NCBI GenBank assembly: GCA_039933515.1
Contig: JBDTNY010000127.1
Span: 7,160 to 71,159, forward strand
Origin: Actinomycetota bacterium
GTDB lineage: Bacteria; Actinomycetota; UBA4738; HRBIN12
Length of the DNA stretch: 64,000 nt
Direction of reading: 5' to 3'
In this document: piece by piece, positions 1 through 64,000 of the stretch
Layout of the letters: each line of letters opens with the position of its first letter
How positions within the stretch are numbered: position 1 is the stretch's first letter
The notes under the pieces: generated by a model
What the model was told of the DNA's origin: nothing
Seen by the model: only the letters and a program-made list of their open reading frames with translations
Databases searched by the model: none
Translations under genes and position numbers: made by a program

Positions 1-1448
1 TCCTCGACCTTGCGCATCCGATACCGGAGCGTGTGCCGGTGCACGAAGAGCTGGGCGGCCGCGGTCTCCCAGCGCGCGTTGTGTTCGAGGAACGCCTCGA
101 GCGAGCTCAAGAGCTCCCCGTTGTGCTCGCGGTCATAGGTGTCGAGCGGCGCGAGCATCGAATCCGCGAAGGCCCGGAGCGCATCGGGATCGGCCATCGA
201 CAGGAGGAGCCGATAGGTCCCCAGATCTTCGAAACCCGCCTGCGCCCAGCCCTCGATCCGACAGACCTGCAGCGCATAACGCGCCTCGCGCAGCGATCGA
301 GCCACGTCGCCCGGCGCGACCGCCGACCCCCGGCCCGCGCGGAGCTCGGCGCCCAGTCGCGCGCCGGCCGACCGGATCATCGGCTCGAGATCGGCCACCG
401 GCTCGGCGGGGAGCAGCAGGTGGACCCCTTGCTCGAAGGCCGAGGCGAGGAATCCCCCGCCCGCGCGCGACCGCTCGTCGGTCAGTACCTGGGCGAGCGG
501 CTCCGGGTCGCCGCCTTCGATCGCGACCACGATGACGGCCGCTTCCCGTTCGAAACCGAAGCGAACGAGCCCGCGCCTGGCGTCAGAGGCCGTGATCGAA
601 CCCCGGGCGAGCTCGTCGAAGAAGTCTCCCTGCAGACGCCGCTGCGCATCGGCGACCGCCCGGGACTTGGCGAGCTCGATGGCGAACAACGAGAGGGCAT
701 GGCCCGCAACGATCCGGTCGAGCTGGCTGGGCTGCTCGGGCTTGCCGACGGCGAGGAAGGCCTCGACCCGACCCTGAGGCCCGACCGGCTGCACCCAGAT
801 GTGATGCCCCCGATCGACGAGGGTCAACGAGAACGAGGTGCCCTCGGGACGCGAGCCTCGCAGCTCGTGCCACACGGCGTCGACCCGGAGGGTCGCGGCG
901 CGACCGGTTGATGCCAGGGGCAGGCCGTGAAGGTCGAGCAGGAGCGCCCAGCCCTTGATCACACCGGCGAGCGAGGCGGCGATGCCCTCGACCCCTTGAC
1001 CGTCCATCACGGCGCGGGTGAGGACGTGCTCGGCGTCGACGGCGCGCTGCAAGGTGTCGTACTGCTCGGCGAGGATCCGCGTGAAGATCGCTTCGGTGAT
1101 CGCGATGAAGGGCACGGGGTACGGCACCTCGAACAACGGGAGGTTCGCCGCCTCGGCGGCTGCCACCAACGCCTTCGGGGTCTTCTCGTGCGAGAAGCCG
1201 AGCCCGAACCCGAGCCCGGCCACGCCCGCGCCCGCGAGCCGCTTCACGTAGGCCCGCTGCTTGGCTGGTGTGGCGCCGATCCCCATGCCGGTGCTGAGGA
1301 TCACCTCCCCGCCCTTGAGCCATGGGGTGGGGTCCTCGAGCTCGCTCGCGTGGACCCAGCGCACGGGCCGATCCGCGGATCCATCTCCCGCCAGCAACCG
1401 CAGCGGCATACCCGGATTGCCCATCAGGTCGCGGACGGTGACGGCCAT
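1..1448 (-). CDS. PucR-family transcriptional regulator (partial; C-terminal HTH runs off the left window edge)
   Basis: Minus-strand frame absent from the ORF track. Hand translation from the ATG at 1448-1446 gives MAVTVRDLMGNPGMPLRLLAGDG, a PucR-type N-terminus. The window-edge codons read HTLRYRMRKVE, the PucR C-terminal HTH signature. It sits divergent from gabT, a common PucR-gabT arrangement. Confidence 0.65.
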   Translation of the reverse strand, partial: MAVTVRDLMGNPGMPLRLLAGDGSADRPVRWVHASELEDPTPWLKGGEVILSTGMGIGATPAKQRAYVKRLAGAGVAGLGFGLGFSHEKTPKALVAAAEAANLPLFEVPYPVPFIAITEAIFTRILAEQYDTLQRAVDAEHVLTRAVMDGQGVEGIAASLAGVIKGWALLLDLHGLPLASTGRAATLRVDAVWHELRGSRPEGTSFSLTLVDRGHHIWVQPVGPQGRVEAFLAVGKPEQPSQLDRIVAGHALSLFAIELAKSRAVADAQRRLQGDFFDELARGSITASDARRGLVRFGFEREAAVIVVAIEGGDPEPLAQVLTDERSRAGGGFLASAFEQGVHLLLPAEPVADLEPMIRSAGARLGAELRAGRGSAVAPGDVARSLREARYALQVCRIEGWAQAGFEDLGTYRLLLSMADPDALRAFADSMLAPLDTYDREHNGELLSSLEAFLEHNARWETAAAQLFVHRHTLRYRMRKVE

Positions 1449-1638
1449 GGCGACGATTGTACGGAATGTATAGCCAGGGCGGTAGGCTGGGCGAGCGACC
1501 CCACCCGCGATGGACGGACCGTACAAAACTGAACGGCGTTCATGGTCCCCCGTGGGCCTGACACCGGGAGTGGCGCGGGCGGAGACTCATCGGTGGCCGC
1601 GAGGCGGCCCTCAGTCCGCGCGAGGAGGCGACCGCCCG

Positions 1639-2979
1639 ATGGATATCCCCCAGGAACGCAAGCTCGTCACCGAGGTCCCGGGCCCGAAGTCACGCGAGTG
1701 GTTCGCTCGCCGAGACGCGGCCGTTCCCCAGGGCGTCGGCGCGATCCACCCGATCGTGACCGCCCGTGCATCGGGCTCGATCATCGAAGACGTCGACGGC
1801 AACCGGCTGATCGACTTCGCGACGGGGATCGCCGTGCTGAACGTCGGACATACGGCCCCCGAGGTCGTCGCGGCGATCCAGCGACAGGCCGAGCTCGACA
1901 CGCACACCTGTTTCCACGTCACGGCCAGCGAGCCGTACATCGAGTTGGCTGAGCGCCTGAACTCGCTCGTCCCGGGGGATCACGACAACCGCACGATGTT
2001 CGCGAACTCGGGCGCCGAGGCCGTCGAGAACGCCGTGAAGATCGCGCGCAAGGCCACCGGTCGCAGCGCGATCGTCGCGTTCGATCACGCGTTCCACGGC
2101 CGCACGCTGTTGGGGATGACGCTCACGGCCAAAGTGATGCCGTACAAGCAGGGCATGGGGCCGTTCGCCCCCGAGATCTACCGGCTGCCGTTCGCCTATC
2201 CGTACCGCTGGGTCTCCGGTCCTGAGCACTGCACCGAGGAGGCCCTCGGCTACGCGCTCGACGAGATGCACAAGCACATCGGTGAGGAGAACATCGCCGC
2301 CGTGATCTTGGAGCCGATCCAGGGTGAGGGCGGCTTCATCGTTCCCTCACCGGGATTCGTGAAGGGCATCGCCGAGTTCTGCGCCGCGAACGGGATCGTG
2401 TTCATCGCCGACGAGATCCAGTCCGCGATGGGGCGGGCCGGCCGCTGGTATGCGATCGAGGACGAGCACGTGGTGCCCGACCTGGTGACCACCGCCAAGT
2501 CGATGGGCGGCGGGATGCCGATCAGCGCGGTCACCGGACGGGCCGAGCTCATGGATGCGGTCCATCCCGGCGGCCTGGGCGGCACGTACGGCGGGAACCC
2601 CGTCGCCGCCGCGGCGGCGCTGGCCGTGCTCGACAAGATCGAGCGGGAGGATCTGCTTGCACGCGCCCGCGAGGTCGGCGAGACCGTGATGGCGCGGTTC
2701 GCAGCGATGGCGGAGCGGTTCGAGGTGATCGGCGAGGCCCGCGGGCGCGGCGCGATGTGCGCGCTCGAGCTCGTGGCGGATCGCGGGACCAAGGAGCCGC
2801 TCGCCGCCGCCACGATGAACGCGATCTCGACCGCATGCCTTGAGCGGGGCGTGATCGTGCTCACCGCCGGCACCTACGGCAACGTGCTGCGGCTCCTCCC
2901 TCCGATCAACATCGAGGCCGCCTTGCTCGACGACGGACTCGACGTGCTCGAGGCCGCGATCGCCGCCGCCACCGGATGA
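1639..2979 (+). CDS. gabT: 4-aminobutyrate aminotransferase (class III PLP-dependent aminotransferase)
   Basis: ORF 1510..2979 carries class-III aminotransferase/GabT motifs (IHPIVTARASGSIIEDVDGNRLIDF, GRTLLGMTLTAKV, IADEIQSAMGRAG). Start placed at the internal ATG at 1639 (MDIPQERKLVTEVPGPKS), which is preceded by GAGGAGG. The 1510 start is an upstream extension. Confidence 0.85.
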   Translation: MDIPQERKLVTEVPGPKSREWFARRDAAVPQGVGAIHPIVTARASGSIIEDVDGNRLIDFATGIAVLNVGHTAPEVVAAIQRQAELDTHTCFHVTASEPYIELAERLNSLVPGDHDNRTMFANSGAEAVENAVKIARKATGRSAIVAFDHAFHGRTLLGMTLTAKVMPYKQGMGPFAPEIYRLPFAYPYRWVSGPEHCTEEALGYALDEMHKHIGEENIAAVILEPIQGEGGFIVPSPGFVKGIAEFCAANGIVFIADEIQSAMGRAGRWYAIEDEHVVPDLVTTAKSMGGGMPISAVTGRAELMDAVHPGGLGGTYGGNPVAAAAALAVLDKIEREDLLARAREVGETVMARFAAMAERFEVIGEARGRGAMCALELVADRGTKEPLAAATMNAISTACLERGVIVLTAGTYGNVLRLLPPINIEAALLDDGLDVLEAAIAAATG

Positions 2980-2997
2980 CGCTGCTACCGTCGTCCG

Positions 2998-4287
2998 ATG
3001 ACCTCTGGCGGCGGTGAGAAACCCTCGCGGCTCCGAGGTCTCGTTCTCGACATCACTCCGCTCCGTCGCTCCCACGACTTCCGGCTGCTGTGGGGCGGAC
3101 AATTCGTCTCCGAGCTCGGGTACCAGTTCGCCCGGGTCGCGATCTACGTGCAGGTCTGGGAGCTCACGAAGTCGCCCGCGGCCGTCGGGCTGACGGGGCT
3201 CACGGGGCTCGTCGCACTGTTCGGCGGGACCCTGACGGGGTCGTCGTTCATCGACGCGAAGGATCGCCGATCGATCCTGCTCTGGGCTCAGGTGGCCTTG
3301 GCGGTCTCGGCCGGCATCCTGCTCGGCGGCGCGATCGCCGGGCATCCACCGCTCGTCTTGATCTACGGCGCGAACGCCCTCACCGCCTTCGTCGGCGCGA
3401 TCGAGGATCCCGCGCGGTCCGCGATGATCCCCCGGCTCGTGGGCAAAGACCTGATCCCGTCCGCCCTGGCCCTGAACCAGGTGCTGTGGCAGACCGTCCA
3501 GATCGTCGGACCCGCGATTGCTGGCGTGTTGATCGCCCACTACGGGTTCGGGCTCGCGTACGGGGTCGACCTGGTCACGTACGGCGCGCTCTTCCTCGCC
3601 GCGTTCCTGATGGCGCCGATGCCCCCCGAACACGACCCGGACTCGGCGTCGGGATGGGCGGCCGTCAAGGAAGGGTTCGCCTTCGTTCGTGCCCACCGGC
3701 TGATCTCCTCCACGTTCGCGATCGACCTGATCGCGATGGTCTTCGGGATGCCGGCGGCGCTCTTCCCGGTCCTCGCGATCTCCCAGTTCCATCGCGGCCC
3801 CGAGGTCGTGGGGCTCCTGTTCGCCGCGCCGTCGGTCGGCGCCTTGGCCGGGGCTTTGTCGGGCGGCTGGGTCCGCCATGTTCGCCGGCAGGGCGAGGCC
3901 GTGATCTGGGCCGTGGCGGCCTGGGGCGCCGCGATCGCCGCGTTCGGGCTCGTGGGATCACACCTATGGTGGGCGCTCGGGTTCCTCGCCGTCGCGGGCG
4001 CGGCCGACGTCGTGAGCGCGATCTTCCGCTCCACGATCACCCAGGTGAACACGCCCGACCGATTGCGTGGGCGGCTCTCGGCCATCTTCATCTTGGTGGT
4101 GACGGGCGGGCCGCGGCTCGGGGACTTCGAGGCGGGCGTCGTCGCCACGCTGTTCTCGCCGACCGTCTCGGTGGTGAGCGGCGGGCTCGCCTGCATCGCG
4201 GGCGCGGGACTTGTGGCGATCGTGTACCCCCAGCTCCGCGCGTACCGCCCCGGCGTCGATGCGCCTCGCACGCCCGGCGAGCCATGA
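2998..4287 (+). CDS. MFS transporter (EntS/MFS_3-like)
   Basis: 429 aa, about 12 predicted TM helices. N-terminus RSHDFRLLWGGQFVSELG is typical of the enterobactin-exporter-like MFS family. Confidence 0.75.
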   Translation: MTSGGGEKPSRLRGLVLDITPLRRSHDFRLLWGGQFVSELGYQFARVAIYVQVWELTKSPAAVGLTGLTGLVALFGGTLTGSSFIDAKDRRSILLWAQVALAVSAGILLGGAIAGHPPLVLIYGANALTAFVGAIEDPARSAMIPRLVGKDLIPSALALNQVLWQTVQIVGPAIAGVLIAHYGFGLAYGVDLVTYGALFLAAFLMAPMPPEHDPDSASGWAAVKEGFAFVRAHRLISSTFAIDLIAMVFGMPAALFPVLAISQFHRGPEVVGLLFAAPSVGALAGALSGGWVRHVRRQGEAVIWAVAAWGAAIAAFGLVGSHLWWALGFLAVAGAADVVSAIFRSTITQVNTPDRLRGRLSAIFILVVTGGPRLGDFEAGVVATLFSPTVSVVSGGLACIAGAGLVAIVYPQLRAYRPGVDAPRTPGEP

Positions 4288-4372
4288 GTAGGCTTCGCCC
4301 GATGATGCCCACGACTGCCGAGGGCGGGGCCAGCACGGCGAACTCCGAGACCCTCCCGGCCCGGTCAGCCCC

Positions 4373-6076
4373 GTGACCGAGGCTGTCCGGGGGGTGGAGC
4401 TCCGCGTGCTCGACGGGCCCAACCTCTACTTCCCACGCCCCGCGATCAAGCTCACCCTCGCGGTGCCCGGCTGGATGCGCGCGTCCGAATCACGCGTCTC
4501 GGAGGTGGCCGGGCGACTTGGGCTCGAGGGGGCGGCGACGCCCGGCGCGCCCGGGTCCCAGCACCGGCGCCGGTTCGCCGCGCGGATCGCGGCCCAGCTG
4601 ACACGACGCCAAGCGATCGCATCGGGCGCGCGCCGGCTGGCCGTCAAGGCATCCCCGGGCAGCGGGCTCGATGAGATCGTGATCGCGTTCCCCTGGCGCC
4701 GGCGCGGCGCGGCCGAGGCGCTCGCCAGGGAGACGGCCCGCGGCATGGAGGCGATCCTTCGCCGCTCCCCCGACCGATGGGTCGCCGCGTCGGGACGCCG
4801 GCTCTCCGGCGCCGATCCTGGCCCCGAGCCCGCGGTTCCCGATCCGTCAGTCCCCGTGATCCAGGTCACGGGGACGAACGGGAAGACGACTTCCGTGCGC
4901 CTGCTCGCGCACCTGGTCCGCGCGGCGGGCCGAACAGTCGCCTACTCGACGACGGACGGGGTTTACCGCGACGACGGCGTGATGGTCGAGGCCGGGGACT
5001 ACAGCGGCTTCGGTGGCGCGGGGATCGCGCTCGCCCAGCACCCGGACGTCGCGGTGCTCGAGACCGCGCGCGGGGGCTTGTTGCTGCGGGGTAGCGGGGT
5101 GCTTCACAACGACGTCGCGGTCGTGACGAACGTGAGCGCCGACCACCTGGGGCTCCACGGGGTGGACACGGTCGACCAGCTCGCCGAGGTGAAGGCGATC
5201 ATCACGAAGACGACCCGGCCCAGCGGGTGGAGCGTGCTGAACGCCGACGATCCGCGGGTGCTGGCCATGCGGCGGCGCGCGACGGGACGGCTGTGGCTCT
5301 GCTCACCCTTCCCCGACCAGCCTGCGCTCCACGAGGTCCAGCAGGAGGGAGGGCGGGCGATGACCGTCCTCGACGGGTCGCTCACGTGGTTCGAGGATCA
5401 CGTCGCCCATCCCCTGCTGCCCGTCGAGGATGTCCCGGTCACCCTCGCGGGGATCTCTCGCACCAACACCCAGAACGCGCTCGCGGCCGCGGCCGCGGCG
5501 CTCGCCGTCGGGCTCGCCGAGCGCGCGGTCGTCCGGGGCCTGCGGGGCTTCGTCCTGGACCCCGAGCGCAATCCCGGGCGCACGAACCTGTTCCGGCTCG
5601 ACGGCAGGGTCGTGGTGATCGACTACGCCCACAACGAGGCGGGGATGCAAGGGCTCACCGAGGTGATGGACGGGTTGCGCAGCCTCGGGCGCGACGTCTG
5701 GCTCGCGATCTGCACCGCGGGAGACCGCACCGACGAGATCTTGCATGCCTTCGCGCTCCGCGCCGCGCTCGGATCCGATCATCTCGCGGTGGCCGACCTC
5801 TTGCGCTACCTCCGTGGACGCCATCGGGATGACATCGTCGCGCATCTCCGGGCCGGGGCGCGAGAGGCGGGGGTCGACGATGTGCCCGCGTACGAAGACG
5901 AGCTGCACGCGCTGCGCGGCATGCTGCACGAGAGCCACCGCGGCGACGTCGTGGGCGTCACCGCGCTCGGCATGCGGGCCGAGATCTTCGCTTGGCTCGA
6001 AGAGGCCGGCGCACGGCCGCTGGGTCCAGGGGACGTTCGGCGGATCGTGCGCGGTGCCCGGGCTTCGCGGACATAG
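4373..6076 (+). CDS. Cyanophycin-synthetase-like Mur ligase family protein (CphA N-domain plus M-domain, no ATP-grasp G-domain)
   Basis: The N-terminus ELRVLDGPNLYFPRPAIKLTLAV resembles the CphA N-domain start of the canonical CphA in this window (VFRGPNYWSYEPSIRLLVDLG). It has a Mur-ligase P-loop (VIQVTGTNGKTTS) and a DYAHN motif, and its C-terminal region aligns with the CphA C-terminus. No ATP-grasp segment lies between the N-domain and the ligase domain. The start could instead be the GTG at 4394. Confidence 0.65.
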   Translation: MTEAVRGVELRVLDGPNLYFPRPAIKLTLAVPGWMRASESRVSEVAGRLGLEGAATPGAPGSQHRRRFAARIAAQLTRRQAIASGARRLAVKASPGSGLDEIVIAFPWRRRGAAEALARETARGMEAILRRSPDRWVAASGRRLSGADPGPEPAVPDPSVPVIQVTGTNGKTTSVRLLAHLVRAAGRTVAYSTTDGVYRDDGVMVEAGDYSGFGGAGIALAQHPDVAVLETARGGLLLRGSGVLHNDVAVVTNVSADHLGLHGVDTVDQLAEVKAIITKTTRPSGWSVLNADDPRVLAMRRRATGRLWLCSPFPDQPALHEVQQEGGRAMTVLDGSLTWFEDHVAHPLLPVEDVPVTLAGISRTNTQNALAAAAAALAVGLAERAVVRGLRGFVLDPERNPGRTNLFRLDGRVVVIDYAHNEAGMQGLTEVMDGLRSLGRDVWLAICTAGDRTDEILHAFALRAALGSDHLAVADLLRYLRGRHRDDIVAHLRAGAREAGVDDVPAYEDELHALRGMLHESHRGDVVGVTALGMRAEIFAWLEEAGARPLGPGDVRRIVRGARASRT

Positions 6077-6127
6077 GCTGCCTCGCACGGTTTCGGCGTC
6101 CCTGGAGGCGGGTACCGGTTCGCGCAC

Positions 6128-7633
6128 ATGCGCGCCCAACTAGACTCCGCCCCGATGGCATCGCCGCGAGGGTCCCGTTCCACCTCCGCCATGGAGGCCA
6201 AGGTCGTCGTCGCGTCCAACCGCGGGCCCGTGAGCTTCGACAAGGACCAGCGAGGCAGGCTCGTGGCTCGCCGGGGCGCCGGCGGGCTGGTCACGGCGCT
6301 GTCCGGGGTGTTCTACCGGGACGACACCTCGTGGATCTCGGCGGCGATGACCGACGGCGACCGCGCGGTGGCCCTGAAGGGCCGAACGGTCACCTCGGAT
6401 TCCCACCAACGCATGCGCTACGTGGTGATCCCCCCGGAGCGCTACGACGCCTACTACAACGAGATCGCCAACCGGATCCTGTGGTTCGTCCACCACAGTC
6501 TGTGGGACACGCCGCGCAGTCCGATGTTCGACGACGCGACGCAGGAGGCCTGGCATCACTACGTCGAGGCGAACCGCGCGTTCGCCCTCGCCCTGGCCGA
6601 CGAGGCGGCCGACGATCCCGTGTACCTGATCCAGGACTACCAGCTGTGTCTCGTGCCCGCGATGCTCCGCGAGCTCCAGCCCGACGCGAAGATCGCGCAC
6701 TTCTCGCACACCCCGTTCGCGGGGGCGACCTACCTCCGGATCCTCCCCGTCGAGATGCGCACAGCGGTGATCCGGGGGATGGCCGGCGCGGACGTCCTCG
6801 GATTCCAGTCGAAGCAGTGGGCGGAGAACTACCTTCTGTCGGCACGGAGCCTCAAGGGGATCCGAGTGCTGCGGGGGGGCCGGCTCGACGTTGACGGGCG
6901 GGTGGCGGCCGTACGGGCGTTCCCGGTGGCCGTGAGCGCCGAGCCGATCCGGGAGAGCGCCTCCCAGCCCGAGGCCGAGTCGGTGCGGGAGGAACTCCGC
7001 GCATGGGCCGGCGACCGTGCCGTGGTCCTGCGGGTGGACCGTCTCGAGCCCTCGAAGAACATCCTGCGAGGGTTCCTCGCGTTCGGGCTGTTCCTTCGCC
7101 GCTTCCCCGAGTGGCGTGAGCGCGTGCAGTTCCTGTGCCTGTTCAGCCCCTCGCGCGAGGAGGTGCCCGAATACCAGACCTACGGGGAGGAGTGTCTCGC
7201 CGAGGCCGAGCGCGTGAATCGGGAGTTCGGCACGAAGGACTGGACCCCGATCGAGGTCAAGGTCCAGGAGGACTATGCCTACGCGGTCGCCGCGTACGAC
7301 CTCTACGACGTGCTGTTCGTGAACCCCACCTACGACGGCATGAACCTGGTCGCGATGGAGGGACCGCTCGTCAACCGCCATGACGGCGTCGTGCTGCTGT
7401 CGCGGAACGCTGGTGCCTACACCAGGCTCGGCCGGCACGTGATCGGCGTGAACCCCTTCGACCTGGCCGAGACCGCCGAGGCGCTCGACGAGGCCCTGAC
7501 GCTGGCACCCGAAGACCGGGCGCGGCGGGCGCGCGGACTGGCGCGCACCGTGCAGGCACACACGCCTGCGAGCTGGCTCGCGAGCCAGCTCGAGGCGGTC
7601 GACCAGGTGCGGCCCCCCGGCCGTCCCCGCTGA
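6128..7633 (+). CDS. otsA: alpha,alpha-trehalose-phosphate synthase (GT20)
   Basis: GT20/OtsA signatures (VVVASNRGPVSF, LIQDYQLCLVPAMLRE, HFSHTPF, NPTYDGMNLVAMEG). The true start is probably the ATG at 6191 (MEAKVVV...). Confidence 0.85.
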   Translation: MRAQLDSAPMASPRGSRSTSAMEAKVVVASNRGPVSFDKDQRGRLVARRGAGGLVTALSGVFYRDDTSWISAAMTDGDRAVALKGRTVTSDSHQRMRYVVIPPERYDAYYNEIANRILWFVHHSLWDTPRSPMFDDATQEAWHHYVEANRAFALALADEAADDPVYLIQDYQLCLVPAMLRELQPDAKIAHFSHTPFAGATYLRILPVEMRTAVIRGMAGADVLGFQSKQWAENYLLSARSLKGIRVLRGGRLDVDGRVAAVRAFPVAVSAEPIRESASQPEAESVREELRAWAGDRAVVLRVDRLEPSKNILRGFLAFGLFLRRFPEWRERVQFLCLFSPSREEVPEYQTYGEECLAEAERVNREFGTKDWTPIEVKVQEDYAYAVAAYDLYDVLFVNPTYDGMNLVAMEGPLVNRHDGVVLLSRNAGAYTRLGRHVIGVNPFDLAETAEALDEALTLAPEDRARRARGLARTVQAHTPASWLASQLEAVDQVRPPGRPR

Positions 7634-7643
7634 ACCCAGATCC

Positions 7644-8381
7644 CTAGAGCCTGCGGAGCAGTCCGACCAGCCCGGCGGGCCCGTCCACCACGAGGTCGGC
7701 CGCGGCCGTGAGCGCCGGCGGCGTTTCCGGCCCGTGCACGGCGACCTTGACCGTCACGATCCCTTTGTCCGCGAGCTGGTCGAGGGTCTCGAACGCGCGG
7801 AGATCGGCGAGGTCATCGCCCGCGTAGAGCACCGCCTCGAGCTCCGCCTCAGCCACGATCGCCGCGACCGCACCTCCTTTGAGGGGGCGTCCCGCGGGAA
7901 CGAGCTCGAGCACCTTCTTGCCCGCGATCAGCTCCATGCCGGCCTCGGCCGCGATCGGGGCGAGCAGCTCGGCAAGCCGGGCCTCGGCGTCGGACGGGTC
8001 ACTCGTGGCCCGGTAGTGGGCCGCGATCGAACCGCCCTTGGGCTCGACCCGGACGCCCGCGATCGCCGATACGATCTCGCTCACCCGCTGCTCGAGCCCC
8101 TCGGGGAGCATCGCCTCGTCCTCGATCCCGTAGAGGGCGGCCAGCCGGACCCCGGGGACGCCGATCAGATCTTCGAGCTCGCGGCGGGTTCGTCCCGAGA
8201 CGACGGCGACCACCGCGTAACGCAGGGCAAGACGGGCGAGCGCATCTCGCGCGCCCTCACGGATCTGTGCGAGCTCGGGGCGGGCGACGATCGGGCTGAG
8301 ACTCCCGTCGAAGTCCACGAGGATCCCGACGCGCCCCTCGACGGCGGCGAACGCCTCGAGGGCGCGAGGCCTGGGCGACTC
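7644..8381 (-). CDS. otsB: trehalose-6-phosphate phosphatase (HAD-IIB)
   Basis: The C-terminal 246 aa of track ORF 7644..9287 is OtsB-like (ILVDFDGSLSPIV, LAGKKVLELVPAGRPLKGGAV, YAGDDLADLRAF). Start ATG at 8381 has a GGAG 7 nt upstream. The upstream 300 codons of the track ORF are antisense of the GH15 gene. Confidence 0.8.
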   Translation of the reverse strand, partial: ESPRPRALEAFAAVEGRVGILVDFDGSLSPIVARPELAQIREGARDALARLALRYAVVAVVSGRTRRELEDLIGVPGVRLAALYGIEDEAMLPEGLEQRVSEIVSAIAGVRVEPKGGSIAAHYRATSDPSDAEARLAELLAPIAAEAGMELIAGKKVLELVPAGRPLKGGAVAAIVAEAELEAVLYAGDDLADLRAFETLDQLADKGIVTVKVAVHGPETPPALTAAADLVVDGPAGLVGLLRRL

Positions 8382-8459
8382 CATCGATACTCCTGTCGTG
8401 GCGGTCGGGTGGCGATCTCCGCCAAATCCTAGTAGGCGGGGAGACCACCGATAGAGTGG

Positions 8460-10406
8460 GTGCCCGTGAGCAGCGCGTCCATCGTCCCCTTCCCCGGCGT
8501 AGCTGAGCCGCCTCCCGGCGGCGAGGTGTCCCCTCTGCAGAGCCGGCACGGCCCGTTCACTCCGATCGCGGAGTACGGGTTCTTGTCCGACCGCGAGGTA
8601 TCCGCGCTGATCGGCCCCAGCGGCAGCGTCGAGTGGCTCTGCCTGCCCAGGCCCGACAGCCCGAGCGTCTTCGGGGCGATCTTGGACCGGTCGGCGGGCG
8701 CCTTCCGGCTGGGGCCCGCCGAGCTCCTCGTGCCGGCGGGGCGCCGGTATCTCCCCGGCACGAACGTGCTCGAGACCACATGGCAGACCCGGACCGGATG
8801 GCTGCTGGTCCGCGATGCCCTCGTTCTGGGGCCTTGGCAGGACGAAGAACGACCCGAGGACTACACGCGCCCCCCCGGCGACTATCGGGCCTCGCACATG
8901 CTGCTCCGCGCCGTGCGCTGCGTCCAGGGCCAGGTCGATCTCGTGCTGAACTGCGAGCCGGTGTTCGACTACGGGCGCACCGATGCCCGATGGGAGTACA
9001 CGGGTCCCGGCTGGAGCGAGGCCCTCGCCACCGGCGGCAGCGGCGACCCGCATCTGCGGCTCACGACCGACATGCGCCTGGGCCTCGAGGGGCGCGCGGC
9101 GGTCGCGATCACCCGGCTGAACGACAACGAAGCCGCGTTCGCGGCCCTGTCGTGGGATGGCGACGTGAACCCGCCGCCGGCCGACGCCGAGGAAGCGTGG
9201 CAGATGATCCACGCGACCTCGGACTTCTGGCGCGGCTGGTTGAACAAGGGCGAGTTCCCCGACCATCCCTGGAGGAGCCATCTCCAACGAGCGGCGCTGA
9301 CCTTGAAAGGTCTGACGTACGCCCCGACGGGAGCCCTGATCGCCGCCCCGACGACCTCGCTCCCCGAGTCGGCGGGCGGCGAGCGGAACTGGGACTACCG
9401 CTACAGCTGGGTGCGCGACGCGACGTTCGCGCTCTGGGGCCTCTACTCGCTGGGGTTCGACTTCGAGGCCAACAGCTTCTTCTACTTCATCGCCGACCAG
9501 ATCCGCGATGGTTCGCCATTACACGTGATGTACGGGGTGGGCGGCGAGACCGAGCTCGAGGAATCCACGCTGGACCACCTCACCGGCTACGACCACGCGC
9601 AGCCCGTGAGGATCGGCAACGCCGCGTGGTCGCAGGACCAGCACGACGTGTGGGGCGCGCTGCTCGATTCGGTCTACCTGCATATGCGCTCGGGCGAGTT
9701 CCTCTCGGGCGTGACGTGGTCGGGCCTCGAGCGACAGGTCGAGCGCGCGATCGAACGATGGCGCGAACCCGACCGGGGGATCTGGGAGGTCCGCGGCGAA
9801 CCCCAGCACTTCACGATGTCGAAGATCATGTGCTGGGTGGCGTGCGACCGGGGCGCTCACCTGGCCGACGTGATGGACCGTCCGGAGCTCGCCGAGCGCT
9901 GGCGCACCGAGTCCGAGACGATCAAGGCTGACGTGCTCGCGCACGGGCTCGACGCGCGCGGCGTCTTCACCCAGGCTTACGGCTCGACGGCCCTCGACGC
10001 CTCCCTGCTCCTGGCTCCGCTGATGCGGTTCCTGCCCCCCGACGATCCACGGATCCGCGCGACCGTGCTGGCGATCGCCGACGAGCTCACCGACGACGGA
10101 CTCGTGCTGCGATACCACGTGGACGAGACCGACGACGGGATGCAGGGTCCCGAGGCGACGTTCGCGATCTGCTCGTTCTGGCTCGTGTCGGCGCTCGCCG
10201 AGATCGACGAGCTCGAGCGGGCGCGGGCGCTGTGCGAGCGGATGCTCGCCTACGCGAGCCCGCTGGGTCTCTACGCCGAAGAGATCGACCCGCGCACGGG
10301 ACGGCACTGGGGCAACTACCCGCAGGCCTTCACCCACCTGGCGCTGATCAACGCGCTCACGCATGTGATCCGGGCCGAGGAACGCCTGACCGAACGCCCG
10401 GGCTGA
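8460..10406 (+). CDS. glycoside hydrolase family 15 protein (trehalase/glucoamylase-type)
   Basis: GH15 catalytic-domain motifs (GALIAAPTTSLPESAGGERNWDYRYSWVRD, DVWGALLDSVY) and an N-terminal beta-sandwich (DREVSALIGPSGSVEWLCLPRPDSPSVF). Start uncertain: GTG at 8460 or a downstream GTG near 8527. Confidence 0.75.
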   Translation: MPVSSASIVPFPGVAEPPPGGEVSPLQSRHGPFTPIAEYGFLSDREVSALIGPSGSVEWLCLPRPDSPSVFGAILDRSAGAFRLGPAELLVPAGRRYLPGTNVLETTWQTRTGWLLVRDALVLGPWQDEERPEDYTRPPGDYRASHMLLRAVRCVQGQVDLVLNCEPVFDYGRTDARWEYTGPGWSEALATGGSGDPHLRLTTDMRLGLEGRAAVAITRLNDNEAAFAALSWDGDVNPPPADAEEAWQMIHATSDFWRGWLNKGEFPDHPWRSHLQRAALTLKGLTYAPTGALIAAPTTSLPESAGGERNWDYRYSWVRDATFALWGLYSLGFDFEANSFFYFIADQIRDGSPLHVMYGVGGETELEESTLDHLTGYDHAQPVRIGNAAWSQDQHDVWGALLDSVYLHMRSGEFLSGVTWSGLERQVERAIERWREPDRGIWEVRGEPQHFTMSKIMCWVACDRGAHLADVMDRPELAERWRTESETIKADVLAHGLDARGVFTQAYGSTALDASLLLAPLMRFLPPDDPRIRATVLAIADELTDDGLVLRYHVDETDDGMQGPEATFAICSFWLVSALAEIDELERARALCERMLAYASPLGLYAEEIDPRTGRHWGNYPQAFTHLALINALTHVIRAEERLTERPG

Positions 10407-10473
10407 CGCCCGGCTGGATCGGCCCAGGCTCGAGGCCGCGCCACGAACGCGGCGCATGAGCCGCGCCGGGGCA
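10407..10473. terminator. possible weak bidirectional terminator between convergent GH15 gene and gnd
   Basis: Imperfect GC-rich inverted repeat cGGCGCatgagccGCGCCg in a 67-nt convergent gap. No U-tract. Confidence 0.2.
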
Positions 10474-11490
10474 TCAGGCAGGCTGCTCGTCGTGCCCGCC
10501 GAACCCCTTGCGCATCGCCGAGAGCACGCGGTTGGCGAAGTCGTCGTTGCCGCGCGAGGCGAAACGTGAGAACAGCGCGGACGAGAGCACCGGCGTCGGC
10601 ACGCCCTCGTCGATCGCGGCGATCGCGGTCCAGCGCCCTTCGCCGGAGTCCGAGACCCGGCCCTCGAATCCCTCGAGGTCCGCAGACGCGTTGAGGGCTG
10701 CCGCCGAAAGGTCCAGCAGCCAGGACGCCACCACGCTTCCCCGGCGCCACACTTCGGTGATCTCGGCGACGTCCAGGTCGTATCGGTAGAACTCGGGATG
10801 GGCGAGCGGCGCGGTCTCGGCGTCCTTCGCCCGTTCGGCGGTGCCGTCGTTCGCGTGATGCAGGACGTTCAAGCCCTCGGCGTAGGCCGCCATGAGGCCG
10901 TACTCGATCCCGTTGTGCACCATCTTCACGAAGTGGCCGGCGCCACCGGGGCCGCAGTGCAGGTATCCACGCTCGGCGGGCGTCGGGGCGCCGACGCGGC
11001 CCGGGGTCCGGGGGGCGGCGTCCGGTCCCGGGGCGAGTGAGGCGAAGATCGGTTCGATCCGCGCGAAGACCTCGGGCTCGGCCCCGACCATGAGGCAGAA
11101 GCCGCGTTCGAGCCCGAACACCCCGCCGCTCGTACCGCAGTCGACATGGTGGACCCCCCGCTCGGCCAGGAGCGCGGCGTGCGTGAGGTCGTCACGGTAA
11201 TAGGTGTTGCCGCCGTCGATCACCACGTCGCCGGGGTCCAGATGGCCCGCGAGCTCCGCGATCGTCGCCGACGTGATCTCGCCCGCCGGCACCATGACCC
11301 ACACCGTGCGCGGCGCGGTCAGCGCGTCGACGAGCTCGGCGATCGACGTCGCACCCGTCGCACCCTCGGCGGCGAGCAGGGTCACGGCGTCGGGATCGAC
11401 GTCGTAGCCCGCGCAGCGGTGCCCGTCGCGCATCAGCCGGCGAACGAGGTTGGACCCCATCCGGCCGAGCCCCACCATCCCCAGCTGCAT
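10474..11490 (-). CDS. gnd: 6-phosphogluconate dehydrogenase (decarboxylating), short YqeC/Gnd-like form
   Basis: The C-terminal 338 aa of track ORF 10474..12762 is Gnd-like (MQLGMVGLGRMGSNL Rossmann start, GGAGHFVKMVHNGIEYGLMAAYAEG). Start ATG at 11490. The rest of the track ORF reads through pgi in another frame. Confidence 0.8.
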   Translation of the reverse strand: MQLGMVGLGRMGSNLVRRLMRDGHRCAGYDVDPDAVTLLAAEGATGATSIAELVDALTAPRTVWVMVPAGEITSATIAELAGHLDPGDVVIDGGNTYYRDDLTHAALLAERGVHHVDCGTSGGVFGLERGFCLMVGAEPEVFARIEPIFASLAPGPDAAPRTPGRVGAPTPAERGYLHCGPGGAGHFVKMVHNGIEYGLMAAYAEGLNVLHHANDGTAERAKDAETAPLAHPEFYRYDLDVAEITEVWRRGSVVASWLLDLSAAALNASADLEGFEGRVSDSGEGRWTAIAAIDEGVPTPVLSSALFSRFASRGNDDFANRVLSAMRKGFGGHDEQPA

Positions 11491-11504
11491 CGGTCGGTCG
11501 GTCG

Positions 11505-13184
11505 TCACTGGCTCAGCTCCTTCCCGCCCCCGTCGCCGTGCTCCGCCGCACGCATCGCACGGTACCGGCGGATCAGTGCGTTCGTCGAACCGTCGTGAGC
11601 CAGGGCGGGCTCGTCGCCGGCAACGAGCTCGGGGACGATCCGCTGCGCGAGCGCCTTCCCGAGCTCGACCCCCCACTGATCGAACGGATCGATCCGCCAG
11701 ATCGCCGCCTGGGTGAACACGTCGTGCTCGTAGAGGGCGACGAGCGCCCCGAGGATCCGCGGGGTCAGTCGTTCGGCCAAGATCGTCGTGCTGGGCCGAT
11801 TCCCCTCGAAGACGCGGTGCGGCACCAGCCACCTGGGCGTGCCCTCGGCCCGGACCTCGTCGGCGGTCTTGCCGAACGCGAGCGCCTCGGCCTGGGCGAA
11901 CACGTTCGACATCAACAGATCGTGATGCCCTCCGATCGGGTTCAGGCTCTGGGCGAACCCGATCAGATCGAGTGGGATCAGCTGGGTCCCCTGGTGCAGC
12001 AGTTGGTAGAACGAGTGTTGCCCGTTCGTCCCCGGCTCGCCCCAATACACGGCGCCTGTCGGATGATCGACCGGCACGCCGTCGACGGTCACGTGCTTGC
12101 CGTTCGATTCCATCGTGAGCTGCTGCAGGTACGCCGGGAAGCGCGCGAGGTATTGGTCGTACGGCATGACGCCCCACGACGTGGTGCCGAAGAACCCCCC
12201 GTACCAGACCGCGAGCAACCCCTTGAGCACCGGCAGGTTCCGCGCGAACGGCGCCGTCCGGAAGTGCTCGTCCATCGCGTGGAACCCCGCCAGCATCTCG
12301 TGGAATGGACCGGGGCCGATCGCGAGCATCGTCGACAGCCCCACGGCCCCAGCCATCGAGTACCGGCCTCCCACCCAATCCCAGAACCCGAACATGTGGT
12401 CCGGGTCGATCCCGAAGGCCCGCACGCTGTCGAGCGCGGTAGAGACCGCCACGAAGTGCCTGGCGACCGCTGCCTCGTCGCCGAGCCCCTCGACGATCCA
12501 GCCGCGAGCGGTGCGCGCGTTCGTCATCGTCTCGAGCGTCGTGAACGTCTTCGAAGCGATGATGAACAGCGTCTCGGCGGGGTCGAGGTCGCCCGTCGCT
12601 TCGTCGAACGCCGTCGGGTCGACGTTCGAGACGAACCGGAACGTGAGGTCGCGCCTCGCGTAGGCCCGGAGCGCCTCGAACGCCATCGAGGGACCGAGGT
12701 CGGAACCGCCGATCCCCACGTTCACGATGGCGCGGATCGGCCGCCCGGTGTGGCCGAGCCACCCGCCGGAACGGACACGATCCGCGAACGCCGCCATGCG
12801 ATCGAGCACCTCGTGCACCTGGGCGCCGACGTCGACGCCGCCGACCTCGAGCGAGGTGCCCCGCGGCAACCGGAGGGCGGTGTGGAGCGCCGGCCGATCC
12901 TCCGAGACGTTCACGTGGTCTCCCCGGAACATCGCCTCGATCCGCTCACGGAGCCCGCGCGCCTCGGCCAACGCCACCAGCAACGAGATCGTCTCGTCGG
13001 TGACGCGATGCTTGGCGTGATCGAGGTACAGCCCCGCGCCCTCGGCCGCCATGCGCTCACCACGGCCGGGGTCTGCGGCGAAGAGCTCACGCAGGTGCCT
13101 CGGGCCGATCTCGGCATGGTGTGCCGCGAGGGCTCCCCACTCGGCCGTTCGGGTCAGCGGGGACGTGGCTCCCGGCGTACCCAC
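11505..13184 (-). CDS. pgi: glucose-6-phosphate isomerase
   Basis: 559 aa with PGI signatures ([43 protein letters not shown]). Confidence 0.9.
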
Positions 13185-13191
13185 GTGCAGC

Positions 13192-13536
13192 TCACGCCTC
13201 CAGGGACGCGCAGGTCACGCACAGGACCGACCAGGCCCTGGCCTCGAGCCGCCCTTCGCCGATCTCGTTCCCGCACCGGTCACAGCGTCCGTAGGTGCCT
13301 TCGTCGAGCTTGGCGAGCGCGCGCGTGACATCGGCGAGCTTGGCGGCGAGCGCATCGGCCTGCCCGACCTTCTCGATCCGATCGACGGCCTGGCTCGTCC
13401 CCTCGCCCACGCGCTTGCCGAACCCGATCGTGGCCGCGGGATCGCGGTTCACGGTCGTCAGATCCCCGAGCGCTTCGATCAGTCCGGCGTGTTCGGCTTG
13501 GAGCCCCGCCCGCACAGCGTCGACGTCGATCGCCAT
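13192..13536 (-). CDS. DksA/TraR-family C4-type zinc-finger protein
   Basis: 114-aa product. Coiled-coil N-half plus [25 protein letters not shown] (CxxC-17-CxxC). Start ATG at 13536 is preceded by GAGG..AGGAAG and lies 10 nt after the cphA stop (13547). The track ORF 13192..13806 is over-extended. Confidence 0.6.
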
Positions 13537-13546
13537 CTTCCTGACC

Positions 13547-16312
13547 TCAGCCGACCATGTCGGGGTCGCCGCCCGAGCCCTGGATCCCGCCCTCGTCCTG
13601 CGCGCGCAGCACCTCCGGCGAGGCGACACCTCGCCGCTGCTCGAGCTCCTTGAAGACGGCGGTCGCGTAGTCGACGCAGAGGACGACGAGGTCGCCGGGG
13701 CGCGAGCGATCCAATGCCTTGCGGGCGGCCTCCATCTCGTCGAGCTCGACCTCCACCGAGCCGGCACGCGCACCGCCCGCCGCCATCGCCTGCTCCACTC
13801 CCTCACGGATCAGCTCGGCGGTATCGCCCCGCTTCCTCCCGCGGGCGTGGCGATCCTCGCGCACGATCACGTCGTCGAAGTAGCGGGCGGCCACCCGGCC
13901 CAACTCGCGCATGTCCTCGTCGCGCCGGTCGCCGGCGGTCGCGACGACCGCCACGCGCAGGTTCGCGGTCCACGATGCCTCGCCGGGGCGCTCGCCGGAA
14001 GGCGCGTCGGCCGTGAGCCGTTCCACGAAGTCCCCCAGGGTATCGAGGCCCGCGGCGTTGTGGGCATAGTCGATCACGACGGTCACCCCGTCGATCTCGA
14101 ACACGTTCAAACGCCCGGGTGCCTGATAGATCGAGGTCGTGAAGGACCGGAGTCCCTGCCGGATGTCGTGGAGATGGGCGCCGCCGGCATGCGCGGCTGC
14201 GGCGGCGGCCATCGCGTTCTGCACCATCATGCGGGCCTTGCCCTCGAAGGTCGCGGGAAGGGTGTGCACCCAAGCGATCGGCATCGTCCGGCGCCCTTCC
14301 TTGATGACCATCATCTCGCCGCGGGGACCCTTTTCGAGCACGACAGCCTTGCGCCCCCGCCTGATCCACCGGTCCACGAACTCGTGCTTGTCGCGCATCG
14401 TGAACAGGATCACGTTGCCCGCGCAGTGGCGGCGCATCTCGAGCACCAGGGGATCGTCGGCATTGAGCACCGCGGTGCCGTTGCGCGGGACCGCCTCGAC
14501 CGGCACCTGTTTGACCGCCGCGAGCTGCTCGAGGGTCTCGATCTCGCGCAGGCCCAAGTGATCGCCCGTGACGTTGAGGACCACCGCGACGTCGTTGCGC
14601 TGATAGCCCAGTCCCTCCCGCAGGATCCCGCCGCGTGCGATCTCGAACACCGCGAGATCGACCCGGGGATTCTGCAGCACCATCTGCGCCGACTTCGGAC
14701 CGCTCGCATCCGCGCGGCGCACGAGGCGCTCGTCGATGTAGATCCCGTCCGTTGTGGTGACTCCCACGTCGTGGCCGATCCCCCGGAAGATGTGGGCGAT
14801 CATCCGGGTCGTCGTGGTTTTGCCGTTGGATCCGGTCACCGCGATGATCGGGATCCGGCTGGGCGTCCCGGGCGGGAACAGCCCGTCGACCACGTGCTTC
14901 GCGACGTACTGAGGCTCGCCTTCGGTGGGGTGCGTGTGCATCCGGAAACCGGGCGCCGCGTTCACCTCGATGATCGCGCCACCCGCCTCCCGCACCGGCT
15001 GCGAGATGTCGATCGCGAGGAAGTCGATGCCGGCGACGTCGAGCCCGACGACCCGGGCTGCCTCCTCGGCGATCTCGACGTTGTCCTCGTGCGCCTCCCA
15101 GGTTCGGTCGATCGAGATCCCCCCGGTCGACATGTTGCCGGTGGCCGCCAGCAGCACGCGCTCGCCCTTGGGCGGCACGTCGTCGATGCCGAACCCCTGC
15201 TTCCTCACCAGCTCAAGCGCGGTCTGGTCGACCTTGATGCGCGTCAAGACTTTCTCGTGGCCGATCCCCCGGCGCGGGTCCTGGTTCTCCTTGTCGACGA
15301 GCCATCGGATCGTGTGCTTGCCGTCGCCGGTTACATGGGCAGGCACACGCTCGGCGATCGCGACCATCCGTCCGCCGATCACGAGCACGCGGTAGTCGCT
15401 CCCCGTCACGAACGACTCCACCACGACGAAGCCGCGCCGCGACTCTTTCTGCGCGCGGCGGAACCCGGTGCGGACGGCGCGATCGGTGCGCAGGTCCAGC
15501 GCCACGCCGCGACCGTGGTTGCCGTCGAGCGGCTTCGTGACGACCGGGAACCCGATCCCGACCGCGGCCGCGACCGCGGCGTCCTCGTCCCGGACGACCT
15601 CGCTCCTGGGCACCGGCAGGCCCGCCGCCGCGAGCAACTTGGTCGTCATCTTCTTGTCGCTGGCGATGTCGACGGCGAGCGCGCTCGTCATCGACGTCAT
15701 CGTGGCGCGGATCCGCTGCTGATACTTGCCCTGGCCGAGCTGCACGAGCGAGTTTTCGTTCAACCGCATCCAGGGGATGTCGCGCGTCACGGCCTCGTCG
15801 ATGATCGCCTGCGTCGAGGGCCCGAACTGACGACGCTCCGCGAGCAGGATCAACCGCTCGAGCTCGGCGTCGAACTCGAAGCCGAGCTCCGCCTTGATCA
15901 GGTGGTTCACGAGCCGGACCGCGAGCTTGCCGGCCTCGACCCCGACCGTCTCCTCGGCGTAGCCGTAGATCACGTTGTAGTGGCCGGGCTGCCCCGCGCT
16001 CCGCGTCTTGCCCCGCGAGATGTGGGCGCCCGACTCGCGTTGCAGCTCGAGCGCCACGTGCTCGGCGACATGCCCGAGCCACGTGCCGTCTTCGAGTCGC
16101 TCTCGGAACCCGCCGCGCTTGCCGAGCGAACAGGAGTGTTCCCCGACACCGGGGAGGGCCTTGAGGAGCTTCGTGTTGAAGCCCCGGATCGTGTTAGAGG
16201 GCCAGTGTTCGAGCGACCCGAGGTCGACGAGCAACCGGATGCTGGGCTCGTAGGACCAGTAGTTCGGCCCGCGGAAGACCTGGGCCTGCACGATCGTGAG
16301 GTCGGGCCGCAA
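13547..16312 (-). CDS. cphA: cyanophycin synthetase
   Basis: Full three-domain CphA: N-domain (VFRGPNYWSY), ATP-grasp G-domain (DKKMTTKLLAAAGLPVP, PVVTKPLDGNHGRGV, IEVNAAPGFRMH) and Mur-ligase M-domain (IIAVTGSNGKTTTT, VIDYAHN). The track ORF 13547..16459 has no ATG near the N-domain. Start placed at in-frame TTG 16312 (or GTG 16291) so it follows the cphB stop. Confidence 0.85.
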   Translation of the reverse strand: MRPDLTIVQAQVFRGPNYWSYEPSIRLLVDLGSLEHWPSNTIRGFNTKLLKALPGVGEHSCSLGKRGGFRERLEDGTWLGHVAEHVALELQRESGAHISRGKTRSAGQPGHYNVIYGYAEETVGVEAGKLAVRLVNHLIKAELGFEFDAELERLILLAERRQFGPSTQAIIDEAVTRDIPWMRLNENSLVQLGQGKYQQRIRATMTSMTSALAVDIASDKKMTTKLLAAAGLPVPRSEVVRDEDAAVAAAVGIGFPVVTKPLDGNHGRGVALDLRTDRAVRTGFRRAQKESRRGFVVVESFVTGSDYRVLVIGGRMVAIAERVPAHVTGDGKHTIRWLVDKENQDPRRGIGHEKVLTRIKVDQTALELVRKQGFGIDDVPPKGERVLLAATGNMSTGGISIDRTWEAHEDNVEIAEEAARVVGLDVAGIDFLAIDISQPVREAGGAIIEVNAAPGFRMHTHPTEGEPQYVAKHVVDGLFPPGTPSRIPIIAVTGSNGKTTTTRMIAHIFRGIGHDVGVTTTDGIYIDERLVRRADASGPKSAQMVLQNPRVDLAVFEIARGGILREGLGYQRNDVAVVLNVTGDHLGLREIETLEQLAAVKQVPVEAVPRNGTAVLNADDPLVLEMRRHCAGNVILFTMRDKHEFVDRWIRRGRKAVVLEKGPRGEMMVIKEGRRTMPIAWVHTLPATFEGKARMMVQNAMAAAAAAHAGGAHLHDIRQGLRSFTTSIYQAPGRLNVFEIDGVTVVIDYAHNAAGLDTLGDFVERLTADAPSGERPGEASWTANLRVAVVATAGDRRDEDMRELGRVAARYFDDVIVREDRHARGRKRGDTAELIREGVEQAMAAGGARAGSVEVELDEMEAARKALDRSRPGDLVVLCVDYATAVFKELEQRRGVASPEVLRAQDEGGIQGSGGDPDMVG

Positions 16313-16383
16313 CGGCGGCTTCTTGACCGCCGGCTCGGTCTTGCGCTCGCGGCGGTCGGCCCGGGTCCGCGTGACCTCCGACG

Positions 16384-17253
16384 TCACTCCGACGCCTCCC
16401 GCTCGGCCGCGAGCGCCCGCGGCCCCGCCAGCAACTCGCGTCGCCGCAGGTCGAACCAATACCCGCTCGGAAGGGAGTGCAGCACCGCGCCCGACACCAT
16501 GAGCGGTTTATACCCCTTCCCCCGATAGGCGTCGGTCTTGACGTGCCGGCCGTCGACGATCGTCACGGCGCCGCGACCGATCACGTGCAGCGTCCCGTCT
16601 TCGAAGACGATCGCGCTGGTGTCCTCGTCGAGGCCGAGGCCTAGGAGCGCGGGGGATTGCGCCACCAGGGCCATCAACCTGCCGATCCGGCCGCGCTGTT
16701 CGAAGTGCTGATCGACGACGAGGCCGCTCAAGATCCCGAGCCCCGCCGACAGCTGCACCATCCGGTGCTTCGGGGTGGGGCCGGCCGCCCCGAAGGCCAG
16801 CATGTGGCTCGCAAGCGCGCTCGCGCCGGCGCTCGTGCCGGCGAGCACCGCGCCTCGATCCCGCGCGAGGAACAGCCCATCGCCCACGCGCGTGCCGGCG
16901 ATCACCTGCGTGAGCCGGGACTGGTTCCCGCCGGTCAGGAACACGCCGGTCGCGTCGCGCAGGGCCGCCGCGGCGTCGGGATCATCGGCCTCCTCGCGCT
17001 CTTCGGGGTGGAGGCCGCTCACCCGGCCGATGCCCAGCCCGGTGAAAAGCTCCCGATACATCTCGGTGGCTTCGCTGCCGAGCGAGGACGCCGTCGAGAT
17101 CACGACGACGTGGCCGTCGGCGCCGCCCGCGAACTTCGCGAATCGGGACAGGATCACCTTGTCGCGGAACTTGTCCTCGGCCCCGCCGATCAGCATCACC
17201 GGGCCCGCCGTGCCCAGGTTCGCGATCGACCGGAGGTCACGGCCCGTCGTCAT
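16384..17253 (-). CDS. cphB: cyanophycinase (peptidase S51)
   Basis: 289 aa with S51 cyanophycinase motifs (MLIGGAEDKF, VFLTGGNQSRL, AVLAGTSAGASAL). Immediately upstream of cphA on the same strand. Confidence 0.85.
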   Translation of the reverse strand: MTTGRDLRSIANLGTAGPVMLIGGAEDKFRDKVILSRFAKFAGGADGHVVVISTASSLGSEATEMYRELFTGLGIGRVSGLHPEEREEADDPDAAAALRDATGVFLTGGNQSRLTQVIAGTRVGDGLFLARDRGAVLAGTSAGASALASHMLAFGAAGPTPKHRMVQLSAGLGILSGLVVDQHFEQRGRIGRLMALVAQSPALLGLGLDEDTSAIVFEDGTLHVIGRGAVTIVDGRHVKTDAYRGKGYKPLMVSGAVLHSLPSGYWFDLRRRELLAGPRALAAEREASE

Positions 17254-17300
17254 CAGCGCAGTGTAGCGGCCGGGTCCGGGCAGGCCGCTATCCTGCGGCG

Positions 17301-18218
17301 ATGACGTCGTTCTCGCTGCCGCTCACCGGTCCCGCCGGCGAACCCGTGGACCTTGTTCGGACGCTCTCCTCCCATGGATTCGCCGACCTCGCCCCCCTGC
17401 GGCTCGATCAGGCCGCCCGCACGCTCGAGCTCACCCTCAGGCTGCGGCGCGGACGGCCTCGGCGGGTGCGCGTCGGCCCGGGGCCCGGGCGCCGGGCGAG
17501 CGTGGAGATCCTGGGCCCCGCGGCGGGGCCGCGAGTGGCCGCCGAGGTCGTGGCCGGGGTCCGAAACGTGCTCCGGCTCGACCAGGATCTCTCCCGCTTC
17601 TACGAGCGAGCGGAGGAGGATCCCGAGCTCGCGTGGGTCACGTATGGCGCCGGCAGGATGCTCCGCAGCCCCACGGCCTTCGAGGACGTCGTGAAGACGG
17701 TCTGCACCACCAACTGCGCGTGGAGCGCCACCGTCCGGATGGTGCACGCGCTCGTGACGCACCTCGGCGACCCGGCGGTGGCCACGCGCGACCCGCTGGC
17801 CAACGCGTTCCCCACGCCCGCGGCGATGGCGGCGGCGCCGGAGGGCTTCTACCGGGACACCGTGCGCGCCGGGTACCGGGGCGCCTACCTGCGCCGGTTG
17901 GCCACCACGGTGGCGAGCGGCGATCTGGACCTCGAGGCGCTCGCCGCGGCCTCGGCCGACGCCCTCCCCGATAGCGAGCTCGAGGCGCAGCTGCTCGCGC
18001 TGCCCGGCGTTGGGCCCTACGCAGCCGCCCACATCATGATGACGATGGGGCGGAACCACCGGCTGATCCTCGACAGCTGGACCCGGCCCACCTACGCGCG
18101 CGCGTGCGGGCGCACCGCTGCGGTGTCCGACGCCACGATCCGTCGGCGGTTCGCCCGCTACGGCGACCATGCGGGGCTTGCCTTCTGGCTCTTCCTCACG
18201 CGCGACTGGGTCGACTAA
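17301..18218 (+). CDS. DNA-3-methyladenine glycosylase II family protein (AlkA-like, HhH-GPD)
   Basis: HhH motif LALPGVGPYAAAHIMM followed by a Gly/Pro-rich loop and Asp. AlkA-like N-terminal region. Confidence 0.55.
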   Translation: MTSFSLPLTGPAGEPVDLVRTLSSHGFADLAPLRLDQAARTLELTLRLRRGRPRRVRVGPGPGRRASVEILGPAAGPRVAAEVVAGVRNVLRLDQDLSRFYERAEEDPELAWVTYGAGRMLRSPTAFEDVVKTVCTTNCAWSATVRMVHALVTHLGDPAVATRDPLANAFPTPAAMAAAPEGFYRDTVRAGYRGAYLRRLATTVASGDLDLEALAAASADALPDSELEAQLLALPGVGPYAAAHIMMTMGRNHRLILDSWTRPTYARACGRTAAVSDATIRRRFARYGDHAGLAFWLFLTRDWVD

Positions 18219-18313
18219 CGAGGGTTGCCCTGCACCGCGAACGGAGCGCATACTGAGCCGGGCCCACCGGGCCCACCCCCGAACGAAACGAGCGATCCGA
18301 TGACGGTGCCCTT

Positions 18314-19573
18314 ATGGCGGTTCCGCACCGCGCAACGAGATTGGTCCCGCGCCCTGCGCGGCGCCTCTACCGCTCCTGGCGTGCCGAGAAGCGCACCCTG
18401 CGCCAGGGCTTGGTCGCGCTCACCCTCAGCACGGCCGCATCGTTCGTCGCCGGGCTGATCCTCGCCTCGATCACTCACACGCTGTCGGCGCTCCCCGGCT
18501 TGCTGGTGCTGATCCCCGCGGCCGTGGGCATGCGCGGCACGATCTTCGGAGCGATCGGCGCGCGCCTCGGCACGGCGTCGGCCGCCGGTACGTTCGAGAC
18601 GAACCTGAAGCGCGGCGGCGTGCTCGCGCAGAACGTCGAGGTGGCCTTCGTCACGACCTTCACCTCGTCCCTGTGGCTCGCGGCGCTCGCGAAGCTGGCG
18701 ACGTCGGCGTTCGGCGAGTCGTCGATCTCCTTCTGGGACCTCGTGACGATCTCCGTCGTGGGCGGATTCCTGGGATCGGTGTTGATCCTGCTCGTCACGC
18801 TCCTGCTGTCGGTGGTCTCGTACCGGCGGGGGTACGACCTGGACTCGGTCGCCACCCCGATGGTGACCGCGCTCGGCGACATGGGCACGCTCCCGTTGCT
18901 GTTCCTCGCCACGTTCTTGATCCGCAACGACGTCGCGAACGCGGTCCTTTCGGGGCTCTGCGTCCTCGCCACCGTCGTCGTCGTGGTCCGGGTGATGCTC
19001 GGTGATCAGCCCGGCGTCCGACGGATCGTCCTCGAGATGACGGCCGTCATCGCGATCACGCCGCTGCTCGACATCGCGGCGGGTTCCCTGCTGCAGGCCA
19101 AAGAGCCGGTGCTCGCGCGTCTTCCGGCCCTCTACATCTTGATCCCGCCGTTCGTGTCGCAGGCGGGCGCCTTGGGCGGGATCCTTTCCTCGCGACTGTC
19201 GTCCAAACTCCAGCTCGGTGTCATCACGCCCCGGGGTCTCCCCGAGCGCCCGGCCGTCATCGACGCATCGATCGTCGTGATCTTGGGGCTGGCGATCTTC
19301 ACGCTGATCGCGGTGGCCGGCGCCGGGCTGGCCGCGTTGGTCGGCCTGGACGGTCCGGGAGCCCTGCGAACGATCGAGGGCACGGTGCTCGCCGGCGTGA
19401 TCGTGCTGCCGCTGATCCTGGTCGTGGGGTACTACCTCGCCGTGTCCACCTCGAGGTTCGGACTGGACCCTGACAACCACGCCGTGCCCATCATCACGAG
19501 CGTCCTCGACCTCGCCGGGGTCGTCGCCCTCCTGCTCGCTATGTCACTATCGGGAGTAGCCCTCCATGGATGA
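18314..19573 (+). CDS. MgtE-family divalent-cation transporter-like membrane protein (tandem TM domains, no cytosolic N/CBS domains)
   Basis: Two repeats of MgtE TM-domain motifs (PGLLVLIPAAVGMRGTIFGAIGARLGT; DNHAVPIITSVLDLAGVV). About 10 TM helices. Confidence 0.55.
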   Translation: MAVPHRATRLVPRPARRLYRSWRAEKRTLRQGLVALTLSTAASFVAGLILASITHTLSALPGLLVLIPAAVGMRGTIFGAIGARLGTASAAGTFETNLKRGGVLAQNVEVAFVTTFTSSLWLAALAKLATSAFGESSISFWDLVTISVVGGFLGSVLILLVTLLLSVVSYRRGYDLDSVATPMVTALGDMGTLPLLFLATFLIRNDVANAVLSGLCVLATVVVVVRVMLGDQPGVRRIVLEMTAVIAITPLLDIAAGSLLQAKEPVLARLPALYILIPPFVSQAGALGGILSSRLSSKLQLGVITPRGLPERPAVIDASIVVILGLAIFTLIAVAGAGLAALVGLDGPGALRTIEGTVLAGVIVLPLILVVGYYLAVSTSRFGLDPDNHAVPIITSVLDLAGVVALLLAMSLSGVALHG

Positions 19574-20756
19574 TCAACCCAAGAACGTCAAAGAGCTCCT
19601 CGTCGAGCTGAAGGACGCCTCCGAGCTCATGGTGGACCTCGCCTACGCGGCGGTGTTCTTCAACGAGGACAAGCTCGCGCGCGAGGTCGACCGACTCGAG
19701 GCGCGGATGAACGACGACCTGCGCCGACTGCGCATCATGGCGATGCTCGCGGCCCGCAGCCCCGAGGACGCCGAGGGCATGGCGGGGGTCCTGTGGATCG
19801 CCGGCGCGATCGAGGAGATCGGCGATGCCGCCTCCGACATCGCCCGCGTGGTGGCCGCGCGGCTCGGCATCCCCGACGACCTGCGGCGCGATCTCCGCCA
19901 CGCCGACGAGATGACCGCGCGGGTGCGCGTCCGCGACGATGCCCCCGCCAGCGGGCAGACCCTCCGCGACCTGTCGCTCCCGACCGAAAGCGGGATGTGG
20001 GTCATGGCGATCCGCAGCGGCCTGGACTGGGAGTTCGACCCAGGCCCCGACGACGTGGTGAGCATCGGCGACGTGCTGCTCGTCCGTGGTCCCGAGGAGG
20101 GCGTGAACGAGCTCCGGAAGCTCGCGGGCGCGCCCCCCTTGCCTCTGGCCCCCGACGACGACGGGCCCGCCTTGTCCGAGCTCGACCGCGCGGTCGACAT
20201 CTTGATCGAGCTGAAGGACCTCTCGGAGGCCGCCGTGGGGCTCGCCTATGCCTCGCTACTGTTCAACAACCGCGCGCTTGCCGCCGAGGTGGGTGCCCTC
20301 GAGTCCCGGAGCGACCAGCTCCACGACGAGCTCGAGTCCTGGGTCCTTCGCGCGGCCCCCGAGGCGCGCGAGCCGGATGACCTCCGCGGGCTGCTTCGCC
20401 TCGCGGCGGCGAGCGAGTACATGTGTGACGCGGCTCGCGATATGACCTGGTACGTCGAGAAAGGGGAGCCGCTCCACCCGGTCGTGCAGATGGCGCTCGA
20501 AGAGACCGAGGAGACGAGCGCTGAGACCGTGGTGCAGCCGGGATCGGCCGCGGCGGGACGCTCGCTGAAGGACCTGCGGCTCGAGACCGAGACCGGCATG
20601 TTCGTACTGGCGGTGCAGCGCGGCGCACGCTGGATCTACCGGCCGCGCAGCGCGTTCACGCTCCAGGAGGGCGACCGCCTGATCTCGGTAGGCCCCGAGG
20701 ACGGCGAGGCTGAGCTCTGGGCGCTCACGGGGGTGCCGGTCGACGTCGAGAGCTGA
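19566..20756 (+). CDS. PhoU-like / TrkA-C domain repeat protein (putative transporter-associated regulatory subunit)
   Basis: Two repeats of a PhoU-like helical segment followed by a TrkA-C-like segment (SGQTLRDLSLPTESGMWVMAIRSG..; AAGRSLKDLRLETETGMFVLAVQRG..). Overlaps the MgtE-like gene end by 8 nt. Confidence 0.6.
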   Translation: MDDQPKNVKELLVELKDASELMVDLAYAAVFFNEDKLAREVDRLEARMNDDLRRLRIMAMLAARSPEDAEGMAGVLWIAGAIEEIGDAASDIARVVAARLGIPDDLRRDLRHADEMTARVRVRDDAPASGQTLRDLSLPTESGMWVMAIRSGLDWEFDPGPDDVVSIGDVLLVRGPEEGVNELRKLAGAPPLPLAPDDDGPALSELDRAVDILIELKDLSEAAVGLAYASLLFNNRALAAEVGALESRSDQLHDELESWVLRAAPEAREPDDLRGLLRLAAASEYMCDAARDMTWYVEKGEPLHPVVQMALEETEETSAETVVQPGSAAAGRSLKDLRLETETGMFVLAVQRGARWIYRPRSAFTLQEGDRLISVGPEDGEAELWALTGVPVDVES

Positions 20757-20842
20757 GCCGGAGCGGCCGGGTCGCCCCGGCCCATGCGGCGGTTCGGCGT
20801 TGGTCCTTGTACCGGCTCGGGTGCTGACCTAGCCTGCGGCCC

Positions 20843-21394
20843 ATGGAAGCCTACGTCTATCTGCGCGTGCGACCCGGCGCCATGCACGAGGTCCTCACCG
20901 GGCTCGCCTCCACGCAAGGCGTGCGACGTGCCATCGCCGTGGTGGGCGATTGGGACGTGCTCGCGCTCGTGGACGGGACCGACTTCGCCGCGGTCGCGAC
21001 GCAGGTGCTCTCGGACTTCCAGCAGCTTCCCGGGGTCGAGCGCACGATGACCGCGCCGGTGGTCCCGCCCGATCGAGTGGGGATCGCGGGCTGGGGAGCG
21101 CCGAGCGCGCCCGCGATCATCGGCGACGCCTGCTACGTCCACATCAAGGCCGAGGCCGGCGCTGCCGCGGGACTGGCCGAACGCCTCGGCGACATGCCCG
21201 ACGTGAGCGGCGTCGCCGTGCTCGGCGGTCGGTACGACCTGGTGGCGTGCGTCGCGCAGCCCTGGGAGGTCGCGAGCGGCGTGATCCTGGAGCAGATCCA
21301 CGCGCTGCCCGGCATCCGCGACACGCACACCCTGGTCTCGATCATCTACGAGGAGCCGGGCGACGACCGCGACCAGTTCTCGACCTGGTCCTAG
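20843..21394 (+). CDS. Lrp/AsnC ligand-binding (RAM) domain protein, two tandem RAM domains, no HTH
   Basis: Two AsnC_trans_reg-like halves (VYLRVRPGAMHEVLTGLASTQGVRRAIAVVGDWDVLALV; CYVHIKAEAGAAAGLAERLGDMPDVSGVAVLGGRYDLVACV). No DNA-binding domain. Confidence 0.5.
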   Translation: MEAYVYLRVRPGAMHEVLTGLASTQGVRRAIAVVGDWDVLALVDGTDFAAVATQVLSDFQQLPGVERTMTAPVVPPDRVGIAGWGAPSAPAIIGDACYVHIKAEAGAAAGLAERLGDMPDVSGVAVLGGRYDLVACVAQPWEVASGVILEQIHALPGIRDTHTLVSIIYEEPGDDRDQFSTWS

Positions 21395-21406
21395 CGGGCG
21401 CGGCGC

Positions 21407-22351
21407 TCAGCGCTGAGCGAGCGGTATCTGCCGTACCCCCGCGGGCAGGGAGAACTTCACGCGTTCCTCGGTCAGCGTGACCTCTTCGACGCCGTCGAAC
21501 CCGCGCGCCGCCAGCCAGGCGAGCATCCGGTGGACGAGCCAGTCCGGCGCCGACGCGCCGCTCGTGAGCCCGACTGTCGTCGCGCCTTCGAGCCATGCCG
21601 GGTCGACCCGCCCCTCGTCGTCGACCAGGTACGCGGGCGTGCCCAGCTCCCGGGAGAGCTCGGCCAGCCGGTTCGAGTTCGAGGAGTTCTGCGATCCGAT
21701 CACGAGGACGACGTCGGAGGGCGGGGCGATCACCTTGACGGCGTCCTGCCGGTTCTGCGTCGCATAGCAGATGTCGTCGCGCGGGGGCCCCTGGATCGCG
21801 GGGAACCGCCCCTGGAGGATCCGGACGATCTCGTTCGTCTCATCCACGGAAAGCGTCGTCTGCGTGAGGTACGAGAGGTTCTCGGGATCGGGCACCTGGA
21901 CCGTGCGCGCTTCGTCGGCCGACTGCACGAGGATCGTGCGCTCGGGCGCCTGACCGCTCGTTCCCTCGACCTCCTCATGGCCAGCGTGGCCGATCAGCAC
22001 GATCGTGCGGCCCTCCACGGCGAACCGCCGCGCCTCGACGTGCACCTTCGTCACGAGCGGGCACGTGGCGTCGATCACCTCGAGTCGACGCTCGTTCGCG
22101 TGCTCGTACACCGACGGGGCGACGCCGTGGGCGCTGAGGACCACGACCGCTCCCTCAGGCACCTCGGTCTCCTCCTCGACGAAGATCGCCCCCTTGGATT
22201 CGAGGTCTTGCACCACGTGCAGGTTGTGCACGATCTGCTTGCGCACGTAGACGGGAGACCCGTGTTTGGCCAGTGCACGCTCGACGGCGTCCACGGCGCG
22301 TTCGACGCCGGCGCAATACCCGCGAGGTGCGGCAAGCAGGACCCGTCCCAT
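21407..22351 (-). CDS. ispH: 4-hydroxy-3-methylbut-2-enyl diphosphate reductase
   Basis: 314 aa IspH/LytB ([47 protein letters not shown]). Confidence 0.9.
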
Positions 22352-22742
22352 GCCCCCATCCTAGCCGCGAGGATCGGACCGACCGGCTCCGCGGGCGCGG
22401 CCGCATGATGTCACCACAAGTGACCCCGGGTCATAGCTCGGTTGTCGGAACCTCCACCTCGGCCTTAGGGTTGTGGCGTTCACCCCGGGCCGTTCCGGTC
22501 CGAATCCCTTCCCCGCACGTACGTGCGTCCCACCTTCCCATGGTGGTCGTCGCGCGCCTTCGCGCGGGTGGAGCAGGGACCCGGACAGCGGGGTGGACAG
22601 TAGGTCACACAGATGACACCCGACACCAGGAGGTGATGCGAAACACCCGCGACCTACCGCGCGGACGTTCGGAGTCAGGCGAGCCGTTCTCGCCGAACCG
22701 GGCCGTCGCGAGCTCGGCTGCCAGCCGGCGCTCACCGCGGGG

Positions 22743-23198
22743 GTGAACAGACCGATGACTCGACTCAACCCAACGCGCCACAACCTCCCTGTGGCGCTGC
22801 TCCTCACCGCGCTCCTGCTCATCGTCCCCGCCGCGCCGGCCACCGCGGCCTCGCAGGACACCCGGTACAGCTGGGTGCCACCGAAGATCTGCCCGATCGA
22901 TTGGCGAGCAAGCACCTGGCACGTCAAGAAGCTGATCCGATGCACGGCCGACCACTGGGATGTTCCCGGTGGGGCCGACAAGGCGCTCTACATCGCGCAT
23001 CGAGAGTCCCGCTTCGATCCCGAGGCGTACAACTCTTCCTCGGGCGCGAAGGGCATCTATCAGCACCTCAACCGCTACTGGCCCGGCCGTGCCTACACGT
23101 ATGGGTTCAAGGGCTATTCCGCCTACAACGCGCGCGCGAACATCATCGTGACGATGCGGATGGTGAAGCGCTACGGCTGGTCGCCCTGGGGCGCCTAG
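22743..23198 (+). CDS. secreted transglycosylase-like (lysozyme-like, Rpf/SLT-type) domain protein
   Basis: Signal peptide (LLLTALLLIVPAAPATAAS) and a lysozyme-like segment (LYIAHRESRFDPEAYNSSSGAKGIYQHLNRYW) resembling the transglycosylase-like domain. Confidence 0.45.
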   Translation: MNRPMTRLNPTRHNLPVALLLTALLLIVPAAPATAASQDTRYSWVPPKICPIDWRASTWHVKKLIRCTADHWDVPGGADKALYIAHRESRFDPEAYNSSSGAKGIYQHLNRYWPGRAYTYGFKGYSAYNARANIIVTMRMVKRYGWSPWGA

Positions 23199-23211
23199 CT
23201 CCCCGATCGTC

Positions 23212-23541
23212 CTAACCGACCGGACCTCCCGGGCGGGGGCTGCCCAGCACGAGCCCCCGGACCTCCTCCAGGGAGGCCGCCACGACTGTGGCTCCGGGCG
23301 CGTCCCGGTCGGTGACGATGCGCATCCCCGGGAACCGATCGGCGCAGAGCGCGACCAGCCGCTCGCAGGGCCCGAACGCCACGACGATGTGGGGGCGCGC
23401 TGTGTCGATCCGCCCGAGGGCGTCGGTCTCGTTCGTCGCCCCGGGCGCGAGCTCCCACTCCGCCCCGACTGTCGCCCGCTCGAGCTCGGCGAGCGACGCC
23501 GGATCGACCGCGACGCAGAGGACGGTCAGGGCCCGACACAT
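23212..23541 (-). CDS. hypothetical protein (109 aa) translationally coupled to corA
   Basis: High GC3. ATG at 23541 lies 2 nt after the corA stop. The track ORF 23212..23712 is an upstream extension that overlaps corA. Confidence 0.4.
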   Translation of the reverse strand: MCRALTVLCVAVDPASLAELERATVGAEWELAPGATNETDALGRIDTARPHIVVAFGPCERLVALCADRFPGMRIVTDRDAPGATVVAASLEEVRGLVLGSPRPGGPVG

Positions 23542-23543
23542 CG

Positions 23544-24515
23544 TCAGAGCCAGTCCCGGTTCTTGAACACGAGGTAGAGCGTGAGCGAGGACCCCGCCAT
23601 CAGCGCGAGCGCGAACGGATAGCCGAAGCCCCATCCCAGCTCGGGCATATGGTCGAAGTTCATGCCGTAGATGCCGGCGATGAGCGTGGGAACCAGCACG
23701 ATCCCCGCCCATCCGGTGAGCTTCTTCATCACCTCGTTCAGCCGGTTGGCCGCCTGCGCCACCCTGACCTCGAGGAGCGACGTCAGCATGTCACGGACGT
23801 TGTCGGCCAGCTCAGCGACCCGCAACGCGTGGTCCATCACGTCGCGGAAGTACGGCGCGAGCGCCGGCGAGGCCAGTGAGGGCTGCTCCTGGATAAGGTC
23901 GATGCCCTGACGCAGCGGCATCGCGAACCGCCGCAGTCGCACCACCTCACGCTTCAGGCGGAACAGCCGCTGCTGGATGCCGGGATCGTCGCCCTGGCCG
24001 TCGTGCTCGGCGAATACGAGGTCCTCGGCGTCGTCGACGAGGTCCTCGAGCCGTTCGATCGCGGTGAGATAGCCGTCGACTACCTCGTCGATCAGCAGGT
24101 AGACGGCGAACCCCGCCGATTGGAGTTCGGGCTGACGTTCCCAACGCCGCATGACCTCGTCATAGACGATCGACGGATCTGCGCGGAGCGTCACGAGGTA
24201 CCCCTCTCCCGCGAGCAGGTGCAGCTCCGAATCCGCGGCGCCGCCGGCGGCGTCGACCTCGAGAGGATGCAGCACGATGAACGTGTAGTGCTGGAAGAGC
24301 TCGATCTTGGTGCGCTGACGCCCCTTGACCATGTCCTCGACCGTCAACGGGTGGAACCCGAACTCCTCGGCGAGGGTCGGCAGATCCCGATCGTCGGGCT
24401 CCGCGACGTCGAGCCATAGGAACGCCCCGGGCTGGGCCGCGAGCTCCGCCGCGTGGGCGATGTCCACGGGTTCGTTGGAGCGGACGCCGTCCCGGTAGAG
24501 CGTGGCCGAGATCAT
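23544..24515 (-). CDS. corA: magnesium/cobalt transporter CorA
   Basis: 323 aa. C-terminal two TM helices with the YGMNFD (GMN) motif. Confidence 0.85.
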   Translation of the reverse strand: MISATLYRDGVRSNEPVDIAHAAELAAQPGAFLWLDVAEPDDRDLPTLAEEFGFHPLTVEDMVKGRQRTKIELFQHYTFIVLHPLEVDAAGGAADSELHLLAGEGYLVTLRADPSIVYDEVMRRWERQPELQSAGFAVYLLIDEVVDGYLTAIERLEDLVDDAEDLVFAEHDGQGDDPGIQQRLFRLKREVVRLRRFAMPLRQGIDLIQEQPSLASPALAPYFRDVMDHALRVAELADNVRDMLTSLLEVRVAQAANRLNEVMKKLTGWAGIVLVPTLIAGIYGMNFDHMPELGWGFGYPFALALMAGSSLTLYLVFKNRDWL

Positions 24516-24554
24516 CCGCAGAGCCTAGCCGACGCGCATCCCTAGACTGTCTCG

Positions 24555-25340
24555 ATGCCGGTGCCCGATCACGTGATCCGATTCTGGCGCGACCTCGACG
24601 CCTGCTTCGGGAACGTCGAGCCCACCTGGTGGGGCGCGGTCGTCACCGACGAACGGTTCCCGGCGATCTGGGATGCGAACTACGCCCGGATCGACGTCGC
24701 GAGCGACGACCTGAGCGCCTCGGATATCGAGCACAAGCTCGTACCGGCCCTCGCCACGGTGGGGACCCAGGTGATGCACGTCGTGAGCTTCGATCCCGAG
24801 GCGACCGGCCCGCTCCTCGCTGAGCTCTCGACACGGGGCCACCTCCTCACGTTCGACCTGGTGATGGATCTCGAGGGGCCTCCGGAGCTCGTCGCCACCG
24901 ACGCCTCGATCGAGGAGCTGCCTCCGAGCACGGCGCTCTGGGACCGAGTGTCGGAGTCGATGACGCTCTTCGGGGTGGCGGACGAGGCCGCGATCGGCCA
25001 GCTCGGCGAGATCGAGCGTGACGTGATGGCGCCGAGCGGCAAGCGGTGGTTCGGGGTGCGCGATAACGCGGGGGCGATCGTCTCGCTAGGCGCGATGATC
25101 GTGCGGGATGGGGTGGGCTACCTCGACAACGTCGCGACGTTCCCCGAGGCTCGAGGCCGTGGACTCGCCTCCGCGATCGCGACACGGTTGGCGTACGAAG
25201 CCGGGATCGCGGGTGCGCGGCATGTCTTCCTGCTCGCCGACCCGGAGGCCGGCCACGCGGCTCGCATGTACGAACGGCTTGGGTTCCGGGGCGTGGGTCG
25301 CTTGGCAGCGACGCGGGGGGCGCTTCCCGCCGCGCCGTGA
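24555..25340 (+). CDS. GNAT-family N-acetyltransferase (C-terminal GNAT fold, unknown N-terminal domain)
   Basis: C-terminal acetyl-CoA-binding motif VATFPEARGRGLASAIATRLAYEA..MYERLGF. Confidence 0.55.
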   Translation: MPVPDHVIRFWRDLDACFGNVEPTWWGAVVTDERFPAIWDANYARIDVASDDLSASDIEHKLVPALATVGTQVMHVVSFDPEATGPLLAELSTRGHLLTFDLVMDLEGPPELVATDASIEELPPSTALWDRVSESMTLFGVADEAAIGQLGEIERDVMAPSGKRWFGVRDNAGAIVSLGAMIVRDGVGYLDNVATFPEARGRGLASAIATRLAYEAGIAGARHVFLLADPEAGHAARMYERLGFRGVGRLAATRGALPAAP

Positions 25341-25380
25341 GGAACGGCGCACGCCCGAGCACCGCTCCCTAGGCCCGACC

Positions 25381-26295
25381 TCATCCAGGGGGAGCTTCGT
25401 ACCGCATCCGGACCACCTCGCCGTCGGCGCTCCGCTCGAGCACCCAGGTCGACGCCTTCTTCCAGCCCACCTCCGCCACGATCTTCGCGCCGTCTGCCTC
25501 GAGCCGGTCCACGAGGGCCGGGATCACGTCACCGTGGCTGCATAGCACCGTCGGCATCCCGGCCATCTGTTCCAGCAGGTCGAGCGCCTCGGCGAGCGGC
25601 GCTCCCTCGGCGAGCGCCTCGTGCGTCTCGAGCTCGACGCGTCGCTCGAGCGCGAGCGGACGCACGGTCTGTACGCACCGGACGTGCGGACTCGTGATGA
25701 TCCGCTCGACGACGCGGTCGCGGAGCGCCTCAACGATCGCATCGGCCTGACGGCGGCCCTTCTTCGTGAGCGGGCGGAGCCGGTCGTCCTCGGTCCATCC
25801 GGCGCGGTCCCCCGCCTTCGCGTGCCGCACGAGGTAGGCGGGTTGACCCGGCGGGAGCATCCGGCGGAGGGTTCCGACGAGCGCGCGATCGTGATGATAG
25901 GTGAGCAGGGCTTCGACCTCGCCGAAGGTGGACCATCGGAGTTCGTCGACCTCGTCACCCGGCTCGAAGGTCCCGTCGTGGGGGTGCATCACCCAGTATC
26001 GGACGATCTTCGGGCGGCCCTGATGGTCGACGTAGCGGACGGTGGGCAGCTCGGCGTCGATCGATGCGCGGATGCCGGTCTCTTCTTCGACCTCGCGCAG
26101 GGCGGTGGCCTCGTCGGTCTCGCCTTCATCGGCCTTGCCCTTGGGGAACGACCAGTCGTCGTAGCGCGGGCGGTGGACGACCGCGAGCCGGACGAGGCTG
26201 GCCTCGTTGCGCCGGATCAGCAGCCCCCCGGCCGCCCGCACGAGACCGACGCTCAACGCCAGAACCTCAGCTTGCGGCGCTCGAGCCTCGCCCAT
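25381..26295 (-). CDS. Nudix hydrolase fused to histidine phosphatase (MutT1-like)
   Basis: Nudix box (HRPRYDDWSFPKGKADEGETDEATALREVEEETG) followed by a histidine-phosphatase domain (YLVRHAKAGDRAGWTEDDRLRPLT, LCSHGD). Same architecture as mycobacterial MutT1. Start ATG at 26295. The upstream part of track ORF 25381..26790 is antisense of the CHAD gene. Confidence 0.75.
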   Translation of the reverse strand: MGEARAPQAEVLALSVGLVRAAGGLLIRRNEASLVRLAVVHRPRYDDWSFPKGKADEGETDEATALREVEEETGIRASIDAELPTVRYVDHQGRPKIVRYWVMHPHDGTFEPGDEVDELRWSTFGEVEALLTYHHDRALVGTLRRMLPPGQPAYLVRHAKAGDRAGWTEDDRLRPLTKKGRRQADAIVEALRDRVVERIITSPHVRCVQTVRPLALERRVELETHEALAEGAPLAEALDLLEQMAGMPTVLCSHGDVIPALVDRLEADGAKIVAEVGWKKASTWVLERSADGEVVRMRYEAPPG

Positions 26296-27167
26296 GTCTC
26301 GCGCCAGTCGTCGCGGCGCTCCCGGGCGATCGCCTGCTCGGTGGCGGCGAGCTCGCCTGCCACGAACGCGGTGCCGACCCCCGCGCGAGCGGCTGCTTCT
26401 CGCAGCCATGCCGACGCCATCACCGCGTCGTGATGCCGGCCGAGCACCGTTTGGAGCTCGGCGGCCGCTCGGGCGAATCGCCTCGCGGGCTTGCCGAACA
26501 CCGGCACCAGGGCCTCCGCTGCGTAACGCGCGCGCTTGGCCCGGATGCGGATCGCGTGCAGGTCGGCGTCCGAGGGATCGCCTCCCGGATCGTGGTGCGC
26601 CTGCTCGAGGTGCGCCCATGGCCGGTCCATCAGGGTGCCCAGCGTCCGGGCGTCGCGCGCCGCCACCTCGGGGGCCACCGCCGGGTTCAGCGACGCCGAC
26701 ACGAGATCGTCGAGCATCGACCGGTAGCGACGGGACCGCATCGCGGCGAGGAGCTCGTCCTGGATGTCGCCCCGCTCGCGCCGAAGCCACCCGACCAGCC
26801 GCTCCGCCTCCGGCTCGTCGCGCGGCGGCAGCGTCGCGGCGGCCGCGATCATCACGTCGAGCAGGACGTCGGCGTCGCGCGCCAGCCCCAGCTCGAGGGC
26901 GTATCGAGCGAGCTCGGCGCGCAGACCGCGCGCCCAGCCGACATCCAGCACCGGCGCGAAGAACCGGAGATCGGACCGGAGCCGGCGGGTCGCCACGCGA
27001 GCCTGATGTACGCCCTCGGGGTCATCGGCGAGCCGTACGATGGGGTCGCTGGCCAGTATCGTCGCGACCGATACACGGAGCGACGCGCCCACGAGGCCAC
27101 GGATCGATAGGTCGCCGTCCGCGCCGGGCGGCGCCATCGCGGCGAACAGGAGCCCGTCGGGCGCCAC
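26253..27167 (-). CDS. CHAD-domain protein (polyphosphate-associated)
   Basis: CHAD motifs (VHQARVATRRLRSDLRFFAPVLD, IRAKRARYAAEAL). Track start 27284 would overlap the ppk 3' end by 88 nt. Start trimmed to GTG 27167 (or ATG 27137). Confidence 0.65.
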   Translation of the reverse strand: MAPDGLLFAAMAPPGADGDLSIRGLVGASLRVSVATILASDPIVRLADDPEGVHQARVATRRLRSDLRFFAPVLDVGWARGLRAELARYALELGLARDADVLLDVMIAAAATLPPRDEPEAERLVGWLRRERGDIQDELLAAMRSRRYRSMLDDLVSASLNPAVAPEVAARDARTLGTLMDRPWAHLEQAHHDPGGDPSDADLHAIRIRAKRARYAAEALVPVFGKPARRFARAAAELQTVLGRHHDAVMASAWLREAAARAGVGTAFVAGELAATEQAIARERRDDWRETWARLERRKLRFWR

Positions 27168-27196
27168 GTGCGACGGCTCGGTCTCGCGCTCGGTGC

Positions 27197-29269
27197 TCAC
27201 CGCTCGCCTCGGGAACGCTCTCCCGCGATCTCGATCAGGCGCTGGTGGGTGTTCACCCCTCGCTCGGTGGCGATCTTCGACCACGTGCCCTCAGGACCGA
27301 GCTCCCACGCGAGGACGTCGTCGGACAGGTTGACCTCCAGTATCTCGTCGAGCCGCGCGGTGAGGTGCGGGTCGCTCACCGGCGTGAGCGCTTCGACCCG
27401 GCGGTCGAGGTTCCGGGGCATCAGGTCGGCCGAGCCGAAGTAGTAGTCGTGACCGCGATCGTGGCTCCCGAACCGGAAGATCCTGGAGTGCTCGAGGAAG
27501 CGCCCGACCACCGACCGCACCCGGATGTCGTCCGAGAGACCCGGGACGCCGGGCCGCAGACAGCAGATGCCCCGCACGATCAGATCGACCCGCGTTCCCG
27601 CCTGCGACGCCTGGTACAGCGCGTCGATCATGTCGGGGTCGGCGAGGCTGTTCAGCTTCAGGGTGATCGTGCCGTCGCGCTGTGCGGCCTCGCGCAGGAT
27701 CAGCTCGTGGATCCGCTGACGCAGGGACACGGGCGCCACGAGCAGCTTGCGGTACTCGCGCTGCCGGCTGTAGCCGGTGAGCAGGTTGAACAGATCGGTG
27801 AGGTCGGCCCCGATCGCGTGATCGGCCGTGAGCAAGCCAAGGTCTTCATACAGCCTCGCCGTGCTCGGGTTGTAGTTGCCGGTGCCGATGTGGGCGTACC
27901 GGCGGATGCCCTCGGCCTCCCGCCGCACGATCAGGCACGTCTTCGCGTGAGTCTTGAGCCCCACGACGCCGTACACCACGTGCACGCCCGCCTGCTCGAG
28001 TGCGCGCGCCCACGTGATGTTGGCCTGCTCGTCGAACCGCGCCTTGAGCTCGACGAGCGCCACGACCTGCTTGCCGGCCTCGGCGGCGCTGATCAGCGCC
28101 CGGATGATCGGGCTGTCGGCCGAGGTGCGGTAGAGGCTCTGTTTGATCGCGAGGACCGCGGGGTCGAGCGCGGCCTGCCCGACGAACGCTTCCACGGACG
28201 TCGAGAACGAGTCGTACGGGTGGTGCACGAGCACGTCGCCCTGGCGCAGGACCCGGAACAGGTCGGGAGCCTCGTCGAGGGCGTTGAGCCGCGGTTGCGT
28301 GATCGGCTTCCACGGTTCTTCTTTCAGGTCGGGTCGATCCAGCCCCACGATCGACCAGAGCCCGCTCAGGTCGATCAGGCCGGCCGTGACGTAGACGTCA
28401 CGCTCCTCCAGCTCGAGCTCCCGCATCAATAGCGCGCGCGCTTCGGCCGTCATCGTGCCGTCGACCTCCAGCCGCACGGGGTTCGCCCCCCGACGGCGGC
28501 GCTGCAAGACATCCTCGATCGCGGCGAGGAGATCCTCGGCCTCGTCTTCTTCGACCTCGACGTCGGCGTCGCGCGTCACGCGGAACGGATGGTGCGTCAC
28601 GATCTCCATCCCCGGGAAGAGCACGTCGAGGTGGGCGGCGATCACCTGGTCCACCGGGACGAAGCGTTCGCCGTCCTCGAGCTCGAGGAACCTGGGCAGG
28701 AGGGGCGGAACCTTCACCCGGGCGAACCGCCGGACCCCGGTCATCGGGTCGCGCACGATCGCCGCGAGGTTCAGCGAGAGGCTCGACACGTACGGGAATG
28801 GGTGCGCCGGATCGACCGAGAGCGGCGTCAACACGGGGAAGATCTGGTCGTGGAAGCGAGCGGAGAGCGCCGTCCGCTCGGTTTCGTCGACCTGGTCCCA
28901 CGAGACGATGCGGATCCCGGCCTTGTCGAGCGAGGGCGTCAACTCGTCGACGAACACCCGGTCCACCCGGCTCTGGAGATCGCGGACCCGGGTCTCGATC
29001 GCCACCACCTGCTCGCCGGGGGTCATCCCCTCGGGCGTGGAGGCGCCGACCCCGGCCTCGAGTTGTTCGAGCAGCCCCGAGACGCGGATCTGGAAGAACT
29101 CGTCGAGATTCTGCGAATAGATCGCCAGGAACTTCACGCGTTCGAGCAACGGCAGCCCGGGGTCCTCGGCGAGCGCCAGCACGCGAGCGTCGAAGTCGAG
29201 CCAGGACAGCTCGCGGTTGAGGTAGCGGGACCCCGGGTCGAACAGCGCGGGCTGCAGCGAAGGCTCCAT
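27197..29269 (-). CDS. ppk: polyphosphate kinase 1
   Basis: PPK1 N, H and two PLD-like C domains (RELSWLDFDARVL, VVGLKTHAKTCLIVRRE, YAHIGTGNYNPSTARLYEDLGL, GSADLMPRNLDRRVE). Start ATG at 29269 (MEPSLQPALFD). The track ORF is extended 139 codons upstream. Confidence 0.9.
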   Translation of the reverse strand: MEPSLQPALFDPGSRYLNRELSWLDFDARVLALAEDPGLPLLERVKFLAIYSQNLDEFFQIRVSGLLEQLEAGVGASTPEGMTPGEQVVAIETRVRDLQSRVDRVFVDELTPSLDKAGIRIVSWDQVDETERTALSARFHDQIFPVLTPLSVDPAHPFPYVSSLSLNLAAIVRDPMTGVRRFARVKVPPLLPRFLELEDGERFVPVDQVIAAHLDVLFPGMEIVTHHPFRVTRDADVEVEEDEAEDLLAAIEDVLQRRRRGANPVRLEVDGTMTAEARALLMRELELEERDVYVTAGLIDLSGLWSIVGLDRPDLKEEPWKPITQPRLNALDEAPDLFRVLRQGDVLVHHPYDSFSTSVEAFVGQAALDPAVLAIKQSLYRTSADSPIIRALISAAEAGKQVVALVELKARFDEQANITWARALEQAGVHVVYGVVGLKTHAKTCLIVRREAEGIRRYAHIGTGNYNPSTARLYEDLGLLTADHAIGADLTDLFNLLTGYSRQREYRKLLVAPVSLRQRIHELILREAAQRDGTITLKLNSLADPDMIDALYQASQAGTRVDLIVRGICCLRPGVPGLSDDIRVRSVVGRFLEHSRIFRFGSHDRGHDYYFGSADLMPRNLDRRVEALTPVSDPHLTARLDEILEVNLSDDVLAWELGPEGTWSKIATERGVNTHQRLIEIAGERSRGER

Positions 29270-29453
29270 GGTCGTGTCGGGCGGCGCGCCGGCGGCGATG
29301 CCGGTGCGCCTCCATGGTAGGGACGGTCCCTCCGTGCCGCAACCGGCGCGATCCAGGCAGGTCCCGTGCAGGCGGGATCCGGGCGACGCGGTACCCTTTG
29401 GGCCGCCCGGCGTCGTCAGATCGCCGCGCACCATGCCACGCGAAGGGGGAACC

Positions 29454-30077
29454 GTGAAGCTCAAGGTCTCGCAGCGGCCCGAAGCGTTCTTCGACCTGTT
29501 CGAGGAATCCGGCGCGAACCTGTTCGCGGCGACCGGCGACCTCCTCAACCTCGTGCACGAGTACGAGCACGTCGAGCTCAAGGCGCGTGCGATCGCCGAG
29601 CGGGAGCACACGGGCGACGAGATCACCCACGCGATCATCCGGTTGCTGAACACCACGTTCGTGACCCCGATGGACCGCGAGGACATCTACACACTCGCCA
29701 CCGCCCTCGACGATGTGATGGACGAGGTGGAGGCGGCCGCGGACCTCTTCGTCCTACACCACATCGAGGCACCGCTGCCCGAGATGCGGTCGCAGGCCGA
29801 GGTGTTGCACCGGGCGGCCGAGCAGACCGAGGCCGCCCTGAAGGCGTTCCGCAACCTGAAGCGAGATGAGCTCGAGCCCTACTGGGTCGAGATCAACCGC
29901 CTCGAGAACGAGGGTGACCAGCTCTACCGGCGCGCCGTCGCCGACCTGTTCTCCGGCGACCACCCGGCCATGGACGTGCTCCGCTGGAAGGCGGTCATCG
30001 AGTCGCTGGAGGAGGCACTGGATGGCCTCGAGAACGTCGCGAACGTGATCGAGTCGGTGGTCCTCAAGCACGCCTGA
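29454..30077 (+). CDS. DUF47-family protein (PhoU-like phosphate-transport regulator, TIGR00153-like), orphan copy
   Basis: KLKVSQRPEAFFDLFEE...VLKHA is typical DUF47. GTG at 29454 follows GAAGGGGGAACC. Paralog of the pitA-linked copy at 31330..31947. Confidence 0.7.
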   Translation: MKLKVSQRPEAFFDLFEESGANLFAATGDLLNLVHEYEHVELKARAIAEREHTGDEITHAIIRLLNTTFVTPMDREDIYTLATALDDVMDEVEAAADLFVLHHIEAPLPEMRSQAEVLHRAAEQTEAALKAFRNLKRDELEPYWVEINRLENEGDQLYRRAVADLFSGDHPAMDVLRWKAVIESLEEALDGLENVANVIESVVLKHA

Positions 30078-30089
30078 TCGGCGTGGCGC

Positions 30090-30344
30090 TCACCCCTCCG
30101 CGGGCGGGTCGTGCGGAGTGGTGTGGGTGACCGGACGCCGCGCCCGCGCCGCGGCCACGTCCTTCGCACCCGGGCTCCAGCGCACGAGCGAGCGTTCCTC
30201 GAGGAACAGCAGCACCGCCCAGAGCATCGCGAGACCGGCCGCGGCCAGGTTCACCCACCGATACTCGGCGGGGGTCGGCTCCAGCATCAGCATGCAGACC
30301 GCCGCGAGCCCGGTGAAGAACAGCGGCCGTCGCCCGATCCTCAT
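30090..30344 (-). CDS. small membrane protein (84 aa, 2 TM) translationally coupled to pitA
   Basis: MRIGRRPLFFTGLAAVCMLMLEP..VNLAAAGLAMLWAVLLFLEE. ATG overlaps the pitA TGA (ATGA). High GC3. It is the tail of track ORF 30090..31202. Confidence 0.4.
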   Translation of the reverse strand: MRIGRRPLFFTGLAAVCMLMLEPTPAEYRWVNLAAAGLAMLWAVLLFLEERSLVRWSPGAKDVAAARARRPVTHTTPHDPPAEG

Positions 30345-31333
30345 CCCGCCGCCTTGAAGGGCAGATAGGCGAGATAGCTGATCACGAACGCCCCCGGGAT
30401 CGTGAGCACCCAGGCCCACACCACACGACCGGCCACCCCCCAGCGAACCGCCGAGAGCCGCTGCGTGCTGCCGACCCCGACGATCGCGCCGGTGATCGTG
30501 TGGGTCGTCGAGACCGGGATACCGGCGAAGGTGCTCGCCATGATCGTGACGGCCGCCGCCGTCTCGGCCGCCATCCCTTGCGCAGGCTGGAGCTTCGTGA
30601 TCTTCGAGCCCATCGTGTGCACGATCCGCCATCCACCGAAGAGCGTGCCGAGCCCGATGGCGCTGTGCGCGGCGAGCACCACCCACAACGGCACATCGGC
30701 CTCCTTGGGCAAGACGCCGTTCGCGATCAGCAACGCCAAGATGATCCCCATCGTCTTCTGAGCGTCGTTCGCACCGTGCGCGAGGCTGAACGAGGCCGCC
30801 GAGAACAGCTGGCCCACCCGGAAACCCCGGTTCAGCCGGTCGAGGCGTCGCCGGCGGTGGAAGACCCAGTAGATCAGCACCATGAAGGTGAAGCCCAGCA
30901 GCAGCCCCACCACCGGCGAGAGCACGATGAACACCGCGATCTTCTGGAACCCGGTCGCGATGAGGGCGCTCCATCCGGAGCTCGCGACGGCGGCGCCCGC
31001 CATCGCACCGACGAGCGCGTGCGAGGAGCTCGTCGGCAGACCAAGCCACCAGGTGATGATGTCCCAGGCCACGGCGCCGACGAGGCCGGCGAAGATCACC
31101 GCGTTGTCGAAGACGGCGGGGTTCACCACGTCCTTCGCGATCGTGGCGGCGACCTGCGTCCCGAAGACCAGGAAGGCCACGAAGTTGAAGAACGCCGCCC
31201 ACACGACGGCTTGCTGGGGCGAGAGCACGCGCGTCGAGACGACCGTCGCGATCGAGTTCGCGGCGTCATGGAACCCGTTGAAGAAGTCGAACGACAGGGC
31301 GATCCCGATGATGAGCACGACCCAGATCGTCAT
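30341..31333 (-). CDS. pitA: inorganic phosphate transporter (PiT/PHO4 family)
   Basis: GFHDAANSIATVVSTR and a second GANDAQKTMGIILALL repeat. Start ATG at 31333 overlaps the stop of the upstream DUF47 gene. Confidence 0.85.
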   Translation of the reverse strand: MTIWVVLIIGIALSFDFFNGFHDAANSIATVVSTRVLSPQQAVVWAAFFNFVAFLVFGTQVAATIAKDVVNPAVFDNAVIFAGLVGAVAWDIITWWLGLPTSSSHALVGAMAGAAVASSGWSALIATGFQKIAVFIVLSPVVGLLLGFTFMVLIYWVFHRRRRLDRLNRGFRVGQLFSAASFSLAHGANDAQKTMGIILALLIANGVLPKEADVPLWVVLAAHSAIGLGTLFGGWRIVHTMGSKITKLQPAQGMAAETAAAVTIMASTFAGIPVSTTHTITGAIVGVGSTQRLSAVRWGVAGRVVWAWVLTIPGAFVISYLAYLPFKAAG

Positions 31334-31947
31334 GCGAACTTGAGCACCACCGATTCGAGCGTGTTCGCGATGTCCTCGCACTTGTCGATCGCGGCCTCGG
31401 CCTCGGACAGGAGGTCCTTCCACATGAGGACCTCCATCGCGCCGAAGTCGCCCGCGTAGAGCTCGGCCACGCCGTGGCGAAAGAGCCAGTCCCCTTCACG
31501 CTCGGCCCGGCGCACGGCGGCGCACGCCGCGACGACGCCTTGCATCCCCCGCAGGTCCCGGACGGCGAGCGCCACGGACGTGGCAGCCTGCCGGAGCGTG
31601 TCGAGCTGCAGAACGAACTGCGGCAACGGCTCGGTGATCCTCAACAGAACCAGGAGGTCGGCCATGGCCTCGGCCGAGTCCAAGACGTCGTCGAGCGTCG
31701 ACGCCAGCACGTGGATGTCCTTCCGATCGAACGGGGTGACGAAGGTCGTGTTGACCAGGTCGATGATCTGGTGGGTGAGGTCGTCGCCGGTGTGTTCGAG
31801 ATCGCGGATCCGAGCCGCGTAGCGTTCGCTGTTCGGCAGATCGGACACCAGCGCCGTCAGGTCGACCACTCCGAGGACGACGCCGTCGGCCAGCCGGTCG
31901 AACAGGTCGAAGAAGGCGAGCTCCCTCGGGATGACCTGGAACGGCAC
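31330..31947 (-). CDS. DUF47-family protein (PitA-associated PhoU-like regulator)
   Basis: VPFQVIPRELAFFDLFDRL...VLKFA. GTG at 31947 is preceded by GGAGGAG. Classic DUF47-pitA pair. Confidence 0.75.
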   Translation of the reverse strand: MPFQVIPRELAFFDLFDRLADGVVLGVVDLTALVSDLPNSERYAARIRDLEHTGDDLTHQIIDLVNTTFVTPFDRKDIHVLASTLDDVLDSAEAMADLLVLLRITEPLPQFVLQLDTLRQAATSVALAVRDLRGMQGVVAACAAVRRAEREGDWLFRHGVAELYAGDFGAMEVLMWKDLLSEAEAAIDKCEDIANTLESVVLKFA

Positions 31948-32045
31948 GGCGCGACTCCTCCCCCGACCCGCCCGGTCGGCCGAGCGCAAGCTACAGGCTG
32001 GGCCATCGGGTGTCCACCCTGGCCGGGCGGCCGCGACAAGGACCT

Positions 32046-32741
32046 TCAGTCGACGAACTTGTACCCGAGACCGCGGACCGTGACGAGATGCTCGGGCGCG
32101 TGCGGATCGCGTTCGATCTTGCGGCGCACCCGCTTGATGTGGACGTCGAGGGTCTTCGTATCGCCTACGTAGTCCGCCCCCCATATCTCCGCGATCAGCA
32201 CTTCTCTGGTCAAGAGCCGTCCCTTGCGCCGAAGGAGCGCTGCCAAGAGCTCGAACTCCTTGGGCGGGAAACCCACCCTTTCGCCCCGCACGAGCACCTC
32301 GTGCCTGATCGCGTCGAGCACGACCGGCCCGCCCGCGATCGCGTCGTCGCGGTCGCCCGGCGCGCGCATCGCGGCACGACGCAGGTGGGCCCGGACCCTG
32401 GAGACCAGCTCGCGCACCGAGAATGGCTTCGTGACGTAGTCGTCGGCCCCAAGCTCGAGCCCCGCAACCTTGTCGGCCTCCGAGTCTTTCGCCGTCACCA
32501 TGATGATCGGCACCTGGGACTCCTCGCGGATCGTGCGGCATACGTCGAGCCCCGAGAGCTCCGGCAGCATCAGGTCCAAGATCACCAGCGAGGGGCGCTC
32601 GGTGCGGAACCGCTCGACCGCGGCGCGGCCGTCGGTCGCCACCGACACCTCGTACCCCTCGCGCTCGAGGTTGTAGCGAACGGAGTCGGCGAGCGACGCC
32701 TCGTCCTCGACGATCAGGATGCGTGTGAGGGGTTCCGTCAT
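32046..32741 (-). CDS. OmpR/PhoB-family response regulator (RegX3/PhoP-like)
   Basis: REC domain (ILIVEDE..DLMLPELSGLDV..TAKD) plus a winged-helix trans_reg_C (TREVLIAEIWGADYVGDTKTLDVHIKRVRRKIE). Last gene after phoU in the pst operon. Confidence 0.85.
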   Translation of the reverse strand: MTEPLTRILIVEDEASLADSVRYNLEREGYEVSVATDGRAAVERFRTERPSLVILDLMLPELSGLDVCRTIREESQVPIIMVTAKDSEADKVAGLELGADDYVTKPFSVRELVSRVRAHLRRAAMRAPGDRDDAIAGGPVVLDAIRHEVLVRGERVGFPPKEFELLAALLRRKGRLLTREVLIAEIWGADYVGDTKTLDVHIKRVRRKIERDPHAPEHLVTVRGLGYKFVD

Positions 32742-32745
32742 GCGC

Positions 32746-33423
32746 TCAGCCGGTGTCGCCGTGAGACGCGTCGGTGAACTCGCGGAATTCTCCGGTCAGG
32801 AGGAACCCCACCTGCTCGGCGATATCGACCGCGTTGTCCCCCACGCGCTCGAGCGCACGGGCGGCCATGTTCATGTGCATCCCCCAGTCCAGCGCCCCGG
32901 GGTCGTCGGCGAGCTTCAACGCCTCGAGGTGCGTGGCTCGGTTCAAGCGATCCACCGGGTCGTCCATCGTGGGCAGCCGAAGACACAGCTCGAGGTCGCG
33001 CTTGGCGAACGATTCCATCGAGGTGCGGATCATGCCGACCACGAGCGTGCCCATCTCCTCGAGCTGCTGGCGCATCACGGCGCTCCCGGGCAGATCCTTC
33101 GTCGCCAAGAACATCTTCGCGACGTTCACGGCTTGGTCGCCGATACGCTCCAGATGAAGGCAGCTATGCAGGATCGCCGACACCAGCCGGAGGTCGGCCG
33201 CCACCGGCGACTGCAGCGCGAGGACGTGCAGCACGTCATGGTCGATGCGCAGGTAGAGGTCATCGATCGCGTCGTCGGCTTCGATCACATCGAGGGCAAG
33301 GGGTTCGTCGACGGTGACGAGCGCCTCGACCGCTCGCTGTACGGCGGCGGCGGCCAGCTCGCCTTGGGCGAGCAGGTCGAGCTCGATCCGCTCGAGGGAC
33401 TGGTGGAAGGAGGCGCGGGTCAT
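32746..33423 (-). CDS. phoU: phosphate signaling complex protein PhoU
   Basis: Two PhoU repeats ([13 protein letters not shown] ; [13 protein letters not shown]). Confidence 0.85.
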
Positions 33424-34328
33424 CCGAACCTCCCCGTCACGTAGGCCTCGGTTCGCTCATCGCTCGGGTTCGTGAAGATCGTCTCGGTGCGATCGAACTC
33501 GACCACGCGGCCCGTTCGCTGTCCCTGGTCCGACACCTCGACGGTGAAGAACGCCGTTCGGTCGCTGACGCGCGCGGCCTGTTGCATGTTGTGGGTGACG
33601 ATCACGATCGTGTACTCGGAGAGCAGTTCCTGCATCAGGTCCTCGATGCGTGCCGTGGCGATCGGATCGAGAGCAGAGCACGGCTCGTCCATCAAGATCA
33701 CGTCGGGCCTCGTGGCGATCGCCCGCGCGATGCACAGCCGCTGCTGCTGTCCACCGGAGAGCGCCAGCCCGGACTCCTTCAGCTTGTCCTTCACCTCGTC
33801 CCAGAGCGCCGCCTTGCGGAGCGACTCTTCGACGAGCTCGTCCATGTTGGCCTTGAAGCCGGCGATCCTGGGACCGAACGCGATGTTGTCGTAGATCGAC
33901 TTCGGGAACGGGTTCGGTTTCTGGAAGACCATGCCGATGCGCCTGCGAACCTCCACCGGATCCACCCGAGGGTCGTAGAGATCCACGCCGTGGTAGTTCA
34001 CCGTCCCTTCGACGCGGGCACCTTCGATCAGGTCGTTCATGCGATTGAGGCAGCGCAGGAAGGTGGTCTTGCCGCAGCCCGACGGGCCGATCAGGGCGGT
34101 GATCTCGTGCTCGAGGATCGGCAGCGTGACATCGCGGACGGCGCGGAACTCGCCGTAGTACACGGATAGATCCCGCACGTCGAACACGATGTCTCGCGTG
34201 GCTTCTTGCTCGACGGTTTCCCTCGGGGCCCTGATCGTCAGGTATCCCGCCTCCTCGGCAGCTTGGTCGGCACGGGTCGCGCCCGGCACGATCACGGTGG
34301 TCTCCATCTCATCACCACTTCCGGTCAT
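33420..34328 (-). CDS. pstB: phosphate ABC transporter ATP-binding protein
   Basis: Walker [36 protein letters not shown]. Start may be the internal ATG (METTVIV), 4 nt after the pstA stop. Confidence 0.9.
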
Positions 34329-35262
34329 ATCGGTTCCTCAGGAGGATCGCGAGCGCGTTCACCACGAGGATGGCGACGAGAAGCACGACGATAGCCGCCG
34401 CCGTGTTCTCCCGCCATCCGTCCCCGGCAAGCTTGGTCCAGGCGTAGATCTGCGTGGGGAGCGACGTGTACTGACCCTGCAAGATCTCGAGCGGCGTGCG
34501 GCCCGTCGGCGTCGAGAGATACCCGGTCACCGCCCCCACCAACAGGAGCGGGGCGGTCTCGCCGAACGCCCGAGCGAGCGAGAGGATCGCACCGGTCAGC
34601 ATGCCCGGCGCGGCGTACGGCAGCACGTGGCTGCGCACGACCTCCCATCGCGTGGCGCCGACCCCGTAGGCAGCTTCGCGGATCCCGGTCGGAACCGCGC
34701 GGAGCGCCTCCATCGTGATCAGGATGATGATCGGCATCACGAGCACCGAGAGCGTCAGGGCGCCCGAGAGGTAGCTCCGGCCGTACACGTTCGGACCGGT
34801 GACGGCCCGCAGCGCCTGCACGAACACGACGAGCCCCAGGATGCCGTAGACGACCGAAGGGACCCCCGCCAGGTTCCGGATGTTGGTGATCAGCAGGCGG
34901 TTCAACCGCGAGTCCCGCGCGTACTCCTGCAGATAGACGGCCGCCGCGATCCCGAGCGGGAGCGCGATGACCGCGACGAACCCGACCAGGATCAGCGAGC
35001 CCACGAGCCCCTGCCAGACGCCGGTGCGGGAATCCAGCCGCGACGTGTCGCTCGTGATGAAGGCGGCGCCGCGTGTCGAGAGCACGGGCCAGGCCGCTTG
35101 AAGCGTCGTCGCGAGCAGCACGAGCAGGACCCCGAGCGAGAGCAGGAGCGCGGCGATCAGGAGCCCGCTGAACAGCGCGCTGCCGACATCCCGCTTCTTG
35201 CCCCTGAGCGCCGCCTCGACGCTCGCGCGGGTGGCCGTCGTCGACGCGGCGATCTCTGACAT
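34312..35262 (-). CDS. pstA: phosphate ABC transporter permease PstA
   Basis: The C-terminal 316 aa of track ORF 34312..36381. ABC-permease EAA-like loop. ATG at 35262 overlaps the pstC stop by 1 nt (TGATG). The remainder of the track ORF is read-through into pstC. Confidence 0.85.
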
Positions 35263-36206
35263 CACCGGCTCCTTCGCATGCGTCGGACGAACCGCTCGCT
35301 GGCCATGTTCAGGCCGAACGTGATGAGGAACAGCACCAGCCCCACGAAGTACAACGCCGCGAACGGATCCACGCCGCCTGCATCGGAGCTCTTCACACTG
35401 TCGGAGCCGATCGCAAGGGAGGCGATCGCCCCGGTCATCGTCTGGCCGGGCTCGAGCGGGTTGTAGCGACGTGGCGCCTGGCCGGTGGCGCCCGCTGCAA
35501 GCGCGACGACCATCGTCTCGCCGACCGCGCGGGAGAACGCCAGCAGCAGGCCGGCCACGATCCCCGAGACCGCGGCCGGCAACACGACGCGGATCGCGAC
35601 CGTCCGCCGCTTCGCCCCGATGCCGTACGCCGCTTCGCGCAACGCCGACGGCACCGCGTGCATCGCGTCCTCGGCGACCGACGCCACGAGCGGGAGCGTC
35701 AAGATCCCGACGCCGATACCCGCAGCCATGATCGTGAACGTGCTCGTGGCTCCCATGAGGTTCTGCACGATCTGCGGGTTGATCACCTGCAGGGCGAAGT
35801 AGCCGAGCACCACGCTCGGGATACTCGCGAGGGTCTCGATGATGGGCTTGAGTCGGCGACGCGTTCGGGGGCCGGCGTACTCCGAGAGGTACATCGCCGC
35901 GCCCAGACCGAGGGGAGCCGCGATCGCCATCGCGATGACGGAGACCATGAAAGTCCCGATCAGGAGCGTCGGGATGTCGAACTCGCCACGGCGCGGCGAC
36001 CAGGTACCGCTCCACAGCGCCGGAAGGTCGACCGCGCGCAGGAACAGGAACGCCTCGCCCGCCAGGGCCACCACGATCGCGAGGCTGATCACGAGCGACA
36101 GTCCTGCGGCACCGATGAGGACGGCCCGGATCACCGACTCCTTGCGTCGGCGCCGGGCGTTGCCCCGCAGTTCGCCGAGCGTGATCTCGTCCCGTGTCAG
36201 CTCCAT
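35262..36206 (-). CDS. pstC: phosphate ABC transporter permease PstC
   Basis: 314 aa, 6 TM, permease signature (ASIPSVVLGYFAL, REAAYGIGAKR). Confidence 0.85.
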   Translation of the reverse strand: MELTRDEITLGELRGNARRRRKESVIRAVLIGAAGLSLVISLAIVVALAGEAFLFLRAVDLPALWSGTWSPRRGEFDIPTLLIGTFMVSVIAMAIAAPLGLGAAMYLSEYAGPRTRRRLKPIIETLASIPSVVLGYFALQVINPQIVQNLMGATSTFTIMAAGIGVGILTLPLVASVAEDAMHAVPSALREAAYGIGAKRRTVAIRVVLPAAVSGIVAGLLLAFSRAVGETMVVALAAGATGQAPRRYNPLEPGQTMTGAIASLAIGSDSVKSSDAGGVDPFAALYFVGLVLFLITFGLNMASERFVRRMRRSR

Positions 36207-36274
36207 CGCTCCCTGTCTCCCGTGCGGGGAGGCACCGAGCCTCGGCCCGGCCCCCCCGCAACCGCCCCTGCCGT

Positions 36275-37309
36275 CTAGGATCCCGACGCCGCCGCCCAGG
36301 CGCTCCGGGTCGTCGCGACCCGGTCGGCCGGAAGCGGCACGTAGCCCGTCTCGCTGACGGCGGTCTGCAAACCGTCGTCACTCACGTAGAAGTCGACGAA
36401 CGACTTCAGCGCGTCGCTCGTCGAGAGCTTCGCTTGGTTGACGTAGATGAAGAGCGACCGGCTCAACGGGTAGGACCCGTCGGCGATCGTGGCCGCGGTC
36501 GGCGACACGCATCCACTCCCCCCGTCGATCTGGATCTCTTTGACCTGGTCGGCCGCGCCCTGCGCATACGCGAATCCGACGAAACCGAGCGAGCTGTCCG
36601 ATCCCTCCATCGCGGTGATGATGACGTTGTCGTCCGGCGACCCCAGATAGTCGTTCCGCAGCGCCACGGCCTGCGCCTCGGGTAGCCCCTGGGCGATCGC
36701 CGTTTCGCCGATCCCGGCAAGGTCGATGAACGCGTCGTAGGTCCCCGACTCCTCACCGGGCGCCGTGATCTCAAGGGGTGCGTCGGGGAACCCGCCGCTG
36801 CCACCGACCTGCTTGGCCAGGCTGTCGGCTCCCGACCAGGTGTCGATACCCGAAGACTCGGGCCCGAACAGTGCGTAGAGGTCGCCGAGGTTCAGGCACT
36901 CAACCCCGGTGTTCGCGGGGTTCGTCATGACGGTGACGCCGTCGAGGCTGACCTCGAGCTCGGTGTATTCGATGCCGGCGTTCTTGCACGCCTTCGCCTC
37001 TTCGGGCTCGATCGGGCGGGACGCGTCGCTGATATCGGTCTCGCCCTTGCAGAAGAGCACGAATCCATCGCCCGTGCCCGGGCCGTCCACGCTAATCGCG
37101 ACGTTCGGGCTGGTCTCGTTGAACAACTCGGCGACGAACGACGAGATCGGCTCGACCGTCGATGAGCCCGAGATCACGATCGAGCCCGAGAGGGCAGCCG
37201 ATCCCGACGCACCCCCGTTCGTCGAATCATCGCTGCTGCATGCCGCGAGCGCGACCGCTCCGACGACGATGACCGCGATCGTCGCGGCCGACCTGCGGAA
37301 CCGGTGCAT
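36275..37309 (-). CDS. pstS: phosphate ABC transporter substrate-binding lipoprotein PstS
   Basis: Lipoprotein signal (AVALAACSS) followed by PBP-fold motifs (ISGSSTVEP, GTGDGF). ATG at 37309 is preceded by GAGGAGGGG. The track ORF is extended 320 codons upstream. Confidence 0.85.
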   Translation of the reverse strand: MHRFRRSAATIAVIVVGAVALAACSSDDSTNGGASGSAALSGSIVISGSSTVEPISSFVAELFNETSPNVAISVDGPGTGDGFVLFCKGETDISDASRPIEPEEAKACKNAGIEYTELEVSLDGVTVMTNPANTGVECLNLGDLYALFGPESSGIDTWSGADSLAKQVGGSGGFPDAPLEITAPGEESGTYDAFIDLAGIGETAIAQGLPEAQAVALRNDYLGSPDDNVIITAMEGSDSSLGFVGFAYAQGAADQVKEIQIDGGSGCVSPTAATIADGSYPLSRSLFIYVNQAKLSTSDALKSFVDFYVSDDGLQTAVSETGYVPLPADRVATTRSAWAAASGS

Positions 37310-37379
37310 CAGAGATCCCCTCCTCGTTGTGGACGTCGCATCGAATGTAGGGATGCCAGGTAGCCGCCCCGTAGCCCGG

Positions 37380-37401
37380 AGATGAACGGAAGATGAACGT
37401 C
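37380..37401 (-). promoter_or_regulatory. candidate PHO box: two direct repeat units GTTCATC with 11-bp periodicity in the pstS/sensor-kinase divergent promoter
   Basis: Plus strand AGATGAACGGAAGATGAACGT. Read on the pstS strand it is ACGTTCATCTTCCGTTCATCT, two GTTCATC units 11 bp apart, 70-90 nt upstream of pstS. It matches the actinobacterial PhoP/RegX3-type repeat GTTCACC. Confidence 0.4.
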
Positions 37402-37471
37402 CCGCGCCGGCATCGCGTCGAAACGCTGGCGCGTGGACCTCCCCGTGAGCACCGGCTTCTAGACTGCGGGC

Positions 37472-38626
37472 ATGGACCCGGGCGGTGTCGTCATGAGCGT
37501 GGTCGCCGCCGCAGCGGCGCTGGGCGCCGGCGTGGCGCTCGGCCGGAGATCGCACGCCGCCGAGATGCGGCGCGCCCAAGAGGGGATGAAGAGCGCGCAG
37601 GACGCGCTCGATCGCGGGGCGTCCTCGGCGCGTCAAGTTCGCCGGGTCCAGGATCTGATCCTCGGCACGATGCAGGAGGGTGTCCTCCTCCTCGATGGCG
37701 GATGGCGAACCGAGTTCGCGAACGACGCGCTCGAGCGTCACCTCGGGAACCGACCCGCGGCCTTGGCCCAGATTTTCCCTCTCGGGGCACGCGAAACGGT
37801 CCGTGCGGCCGCCGAAGAACGGCGACCCGTGACGATCGAAATTGAGGTCGGCACGCCCACCCGGTGGCTCCGCGTCGTCGCCACGCCGGCCGGCGACGAC
37901 GGTTCCGTGCTCGTGGTGGTCACCGACGTGACCGAGTCGCGCCGCATCGACTCCGTCCGCAGGGACTTCGTCGCCAACGCGTCCCATGAACTCAAGACCC
38001 CCGCCGCCGCGATCCAAGCCGCGGCCGAAACCCTCCGTGACGCCGCCGCGGACGACCCTGAGGCGGTGGTGCGCTTCGCCGCCCAGCTCGAACGCGATGC
38101 CCTGCGGCTCTCCAGGATCGTGATGGATCTGCTCGACCTGTCGCGCCTCGAGGCCGAGACCGACGGCCACGGGACCGTGGATCTCGCGGCCCTCATCGAC
38201 GAAGAGACCGAGCGTGCGGCGCCGGCATCGAACGAAGCGGGAGTGATCCTCGAGATCGCCCCGCACCCGCCGGCCATCGTGGGAGGGTCTGCCCGCGATC
38301 TCGCGCTACTGATCCGCAACCTGATCGACAACGCGATCCGCTACACGGCAGAGGGCGGAACGGTGCGCGTCTCCCTCACGACCACCGAGCGCGATGCCGT
38401 GCTGAGCGTGCGGGACACGGGGGTCGGCATCCCCACCAAGGACCTGCCGCGGATCTTCGAGCGCTTCTACCGGGTCGACCGTGCCCGGTCACGGGAGACC
38501 GGTGGAACCGGGCTGGGGCTCGCGATCGTGAAGCACGTCGCCGAGAACGTCGGAGCGCACCTCGCCGTCGAGAGCGAGCTGGGGGTTGGCTCGACCTTCT
38601 TGGTACGCGTGCCGCTCGCCGTCTGA
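37472..38626 (+). CDS. sensor histidine kinase (SenX3/PhoR-like, PAS plus HisKA/HATPase)
   Basis: PAS-like segment, H-box FVANASHELKTPAAAI, N box LIRNLIDNAIRYT, G boxes DTGVGIP and GGTGLGLAIV. Confidence 0.8.
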   Translation: MDPGGVVMSVVAAAAALGAGVALGRRSHAAEMRRAQEGMKSAQDALDRGASSARQVRRVQDLILGTMQEGVLLLDGGWRTEFANDALERHLGNRPAALAQIFPLGARETVRAAAEERRPVTIEIEVGTPTRWLRVVATPAGDDGSVLVVVTDVTESRRIDSVRRDFVANASHELKTPAAAIQAAAETLRDAAADDPEAVVRFAAQLERDALRLSRIVMDLLDLSRLEAETDGHGTVDLAALIDEETERAAPASNEAGVILEIAPHPPAIVGGSARDLALLIRNLIDNAIRYTAEGGTVRVSLTTTERDAVLSVRDTGVGIPTKDLPRIFERFYRVDRARSRETGGTGLGLAIVKHVAENVGAHLAVESELGVGSTFLVRVPLAV

Positions 38627-38644
38627 GCGGTTCTGCGCGCGGCT

Positions 38645-39352
38645 ATGCTCCCTTTCCGGATGACCACCCTCTTCCTGATCCGTCACGGCCTCACCGGGCT
38701 CACCGGCACCCGCCTGTACGGGCGCACCCCCGGCATCGACCTGGATGACCGAGGCCGTGCGCAGGCGGAAGCGCTGGCAGCTCGGTTCGAGCCGATAAGG
38801 CTCGCCGCGATCTACTCGAGCCCGCTCGAGCGATGCGTGCAGACCGTCGAACCCCTCGCCGCCCGTAAGCGGCTCGAGGTGCGCCCGTGCGACGCGCTGA
38901 TCGAGATGGACGCCGGGCGATGGACGAATCGCACGCTCACCTCCCTCCGGAGGGCCCGCGACTGGACGACGGTCCAGCGCACGCCATCGCTGTTCCGGTT
39001 CCCCGAAGGGGAGGCGTTCACCGAGGCGCACGAGCGGATCGTGGGCGAGGTGCAGCGCATCGCGGCCCGCCACCCGAAGGGCAACGTGGCGGTCGCGAGC
39101 CACGGCGACCTCGTGCGGATCCTGGTCGCGCACTACAGCGGTGCGCATCTCGACCATTTCCAACGCACGTCGATCGACGCGGCCTCGGTCTCTGTGATCC
39201 AGCTCGGCGGCGGGATCCCGCGCATCCTGCTCGTGAACGATACGGGTGGGCTCGAGCGGTTCGCCCCGACGCCGCGCGCCGCCGGGGCGAAGCGTTCCCC
39301 CGGGACGAGGCCCGCGACGAAGACGTCGTCGCGCCGGAACCTGCGAGGATAG
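38645..39352 (+). CDS. histidine phosphatase family protein (phosphoglycerate-mutase-like)
   Basis: RHG motif at the N-terminus (LFLIRHGLTGLTG) and ASHGDLVRIL. Confidence 0.65.
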   Translation: MLPFRMTTLFLIRHGLTGLTGTRLYGRTPGIDLDDRGRAQAEALAARFEPIRLAAIYSSPLERCVQTVEPLAARKRLEVRPCDALIEMDAGRWTNRTLTSLRRARDWTTVQRTPSLFRFPEGEAFTEAHERIVGEVQRIAARHPKGNVAVASHGDLVRILVAHYSGAHLDHFQRTSIDAASVSVIQLGGGIPRILLVNDTGGLERFAPTPRAAGAKRSPGTRPATKTSSRRNLRG

Positions 39353-39357
39353 CTCGC

Positions 39358-39879
39358 ATGGATTTCGGGCCCGTGGACCGCATCACCGCCGACGCGATCG
39401 GCGAGCCGGGCGCTCGCGTGTTCTACCTGCAGGCGCGCACCGGCAACGCGCTGATCTCGATCGTGGTGGAGAAGCAGCAGATCCAGCTGCTGGCGGCATC
39501 GATCATCGCGCTGCTCGCCACGCTCGAGCTCGAGACCGGCGTCGGCCCGCCCGATGCGGAGCTCGCGATCGAAGAACCGGTCGAGCCACGGTTCCGCGCG
39601 GGCAAGCTCACGATCGGGTTCGACGAGGACCGCGACATGTTCTTGCTCGAGGCCGAGGAGTTTCGGCCCGAGGTCGAGGACGACGATCCACGGTCGCTCC
39701 TGGTCGACGAGCCGGAAGTGGTCCGGATCTGGGCCACTCGCGAGCAGATGTTCGCGTGCTCGCGGTACGGGGCGTCGGTCGCCGATCGCGGACGGCCGGC
39801 CTGTCAGTTCTGCGGCAACCCGCTCGACCCGGAAGGGCACGCGTGTCCAGCGATGAACGGGCACTCCGCGCGGGACTGA
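39358..39879 (+). CDS. DUF3090-family protein
   Basis: MDFGPVDRITADAIGEPGARVFYLQA... with C-terminal CQFCGNPLDPEGHAC. Track ORF 38887 is extended. ATG at 39358 is preceded by GAGGAT. Confidence 0.6.
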   Translation: MDFGPVDRITADAIGEPGARVFYLQARTGNALISIVVEKQQIQLLAASIIALLATLELETGVGPPDAELAIEEPVEPRFRAGKLTIGFDEDRDMFLLEAEEFRPEVEDDDPRSLLVDEPEVVRIWATREQMFACSRYGASVADRGRPACQFCGNPLDPEGHACPAMNGHSARD

Positions 39880-39902
39880 GCGACCCCGCGGTCCCGGCGG
39901 CG

Positions 39903-40589
39903 ATGGCCACCGGGGACCTCGAGATCCTCGGACTCCTTCCGCGGTCCTCGAACTACACGTTCCTCGCCCGCGCCGGTGAGGGCGACGACGCCGTGCTCGT
40001 CGTGTACAAGCCGCGGCGCGGCGAGATCCCGCTGTGGGACTTCCCCGAAGGCACCCTGTGCCGGCGCGAGGTGGCGGCCTACGTCGTGGCGCGGGAGCTC
40101 GGGTGGCCGAACGTCCCCCCGACGATCCTCCGGGACGGACCCGAGGGCATCGGCTCGGTCCAGCGGTTCATGGCCTTCGATCCCGAGGCGCACTACTTCA
40201 CGCTCGAACCAGAGCGCAGCGACGACTTCCGCCGGGTCGCGCTCTTCGACCTGGTGATCAACAACGCCGACCGCAAAGGCGGCCACTGCCTGCTCGGGGA
40301 AGACGGCACGATCTGGGTGATCGACCACGGAGTGTGCTTCAGCGATGAGCCCCACAAGCTCAGGACGGTGATCTGGGAGCACATCGGCGAACCGATAGCG
40401 TCCGCACTGCTCGAGGACCTCCGCCGGTTCCGCGACGAGCTCGACGGAGGTGCAGTTGCGGCCGAGCTCGACGACCTGCTCGACCAGGAGGAGATCACGG
40501 CGATGCGCGATCGCGCCGCCGCCGTCCTCGCCGAGGGCCGGTTCCCCGAGCCGGGGCCGGGGAGACCGTACCCGTGGCCGCCCGTGTGA
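39903..40589 (+). CDS. SCO1664-family protein (PI3/4-kinase-like fold, TIGR03843-like)
   Basis: LEILGLLPRSSNYTF..VYKPRRGEIPLWDFPEGTL..NNADRKGGHCL..IDHGVCF. Conserved partner of DUF3090 in Actinobacteria. Confidence 0.6.
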   Translation: MATGDLEILGLLPRSSNYTFLARAGEGDDAVLVVYKPRRGEIPLWDFPEGTLCRREVAAYVVARELGWPNVPPTILRDGPEGIGSVQRFMAFDPEAHYFTLEPERSDDFRRVALFDLVINNADRKGGHCLLGEDGTIWVIDHGVCFSDEPHKLRTVIWEHIGEPIASALLEDLRRFRDELDGGAVAAELDDLLDQEEITAMRDRAAAVLAEGRFPEPGPGRPYPWPPV

Positions 40590-41161
40590 GCGCCGCTCTC
40601 GTGACGGCCGCGACCCCGATCGGGGCCTTCACCGCGGTGGTCACGGATCGCGGTGTCGCGGCGACCTGGTTCCACGGTGACGACATCTCGACAGCGGGGA
40701 CGCACGCAGAAGCCGCGCTCGCGGAGGCGGAAGCGATGCTGGGCCAGCGCGTCAACCCCGCGCCCCGCGGCCTCGCGTCCGTCCGGCGCGAGGTCGAGGG
40801 CTACTTCGCAGGGACATGCCGCACCTTCGAAACTCCGGTCGACCTCGCGCTCGGTCCGGGGGGATTCGGGCGGCGCGTCCTGGCGATCACCGCCTCGATC
40901 CCCTACGGCGAGCTCTGGACCTACGGCGATGTGGCCCAGATGGCGGGGAGCTCCCGGGGCGGCCGGGCGGCGGGCAACGCGCTCAACCGCTGCCGGATCG
41001 AGCTGTTCGTGCCGTGCCACCGCGTGGTGCACGCGGGCGGGACGATCGGCGGCTACGGTCGCCACACAGACCGCAAACGGTTCCTGATCGCACTGGAGCG
41101 TGGGGCCGTGGATCATGCAGGAGATCCCACCCGAGGTCGTTCACCCCGCCGCGCGAGATAG
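40574..41161 (+). CDS. ogt: methylated-DNA--protein-cysteine methyltransferase
   Basis: Active-site PCHRVV and the HTH-like IPYGELWTYGDVA segment. Start is GTG at 40574 or 40601. Confidence 0.8.
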   Translation: MAARVSAALVTAATPIGAFTAVVTDRGVAATWFHGDDISTAGTHAEAALAEAEAMLGQRVNPAPRGLASVRREVEGYFAGTCRTFETPVDLALGPGGFGRRVLAITASIPYGELWTYGDVAQMAGSSRGGRAAGNALNRCRIELFVPCHRVVHAGGTIGGYGRHTDRKRFLIALERGAVDHAGDPTRGRSPRRAR

Positions 41162-41168
41162 TGGGGGC

Positions 41169-42161
41169 ATGATTCGTTCCTCGGTCCGATGCACCGCGTC
41201 CCTGGTCGCCCTCGCTCTGCTCGGCGCCGCATGCTCCTCGGACGGATCCTCGACGAGCGGGACATCCAGCGCGTCCGGAACGGCCTCGAACCTGGCGGCG
41301 CAGGTGGCGAGCCCCGATCTCTTCGTCGGTGCTCCACAGGACTTCGAGCTGGGGATCTTCGCCTCCGATGACTCCGGCGTGAAGCTCGTGAGCTTCGGAA
41401 GCGTGACCCTGACGTTCTCCTACCTCGGCGTTGATGGTTCGGCCGCCGCACGCGGCGGCGTGCCCGACGGCACGTTCTCGGCCACGTATGTCCCTGCCCC
41501 GGGAACCGGCGAGGGACAAGACCCCGGTGTCCCGTCGCTCACCGCCCCCGCCGATGCCCGCGGCGTCTACGTGAACCAAGATGTGCGCTTCGCCGAGCCA
41601 GGCGTGTACGAAGCCCGGGTGGCGGCCGACATCGACGGGATCGGAGCGCAGACGCTCACCGCGACGTTCCAGGTGCGCCCCGAGCCGTCGCTTCCGGCTC
41701 CGGGCGACCGCGCGCTGAAGACGAAGAACCACGTGATCGGCGACAAGGGCATCGAGCCCGTCGCGATCGACTCGCAGGCCCAGGACGGCTCATCGATCCC
41801 CGACCCCGAGCTCCACCGAACGACGATCGCGCAGGCGATCGCGGCCGGCACCCCGGCGTTGGTGCTCTTCGCGACGCCAGTCTACTGCCAGAGCCTGTTC
41901 TGCGGCCCAACGCTGGAGGCGATGCAGGCGCTCGCGGCCGACCACGCCGGGCAGGCCGCGTTCATCCACGTCGAGATCTGGAGGGACTACGACAAGAGCA
42001 TCGTGAACGAAGCGGCGGCCGATTGGCTGCTCCGCGACGGTGATCTCACCGAGCCCTGGCTTTACCTGATCGGCGGCGACGGCACGATTTTCCACCGGTG
42101 GGGACCGCTGTTCGACCCGAGTGAGGTCGCCGCCGCGCTCGATGCCCTGCCGACCGACTGA
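41169..42161 (+). CDS. lipoprotein with C-terminal thioredoxin-like/TlpA-like region
   Basis: Lipobox LALLGAACSS after the ATG at 41169. C-terminal LVLFATPVYCQSLFCGP. The track start 41100 lies upstream in Ogt-overlapping sequence. Confidence 0.45.
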   Translation: MIRSSVRCTASLVALALLGAACSSDGSSTSGTSSASGTASNLAAQVASPDLFVGAPQDFELGIFASDDSGVKLVSFGSVTLTFSYLGVDGSAAARGGVPDGTFSATYVPAPGTGEGQDPGVPSLTAPADARGVYVNQDVRFAEPGVYEARVAADIDGIGAQTLTATFQVRPEPSLPAPGDRALKTKNHVIGDKGIEPVAIDSQAQDGSSIPDPELHRTTIAQAIAAGTPALVLFATPVYCQSLFCGPTLEAMQALAADHAGQAAFIHVEIWRDYDKSIVNEAAADWLLRDGDLTEPWLYLIGGDGTIFHRWGPLFDPSEVAAALDALPTD

Positions 42162-42185
42162 CGCTCGCGGCAGCGTGGCCCCGGA

Positions 42186-43037
42186 TCAGCGCTCGAGCTC
42201 GACCGTCGTGGCGATGCCCAGGTGCAGCGCGAGCGACGTGAGAAGAGCCCAGAGCATCAGGGCAACCACCGACAGGAGCGGACCGTAGGTCTGGCTCGCC
42301 GAGCTCGACACCGCGAAGTAGACGCCCAGGAGTCCAGTGAAGACCACCCACAGGACCAGGGCCACGGCCGTGCCAATCATCAGGTGTCTCGTCGATCCGA
42401 GGCGACCCAACGGTGCCGCCCGCAGGAGGAGCAGGAGCCCCGCGCCCACGATCACCAGGCCGAGCGGCCAGCGCACGACGTCCCAGGCCACCGCCCCGGC
42501 ACCCGCGAGTCCCAGGGCGTCGGGGATCGCCGCTCCTGCCCCGATCATGAGCCCGCCCGTCGCGAGCAAGGCCCCGACCGGGATCGCGAGCACGAACGCG
42601 AGCGCGTACCTGCGCGCGGTCGGCCGGTCGGTATCGATCCCTTTGATGCGGTCGGCGCTGCGCTCCACCTGCGCGACCGCGAACATCCCGGTGATCAGGG
42701 CCGCGGCCAAGCCGAGCACCACGGCGGTCGTCCCATTCGTCGCCCCCTGTGCCGCGGCCTCCTGAAGAAGCTTTCCGGATGGGCCCGGAGCCACGCTCGA
42801 CACGATGTGCTGGACGACGCTGCGGACCTCGCGGACGTGGAGCAGGCTCGAGATGCCGACGATCGCGATGAAGCCAGCGATCACGGCGAGCACCGACTGG
42901 TAGGCGAGGGCACGAGCGTGGCTCGTGCCATCGGCCGCGCGGAACCGGCGGATCACGTCGGCCACGAGGTTTCTGGCGCTCCGGGGAGCGGATGCGAGGT
43001 CGGGGGTCGTCCGATGAGTGCTCAGTGAGGTGTCCAT
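42186..43037 (-). CDS. YihY/BrkB-family membrane protein
   Basis: 283 aa, 6 TM (ALAYQSVLAVIAGFIAIVGI, RSADRI). ATG at 43037 is preceded by GGAAGGA. Confidence 0.65.
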   Translation of the reverse strand: MDTSLSTHRTTPDLASAPRSARNLVADVIRRFRAADGTSHARALAYQSVLAVIAGFIAIVGISSLLHVREVRSVVQHIVSSVAPGPSGKLLQEAAAQGATNGTTAVVLGLAAALITGMFAVAQVERSADRIKGIDTDRPTARRYALAFVLAIPVGALLATGGLMIGAGAAIPDALGLAGAGAVAWDVVRWPLGLVIVGAGLLLLLRAAPLGRLGSTRHLMIGTAVALVLWVVFTGLLGVYFAVSSSASQTYGPLLSVVALMLWALLTSLALHLGIATTVELER

Positions 43038-43088
43038 GGCGCCATCCTTCCCCCGGAACCCTGGCGGGCAAACGCACGGCTTTCTCGT

Positions 43089-43931
43089 GTGGTGACCGCG
43101 ATCTCGTGGACGATGGTTAGCTGGACGATGTTTAGCGAACGCCTTCATGGTGCACCATTGGGCATGCACACAGACGCGATCGATCCCAGCAGCCCCTCTC
43201 GCCCGGACCGTCACCCGGTGCGCTCCGCGATCGGCGTGGGCGCGGCCGGCTACCTGGTCCTCGCGTCGATCCTCGTCGGCATCGGGCTCTCGCTGACCCA
43301 CGGACTGTTACAGGGACCGCTCGGTCGATGGGACGAGTCAGTCAACGATTGGTTCCTCGCTCAGCGTACGCCCATCCTGAACGACTGGTCCCACGCCGGA
43401 TCCTTTATCGCGATGACCGGCACGGTGGTGGCGATCGCGGCCGTAGTCGTCATCGGGCTCGCGCTCCGCCGCCGGTGGCGGGACGCCGGGTTCCTGGTGC
43501 TCGCGCTCACGATCGAGGTGAGCGTCTTCTTGACGACCACCTTCGTGGTGAACCGATCGCGCCCCACGGTCCCCCGGCTCGAGCCCTCGCCCCCGACCTC
43601 GAGCTTCCCCTCGGGCCACACGGCTGCCGCCGTCGCGCTCTACGTGGGGCTGGCATTGTTGCTGAGTCCTCATCTGCGCCCCGCCCTCAAGGTGCTGCTC
43701 TGGATCGTCGCGGTCGCGATCCCCGTGGGCGTGGCCCTGGCGCGCGTCTACGCGGGCATGCACCACGTGACCGACGTCATCGCCGGCGGGCTGCTCGGGC
43801 TCGGCGCACTCGTGGTCGCGACCTACGCGGCAGGCAAGAGAGCGGAGCAACCAGACGACGGGGAGCGCGAGCTCGCGGCCATCGGCACCGGCAGGTCGGC
43901 CGAGTCGGTCGCACCCGGGGCTGCGTCGTGA
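43089..43931 (+). CDS. PAP2-superfamily phosphatase (phosphatidic acid phosphatase type 2-like)
   Basis: PAP2 motifs KxxxxxxRP-like (NRSRPTVP), PSGH (SFPSGHTAAAV) and SRxxxxxHxxxD (ARVYAGMHHVTDV). Possible later start at ATG 43164. Confidence 0.7.
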   Translation: MVTAISWTMVSWTMFSERLHGAPLGMHTDAIDPSSPSRPDRHPVRSAIGVGAAGYLVLASILVGIGLSLTHGLLQGPLGRWDESVNDWFLAQRTPILNDWSHAGSFIAMTGTVVAIAAVVVIGLALRRRWRDAGFLVLALTIEVSVFLTTTFVVNRSRPTVPRLEPSPPTSSFPSGHTAAAVALYVGLALLLSPHLRPALKVLLWIVAVAIPVGVALARVYAGMHHVTDVIAGGLLGLGALVVATYAAGKRAEQPDDGERELAAIGTGRSAESVAPGAAS

Positions 43932-44827
43932 CCACAGTCGGGGTCATCGTCCACACCGGCAAGACCCTCGGAGGCGGGCCCGCCGAGCTCCGCCGAGCCC
44001 TCGCAGCGCACGGCGTCACCGACCCGCTCTGGGCCGAGGTACCGAAGAGCAAGAAGGCGCCCGCTCGCGTGAAGAAGCTTGTGGACCGCGGCGCCGACCT
44101 GGTGTTCGTCTGGGGAGGCGATGGGATGGTGCAGCGATGCATCGACACCTTGGCGGGCTCCGACATCACGATCGCCGTCGTGCCGGCGGGCACGGCCAAC
44201 CTGCTCGCGACGAACCTCGGGATCCCCCAGGACATCGAACAGGCCGTGGTGGTGGGGCTCCATGGCGAACGCCGCTCGATCGACGTCGGCCGCATCAACG
44301 GCGAGCGATTCGCGGTCATGGCCGGCACAGGGCTCGATGCCTTCATGATCCGCGACGCCGACGCGGGCATGAAGGACAAGATCGGCAGCCTCGCCTACGT
44401 GATCAGCAGCGCGAAGCATCTGCGGGAGCGTCAGATGCGCGCACGGATCGAGGTCGACGGCCTCCGCTGGTACAAAGGGAAGGCCAGCTGCGTGCTGTTC
44501 GGCAACGTCGGCCAGATCCTGGGAGGCATCCGCGCCTTCGAAGATGCGAGCCCCGACGACGGACGGCTCGAGATCGGCGTCGTAACCGCCAAGGGGATCG
44601 TCGAGTGGGCGAGGACGATGGGACGGACCGCGGTGGGGCAGACCGAGCGGTCGCCCTTCGTGCACAGCACGACCGGCCGCACGATCAAGGTCAAGCTCGA
44701 CCGTAAGACCCCGTACGAGCTCGACGGCGGCGACCGGCCGGCCGTGCGCAAGCTTAAGGTGAAGATCGAGCCGGGAGCGATCACGATCTGCGTTCCTGGA
44801 CCGGGAACCGCGATGACCGCGCATTGA
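43928..44827 (+). CDS. diacylglycerol-kinase-family lipid kinase (DAGK_cat, YegS-like)
   Basis: GVIVHTGKT, VFVWGGDGMVQ, VVPAGTANLLATNLGIP. GTG start overlaps the PAP2 stop (GTGA). Confidence 0.7.
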   Translation: MTTVGVIVHTGKTLGGGPAELRRALAAHGVTDPLWAEVPKSKKAPARVKKLVDRGADLVFVWGGDGMVQRCIDTLAGSDITIAVVPAGTANLLATNLGIPQDIEQAVVVGLHGERRSIDVGRINGERFAVMAGTGLDAFMIRDADAGMKDKIGSLAYVISSAKHLRERQMRARIEVDGLRWYKGKASCVLFGNVGQILGGIRAFEDASPDDGRLEIGVVTAKGIVEWARTMGRTAVGQTERSPFVHSTTGRTIKVKLDRKTPYELDGGDRPAVRKLKVKIEPGAITICVPGPGTAMTAH

Positions 44828-44857
44828 GGAATCGGGTGTCGGCGACCGGGATGTCGG

Positions 44858-45796
44858 CTATCGCGCGAGGTGCATGTGCATCCGCACGATCGAGCCGCCA
44901 GGCGAGGTGCGCACCTGCACAAGATCGCAGAGCTGGTTGACGAGCCACAGGCCGAACCCGGACGTTTGCTCGGAGGTCGGGATCATGCGACCCGCTAGCG
45001 GATCGGCGATCACCCCTGCGTCACGGATCTCGCACCGCACGGCGTCGTCGGCCCGCCATACCCGCACGGTGCCGCGCCCTCCGCCGTGGCGCACGCTGTT
45101 GCTGGCGACCTCGCTTGCCGCGAGCACGAGATCGGCGGTCCTGACGGCGTCGAGCCCTGCAGCCACCGCTTCGCGACGGACCTCCTCACGCACCTGATCG
45201 AGCGAGTCGCGCCCGAAGATCAACACCGGGGCCGGGCCGGGCGGCTCGGGGAGCGGAAGGTCGAACGGGACCGACGGGTCGGGCCTCGCGAACGCCGGAC
45301 TCCCCCGCCCCACACCGTCTTCGACGACGACCGGGTGGTTCCGCTCGGCTTCCCGCACCACCTCCGGCGCGAGCGCGCTGACGTCGTACGGGCAGGCGAG
45401 CTTCCACACGGGACCGTCGACGAACGCCAGGTTGAGCAGTGCCTCGTGACGCTCGCACTCGACGAGCTCGTCGGCGGCACGGCCTACCCAGATCGGTTCG
45501 CCCACCCCGCGGAACCCCCGGCCGGCCTCGACCTGCTCGGCTCGGAACGCGCTCCATGCGGGGATGATGCGCGCGGGATTCCGACCGACCTCAGCCATGT
45601 CGGCGAAGCGAACGAGGCGGGCGTCTTCGCCCAGCTTGTCGCGGAGCAGGTCGGCTTTGGCGGCAGCAACCACGATCAAGATGACCTCGTCGAGGCTGAG
45701 GCCCTCACGGACGAACGCACCGGTGTGTTCGACGAAGCCGTCGTCGCCGTCGTAGAACAACGCTTCGTGCCGAAGTGCGGTCGTGGTGCCGGTCAC
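44858..45796 (-). CDS. MEDS-domain protein with C-terminal anti-sigma-factor-like HATPase (RsbW-like)
   Basis: N-terminal HEALFYDGDDGFVE is MEDS-like. C-terminal SEVASNSVRHG...FGLWLV resembles a GHKL ATPase fold. Confidence 0.5.
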   Translation of the reverse strand: MTGTTTALRHEALFYDGDDGFVEHTGAFVREGLSLDEVILIVVAAAKADLLRDKLGEDARLVRFADMAEVGRNPARIIPAWSAFRAEQVEAGRGFRGVGEPIWVGRAADELVECERHEALLNLAFVDGPVWKLACPYDVSALAPEVVREAERNHPVVVEDGVGRGSPAFARPDPSVPFDLPLPEPPGPAPVLIFGRDSLDQVREEVRREAVAAGLDAVRTADLVLAASEVASNSVRHGGGRGTVRVWRADDAVRCEIRDAGVIADPLAGRMIPTSEQTSGFGLWLVNQLCDLVQVRTSPGGSIVRMHMHLAR

Positions 45797-45965
45797 GCTG
45801 CAACTCCTCGCCGGTTCGGTAGACGATAGCCCCGAACCGAGTGACCCCGGGGGAACCTTTCCCCGTGTCTACCCCGGCGCATCCTCCGCAAACATCCGAA
45901 GCGATCGGCGATCCGGATGGTGCGTGCCTCCCATCGCCCGGGCGGCTCGCCCGTACGATGGTCCG

Positions 45966-46919
45966 ATGGATACTGACGCCACGTTGCCGCCGCCGCCTTC
46001 CTCGGTGGAGCAGTGCTACCGCCACCCCCAGATCTCCACCGGGGTGCACTGCACGAGGTGTGGACGTCCGATCTGCCCCGACTGCATGCGCTCGGCCCCC
46101 GTCGGGCACCATTGCCCGACGTGCGTGGATGAGGCGCGCCGGGAGTTCCGGCAGGGCCCCGGACGCCGGATCGCCGTCGCGAACGCCAAGGCGACCTCCG
46201 TGACCGTCGTGCTGCTCGTCGCGATCGGGGCGGTGTACCTGCTCGAATTGATCCAAGGGGGCGCCGCAGCGCTCCTGGAAGGGCCGCTCCCACCGGTGCT
46301 GATCAAGATGGGTGGGGCGGTCGGCCTCGCCCAGATCTCAGCCGACAGCCCGGTGATCGGGATCGCCACGGGGCAGACATGGAGGCTCTTCACCGCGATG
46401 TTCCTCCACGCGGGCCTGCTGCACCTCGCCTTCAACGCCTACGCGCTCTGGATCTTCGGCACGGTCGTGGAGCAGGAGCTCGGCCGGGTGCGGTTCGCGA
46501 CGGTCTATCTGCTGACCGGCATTGCCGCCAGCGCCGCCTCGTACGCGTTCATGCCCGGGGTCACCACCGTCGCGGTGGGGGCATCCGGGGCCGTGTTCGG
46601 GGTGTTCGGTGCGTTGGTGGCGTGCAACTGGAAGCGACGCCACACCGCGTTGGGCGCCTCGCGCCTGCGGAGCGCACTCTTCATCCTGCTGATCAACGCC
46701 TTCATCGGGTTCTCGTCGGGCGGCGTGATCGACTGGCGCGCGCACGCCGGCGGGTTCGTCGCGGGATTGCTGATGGGCTTCGCCGCCGAGGGCTACGGCC
46801 GGCCCTCGATCCGCAGATTCACCTTCGCGATCGGTGCGCTCGCGGTGATCGGCGTGACGGTGAGCCTGGTCCTGTGGCGGACCGCGGAGATCAAGCAGCT
46901 CTTCCCGCAGGTGTTCTGA
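45966..46919 (+). CDS. rhomboid-family intramembrane serine protease with N-terminal zinc ribbon
   Basis: CxxC..CPxC ribbon (CYRHP..CTRCGRPICPDC..HHCPTC). Rhomboid GxSG (AVGASGAVFG) and catalytic His (AHAGG). Confidence 0.75.
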   Translation: MDTDATLPPPPSSVEQCYRHPQISTGVHCTRCGRPICPDCMRSAPVGHHCPTCVDEARREFRQGPGRRIAVANAKATSVTVVLLVAIGAVYLLELIQGGAAALLEGPLPPVLIKMGGAVGLAQISADSPVIGIATGQTWRLFTAMFLHAGLLHLAFNAYALWIFGTVVEQELGRVRFATVYLLTGIAASAASYAFMPGVTTVAVGASGAVFGVFGALVACNWKRRHTALGASRLRSALFILLINAFIGFSSGGVIDWRAHAGGFVAGLLMGFAAEGYGRPSIRRFTFAIGALAVIGVTVSLVLWRTAEIKQLFPQVF

Positions 46920-46966
46920 CCCGGTCGCCGGTCGAAACCTGGCGTCACGTGCCCACGTGGCGCGGC

Positions 46967-48466
46967 TCAGCGTTCCGCGTCGGCGAACCCGTACAGGTAC
47001 CCCTGACGGGTCCCGAAGTAAAGCCATCCCTTCCAGACGGCCGGTGTCGACTCCACGCACCCGTTGAGATGGACCTTCCACAGAAGTGTGGGCTCCACGC
47101 TCACATCCGCGACGTCCCACGCATAAACGTCGCCGGTGCAGTCGCCCAGGATCAGCACGCCGTCGACCACGACGGGCGAGGAGATCGAGGGCGCGCTCAC
47201 CTTCAATTCGTGCACGATCTGCCCGGTCTCCCTCGAGACCTGCAGCACCCGGCCGGCCGCCGTGGAGAAGTAGACGATCGGGCCGTACAGCGCCGGGGTG
47301 GACCAGCTCCCGCCCGCACCCTCGAAGCCGATCTCGCGCGCGGAGATGGACCACACGAGCGGATCATCGGGCGAGGACGGGTCGAGCTTCAGCAGCTGAC
47401 CGACCTCGCGGGACCGATCGTTGAAACGCTGGTACTCCGCCGCCGCGTAGATGAACCCTTGGCCGTCGAGCACGAGCGACGCGTCGATGTCGTCGCCTGC
47501 CCAGAAACGGAACACCTGCTCGAACCCGCTACCTCCGGCGAGCAGATCCGAGATGTCCCACCCCTGGATCAGGCCGCCTGAGTTCGCGAAGTACACGACC
47601 CCGTCGCGGAACGCGACCGAGTTCTCGATCGACACCTCGCGGTCCCCGATATCGCTCAGGAGCTGCTGGTCGAAGCCGGGGATGGTGGCCACCACCACCG
47701 GGTCGACCGTCACGAGGCCCTTCGTATCGTAGCCGCGGTTGAGTCGGATCACGTAGCACCAGCCGTTCTCGCCCCCTTCGATCAGGTAGTCGTCCACCAC
47801 GAGGGCCGCCCCGTCCCAGTCGTTGTTGCGGAGCGGGCCGGGCGCCGAGATGTCGGCGTTGAGCTGCCACAGCACGGTGGGTTCGGCCCGGTCGAGGGCC
47901 ACCACGCGGAGGTAGTTGTCGCGCGAACCCGCGTAGTACAGCGGGAACCCGTCGGGGTCGGAGGTGGCCGACCCTTTCGCGAGATCGCGCGTCTGTAGTG
48001 AGGGACGCACGGGCAGACCCGTGAGCCCGTCGACGAAATGATAGGCCCCGTCGTACGCACCCTCGCGCACCTCGACGGAGCCGTCGCCGTGCTCGATCAC
48101 GTTCGGTTGGCCGGTCCAGCCCGTGCCGCACCACTCGTCGCGCTGGATCCCGACCACCGAGTTCATGCACATCTTGGCCGCCGGCTCGCGCCAGCGAACC
48201 ACGGGGGCGCGCGGGACTGGACCCTCGCCGTAATAGGACCGGGAGTCGTTGCCACGGAAGGTGGTCAGTCCCTCGAAGGCATGGTTGGCCGGCCCGGGCG
48301 TCCGGAACTCGGCCGGGGACGGCAGCGCCCCGCTCGGCTCACCGTCGCCCTGCCCGCCGCGCACCACGGCGACCCCCGCCGCCCCCACTACGAGCGCGAC
48401 GGCGACGGCCAGCACGACCGCGGTGCGGGGCGTGATCAACGGACGCGCCGACGACATGAGGCTCAT
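46967..48466 (-). CDS. PQQ-like beta-propeller repeat protein, N-terminally membrane-anchored
   Basis: N-terminal TM (AVVLAVAVALVVGAAGV) followed by repeated ...GxLYAxDxxTG-like blades. Confidence 0.6.
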   Translation of the reverse strand: MSLMSSARPLITPRTAVVLAVAVALVVGAAGVAVVRGGQGDGEPSGALPSPAEFRTPGPANHAFEGLTTFRGNDSRSYYGEGPVPRAPVVRWREPAAKMCMNSVVGIQRDEWCGTGWTGQPNVIEHGDGSVEVREGAYDGAYHFVDGLTGLPVRPSLQTRDLAKGSATSDPDGFPLYYAGSRDNYLRVVALDRAEPTVLWQLNADISAPGPLRNNDWDGAALVVDDYLIEGGENGWCYVIRLNRGYDTKGLVTVDPVVVATIPGFDQQLLSDIGDREVSIENSVAFRDGVVYFANSGGLIQGWDISDLLAGGSGFEQVFRFWAGDDIDASLVLDGQGFIYAAAEYQRFNDRSREVGQLLKLDPSSPDDPLVWSISAREIGFEGAGGSWSTPALYGPIVYFSTAAGRVLQVSRETGQIVHELKVSAPSISSPVVVDGVLILGDCTGDVYAWDVADVSVEPTLLWKVHLNGCVESTPAVWKGWLYFGTRQGYLYGFADAER

Positions 48467-48515
48467 GCTAACCGCGACCTCTTCGCGACCACCGAGGGCG
48501 AGCGACGCCCGGACG

Positions 48516-49337
48516 TCAGACCGGGTCGCCGGCCGAGGCGTACGAGCCGAGCACCCGCAGCAGCGACGTGTGCGCGGCCACCTCGGTGAGCGCGTCGCGG
48601 ACGTCGTTGTCGTCAGCAGCGGCCATCAGGTCGACGTAGAACACGTATTCGAAGGGCTTGCCTCGACGCGGCCGAGATTCCAGCTTGTGCAGGTTGATGC
48701 CTCGCGCCGCGAACGGGGCCAGGGACGCAAGCAAGGAGCCCGGCTCGTCGAGCACCGCCATCACGAGCGAAGTCTTGTCGGGTTCAGCCAGCCGTGGGTC
48801 GCTCATGCCGATCGCCGCGAACTTCGTGAAGTTCTCCTTCTCGGTCTGGATCCGCTCGGCGAGGACCGCGAGCCCCATCCGCGTTCCCGCTTCGACGCTC
48901 GCGATCGCGGCGTCCTCGCGATCGCCGCGCTCGGCGATCATCCGAGCCGCCCCCGCCGTGTCGTGCACGGGGACCGGGTCGATCCGCATCGACGAGAGGA
49001 ACTCCTCGCACTGCGCGAGTGCCTGCCAATGCGAGTACGCCCGCCGTATCCCTTCGAGGCGGCTGCCCGGGCTCGCGAGCAGCGCGTGGTCGACCCGCAC
49101 GACGGCCTCGCCGACGATATGCAACAAGCTGGTGTGCTGGAGGAGGTCGTAGACCTCGTTCACGGAGCCCGCCTGCGAGTTCTCGAGCGGCACCACGCCG
49201 AAGCCCGCCTCACCGCTCGTCACGCGGGAGAACACGAGGCGGACCGTGTCGCACGGCATCGGTGTCGCGTCCGGGAACAGCGAACGCACGGCGCGCTCGC
49301 TGTACGCGCCCGGCTCCCCTTGATACGCGACCTCCAT
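48516..49337 (-). CDS. pheA: prephenate dehydratase
   Basis: The C-terminal 273 aa of track ORF 48516..50600: PDT domain (VAYQGEPGAYSE, ESRP motif LHKLESRPRRGKPFEYVFYVD) plus ACT. ATG at 49337. Confidence 0.85.
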   Translation of the reverse strand: MEVAYQGEPGAYSERAVRSLFPDATPMPCDTVRLVFSRVTSGEAGFGVVPLENSQAGSVNEVYDLLQHTSLLHIVGEAVVRVDHALLASPGSRLEGIRRAYSHWQALAQCEEFLSSMRIDPVPVHDTAGAARMIAERGDREDAAIASVEAGTRMGLAVLAERIQTEKENFTKFAAIGMSDPRLAEPDKTSLVMAVLDEPGSLLASLAPFAARGINLHKLESRPRRGKPFEYVFYVDLMAAADDNDVRDALTEVAAHTSLLRVLGSYASAGDPV

Positions 49338-49526
49338 GGCGCGAGAGCCTAGCAGCGGCCCCTCGGCGCCCGGGTCGACGCGCACGCGGCTTAGGGCGAT
49401 CGGCCCCAGGGCCATCACCTGTCGCCCGATGCGCTTCGCGCAACGGGTCCGTAGCCTAGGCGGACCGGTGATACCCTCCCCTCGACCTGCGGGAACGCTC
49501 CGCCGCTGAGCGCAGCCCGTGACGGA

Positions 49527-51143
49527 ATGCAGCCCATGCAGACACCTTCTTGGACCACCCCGTCGCAGACGGACAGCGCCTTCCTCGACCTTCGCGACTA
49601 CGCGGGCGTGCTTCGCCGGCGCAAGAAGCTGGTGGGCATGGTCGCACTGGTCGCGGTCGGCTGCGCGGTGGCGTGGACCGCCGTGCAACCGCGCATCTAC
49701 TCGGCCACCGCCGAGATCCTGGTCCGCCCGCCGATCCTGGCCGTGGGCGACACCGCGTCGCCGCAGACCCTGAACGTGGAGAACGAACGGCAGATCGCGA
49801 TGTCGGTTCCCGTCGCCGCGCTCGCCGCCGAAGGCATGGGCGGGGGGCTCACCCCCCGCGAGATGGTCGCTGCGACCGACGTCACCGTTACCAAGGATGC
49901 CGACGTGCTCCAGATCCGGTTCAGCGACCGCGACGCGCGGCTCGCCGGCCGCGGCGCGAATGCGGTGGCTGAGGCCTACCTCGCATACAAGACCCAGCAG
50001 GCACGAGCGACGATCGACGGGAAGGTCGCCGTGCTCAAGGAGCGCCTCGCGGCCCTCGCCGGCAACAAGGGCAGCTCCGCCTCGATCGCCCTGCTCAACC
50101 AGCAGCTGGCCCAGGTGCAATCGACCACGATCGACGCGGGCGAGGTCCTGGCGGCAGCCGAGACCCCTGGCTCGCCAGGCAGCCCCAACCTGCCGATGAA
50201 CATCGCGCTCGCGCTGTTCGCCGGCATGCTCGTCGGGGTGTTCGGCGCGTTCGCGCGCGAGCGCATGGACGATCACCTGCACGGGCGCATGGATCTCGAG
50301 GGCACGATCGGGGCTCCCGTCATGACGATGATCCCGACCGTCCCCGGCTGGCGCGACCGCGGAGAGACGCACCTGGTGACGCTCGAGTCGCCACGCAGCC
50401 CCGCCGCCGAGGCGTATCGGACCTTGCGCACCAGCATGTTCGTCGCCGCCGCCGAACACGGCATCAAGAGTGTGATGGTGGTGTCGGCGCTCGCCGGCGA
50501 GGGCAAGAGCACCACGGCCGCGAATCTGGCGGTGACGCTCGCGCAGGCCGACAAGAAGGTCGTGCTCGTCTCGGCCGACCTTCGCCGCCCACGGGTCCAT
50601 GAGTTCTTCGGTCTGGCCGGCGACCGGGGCCTCTCAGAGGTGCTCGAAGGCGATCGGCGGGCATGGGAGTCATTGCGCAGCGGGCGCATCGACAACCTCT
50701 GGGTGATGTCGAGCGGGAAGATCTCGAGTCACCCGACCGAGCTGCTGCAGTCACACGAGATGCAGGAGCTGATCGCCGAGCAGCGTGAGGTCGTCGACTT
50801 CATCGTGATCGACTGTCCGCCGGTGCTCGCCGTGGCCGACGCGCTCGTGCTGGCGCCGCTCGTGGACTGCGTGCTGTACGTCGCCGACGCCGGCGCCACG
50901 CCGCGCGGAGCGGTCGTGCAGGCACGGGCGCAGCTCGACCAGGTCGGGGCGCGGGTCTTGGGGGCCGTCCTGAACAACGTCGACGCCGGCTCGACGGGCT
51001 ATGCCTACTACGGCGCGCAGTACGGGTACGACGAGGGCCCGGCCTCGCCCGTCACGATCGCCGGGGACATGTGGACCGCCGGGAACAAGGCCGGCAGGCT
51101 GAGCGGCCGGCTCGAGGCGCTTCGCCGCCGGTCCGCCAGCTGA
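49527..51143 (+). CDS. polysaccharide-biosynthesis tyrosine autokinase (Wzc/CpsD-like: chain-length determinant plus BY-kinase)
   Basis: Wzz-like N-terminus with 2 TM, Walker A AGEGKSTTAANLA, Walker A' VVLVSADLRRP, Walker B VVDFIVIDCPP, C-terminal Tyr-rich tail (YAYYGAQYGY). Confidence 0.8.
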   Translation: MQPMQTPSWTTPSQTDSAFLDLRDYAGVLRRRKKLVGMVALVAVGCAVAWTAVQPRIYSATAEILVRPPILAVGDTASPQTLNVENERQIAMSVPVAALAAEGMGGGLTPREMVAATDVTVTKDADVLQIRFSDRDARLAGRGANAVAEAYLAYKTQQARATIDGKVAVLKERLAALAGNKGSSASIALLNQQLAQVQSTTIDAGEVLAAAETPGSPGSPNLPMNIALALFAGMLVGVFGAFARERMDDHLHGRMDLEGTIGAPVMTMIPTVPGWRDRGETHLVTLESPRSPAAEAYRTLRTSMFVAAAEHGIKSVMVVSALAGEGKSTTAANLAVTLAQADKKVVLVSADLRRPRVHEFFGLAGDRGLSEVLEGDRRAWESLRSGRIDNLWVMSSGKISSHPTELLQSHEMQELIAEQREVVDFIVIDCPPVLAVADALVLAPLVDCVLYVADAGATPRGAVVQARAQLDQVGARVLGAVLNNVDAGSTGYAYYGAQYGYDEGPASPVTIAGDMWTAGNKAGRLSGRLEALRRRSAS

Positions 51144-51145
51144 CC

Positions 51146-53107
51146 ATGGCGACAGCCGTCGACCAGCACCTCAGACGGCACTGGCTCCGGCGGATCGTCG
51201 CGGTCGCGACGATCCTTGCGCTCTGCGCCGGAGCCCTGGTCGCGTTCGCGATCGTCGCGACCACCGGCCTGCGTCGCGACCTCGAAAGGGGTGCCGCCGC
51301 GCTTCACAAGGGCCGCCAGGCGGTGAGCTACGGCAACCTCATCGACGCCCGCGCGTCATTCGAAGACGCGGCGCGGCGGTTCGATGACGCCGCCGCCGCA
51401 GGTCACGCAGGCGCGTCCGGCATGGTGGCGGCACTGCCGATCCTCGGCCGCAACGTCGATGTGGCCCAAGGGGTGGCGCTCGCGGGGCGCGATCTCGCCG
51501 ATGCGGGCACCCAGCTCGTCGACGTGGTTGCGCAGCTCCCTGACGGACTCGGCTCGCTCGCGCCACAGAACGGCGTGATCCCGCTGGAGGCGATCTCCGG
51601 CCTGGGCGGGGACATCGCCGGCGTGGCCCGGCGAGCGCATCGTGCCGTCGAGCTGATCGAAGGCACCCCGTCCACCATGCTCTTCGGATCTGTGGCCCAG
51701 GCGCGGTTCGAGGCCGTGCGCGACGTGCGGCGGGTCGCCGACGCGCTGGACGCCACCACAGCCCTGCTCGGCGGCCTGCCTTCGTTCGCGGGCGCCCAGG
51801 GGCCTCGCCACTACTTCTTCGTGGCCGAGAGCCCCGCGGAAGCGCGCGGCACGGGCGGGATCTGGGGTGCCTGGGCGATCCTCACGGTCGAGCAGGGGCG
51901 GTTCTCGTTCTCGGAGTTCCAACCGATCCAGCGGCTTCCCGACCTCCCGCCGGGGCGGGTGCCCGCGCCGAACCCCGACTATCGGCGCAACTACGACCAG
52001 TACGGCGGGGCGGGGTTCTGGCGGAACATGAATCTCACCCCCGACTTCCCTTCCGCGGCTCGTGCGGTCCTCGCGGCCTACGAGATCGTGGACGGCCGCG
52101 CCCTCGACGGGGTGCTCAGCGCCGATCCGTTCGCGCTCGCAGAGCTGCTCGACGTCACCGGCCCAACGAGGATCCCCAGTCTCGGCGTGACGCTCGGGGC
52201 CGGCAACGTCGTCGACTTCATGACGAACGAGGCCTACATCCGCTTCCCGGGCGCGTCGCTCGAGCGCAAGGGACTACTGGGCACGGTGGCAGGAGGTGCA
52301 TTCGAACGCTTCCTCGGGATGGACGTCCACGGGGTGGCGCGTCTCCGCGCCGTCGCCGACGCGGTGGCCGGGGGGCACCTGAAGATATACACCACGGACG
52401 CGGCGATGCAGGATGGCCTCGGCCTCGCCCATGCGGACGGTGCCTTCGCCGCTCCCCGGGGCGACATGGTGGCAGTCGTGCTGAACAGCCGCTCGGGCAG
52501 CAAGGTCGACTTCTATGCCCATCGAACGGTCGACTACGACGTGGTGCTCGGTGGCAATGGCGAGGCGATCGGCACGACCTCCGTGGCGATCCGCAACGAC
52601 GCGCCCGATCACGGGTTGCCGGGATTCGTGATCGATCCGCTGGCTGCCGGCGGTGAACCCGGCGACAACATCGCGCTCCTCACCGTGAGCTGCCCCGACC
52701 CCTGCGACCTCGTCGAGGCCCAGCGTGACGGACGCGACCAGGGCATGCGCGTGGGCTCCGAACTCGGCTTCCCCTGGTACCAGGACTTCTTCACGATCCC
52801 GTCGGGGGACACGGGCACGCTCCGCCTGGTCACCAAACGCGAAGGGGTGTGGGCGGGGAACTCGTCGGAAGGGAGCTACCGCCTCACCGTGCTCACGCAG
52901 ACCTCGATCGCGCCCACCGAGGTCTCGGTCACGATCCATGCTCCCGAGGGCACGCGGATCACGTGGGCGAGCGAGGAGATGGCGGTGGACGGAGGTACCG
53001 CGGTCTGGCGCGGCACGCCGGGACCCCGGCTCGAGCTGGAGGTCCGTTTCTCTGCACCGGTGCCGCTGCGGTGGTGGCGCAACCTCGCGCGCGAGCTCCC
53101 ATTCTAG
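51146..53107 (+). CDS. DUF4012-domain protein (N-terminally anchored, EPS-locus associated)
   Basis: ATG at 51146 directly follows the wzc TGA. N-terminal TM, then a long extracellular region. This family is common in actinobacterial EPS loci. Confidence 0.55.
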   Translation: MATAVDQHLRRHWLRRIVAVATILALCAGALVAFAIVATTGLRRDLERGAAALHKGRQAVSYGNLIDARASFEDAARRFDDAAAAGHAGASGMVAALPILGRNVDVAQGVALAGRDLADAGTQLVDVVAQLPDGLGSLAPQNGVIPLEAISGLGGDIAGVARRAHRAVELIEGTPSTMLFGSVAQARFEAVRDVRRVADALDATTALLGGLPSFAGAQGPRHYFFVAESPAEARGTGGIWGAWAILTVEQGRFSFSEFQPIQRLPDLPPGRVPAPNPDYRRNYDQYGGAGFWRNMNLTPDFPSAARAVLAAYEIVDGRALDGVLSADPFALAELLDVTGPTRIPSLGVTLGAGNVVDFMTNEAYIRFPGASLERKGLLGTVAGGAFERFLGMDVHGVARLRAVADAVAGGHLKIYTTDAAMQDGLGLAHADGAFAAPRGDMVAVVLNSRSGSKVDFYAHRTVDYDVVLGGNGEAIGTTSVAIRNDAPDHGLPGFVIDPLAAGGEPGDNIALLTVSCPDPCDLVEAQRDGRDQGMRVGSELGFPWYQDFFTIPSGDTGTLRLVTKREGVWAGNSSEGSYRLTVLTQTSIAPTEVSVTIHAPEGTRITWASEEMAVDGGTAVWRGTPGPRLELEVRFSAPVPLRWWRNLARELPF

Positions 53108-53192
53108 CGGCGCCGGTCACCGCCGAACCGGTCGACGACACGCAGGAACGCCCCGGGCTACCCCCGAGGCGTTCCGAAAGCGATCGTGATGG

Positions 53193-53432
53193 TTAGGCGG
53201 CGTGGGCCGCGCGACGGCGGGCCACGAACAGCGCTACGAGCCCGACGACCACGAGGATCGCCGCCACTAGGAGAGGGGTGGAGACATTGCCACCCGTGAA
53301 GGCGGTGCCTCCGCCGCTGCCGCTCACCACGGTGGTCGGGCTAGGGCTGTTCGTGTAGTCCGCAAGCGCGGTACCCGCCAGCGTGACAACCATGACGACG
53401 GCCCCCACGAGGATTCCGGCCATCCGCTTCAT
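53193..53432 (-). CDS. small secreted peptide (79 aa): signal peptide, Gly/Ser/Thr-rich core, C-terminal TM plus basic tail
   Basis: MKRMAGILVGAVVMVVTLAGTALA/DYTNSPSPTTVVSGSGGGTAFTGGNVSTPLLVAAILVVVGLVALFVARRRAAHAA. ATG at 53432 is preceded by GAAGGGA. A 7-bp hairpin (53463..53480) sits in the leader. Confidence 0.45.
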   Translation of the reverse strand: MKRMAGILVGAVVMVVTLAGTALADYTNSPSPTTVVSGSGGGTAFTGGNVSTPLLVAAILVVVGLVALFVARRRAAHAA

Positions 53433-53611
53433 GCTGGTGGATCCCTTCTGTCGCCTGTACGGCTCTCGGACGAGAGCCTCGATACGAGACCGATGATAGG
53501 CCGTTCGGGCTAACCGTCGCAACCACCGAAGGCCCATTCATGCAGGTCCAAAGGGCTTATACCCATAGGAGGGCCTCAAGAAACACGGTTGCGCCGGTCG
53601 ATACCACCGGT

Positions 53612-53803
53612 GTGAAGTTCAGGGCCTCTACCCTCGATCGAGTCGCCACGGCGTATGCCGAAGCTGTGGCCGCGGGCGACCTCGAGGCCGCCGAGGGCTG
53701 GTTCGCGACCGCCCGCTACGTGGCCGATCGCGAGGCCGAGCGCGAACGGGCGCCCCGCGCGTCGTGGCCCCCCGCACGAGCCCGTCGCCTCTCGCTTCGC
53801 TGA
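53612..53803 (+). CDS. hypothetical small protein (63 aa) - weak call
   Basis: GTG-initiated, high GC3 (VKFRASTLDRVATAYAEAVAAGDLEAAEGWFATARYVADREAERE..). No RBS and no recognisable family. Confidence 0.2.
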   Translation: MKFRASTLDRVATAYAEAVAAGDLEAAEGWFATARYVADREAERERAPRASWPPARARRLSLR

Positions 53804-53984
53804 CGGGATGCACCATCGTTCGGACGAGGACGTTCGGCCGTTCCCGCAGGCCAGGCCCACTGCTAGGCTCGCGCTACGGCGCTTCCCCCGACCCGCGCCG
53901 CCCTCGATGCCCCTGCCCTCGTCCGACCGAGTGAGTCTTCCTGTTCGCCCCCCGTGGGCGCCCTCGGGGCCTGCCTCCGACTCG

Positions 53985-55322
53985 ATGACCCGGGTCCGGC
54001 GCCACGCGGCTTGGCCGCTCCTCATGCTCTTTCCCATGCTGCCCCTGTGGTGGCTACTGGGCGTGGCGGGCTTCATCCTGCCGCTGATGGCGGTGCCGCT
54101 CATCGCGTCGCTGCTGGTCCGCCGGCGGATCACGGCCCCAAAAGGCATCGCGCTCTACCTGACGTTCCTGGTGTGGTGCGCGTTCTCGGCCACCCAGCTG
54201 AGCGACCCGAAACAGGCGCTCTCCCTCGTCTACCATGGGGGGATCTACGTGGCGGCCGGGGCGCTCTTCCTCTACGTCTTGAACCGCACGCGGCAGGAGT
54301 TGCCGACGGCCACCGTCGTCCGCTGCCTCGCCGTGTTCTTCGTGATCACGGTGGTCGGCGGCATCGTCGGGATGGTCATCCCGGCTGTCACGATCCCGAC
54401 CCCGGCCCGCGCGATGATGCCGGCACAGCTCCTGAACGAACGCTTCGTGAGCGACCTGGTCAGGGCCTCGACGTCGTCTGCCCGCGCGTTCGGCGCGTAT
54501 CCGATCCACCGACCCCAGGCGCCGTTCACCTACACGAACCAGTGGGGGGCGGCGTACGCGATGACGCTGCCCTTCGCGATCTGCGGGCTGGCCTTCGTGC
54601 GTCGCCGGCTCCATCGTGACCTGCTGCTGCTGGTGATCGTCCTCTCGGTCTTCCCGCTGGTCTTCTCCTTGAACCGCGGCGCGTGGCTATCGGTCGCCGC
54701 GGGCCTCGCGTACGCGACGCTGCGCTCAGCCCGCGGCCGCAACGCCCAACTGCTGAAGATCGCGGCACTCGGGTCGCTCGTGGTCGGCGCGTTGCTGTTC
54801 CTGACACCGCTGGGCGAGATCATCATGATCCGTCTGACGAACGGGTACGGCGATGCCCACCGAGCGGAGCTGTACGCGCAGTCGATCGAGCTCGTGCGCG
54901 CGTCGCCGATCCTCGGGCACGGGGCGCCCGTGATGGTGTCGGGGAACCTTTCGGCGGGTACCCACGGCCAGCTCTGGAACATCCTCGTCTCGCAGGGGGT
55001 CCCCGGACTCGTCCTGTTCGTCGGCTGGCTCGGGTGGGCCTGGTGGAAGGCCTCGAGACCGCTGGCGCCCACCGCCTCCGGCGACCGGTGGGTGCGGCTC
55101 TGGTGCGAGGTTGCGATCTTCGTCGCGGTCGTTCAGCTGCCGTTCTACGACCTGCTGCCGTGGGGCCTTCCGATCGCCATGGTGGCGGCGGCGCTTGCGT
55201 GGCGCGAGGGCGATCAGCTCGCAGGTCCCGCACGGCGGGCGGCCTCAGCGGCTACGGCCGCGGCGCCGTCCGCGGCGAACCGCGGGTTCGCCGGGGCACC
55301 GCGGACGGCGGCGCCCAGGTAG
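53985..55322 (+). CDS. O-antigen ligase / Wzy-like polysaccharide polymerase family membrane protein
   Basis: Multi-TM protein with a Wzy_C-type segment (LSLNRGAWLSVAAGLAYATL). Track ORF 53655 is extended. Start ATG at 53985 is uncertain. Confidence 0.6.
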   Translation: MTRVRRHAAWPLLMLFPMLPLWWLLGVAGFILPLMAVPLIASLLVRRRITAPKGIALYLTFLVWCAFSATQLSDPKQALSLVYHGGIYVAAGALFLYVLNRTRQELPTATVVRCLAVFFVITVVGGIVGMVIPAVTIPTPARAMMPAQLLNERFVSDLVRASTSSARAFGAYPIHRPQAPFTYTNQWGAAYAMTLPFAICGLAFVRRRLHRDLLLLVIVLSVFPLVFSLNRGAWLSVAAGLAYATLRSARGRNAQLLKIAALGSLVVGALLFLTPLGEIIMIRLTNGYGDAHRAELYAQSIELVRASPILGHGAPVMVSGNLSAGTHGQLWNILVSQGVPGLVLFVGWLGWAWWKASRPLAPTASGDRWVRLWCEVAIFVAVVQLPFYDLLPWGLPIAMVAAALAWREGDQLAGPARRAASAATAAAPSAANRGFAGAPRTAAPR

Positions 55323-56521
55323 CGAAGGCCCACCTCCGCGACATGCACCCCGAGCGTGAGCTCGATCTGCTCGGGACGGCAGCCGAACGCTCGAAGGAGC
55401 ACCGCCCCAGCCTCGCGCGCTTGGCCGAACGCCTCAGCCACGGAACGGCGCGCACCGATGAATGCCCGCTGGAAGCAGAAGTGCGGCAGGTCGAGCCCGG
55501 CGGGCACGTCGTAGCCCGCGTGCTCCCAATCCCATGCGACCACCCCGCCGTCGTCGATCCCGAGGTTCCAGGGCGACCAGTCGCCGTGCCAGCCGCCGTG
55601 CTCCAGCTCGATCCCCGAGACCCGGTCGAGCGCGTCGAGGAGATCGCCGATCGCGACGGCGAGGGCGGGATCGGCTCCGGTCCGGGCCGCATCCTCCCAG
55701 GTGGCGCGGAGCCGCTCGCGCACCGGCGACTCGGCGTAGGTCGACGAGCCGGTGCTCCCGAGGCGTTCGACGACCTCTCGGGTCGCGGCAACCGGCGGCG
55801 GTGACGCGGCACGCCACCGTCGGATCGACGCGGGCAACGGCGCACTGACGACGAGGCGGTGACCCCCCCAGGCGCCTGCCTCCCTCAGTCGTGGCGCGAC
55901 GACGGTTCCCGCAGATCCCGCCATCGCGGACAACGCGATCGCCTCGGCAGCCAAACGCTCGTCGGTCGCGGTGTTCCACCCCACCTTGGCGTAGGCCAGG
56001 GTGGCGCCATCGCCATCGACGACCTGCACGACCGGCTTGCGCGAGGGGGACGGTGGGCGCACGTTCACCACCAGGGAAACCGGGACCTCGAGTAGCTCCT
56101 CGAGCGCTGCGGCGAGCCGTTGGCCGCGCGGCGCCGCGAGCGACATCTGCGCTCCCGGCGCCCCGTAAACCAGCAGCTGGTCGCGGAAGAACGTGCCGCC
56201 CATGCCCGCGCCGATCACCGCGGCCGCCGCCCTGCGCCCCAATCGTGCTCCGCCCGACCTCGTGCCGGCGCCGGCAGCGAGCGCCCCGGCGCCCGTTGCA
56301 CGTTCAGCCGGTACGAGGACCCTGGGAGCCCGGGCGTTAGGCACCACGCGGTAGCGCTCGAGGACGTCGGTGCCAGAAGGTGGCTGTTCCAGCGTCACCC
56401 CGATACCGTCGACACCCCCCCACAAGACATCGGCGATCCAGACGAGATCGGAGCTCGCGCCCGGGCCGAGGGTCGTCCGCATGTCGGTCACGGCCGCAAG
56501 GCTACGCCCCCGGAGGAGCAC
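55214..56521 (-). CDS. phosphotransferase-family protein (APH/choline-kinase-like)
   Basis: Brenner motif HGDWSPWN plus DWEHAG. The 3' end overlaps the Wzy-like gene by 109 nt (convergent). Confidence 0.55.
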   Translation of the reverse strand: MLLRGRSLAAVTDMRTTLGPGASSDLVWIADVLWGGVDGIGVTLEQPPSGTDVLERYRVVPNARAPRVLVPAERATGAGALAAGAGTRSGGARLGRRAAAAVIGAGMGGTFFRDQLLVYGAPGAQMSLAAPRGQRLAAALEELLEVPVSLVVNVRPPSPSRKPVVQVVDGDGATLAYAKVGWNTATDERLAAEAIALSAMAGSAGTVVAPRLREAGAWGGHRLVVSAPLPASIRRWRAASPPPVAATREVVERLGSTGSSTYAESPVRERLRATWEDAARTGADPALAVAIGDLLDALDRVSGIELEHGGWHGDWSPWNLGIDDGGVVAWDWEHAGYDVPAGLDLPHFCFQRAFIGARRSVAEAFGQAREAGAVLLRAFGCRPEQIELTLGVHVAEVGLRYLGAAVRGAPANPRFAADGAAAVAAEAARRAGPAS

Positions 56522-56542
56522 CGCGGCCGGAAGATCACGGGT

Positions 56543-57745
56543 TCAGCCGCGGGGCAGACCGAGCGCGTAGATCCTGCCGTCGCGCACGCCGACGAACAGG
56601 CGTCCGTCGGAGATCGCGGGCGAGGTGCTGATCCCGCGAGAGAAGAACCCGCCCTCGAACTTCCAGCCCGAGTTCCACAGTTCGCCCCCCGTGGCGGCAT
56701 CGAGCGCATATAGACGGTGATCGAACGACCCGAGGAACAGGATGCCACCGGCGTATGAGGGCGACGACGTGCTGTAGTCGGCGAGCGTCGCCCGCCATGC
56801 GATGCGGCCGTCGGCGACGTCGAGGGCGACCGCGTGGCCCGTCATCGTTCCGTTCGCCAAGGTCTCTCCCGTCGTCACGTAGACGCGGCCCTCGGCGACG
56901 GCCGGGGCCATCCGTACGACGCCGGCGGCGCCGTCGATCAGCACGTCGGCCCGCCACTGCTCGCGGCCGGTCGCCGCGTCGAACGCGTACACCCTCCCCC
57001 GGTCGGTGCCCACGAACACGCGACCGCCCGCGACGGCGGGAACGCCCCGTCCGCGCCCCCAGATGTCCGCGCTCCACTCGAGCTCGCCGGTCGTCGCGTT
57101 CAAGGCAAACACTCGCTGTTGGTCGGAAGCCACGAAGACGAGGCCGTTCGATGCGGCCGCAGCGTCCCACACGGTCCACGTGTGGTAGCTCCAATTCCGC
57201 CCACCCGTGGCCGCGTCGAACGCAGAGACGTCGCCACCTCGCGACCCCACGATCACCTGGCCCCCGGTGACGAGCGGTGGCGCCGTCACGGCGCCACCCA
57301 GATCCTGGCTCCAGCGCACCGCACCCGTCGCCGCCGCGAACGCGTACAGGGATCCGCTGTCCGAGCCCACGAATACGGAGCCACCGGCGACCGCCGGTGA
57401 GGACCGGACGGGGCCGCCGGTCTGGCGCGACCACAAGATGACGCCGGCGTTGGCACCCAGGGCGTAGAGCCGGCCGTCGTCGGAGCCCACGTAGATCACG
57501 CCGTTGACGACGGCGGCCGACGAGTTCACGCCTTCGGCTGAGGGCCGGGTCGCGCGCGACCACTTGATCTCGAGGCGGTCGAGCCGATCTGCGGGGATCG
57601 CCGGACCGGTGGCCACGCCCGTCCTCGCCGGGTTCGCGTGGTACTGGGGCCAGTCCGCCCGTGCGGGCACGGAGAGTGAGAGCGTCAACGCGCACACCGC
57701 CACCGCGGTGCGGGCGGCTGCGCGCCGGGGGGATCGACCGAACAT
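56543..57745 (-). CDS. secreted PQQ-like beta-propeller repeat protein
   Basis: Signal peptide (AVAVCALTLSLSVPARA) followed by at least 7 blades with G(R)(L/V)YA(F/L)DAATG motifs. Confidence 0.65.
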   Translation of the reverse strand: MFGRSPRRAAARTAVAVCALTLSLSVPARADWPQYHANPARTGVATGPAIPADRLDRLEIKWSRATRPSAEGVNSSAAVVNGVIYVGSDDGRLYALGANAGVILWSRQTGGPVRSSPAVAGGSVFVGSDSGSLYAFAAATGAVRWSQDLGGAVTAPPLVTGGQVIVGSRGGDVSAFDAATGGRNWSYHTWTVWDAAAASNGLVFVASDQQRVFALNATTGELEWSADIWGRGRGVPAVAGGRVFVGTDRGRVYAFDAATGREQWRADVLIDGAAGVVRMAPAVAEGRVYVTTGETLANGTMTGHAVALDVADGRIAWRATLADYSTSSPSYAGGILFLGSFDHRLYALDAATGGELWNSGWKFEGGFFSRGISTSPAISDGRLFVGVRDGRIYALGLPRG

Positions 57746-57836
57746 GGGTACCTCCAGGTACCGGGGGAAGGCCTGTCCAGGCTACCGGGAACCGTGCGGG
57801 CGGGACCGGACCGGTCTGCCTGCCGGCCGGCAGGGA

Positions 57837-59420
57837 TCAGACTTCGACAGCCTCGAGGATCTCGCTCGGCTCGGCGATCTCCGGTGCCGTTCCACCTCGG
57901 AGCGCCCCGAGGAAGGCGTCCATCCGCAACGCGCTCCGCCACCGCAGGAGCACGGCGGTGTAGGCCGCGCCCGCCGTGATGAGGAACACCGCGAGACCGG
58001 GAACGGTGGCCCCGAGCGTGAGGCGCACCGTAAGCCCGATCCCGCCCACGCAGAGCAACGCGGCCGCGACGACGATCGCATACCCACGCCCGAACGGACG
58101 CATGCCGAGGAACCACCAGACCTCGGCCAAGGCCAGCAGGTTGTCCACGACGATCGACACCGCCCACGCCACCGCCGCTCCCTCCATGCCGAACCGCGGG
58201 ATCAGCAGCAGGTTGAGGCCCACGTTCAGTCCGATCGCGACGGCCGTGTTCACGAGGTTCCACGAGCTCTTGCCGCCCATCAACAGAACCACGGTGACGT
58301 TGCCCGTCCCCAGGTTCACGAGCATCGCGACGGCGAGGATCGCCAGGGCGCCCTGGCCCGACGTGAACGCGGGCCCGAACACCCTCAACAGGAGCGGAGC
58401 GAAGCACGCGAGGGTCAGGAACAGCGGCCATGAGACGGCGATCAACCACCACGTCGCGGTCTGATACAGGGTCTGGGCTCCGTCCCGATCCTCACGAGCG
58501 AGCAATCCGGCGATCTGTGGCGCGATGGCGAGCCGCACCGCCTGGAGCGCAAAGGTCCCGACCATCACGACTCGGCTGACCGCGGCGTAGACGCCCACCT
58601 CGGCGGTCGGACGGAAGAGGCCGAGCAGGAGCACGTCGAACCACAGCACCGTGACCTGGAACGCGGCCGCGACCCCGCGGGGCGCTGAGAAGCGCCAGAA
58701 GGACCGCGCGATCGCGGCGAGCGAACGGGTCGGCACGCCCGTGGACCCGAGACGCCGGTGCAGCCGCGAGAGCGCGATCATCGCGGCGACACACGCCACG
58801 GCCTCGGGCAGCCCCCAGCCGGCGGCGATCCAAGCCGAGCCGAGACCGGCGGCCAGGGCCGGGGCGACGAGCACAGGCTTGAGCACGGGGGTGAGGACGC
58901 TGTCGATCGCGACGAACGGCACCATCGTGCCGAACCCGCGCGAGGCGGCGAGGGCGACCGTCGCCGTCGTGGCGACCGGCAGGAACGGCGCGAGCCCGCG
59001 GATGAACGCCGCTCCCTCGGCGCGATGGTCCCCCACGAACCAGATCGCGAGCCGGTCGGCGCCGAGCCACACGGCGAGTCCCATGACCGCGCCGGCGATC
59101 GCAGCAGGCACCAGGGCGACGGCGATGATCGTGCCGATCTCCTGCGTTCGACCCAGCGCGCGGGCCCTCGAGACGAACCGAACCACGCCGCTATCGGCTC
59201 CGAGCTCCGCGACGTTGGCTGCGATCGTGAATACCGCGATCGCGCCGAAGACCACCCCGGCGCCCGAGGGCCCGAGGGCCCGGGTGATCACGATCACGAG
59301 CACGAAGCCGAGTGCGCCGGCGAGCACGAGCCCCGCGAGGTTCAGCGTGCCCCCGCGGGCGACAGACCGAAGCTCGGGCCGCGGGACCGTCGAGACCGAG
59401 ACCCGGGGCTCAGACACCAC
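57837..59420 (-). CDS. polysaccharide-biosynthesis flippase (Wzx-like, MOP superfamily)
   Basis: About 14 TM protein with a Wzx-type N-terminus (LNLAGLVLAGALGFVLVIVITRALG). Start set at GTG 59420/59417, overlapping the GT2 stop. Confidence 0.65.
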   Translation of the reverse strand: MVSEPRVSVSTVPRPELRSVARGGTLNLAGLVLAGALGFVLVIVITRALGPSGAGVVFGAIAVFTIAANVAELGADSGVVRFVSRARALGRTQEIGTIIAVALVPAAIAGAVMGLAVWLGADRLAIWFVGDHRAEGAAFIRGLAPFLPVATTATVALAASRGFGTMVPFVAIDSVLTPVLKPVLVAPALAAGLGSAWIAAGWGLPEAVACVAAMIALSRLHRRLGSTGVPTRSLAAIARSFWRFSAPRGVAAAFQVTVLWFDVLLLGLFRPTAEVGVYAAVSRVVMVGTFALQAVRLAIAPQIAGLLAREDRDGAQTLYQTATWWLIAVSWPLFLTLACFAPLLLRVFGPAFTSGQGALAILAVAMLVNLGTGNVTVVLLMGGKSSWNLVNTAVAIGLNVGLNLLLIPRFGMEGAAVAWAVSIVVDNLLALAEVWWFLGMRPFGRGYAIVVAAALLCVGGIGLTVRLTLGATVPGLAVFLITAGAAYTAVLLRWRSALRMDAFLGALRGGTAPEIAEPSEILEAVEV

Positions 59421-60348
59421 GGCCGGACCGGTTCGCCCAGGCCTCGACCGTCTCGGGACGCACGAGCCGGGCCGAGACCGCGAGCGCGAGGTATGGCCGC
59501 CGTTCGAGGGGCCGGCGTCGGATGCTCCGCCACGCCCAGCCCCGCGCATCCGACGGGCGGCCGAGCGCAGCTTGCGCGAACGCGAGACGGCCGTAGAGCC
59601 GTGCCGCGTTCCTCCGATCGACGAGCACCTCCGGGTGCTTGGCGGTCAGGTAGACGATCGCGTCCGCGATCGTTTGCCAGCGTGCGGTGAAGAACGAGTC
59701 CCCCGAGCGATACACGCGGACGAATGGTTTACGCACGGCCGTGATGTCCCCCACGGCGACCGCCCGCAACAGCCACTCGTAATCCTCCCCGTAGCTTCCA
59801 GGGATCGCCTCGTCGATCGGTCCGATCGTGGTCTCGAAGGCGCGACGCCGGACGACGACCGTCGAGGGGTGGATCTCGGTCGCCCGGGACCGTAGCAGGA
59901 CCCCGGGCGTCACGCGCTCGTGGGCGCAGACGCGCGCGATGCGGCGCTCCCCCGCCACGACCTCGATCCCCGTAACCGCCACGTCGGCGCCCGATGCCTC
60001 GAGCGCAGCGAGCTGATGAACGAGCTTGCCCGGAAGCCATTCGTCGTCGTCATCGCAGAACGCAAGCACCTCGCCGAACCCGCGTTCGGCCCCGGTGTTC
60101 CGCGCACCTGCGAGTCCCGGCGTTCGATCGTTGGACATGACGCGCAGCGAGCGGTCTCCTCCGTCGCGCGGCGCGACGTCACCGAGGTCGAACGCCGGGC
60201 TCTGGTCGAACACCACCAGGCATTCGACCGTGCCCGGGTACGCCTGCGACAGCACCGACCGGATCGCGCGGCGCAACAAGGCCGGGCGTTCGCGCGTGGC
60301 GATCACCACGCTCACGGACGGCCAGGAAGTGGAAGGTACCGCGCTCAT
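59410..60348 (-). CDS. glycosyltransferase family 2
   Basis: GT-A fold (SVVIATRERP, DxD CDDDDEW). ATG at 60348 is preceded by GAGG and overlaps the upstream sulfotransferase stop (ATGA). Confidence 0.75.
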   Translation of the reverse strand: MSAVPSTSWPSVSVVIATRERPALLRRAIRSVLSQAYPGTVECLVVFDQSPAFDLGDVAPRDGGDRSLRVMSNDRTPGLAGARNTGAERGFGEVLAFCDDDDEWLPGKLVHQLAALEASGADVAVTGIEVVAGERRIARVCAHERVTPGVLLRSRATEIHPSTVVVRRRAFETTIGPIDEAIPGSYGEDYEWLLRAVAVGDITAVRKPFVRVYRSGDSFFTARWQTIADAIVYLTAKHPEVLVDRRNAARLYGRLAFAQAALGRPSDARGWAWRSIRRRPLERRPYLALAVSARLVRPETVEAWANRSGRGV

Positions 60349-61262
60349 GCGGCTCGACCTCGATAGCCGCCGACGACACGGAGGGGCAAAGTGATCGCGC
60401 CGACGATCACGCGGTCGCGCCGTGGCATCTGGCTGCGCCATGCGTCGTCGGCCACGATCTCGACCGGCCCGGTGCGGAACCGCATGGGGTTCCCCGAGAT
60501 CGAGTGGTCGATGCCGAGCAGCGCGGTGCGTTCGTCGGCGAAGATCGGGGCGGTCGATGCAGCCCCCGTCTGCACGAGGATCCGGTGGGCCCACGGCCCG
60601 GGCGTGCGGACCACGTCCTCATACCGGGCGGCGGGACGCAGGGATCCGGGCGCCAGTCGGAGGATGGCGAAGGCCGCGTTCGTGGCGAGCCAGCGGACCG
60701 CCGTCCGCACGGGGCCGGTTCTGGCCATGAAGGAGTCGGGTGCGTCGGGGCGCGCGACGGTCTTGCCCCAGGAGAACGCTACGGCCCGGGGGTCGCGCAC
60801 GAGCTGCAGCAGTCGGACGTCGATCCCGGGTACGTGCCGCAGAACGGCAGCCGTTGAGACCTGCTTGGAGGAGTCGACGATCATGCTCGCACCCGCGGTG
60901 TGGGCCACCGCTTCATACACGCGCCCCAGCAAGTCGGCGTAGGCGCGCAGTCGCCGTGCGTAGGCCGGTGCGAGCCACGGAGCAAGCATCAGCGGCAGAT
61001 ACCGGTTCCGGTCGACCGATCGCTGCAGCCGAAGGGTCGCGGCCGCGTCGAGCGCGTCCCATCCCCCGACCGCGCGCCGGCCGACCTCTTCCCAGAACCC
61101 ACACCGTCGGAATGCCTCCCCGCACCCGCAGCGCTCGTCCCGCATGAGCCCGCGATCCCACAGGAACACGAACTCGCCCACGGAACACGTGCCGGGCGCC
61201 TGCCCGAGGATCCGGTCCACGAGGGTGCTCCCCGACCGTCCGAGCCCGCCGATGTAGAGCAC
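60345..61262 (-). CDS. sulfotransferase-family protein (PAPS-dependent, Sulfotransfer_3-like)
   Basis: 5'-PSB-like loop IGGLGRSGSTL and 3'-PB-like LVRDPRAVAFSW. Also a CGCGE..C cysteine cluster. Confidence 0.65.
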   Translation of the reverse strand: MLYIGGLGRSGSTLVDRILGQAPGTCSVGEFVFLWDRGLMRDERCGCGEAFRRCGFWEEVGRRAVGGWDALDAAATLRLQRSVDRNRYLPLMLAPWLAPAYARRLRAYADLLGRVYEAVAHTAGASMIVDSSKQVSTAAVLRHVPGIDVRLLQLVRDPRAVAFSWGKTVARPDAPDSFMARTGPVRTAVRWLATNAAFAILRLAPGSLRPAARYEDVVRTPGPWAHRILVQTGAASTAPIFADERTALLGIDHSISGNPMRFRTGPVEIVADDAWRSQMPRRDRVIVGAITLPLRVVGGYRGRAA

Positions 61263-61270
61263 AGGAAGGC

Positions 61271-62767
61271 TCAGGACCTCTCACCCCACAGGGCGTACCC
61301 ATACATCGCGATGAGCGGAGCCGTGATCGCGGATACGACGGCCCATTGACGTGGGCGGAGCGACCGGCGCCATTCGTCGTCGACCGTGACCTCGACGGGG
61401 CCCTGTAGCAGCCGCATCGGGTTCCCGTCGACCGTGTGATCGACCCCGAGGTCGGCGACGCCGTCGTGCATGAACGCGAGATCCCCTTCCGCGACGTCCA
61501 CCTCGGCCCATCGCAGGACGTCGGCGACGATCTGCGCAGGGCGGGCGACCAGGTCCTCGTATCGCAGGAACCGCGAGGGGACGCGCCGCGTACGCACCAC
61601 GTGTGCGGCCGCGTTGTACAACAGGTAGCGGATCGACGCGGCCGCCACGCCGTATCGCGGCAGATGATCGCGACCGTCGCCATCAGCGCGGACGATCTCC
61701 TTCTGCCACGAGAAGACCACCCCGCGCGGGTCCCGGACGAGATGGAGCACCCGCAGGTCGACGCCAGGGATCTGGCGCAACAACAGGGAGTGCGTGGGGA
61801 GCTTCGACGAGTCCACGATCACCCGGGCGCCGGTGACGTCGGCGATCGCGCGGTATAGCTGGCCCAGGAGCTCGGCGTATCGCATCACGTCGTGGTCGCC
61901 CACCGGTGCCGCACGCGCGGTCAGGACCCGCGGGATCGAGCCCGCACGATCGACCCTCGCGCGCAGGGCGGCCACCTCCGCGGCGTCCAGGCGGTCCCAT
62001 CCGCCGAACGCGCGCTCGCCGATCCGGCGCCAGAGCTCGCAGTCGTGGAAGCGCTCCCCGCAGCCGCAGAGTCGATCCTCGACCAAGCCGCGCTGCCAGA
62101 GCTCGCGGAGCTCGCCGATCGAACACACGCCCGGGACCTGCCCGAGGAGCCGGTCCAGCAGCGTGCTGCCGCTGCGCCCCCATCCCGTGATCGAGATCAC
62201 ACGCACCGTACGTGCCGCCGAGGCTTGAGTGGAGCCGGCGCCCCGCTCGAACAGCCGGTCGACGAGCCGGCCGAACCGCTCGGTCGCCGCGGCCGCAGGG
62301 TCGTGGCCCGCGAGATCGAGCCGGAACCCCTCGTCGCCTCCGAGCGCACGCTCGAGCAGCGACGTGAGCTCGTCGGCCGTCGACGCGAGATGCACCTGCC
62401 CGGCCTGGGCGACGCGCGTCGCGAACCGCACCTGGTGGTCGTCGACGTGCTCGCCGAGACCGCTCTGTCGCGGGATGCAGATCGGCACCACCCCTGACTC
62501 GCGCGCCCCCATGATCGTGCCCGGCCCGCCGTGACAGATGACCGCGACGGCCTCGGCCATCATCGCCTCCAGTTCGGCGACGGGCAGCAGATCGTGGCCC
62601 TCTGCGTGCACGGGAGGGCGCGAGGTGCCGTACTGGATCACCACGCGGGCACGGTGGGCGTTGGCGTTGGCCCAGTCGTCGACCCACGCGACGGCACGGT
62701 CGAACGGGTGGTGGTCGGTGCCCACCACGAGCATGACGAGCGGGAGCGGGAAAGAGGTGGCCATCAT
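61271..62767 (-). CDS. fusion protein: Alg13-like glycosyltransferase (GT28 C-terminal domain) plus sulfotransferase domain
   Basis: The N-terminal ~170 aa is Alg13/PssE-like (LVMLVVGTDHHPFDR, ICHGGPGTIMGA). The C-terminal ~320 aa is a paralog of the adjacent sulfotransferase (ITGWGRSGSTL, LVRDPRGVVFSW, CGCGERFHDC). Confidence 0.6.
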   Translation of the reverse strand: MMATSFPLPLVMLVVGTDHHPFDRAVAWVDDWANANAHRARVVIQYGTSRPPVHAEGHDLLPVAELEAMMAEAVAVICHGGPGTIMGARESGVVPICIPRQSGLGEHVDDHQVRFATRVAQAGQVHLASTADELTSLLERALGGDEGFRLDLAGHDPAAAATERFGRLVDRLFERGAGSTQASAARTVRVISITGWGRSGSTLLDRLLGQVPGVCSIGELRELWQRGLVEDRLCGCGERFHDCELWRRIGERAFGGWDRLDAAEVAALRARVDRAGSIPRVLTARAAPVGDHDVMRYAELLGQLYRAIADVTGARVIVDSSKLPTHSLLLRQIPGVDLRVLHLVRDPRGVVFSWQKEIVRADGDGRDHLPRYGVAAASIRYLLYNAAAHVVRTRRVPSRFLRYEDLVARPAQIVADVLRWAEVDVAEGDLAFMHDGVADLGVDHTVDGNPMRLLQGPVEVTVDDEWRRSLRPRQWAVVSAITAPLIAMYGYALWGERS

Positions 62768-62771
62768 CCGC

Positions 62772-63221
62772 CTACAGGAGCGTGCCGATCAGCTCGGCCC
62801 TGGGGTAGAGGGCGCGCTGCTCCTCCCACTGCACGCAGAACAGGTCGGTTATCGGGTAGCAGAGCCGGCCCGTGAGCGTGCGGGAGTCGATACGGTCGTA
62901 CACCTCGAGGTAGACGGTCTTGACCCGATGCAGCTTGGCCACCACGAAGAACGGGAACGCCACGCCGGCGCCGTCTGAGACGACGATGTCGGGGCGTTCG
63001 CGGCGGATCGTCCGCCAGCTGAGCCAGAGGTTGCGCACGGTGTTCTTCACATTCCGCGTGGTGGGGTGGTAGGCCCAGATCACGCGCTCGTCGGCCAGGA
63101 GCGAAACGGCGTCGCGGGTATCGAACGTCACCCAGAACCGGTCGTGAGGCTCGTACCAATTGTGGAGTCGCCACAGTTGTCCGAGGTGCCCCCCCGAGGA
63201 GCACACCAGCGCGATCTTCAC
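62772..63221 (-). CDS. Alg14-like glycosyltransferase subunit (PssD/EpsE-type)
   Basis: MKIALVCSSGGHLGQLWRL and TRNVKNTVRN match the Alg14 family. Directly upstream of the Alg13-like domain gene. Confidence 0.7.
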   Translation of the reverse strand: MKIALVCSSGGHLGQLWRLHNWYEPHDRFWVTFDTRDAVSLLADERVIWAYHPTTRNVKNTVRNLWLSWRTIRRERPDIVVSDGAGVAFPFFVVAKLHRVKTVYLEVYDRIDSRTLTGRLCYPITDLFCVQWEEQRALYPRAELIGTLL

Positions 63222-63222
63222 G

Positions 63223-64000
63223 TCAGTATGCCCCGCGCTTGGAGACCAGGACGGGGATCGTCTTGGCCAAGATGTAGAGGTCGTAGGCCAGGGACCAGTT
63301 CTCGATGTAGAAGAGGTCGAGCCGCACGCAGTCCTCGAACGAGAGGTCGCTGCGCCCGCTGACCTGCCACAGACCGCTGATGCCCGGCGGGACCTCGAGC
63401 CGATCGAACTGCCAGTCCTCGTACCGGGTGACCTCTTCGGGCAGCGGCGGTCGCGGGCCCACGAGGCTCATGTCGCCGATCACCACGTTCAGCAGCTGCG
63501 GCAGCTCGTCGAGGCTCACCTTCCGCAGGAACCGGCCCACCGCCGTCACGCGCGGGTCGTCCTTCAGCTTGAACATCAGGCCTTCGACGCCGTGCTGCTC
63601 GCGCAGCTCGTCCACCATCCGGTCGGCGCCCACCTGCATCGTGCGGAACTTCAGCATCGTGAACGGCCGCCCTCGATGACCGACGCGCTTCTGGCGGAAG
63701 AGGACGGGGCCGGGCGAGGTCAGCTTGACGGCGAGCGCGATCGTGGCCAGCACGGGCGAGACCAAGAGCAGGCCGAGGCCGGCCACCGCGATGTCGAACG
63801 CGCGCTTGATCACCACCTGGGTCCCGGTGAGACGCGCGGGGCGCAGCGACAGCGCGGTCACGCCCCCCAGCGACTGCACGGCGACGCGGCTCGAGAGCAC
63901 TTCGGGCAGCGTGGCGGTCACCCGCACCTCGACGCCCTCCAGCCGGACCGCCTTGGCCACGTAGCCCATCTCGAAGGCCGAGAGCGCGCTCGCCGCCACG
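63223..64000 (-). CDS. undecaprenyl-phosphate sugar phosphotransferase (WbaP/CpsE-like priming transferase), partial - N-terminus beyond window
   Basis: Bac_transf C-terminal domain (KRAFDIAVAGLGLLLVSPVL, GRPFTMLKFRTM, DELPQLLNVVIGDMSLVGPRP, SDLSFEDCVRLDLFYIENWSL). The track start at 63999 is only an internal Met. Confidence 0.8.
   Translation of the reverse strand, partial: VAASALSAFEMGYVAKAVRLEGVEVRVTATLPEVLSSRVAVQSLGGVTALSLRPARLTGTQVVIKRAFDIAVAGLGLLLVSPVLATIALAVKLTSPGPVLFRQKRVGHRGRPFTMLKFRTMQVGADRMVDELREQHGVEGLMFKLKDDPRVTAVGRFLRKVSLDELPQLLNVVIGDMSLVGPRPPLPEEVTRYEDWQFDRLEVPPGISGLWQVSGRSDLSFEDCVRLDLFYIENWSLAYDLYILAKTIPVLVSKRGAY

Follow-up and report, generated by a model that had tools for sequence, protein, structure and literature searches.

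Why would half of a glycosyltransferase be joined to a sulfotransferase in a single polypeptide? The question is raised by a 498-residue open reading frame (ORF; 61271..62767, minus strand) near one end of a 64,000-nucleotide stretch of DNA from a metagenome-assembled genome of the Actinomycetota, which we refer to as the window. The coordinates and reading frame of this ORF are exact, and it contains no internal stop codons and has a GC3 of 0.89. It lies directly downstream of a gene for an Alg14-like protein (62772..63221, minus strand). The TAG stop of the Alg14-like gene ends at 62772 and the ATG of the fusion gene is at 62767, so that reading the junction directly gave the same 4-nt spacer that the preliminary description of the locus had reported.

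The Alg14-like protein comprises 149 residues and corresponds to the acceptor-side, N-terminal half of a split GT-B enzyme of the Alg14/PssD/Cps14F type. It matches the Pfam family Alg14 (PF08660) with 59.4 bits (cut-off 27), passes the NCBIfam PssD/Cps14F model (NF041549) with 120.3 bits (cut-off 110) and aligns to the N-terminal half (positions 1–154) of the single-chain enzyme WelK. The protein contains the G-loop SSGGHLGQ and lacks transmembrane segments.

The complementary donor half occupies the N-terminal part of the fusion. Residues 9–150 (62318..62743, minus strand) form an Alg13/PssE-like GT28 C-domain, the half that binds the nucleotide sugar, as indicated by Pfam, NCBIfam and Foldseek. 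Glyco_tran_28_C (PF04101) covers residues 11–123 with 41.3 bits (cut-off 22), and NCBIfam models match for the C-terminal half of WelK (74.6 bits) and for PssE (58.6 bits). The latter score lies below the PssE/Cps14G equivalog cut-off of 120 bits, and sugar specificity can therefore not be transferred from PssDE, Cps14FG or WelK. Three motifs, VGTDHHPF-R, HGGPGT and GEHVDxHQ, are invariant in an alignment of 49 homologues. The domain adopts the fold of a GT-B C-domain, with Foldseek matches to the C-domains of MurG, GtfB, SpnP and CalG. It is followed by a helix predicted by AlphaFold2 (residues 157–174; 62246..62299, minus strand; consensus RFGxLVDxL), which sits in the stretch aligned to the final ~20 residues of full-length MurG; the family profile aligns up to MurG residue 363 of 365. 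The same helix terminates the stand-alone Alg13-like proteins of relatives in which the two domains are encoded separately. The glycosyltransferase half spans residues ~9–174, in agreement with the preliminary assignment of the first ~170 residues to this domain type, and the split Alg14-like/Alg13-like glycosyltransferase proposed there is real, with both halves matching their Pfam families above the cut-offs.

Beyond the helix lies a disordered linker of about 12 residues (175–187; 62207..62245, minus strand), delimited by pLDDT and by the junction alignment. Residues 174–181 have pLDDT values below 50. In the split relatives, the stop codon of the Alg13-like gene and the start codon of the sulfotransferase gene, which overlap as ATGA, map onto this linker region. 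Across 145 fused proteins, the median distance between the HQ motif of the glycosyltransferase half and the 5'-PSB loop of the sulfotransferase is 76 residues. The AlphaFold2 model of the whole fusion (pLDDT 91.5) contains two well-folded domains connected by the low-confidence linker; with a pTM of 0.65, the model does not fix how the two domains are oriented to each other.

The remainder of the protein (residues 188–498; 61274..62206, minus strand) is a PAPS-type sulfotransferase domain of the Sulfotransfer_3 family (PF13469), resembling TPST and the CurM sulfotransferase. The Pfam match extends over residues 191–426 with 53.6 bits (cut-off 27). Foldseek places the C-terminal part of the fusion with TPST1/2, the CurM sulfotransferase and Stf9/Stf1 (TPST1/CurM, E = 5.8e-07, probability 1.00). 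A PDB sequence search with the single protein as query returned only a weak match to the CurM sulfotransferase (E = 0.12); by sequence profile, the nearest solved structures are the OLS (E = 6.7e-12) and CurM (E = 4.6e-10) sulfotransferases. The elements expected of an active enzyme are invariant in the 49 homologues: the 5'-PSB loop GWGRSGST (G195–T202; 62162..62185, minus strand), the 3'-PB motif HLVRDxRGVxxS (H342–S353; 61709..61744, minus strand) and the G218–E219 motif, in which the putative catalytic residue Glu219 (62111..62113, minus strand) is presumably the catalytic base, by comparison with TPST2 and the CurM sulfotransferase. A further key element, DSSK (residues 319–322, minus strand, within the 61274..62206 domain), consists of invariant residues in the homologue alignment. 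In profile alignments with the CurM sulfotransferase, the OLS sulfotransferase and TPST1, both the PSB loop and the GE motif fall into register. The domain and fold matches of both the Alg14-like ORF and the fusion are far beyond chance.

A cysteine triad, C234-x-C236-x6-C243 (62039..62068, minus strand), is also invariant in the homologue alignment and is found in 260 of the 261 PSB-containing domains among 267 family proteins. The CxCx6C triad is a signature of the sulfotransferase clade represented by the fusion and its relatives. A second member lies immediately downstream: a stand-alone sulfotransferase of 305 residues (60345..61262, minus strand; PF13469, 38.1 bits) that starts 8 nt past the stop codon of the fusion and carries the same motifs. 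The fused domain (residues 190–491) is 44% identical to it (E = 2e-80). The fused sulfotransferase is thus complete and paralogous to its free neighbor, as had been proposed. The free paralogue has no match to any curated NCBIfam family.

Both genes belong to a tightly packed operon with gaps of 1, 4 and 8 nt and one ATGA overlap. Upstream of the Alg14-like gene, the C-terminal 258 residues of a WbaP/WcaJ-like priming polyprenyl-phosphate glycosylphosphotransferase are encoded (63223..63999, minus strand; Bac_transf, 228 bits; NCBIfam TIGR03025 EPS_sugtrans, 333.6 bits, cut-off 295.55); its N-terminus lies beyond the end of the window, and its stop codon is 1 nt ahead of the Alg14-like start. 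Downstream, the stop of the free sulfotransferase overlaps the start of a GT2-family glycosyltransferase gene (59410..60348, minus strand; Glycos_transf_2, 73.4 bits) in an ATGA at 60345..60348. The ATG at 60348 is the likely start of the GT2 gene, the longest ORF extending to 60594. A Wzx-type flippase follows (longest ORF 57837..59549, minus strand; Polysacc_synt, 46.2 bits; MatE, 35.1 bits), whose real start is probably near 59410. The same cluster encodes a Wzy-like polymerase (53655..55322, plus strand; Wzy_C, 41.3 bits) and a polysaccharide co-polymerase in which a Wzz/GNVR chain-length determinant is fused to a BY-kinase-like P-loop ATPase (49527..51143, plus strand; Pfam Wzz, GNVR, AAA_31 and ParA). 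Priming transferase, Wzx, Wzy, co-polymerase and two sulfotransferase domains or genes are thus all found at one locus, and the most likely product of this operon is a sulfated surface polysaccharide. The cluster further encodes secreted beta-propellers and a DUF4012 protein.

To place the fusion in its family, we examined its homologues. Searches retrieved ~145 fused proteins, and more than 110 full-length homologue clusters with 44–85% identity contain both domains; at the 50% identity level, about 35–40 representatives are full-length fusions. One homologue, 85% identical, comes from an independent JGI metagenome and has the same fused linker; four cultured Catellatospora species with isolate genomes also encode fused homologues, and C. 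coxensis NBRC 107359 and C. aurea are examples of strains with the fused form. Within the fused family, the linker varies in sequence and length and remains free of stop codons. Many full-length tblastn matches are in fact two genes overlapping by ATGA or GTGA, and a frame-aware analysis was used to separate the true fusions from these.

A cassette consisting of priming transferase, Alg14-like, Alg13-like, one to three sulfotransferases, GT2 and Wzx recurs across the Actinomycetota in 64 related, species-level genomes, and it is found in at least four classes of the phylum. An Alg14-like match on the same strand, a few hundred nucleotides upstream of the Alg13-like gene, is present in all but 3 of the 64 loci, two of these three being truncated by a contig end. 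Single-chain Alg14–Alg13 ORFs occur in four loci (L034, L055, L060 and L073) and, together with the alignment to WelK, lend indirect support to the predicted Alg14/Alg13 heterodimer. The states of the cassette are interchangeable: the Alg13-like domain and the sulfotransferase are fused at 16 loci, among them those of the four cultured Catellatospora species, and encoded by separate genes overlapping by ATGA or GTGA at 27, the latter being 27 of the 31 loci in which the two genes are separate but adjacent. At six loci, all in Nocardiopsaceae genomes, the Alg13-like domain is instead fused to GT2; Marinactinospora thermotolerans DSM 45154 has this form together with cysDN. Metagenomic proteins include Alg13–sulfotransferase–GT2 triple fusions, in which the order of domains equals the order of genes; GT2 comes after the sulfotransferase in most related cassettes. 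Twenty-one loci keep the cassette although the Alg13-like gene is not succeeded by a sulfotransferase gene. A putative history of repeated fusion and fission is read from an NJ tree that carries no support values.

The fusion is therefore not rare: with ~145 fused proteins and 16 of 64 cassettes fused, the preliminary view that the architecture is uncommon was wrong in absolute terms. We found no published description of it in the literature on Alg13/Alg14 or PssD/PssE in connection with sulfotransferases, or on bifunctional glycosyltransferase–sulfotransferase enzymes.

By motif scan and Pfam, neither an APS kinase gene nor any other gene of PAPS synthesis is present in the 64-kb window, and the supply of PAPS is therefore assumed. 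In the Marinactinospora locus (L029), cysD and cysN adjoin the sulfotransferase of the cassette, and the CysD signature motif occurs in the flanks of seven further loci; this provides indirect support, at the level of gene neighborhood, for a predicted sulfated polymer. A motif scan detected no UDP-glucose dehydrogenase in the window or in 80 loci, leaving a glucuronic acid donor without support.

Given these features, our best explanation is that the 498-residue ORF encodes a genuine, predicted bifunctional protein of a Wzx/Wzy-dependent polysaccharide operon, and that a cytoplasmic, membrane-proximal complex extends a lipid-linked repeat unit by its second sugar and sulfates the growing unit ahead of flipping by Wzx. 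The fusion would represent one evolutionary state of this enzyme complex, whose partners are elsewhere joined by translational coupling or by other fusions. We assign this explanation, taken as a whole, a probability of roughly 65%. Its observed basis is the set of genes, their motifs and their linkage, from which we infer in what order the steps occur and what the acceptor is. In the proposed mechanism, the priming transferase would transfer hexose-1-phosphate to polyprenyl phosphate on the cytoplasmic side of the membrane, and the Alg14-like/Alg13-like pair would then add a second sugar from a UDP-sugar, the separate 149-residue Alg14/PssD-like protein serving as the acceptor half and the first ~175 residues of the fusion as the donor half. 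Straight after the helix that ends the GT-B fold, the ~12-residue linker would tether the PAPS-dependent sulfotransferase, with its intact cofactor loops and TPST/CurM-type glutamate. This tethered domain and its free paralogue would use cytoplasmic PAPS to O-sulfate the growing lipid-linked oligosaccharide, after which GT2 would extend the unit, Wzx would flip it, and polymerization by Wzy together with the Wzz/BY-kinase protein would give a sulfated polymer at the cell surface.

The preliminary description had gone further, reading the fusion as coupled addition and sulfation of one sugar. Sequence-level evidence, namely the conserved cassette, the ATGA-coupled Alg13-like and sulfotransferase genes, the Alg13–GT2 and Alg13–sulfotransferase–GT2 fusions and the cysDN genes of some cassettes, strongly suggests that glycosyl transfer and sulfation are functionally coupled on the lipid-linked unit, but the fusion alone does not show that the sugar added is the sugar sulfated. 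The fused sulfotransferase could instead simply be held in the complex and sulfate another sugar or act later, after GT2 or on the completed repeat unit, a minority reading that we nevertheless take seriously. The Alg13–GT2 fusions and the 21 loci in which the sulfotransferase gene stands elsewhere are in keeping with it, as are the variable number of sulfotransferases and their fluid orthology: at many loci with a single sulfotransferase, the fused domain is closer to the free sulfotransferase of the window. Against it, the Alg13–sulfotransferase–GT2 order, kept in genes and in triple fusions, and the short linker both agree with a sulfotransferase that acts immediately after the split glycosyltransferase, though neither discriminates firmly. 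A different end product, such as a sulfated wall-linked glycopolymer, a glycolipid or a protein-linked glycan in place of a secreted exopolysaccharide (EPS), would leave the enzymology the same. Gram-positive bacteria use Wzx/Wzy machinery for wall-linked polymers too, the cluster offers no assignable enzyme for export or attachment, and the beta-propellers and DUF4012 protein would fit such a product; we consider it unlikely, as capsule and EPS loci typically encode a Wzz/BY-kinase co-polymerase and a Wzy-like polymerase and no LCP-family ligase was seen in the scanned part of the window.

That the sulfotransferase domain is catalytically dead, or acts on a protein tyrosine, a lipid or a small molecule, appears very improbable. 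Its nearest solved structures are indeed tyrosylprotein sulfotransferases and polyketide sulfotransferase domains rather than carbohydrate sulfotransferases, and its free paralogue falls outside the curated families, but the invariant cofactor motifs and putative catalytic glutamate, and the position of the domain among glycan-assembly enzymes and in covalent linkage with one, speak for a carbohydrate acceptor; PF13469 also includes the carbohydrate sulfotransferase NodH (PMC11625862). An artefact, two genes run together by a single-nucleotide error where stop and start overlap as ATGA, deserves the least credence. Close split relatives do differ from the fusion only in reading frame at the 4-nt overlap, so that a single indel would suffice, and the source is a metagenome-assembled genome. 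We nevertheless reject an assembly or sequencing error, since the fusion recurs in related genomes: in the independent JGI protein with its identical arrangement of the linker, in the further fused clusters and in the Catellatospora isolates, with linkers that have diverged and are still open.

Comparison with known systems clarifies which parts of the proposed complex are familiar. PssD/PssE of Rhizobium leguminosarum and Cps14F/Cps14G of Streptococcus pneumoniae type 14 are likewise bipartite GT-B enzymes of Wzx/Wzy pathways, whose two small genes lie side by side immediately behind that of the priming transferase; WelK/SpsK/GelK of sphingan clusters are their single-chain relatives, and the two halves described here align to the two halves of WelK. 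These enzymes transfer the second sugar of their repeat units. The Alg13-like half differs from PssE and Cps14G in its sub-cut-off equivalog score and in its C-terminal sulfotransferase domain, and the literature found on Pss proteins makes no mention of a sulfotransferase. The eukaryotic Alg13/Alg14 UDP-GlcNAc transferase is likewise a GT-B enzyme in two pieces, a soluble Alg13 that binds the donor and an Alg14, and the family profile weakly matches the yeast Alg13 structures 2ks6 and 2jzc (E = 0.004–0.005). The C-terminal helix of yeast Alg13 contacts Alg14, and the helix at the equivalent position in the fusion precedes the linker. Unlike the eukaryotic enzyme, the system here is bacterial, its Alg14-like protein lacks a transmembrane anchor, it assembles a polysaccharide repeat unit rather than an N-glycan, and a sulfotransferase is fused to it. 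Covalent attachment of a PAPS-dependent sulfotransferase to an enzyme of the same pathway has precedents in the CurM/OLS polyketide sulfotransferase domains and in animal NDST (N-deacetylase/N-sulfotransferase), whereas here the partner is half a glycosyltransferase and the predicted acceptor a lipid-linked oligosaccharide.

With regard to the product, Synechocystis PCC 6803 with its synechan (xss) cluster and Actinoplanes missouriensis with the predicted cluster wps-1 offer the closest parallels, both clusters being Wzx/Wzy-dependent and each having two sulfotransferase genes beside glycosyltransferases. Their sulfotransferases are free-standing, those of wps-1 being placed in other sulfotransferase families, and neither a split Alg13/14-type glycosyltransferase nor a glycosyltransferase–sulfotransferase fusion has been described for them. 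To our knowledge, a sulfated surface polysaccharide has so far not been demonstrated in the Actinomycetota. For synechan, sulfation is thought to take place on the cytoplasmic lipid-linked unit (PMC8205485), and wps-1 was the first published hint of a sulfated EPS in actinomycetes (PMC13390465). Bacterial sulfated polysaccharides are considered rare, and according to two recent papers they are essentially limited to cyanobacteria (PMC8205485, PMC13390465), although sulfated capsules are known from marine Cobetia (PMC11766843).

We tentatively extend the proposal to the phylum. It is possible, though we would not call it probable, that many Actinomycetota, including culturable Catellatospora, Pilimelia, Nocardiopsis, Marinactinospora and Nocardioides, make an unrecognized sulfated, perhaps glycosaminoglycan-like surface polysaccharide through a conserved membrane-proximal complex. 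The Alg13-like half could then act as a hub that tethers a sulfotransferase, the next glycosyltransferase or both, and the sulfotransferases could constitute a new carbohydrate-sulfotransferase clade marked by the invariant CxCx6C knuckle, which may bind a metal. The Alg13–sulfotransferase, Alg13–GT2 and Alg13–sulfotransferase–GT2 fusions and the ATGA-overlapping genes offer sequence-level evidence of which enzymes cooperate, and the isolates that bear the fusion make the question accessible to direct test. A fused enzyme of this kind could serve to add sulfate during, and not after, enzymatic glycan synthesis, which would be relevant to engineered heparin-like polymers. If the prediction holds true, sulfated glycans would be a normal component of actinobacterial surfaces.

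The fusion region lies at the end of the window, whose G+C content is 70%, and its genes form a densely packed operon on the minus strand. The C-terminal 258 residues of a priming polyprenyl-phosphate glycosylphosphotransferase (63223..63999(-); Pfam Bac_transf, 228 bits; TIGR03025, 333.6 bits, cut-off 295.55) are followed, 1 nt past the end of that gene, by the start of an Alg14-like gene (62772..63221(-), 149 aa; Pfam Alg14, 59.4 bits), which passes the NCBIfam PssD/Cps14F equivalog cut-off (120.3 vs 110). No hydrophobic stretch sufficient for a membrane anchor was found in this protein, unlike eukaryotic Alg14, which has one. Four nucleotides separate its TAG stop from the 498-aa fusion ORF (61271..62767(-)), which encodes an Alg13-like domain (Glyco_tran_28_C, aa 11-123, 41.3 bits, cut-off 22) and a sulfotransferase domain (Sulfotransfer_3, aa 191-426, 53.6 bits, cut-off 27). 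A stand-alone sulfotransferase of 305 aa (60345..61262(-)) begins 8 nt past the fusion ORF and is 44% identical to the fused domain (E = 2e-80, 305 residues aligned). These ORFs, domain matches, spacing and paralogy confirm in every element the preliminary description of a split Alg14-like/Alg13-like glycosyltransferase with a 4-nt gap, its Alg13-like half sharing one polypeptide with a complete sulfotransferase paralogous to its neighbor.

The stop codon of the stand-alone sulfotransferase shares an ATGA overlap with the start of a GT2 glycosyltransferase gene, downstream of which the same strand encodes a Wzx-type flippase and a PQQ-like beta-propeller. The opposite strand of the cluster carries a Wzy-like polymerase, a DUF4012 protein and a Wzz/GNVR-BY-kinase co-polymerase, and a complete Wzx/Wzy set is present at this locus. 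The propeller that follows Wzx (56543..57745(-)) is retained in the closest related locus, L001; it and a second PQQ/BamB-like propeller (46967..48466(-)) lie on either side of the polysaccharide cluster. Two further cluster members are uncharacterized: a 435-aa ORF without a Pfam match (55214..56521(-)), which separates the Wzy-like gene from the propeller, and the 678-aa DUF4012 protein directly after the Wzz/BY-kinase gene (51071..53107(+)). Elsewhere in the window, 26253..38626 forms a phosphate-homeostasis neighborhood with a CHAD protein, polyphosphate kinase, DUF47/PhoU_div and a PHO4-type transporter, together with a PhoP-like response regulator, PhoU, Pst-like ABC components and a PAS-HisKA kinase.

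The fusion is a genuine gene product architecture. The identical protein is recorded solely from its own 97-kb MAG contig, under the name "sulfotransferase, Actinomycetota bacterium". Both domains also occur in a protein that shares 85% identity with the window protein and comes from an independent JGI metagenome, as well as in over 110 additional clusters (90% identity level) that share 44-60% identity with the window protein; fused homologs measure 470-520 aa throughout. An alignment of 49 fused homologs reveals that cofactor-binding and catalytic motifs are kept in both halves. Invariant motifs comprise, in the glycosyltransferase half, VGTDHHPF-R, HGGPGT and GEHVDxHQ, and, in the sulfotransferase half, GWGRSGST (the 5'-phosphosulfate loop), G218-E219, DSSK, HLVRDxRGVxxS (the 3'-phosphate motif), RYED and HTVDGNPMR.

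The AlphaFold2 model built from this alignment is of high overall confidence (mean pLDDT 91.5) and comprises two domains; low confidence at helix 157-174 and linker 174-187, with a pTM of 0.65, leaves their mutual orientation undefined. Using Foldseek, the N-terminal domain matched the C-domains of MurG, GtfB, SpnP and CalG, and the sulfotransferase domain matched TPST1/2, the CurM and OLS sulfotransferases, and mycobacterial Stf9 and Stf1. A profile search of PDB sequences placed the 5'-phosphosulfate loop and the following GE in register with the OLS (E = 6.7e-12) and CurM (4.6e-10) sulfotransferases and TPST1; by analogy with TPST2 and the CurM sulfotransferase, the glutamate, E219, is the putative catalytic base. 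In the family profile, the glycosyltransferase half through helix 157-174 aligns with MurG as far as residue 363 of its 365, so the sulfotransferase domain starts where a complete GT-B enzyme would stop.

Approximately 15 residues past the putative catalytic glutamate lies an invariant CxCx6C triad (RLCGCGxxFxxCxFW; 62039..62068(-)). It is also present in the stand-alone sulfotransferase and, overall, in 260 of 261 domains of the sulfotransferase clade, and was not found in profile-aligned CurM, OLS and TPST sequences. The triad may form a metal-binding knuckle; a structural knuckle and a redox switch are other candidate roles.

We surveyed one genome per GTDB species, identified 493 stretches encoding a relative, and analyzed the best 80 of these by tblastn with the window proteins. 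A recurrent cassette emerged, comprising a priming transferase, Alg14-like and Alg13-like proteins, one to three sulfotransferases of the window family, GT2 and Wzx. Among Actinomycetes it occurs in Catellatospora, Pilimelia, Nocardioides, Nocardiopsis, Marinactinospora, Streptomonospora, Allonocardiopsis, Phycicoccus and Actinotalea, as well as in MAGs of Jiangellales, Frankiales and Mycobacteriales; beyond this class, in Acidimicrobiia, Nitriliruptoria (Euzebya) and Thermoleophilia (Gaiellales). The cassette is a phylum-wide, previously uncharacterized actinobacterial set for a predicted sulfated polysaccharide. In Marinactinospora (L029), the cassette includes cysD and cysN (5585..7858(+)), the genes for both sulfate adenylyltransferase subunits, located between the priming transferase and the sulfotransferase, and the CysD signature motif occurs in the flanks of seven more loci (L036, L037, L038, L044, L052, L056 and L057). 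No sulfate-activation gene, APS kinase included, was found within the window, and no UDP-glucose dehydrogenase signature near any cassette in the window or the 80 loci.

Of the best 80 loci, 64 have an Alg13-like gene. Sixteen of these, including four cultured Catellatospora species, carry the Alg13-sulfotransferase fusion in one open frame; the architecture, which the preliminary description took to be apparently uncommon, is not so in absolute numbers. The Alg13-like gene stands alone at 38 loci, and four encode Alg14 and Alg13 as one chain. At the remaining six, all in Nocardiopsaceae (Marinactinospora, Nocardiopsis, Streptomonospora and Allonocardiopsis), the Alg13-like half is fused to GT2 in place of the sulfotransferase in a single ORF of ~485 aa; the ORF reads through in L029 (11602..13056(-)), and the other cases are L036, L037, L044, L052 and L067. 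An exhaustive search yielded approximately 35-40 full-length Alg13-sulfotransferase fusions among the 150 top-ranking 50%-identity representatives. A Pfam scan of unusual matches revealed, in metagenomic proteins, Alg13-sulfotransferase-GT2 triple fusions whose domain order equals gene order (P0141, P0149); other fusions of the sulfotransferase clade include sulfotransferase doublets, NTP_transf_5-sulfotransferase, NTP_transf_5-sulfotransferase-GT2 and PAP2-sulfotransferase (alternative fusions also in P0008, P0016, P0238, P0264 and P0187).

A frame-aware pass identified 31 loci with a separate sulfotransferase gene immediately 3' of the Alg13-like gene. At 27 of them, the stop and start codons overlap as ATGA or GTGA, a classic translational-coupling arrangement, and switching between fused and split states requires just a one-base change at this overlap. 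Split Alg13-like proteins terminate with the RFxxLVDxL helix seen in the fusion, followed by a short basic extension, and split sulfotransferases start 5-20 residues ahead of the first strand; the 12-residue linker of the window fusion falls between these two points. Fused and split forms interleave in a rough neighbor-joining tree of sulfotransferase domains, drawn without support values (the window and L001, fused, versus L013 and L020, split), and differ within one family (Catellatospora fused, Pilimelia split). This sequence pattern points to fusion and fission events that happened repeatedly.

The split glycosyltransferase belongs to the same type as PssD/PssE, Cps14F/G and Alg14/Alg13; it is a bipartite repeat-unit enzyme whose donor half bears a sulfotransferase. 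PssDE, Cps14FG and WelK add the second sugar in their own pathways. The Alg13-like half scores 58.6 against the NCBIfam PssE equivalog cut-off of 120, so specificity is not transferable from PssE-type enzymes. We propose that the two halves would assemble into a MurG-like GT-B enzyme adding the second sugar as the repeat unit is built on its lipid carrier. The sulfotransferase, tethered via a short linker at the site where the GT-B chain folds back toward the domain on the acceptor side, would sulfate the nascent unit before flipping, using cytoplasmic PAPS; the free paralog could add a second sulfate, and GT2 would extend the unit. Operon structure, overlaps and several fusion types link the Alg13-like, sulfotransferase and neighboring genes. 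The interpretation in the preliminary description is supported in part: the coupling of glycosylation and sulfation has good support as a property of a complex, and the sugar that is added may or may not be the one sulfated.

Covalently joined sulfotransferase partners are known from polyketide synthases (CurM, OLS) and animal NDST; a glycosyltransferase-sulfotransferase fusion is not known to have been characterized. A full-text literature search returned no paper describing such a fusion or connecting Alg13/14- or PssD/E-type enzymes with sulfotransferases. Overall, the window cluster resembles the Wzx/Wzy-dependent synechan cluster xss, which has two sulfotransferases (PMC8205485), and the predicted wps-1 cluster of Actinoplanes missouriensis (PMC13390465); sulfotransferases are free-standing in both, whereas one is fused in the window. 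Every component belongs to known enzyme classes; what specialists would find noteworthy is the series of fusions and how widely the cassette is distributed, and its culturable carriers make the question testable.
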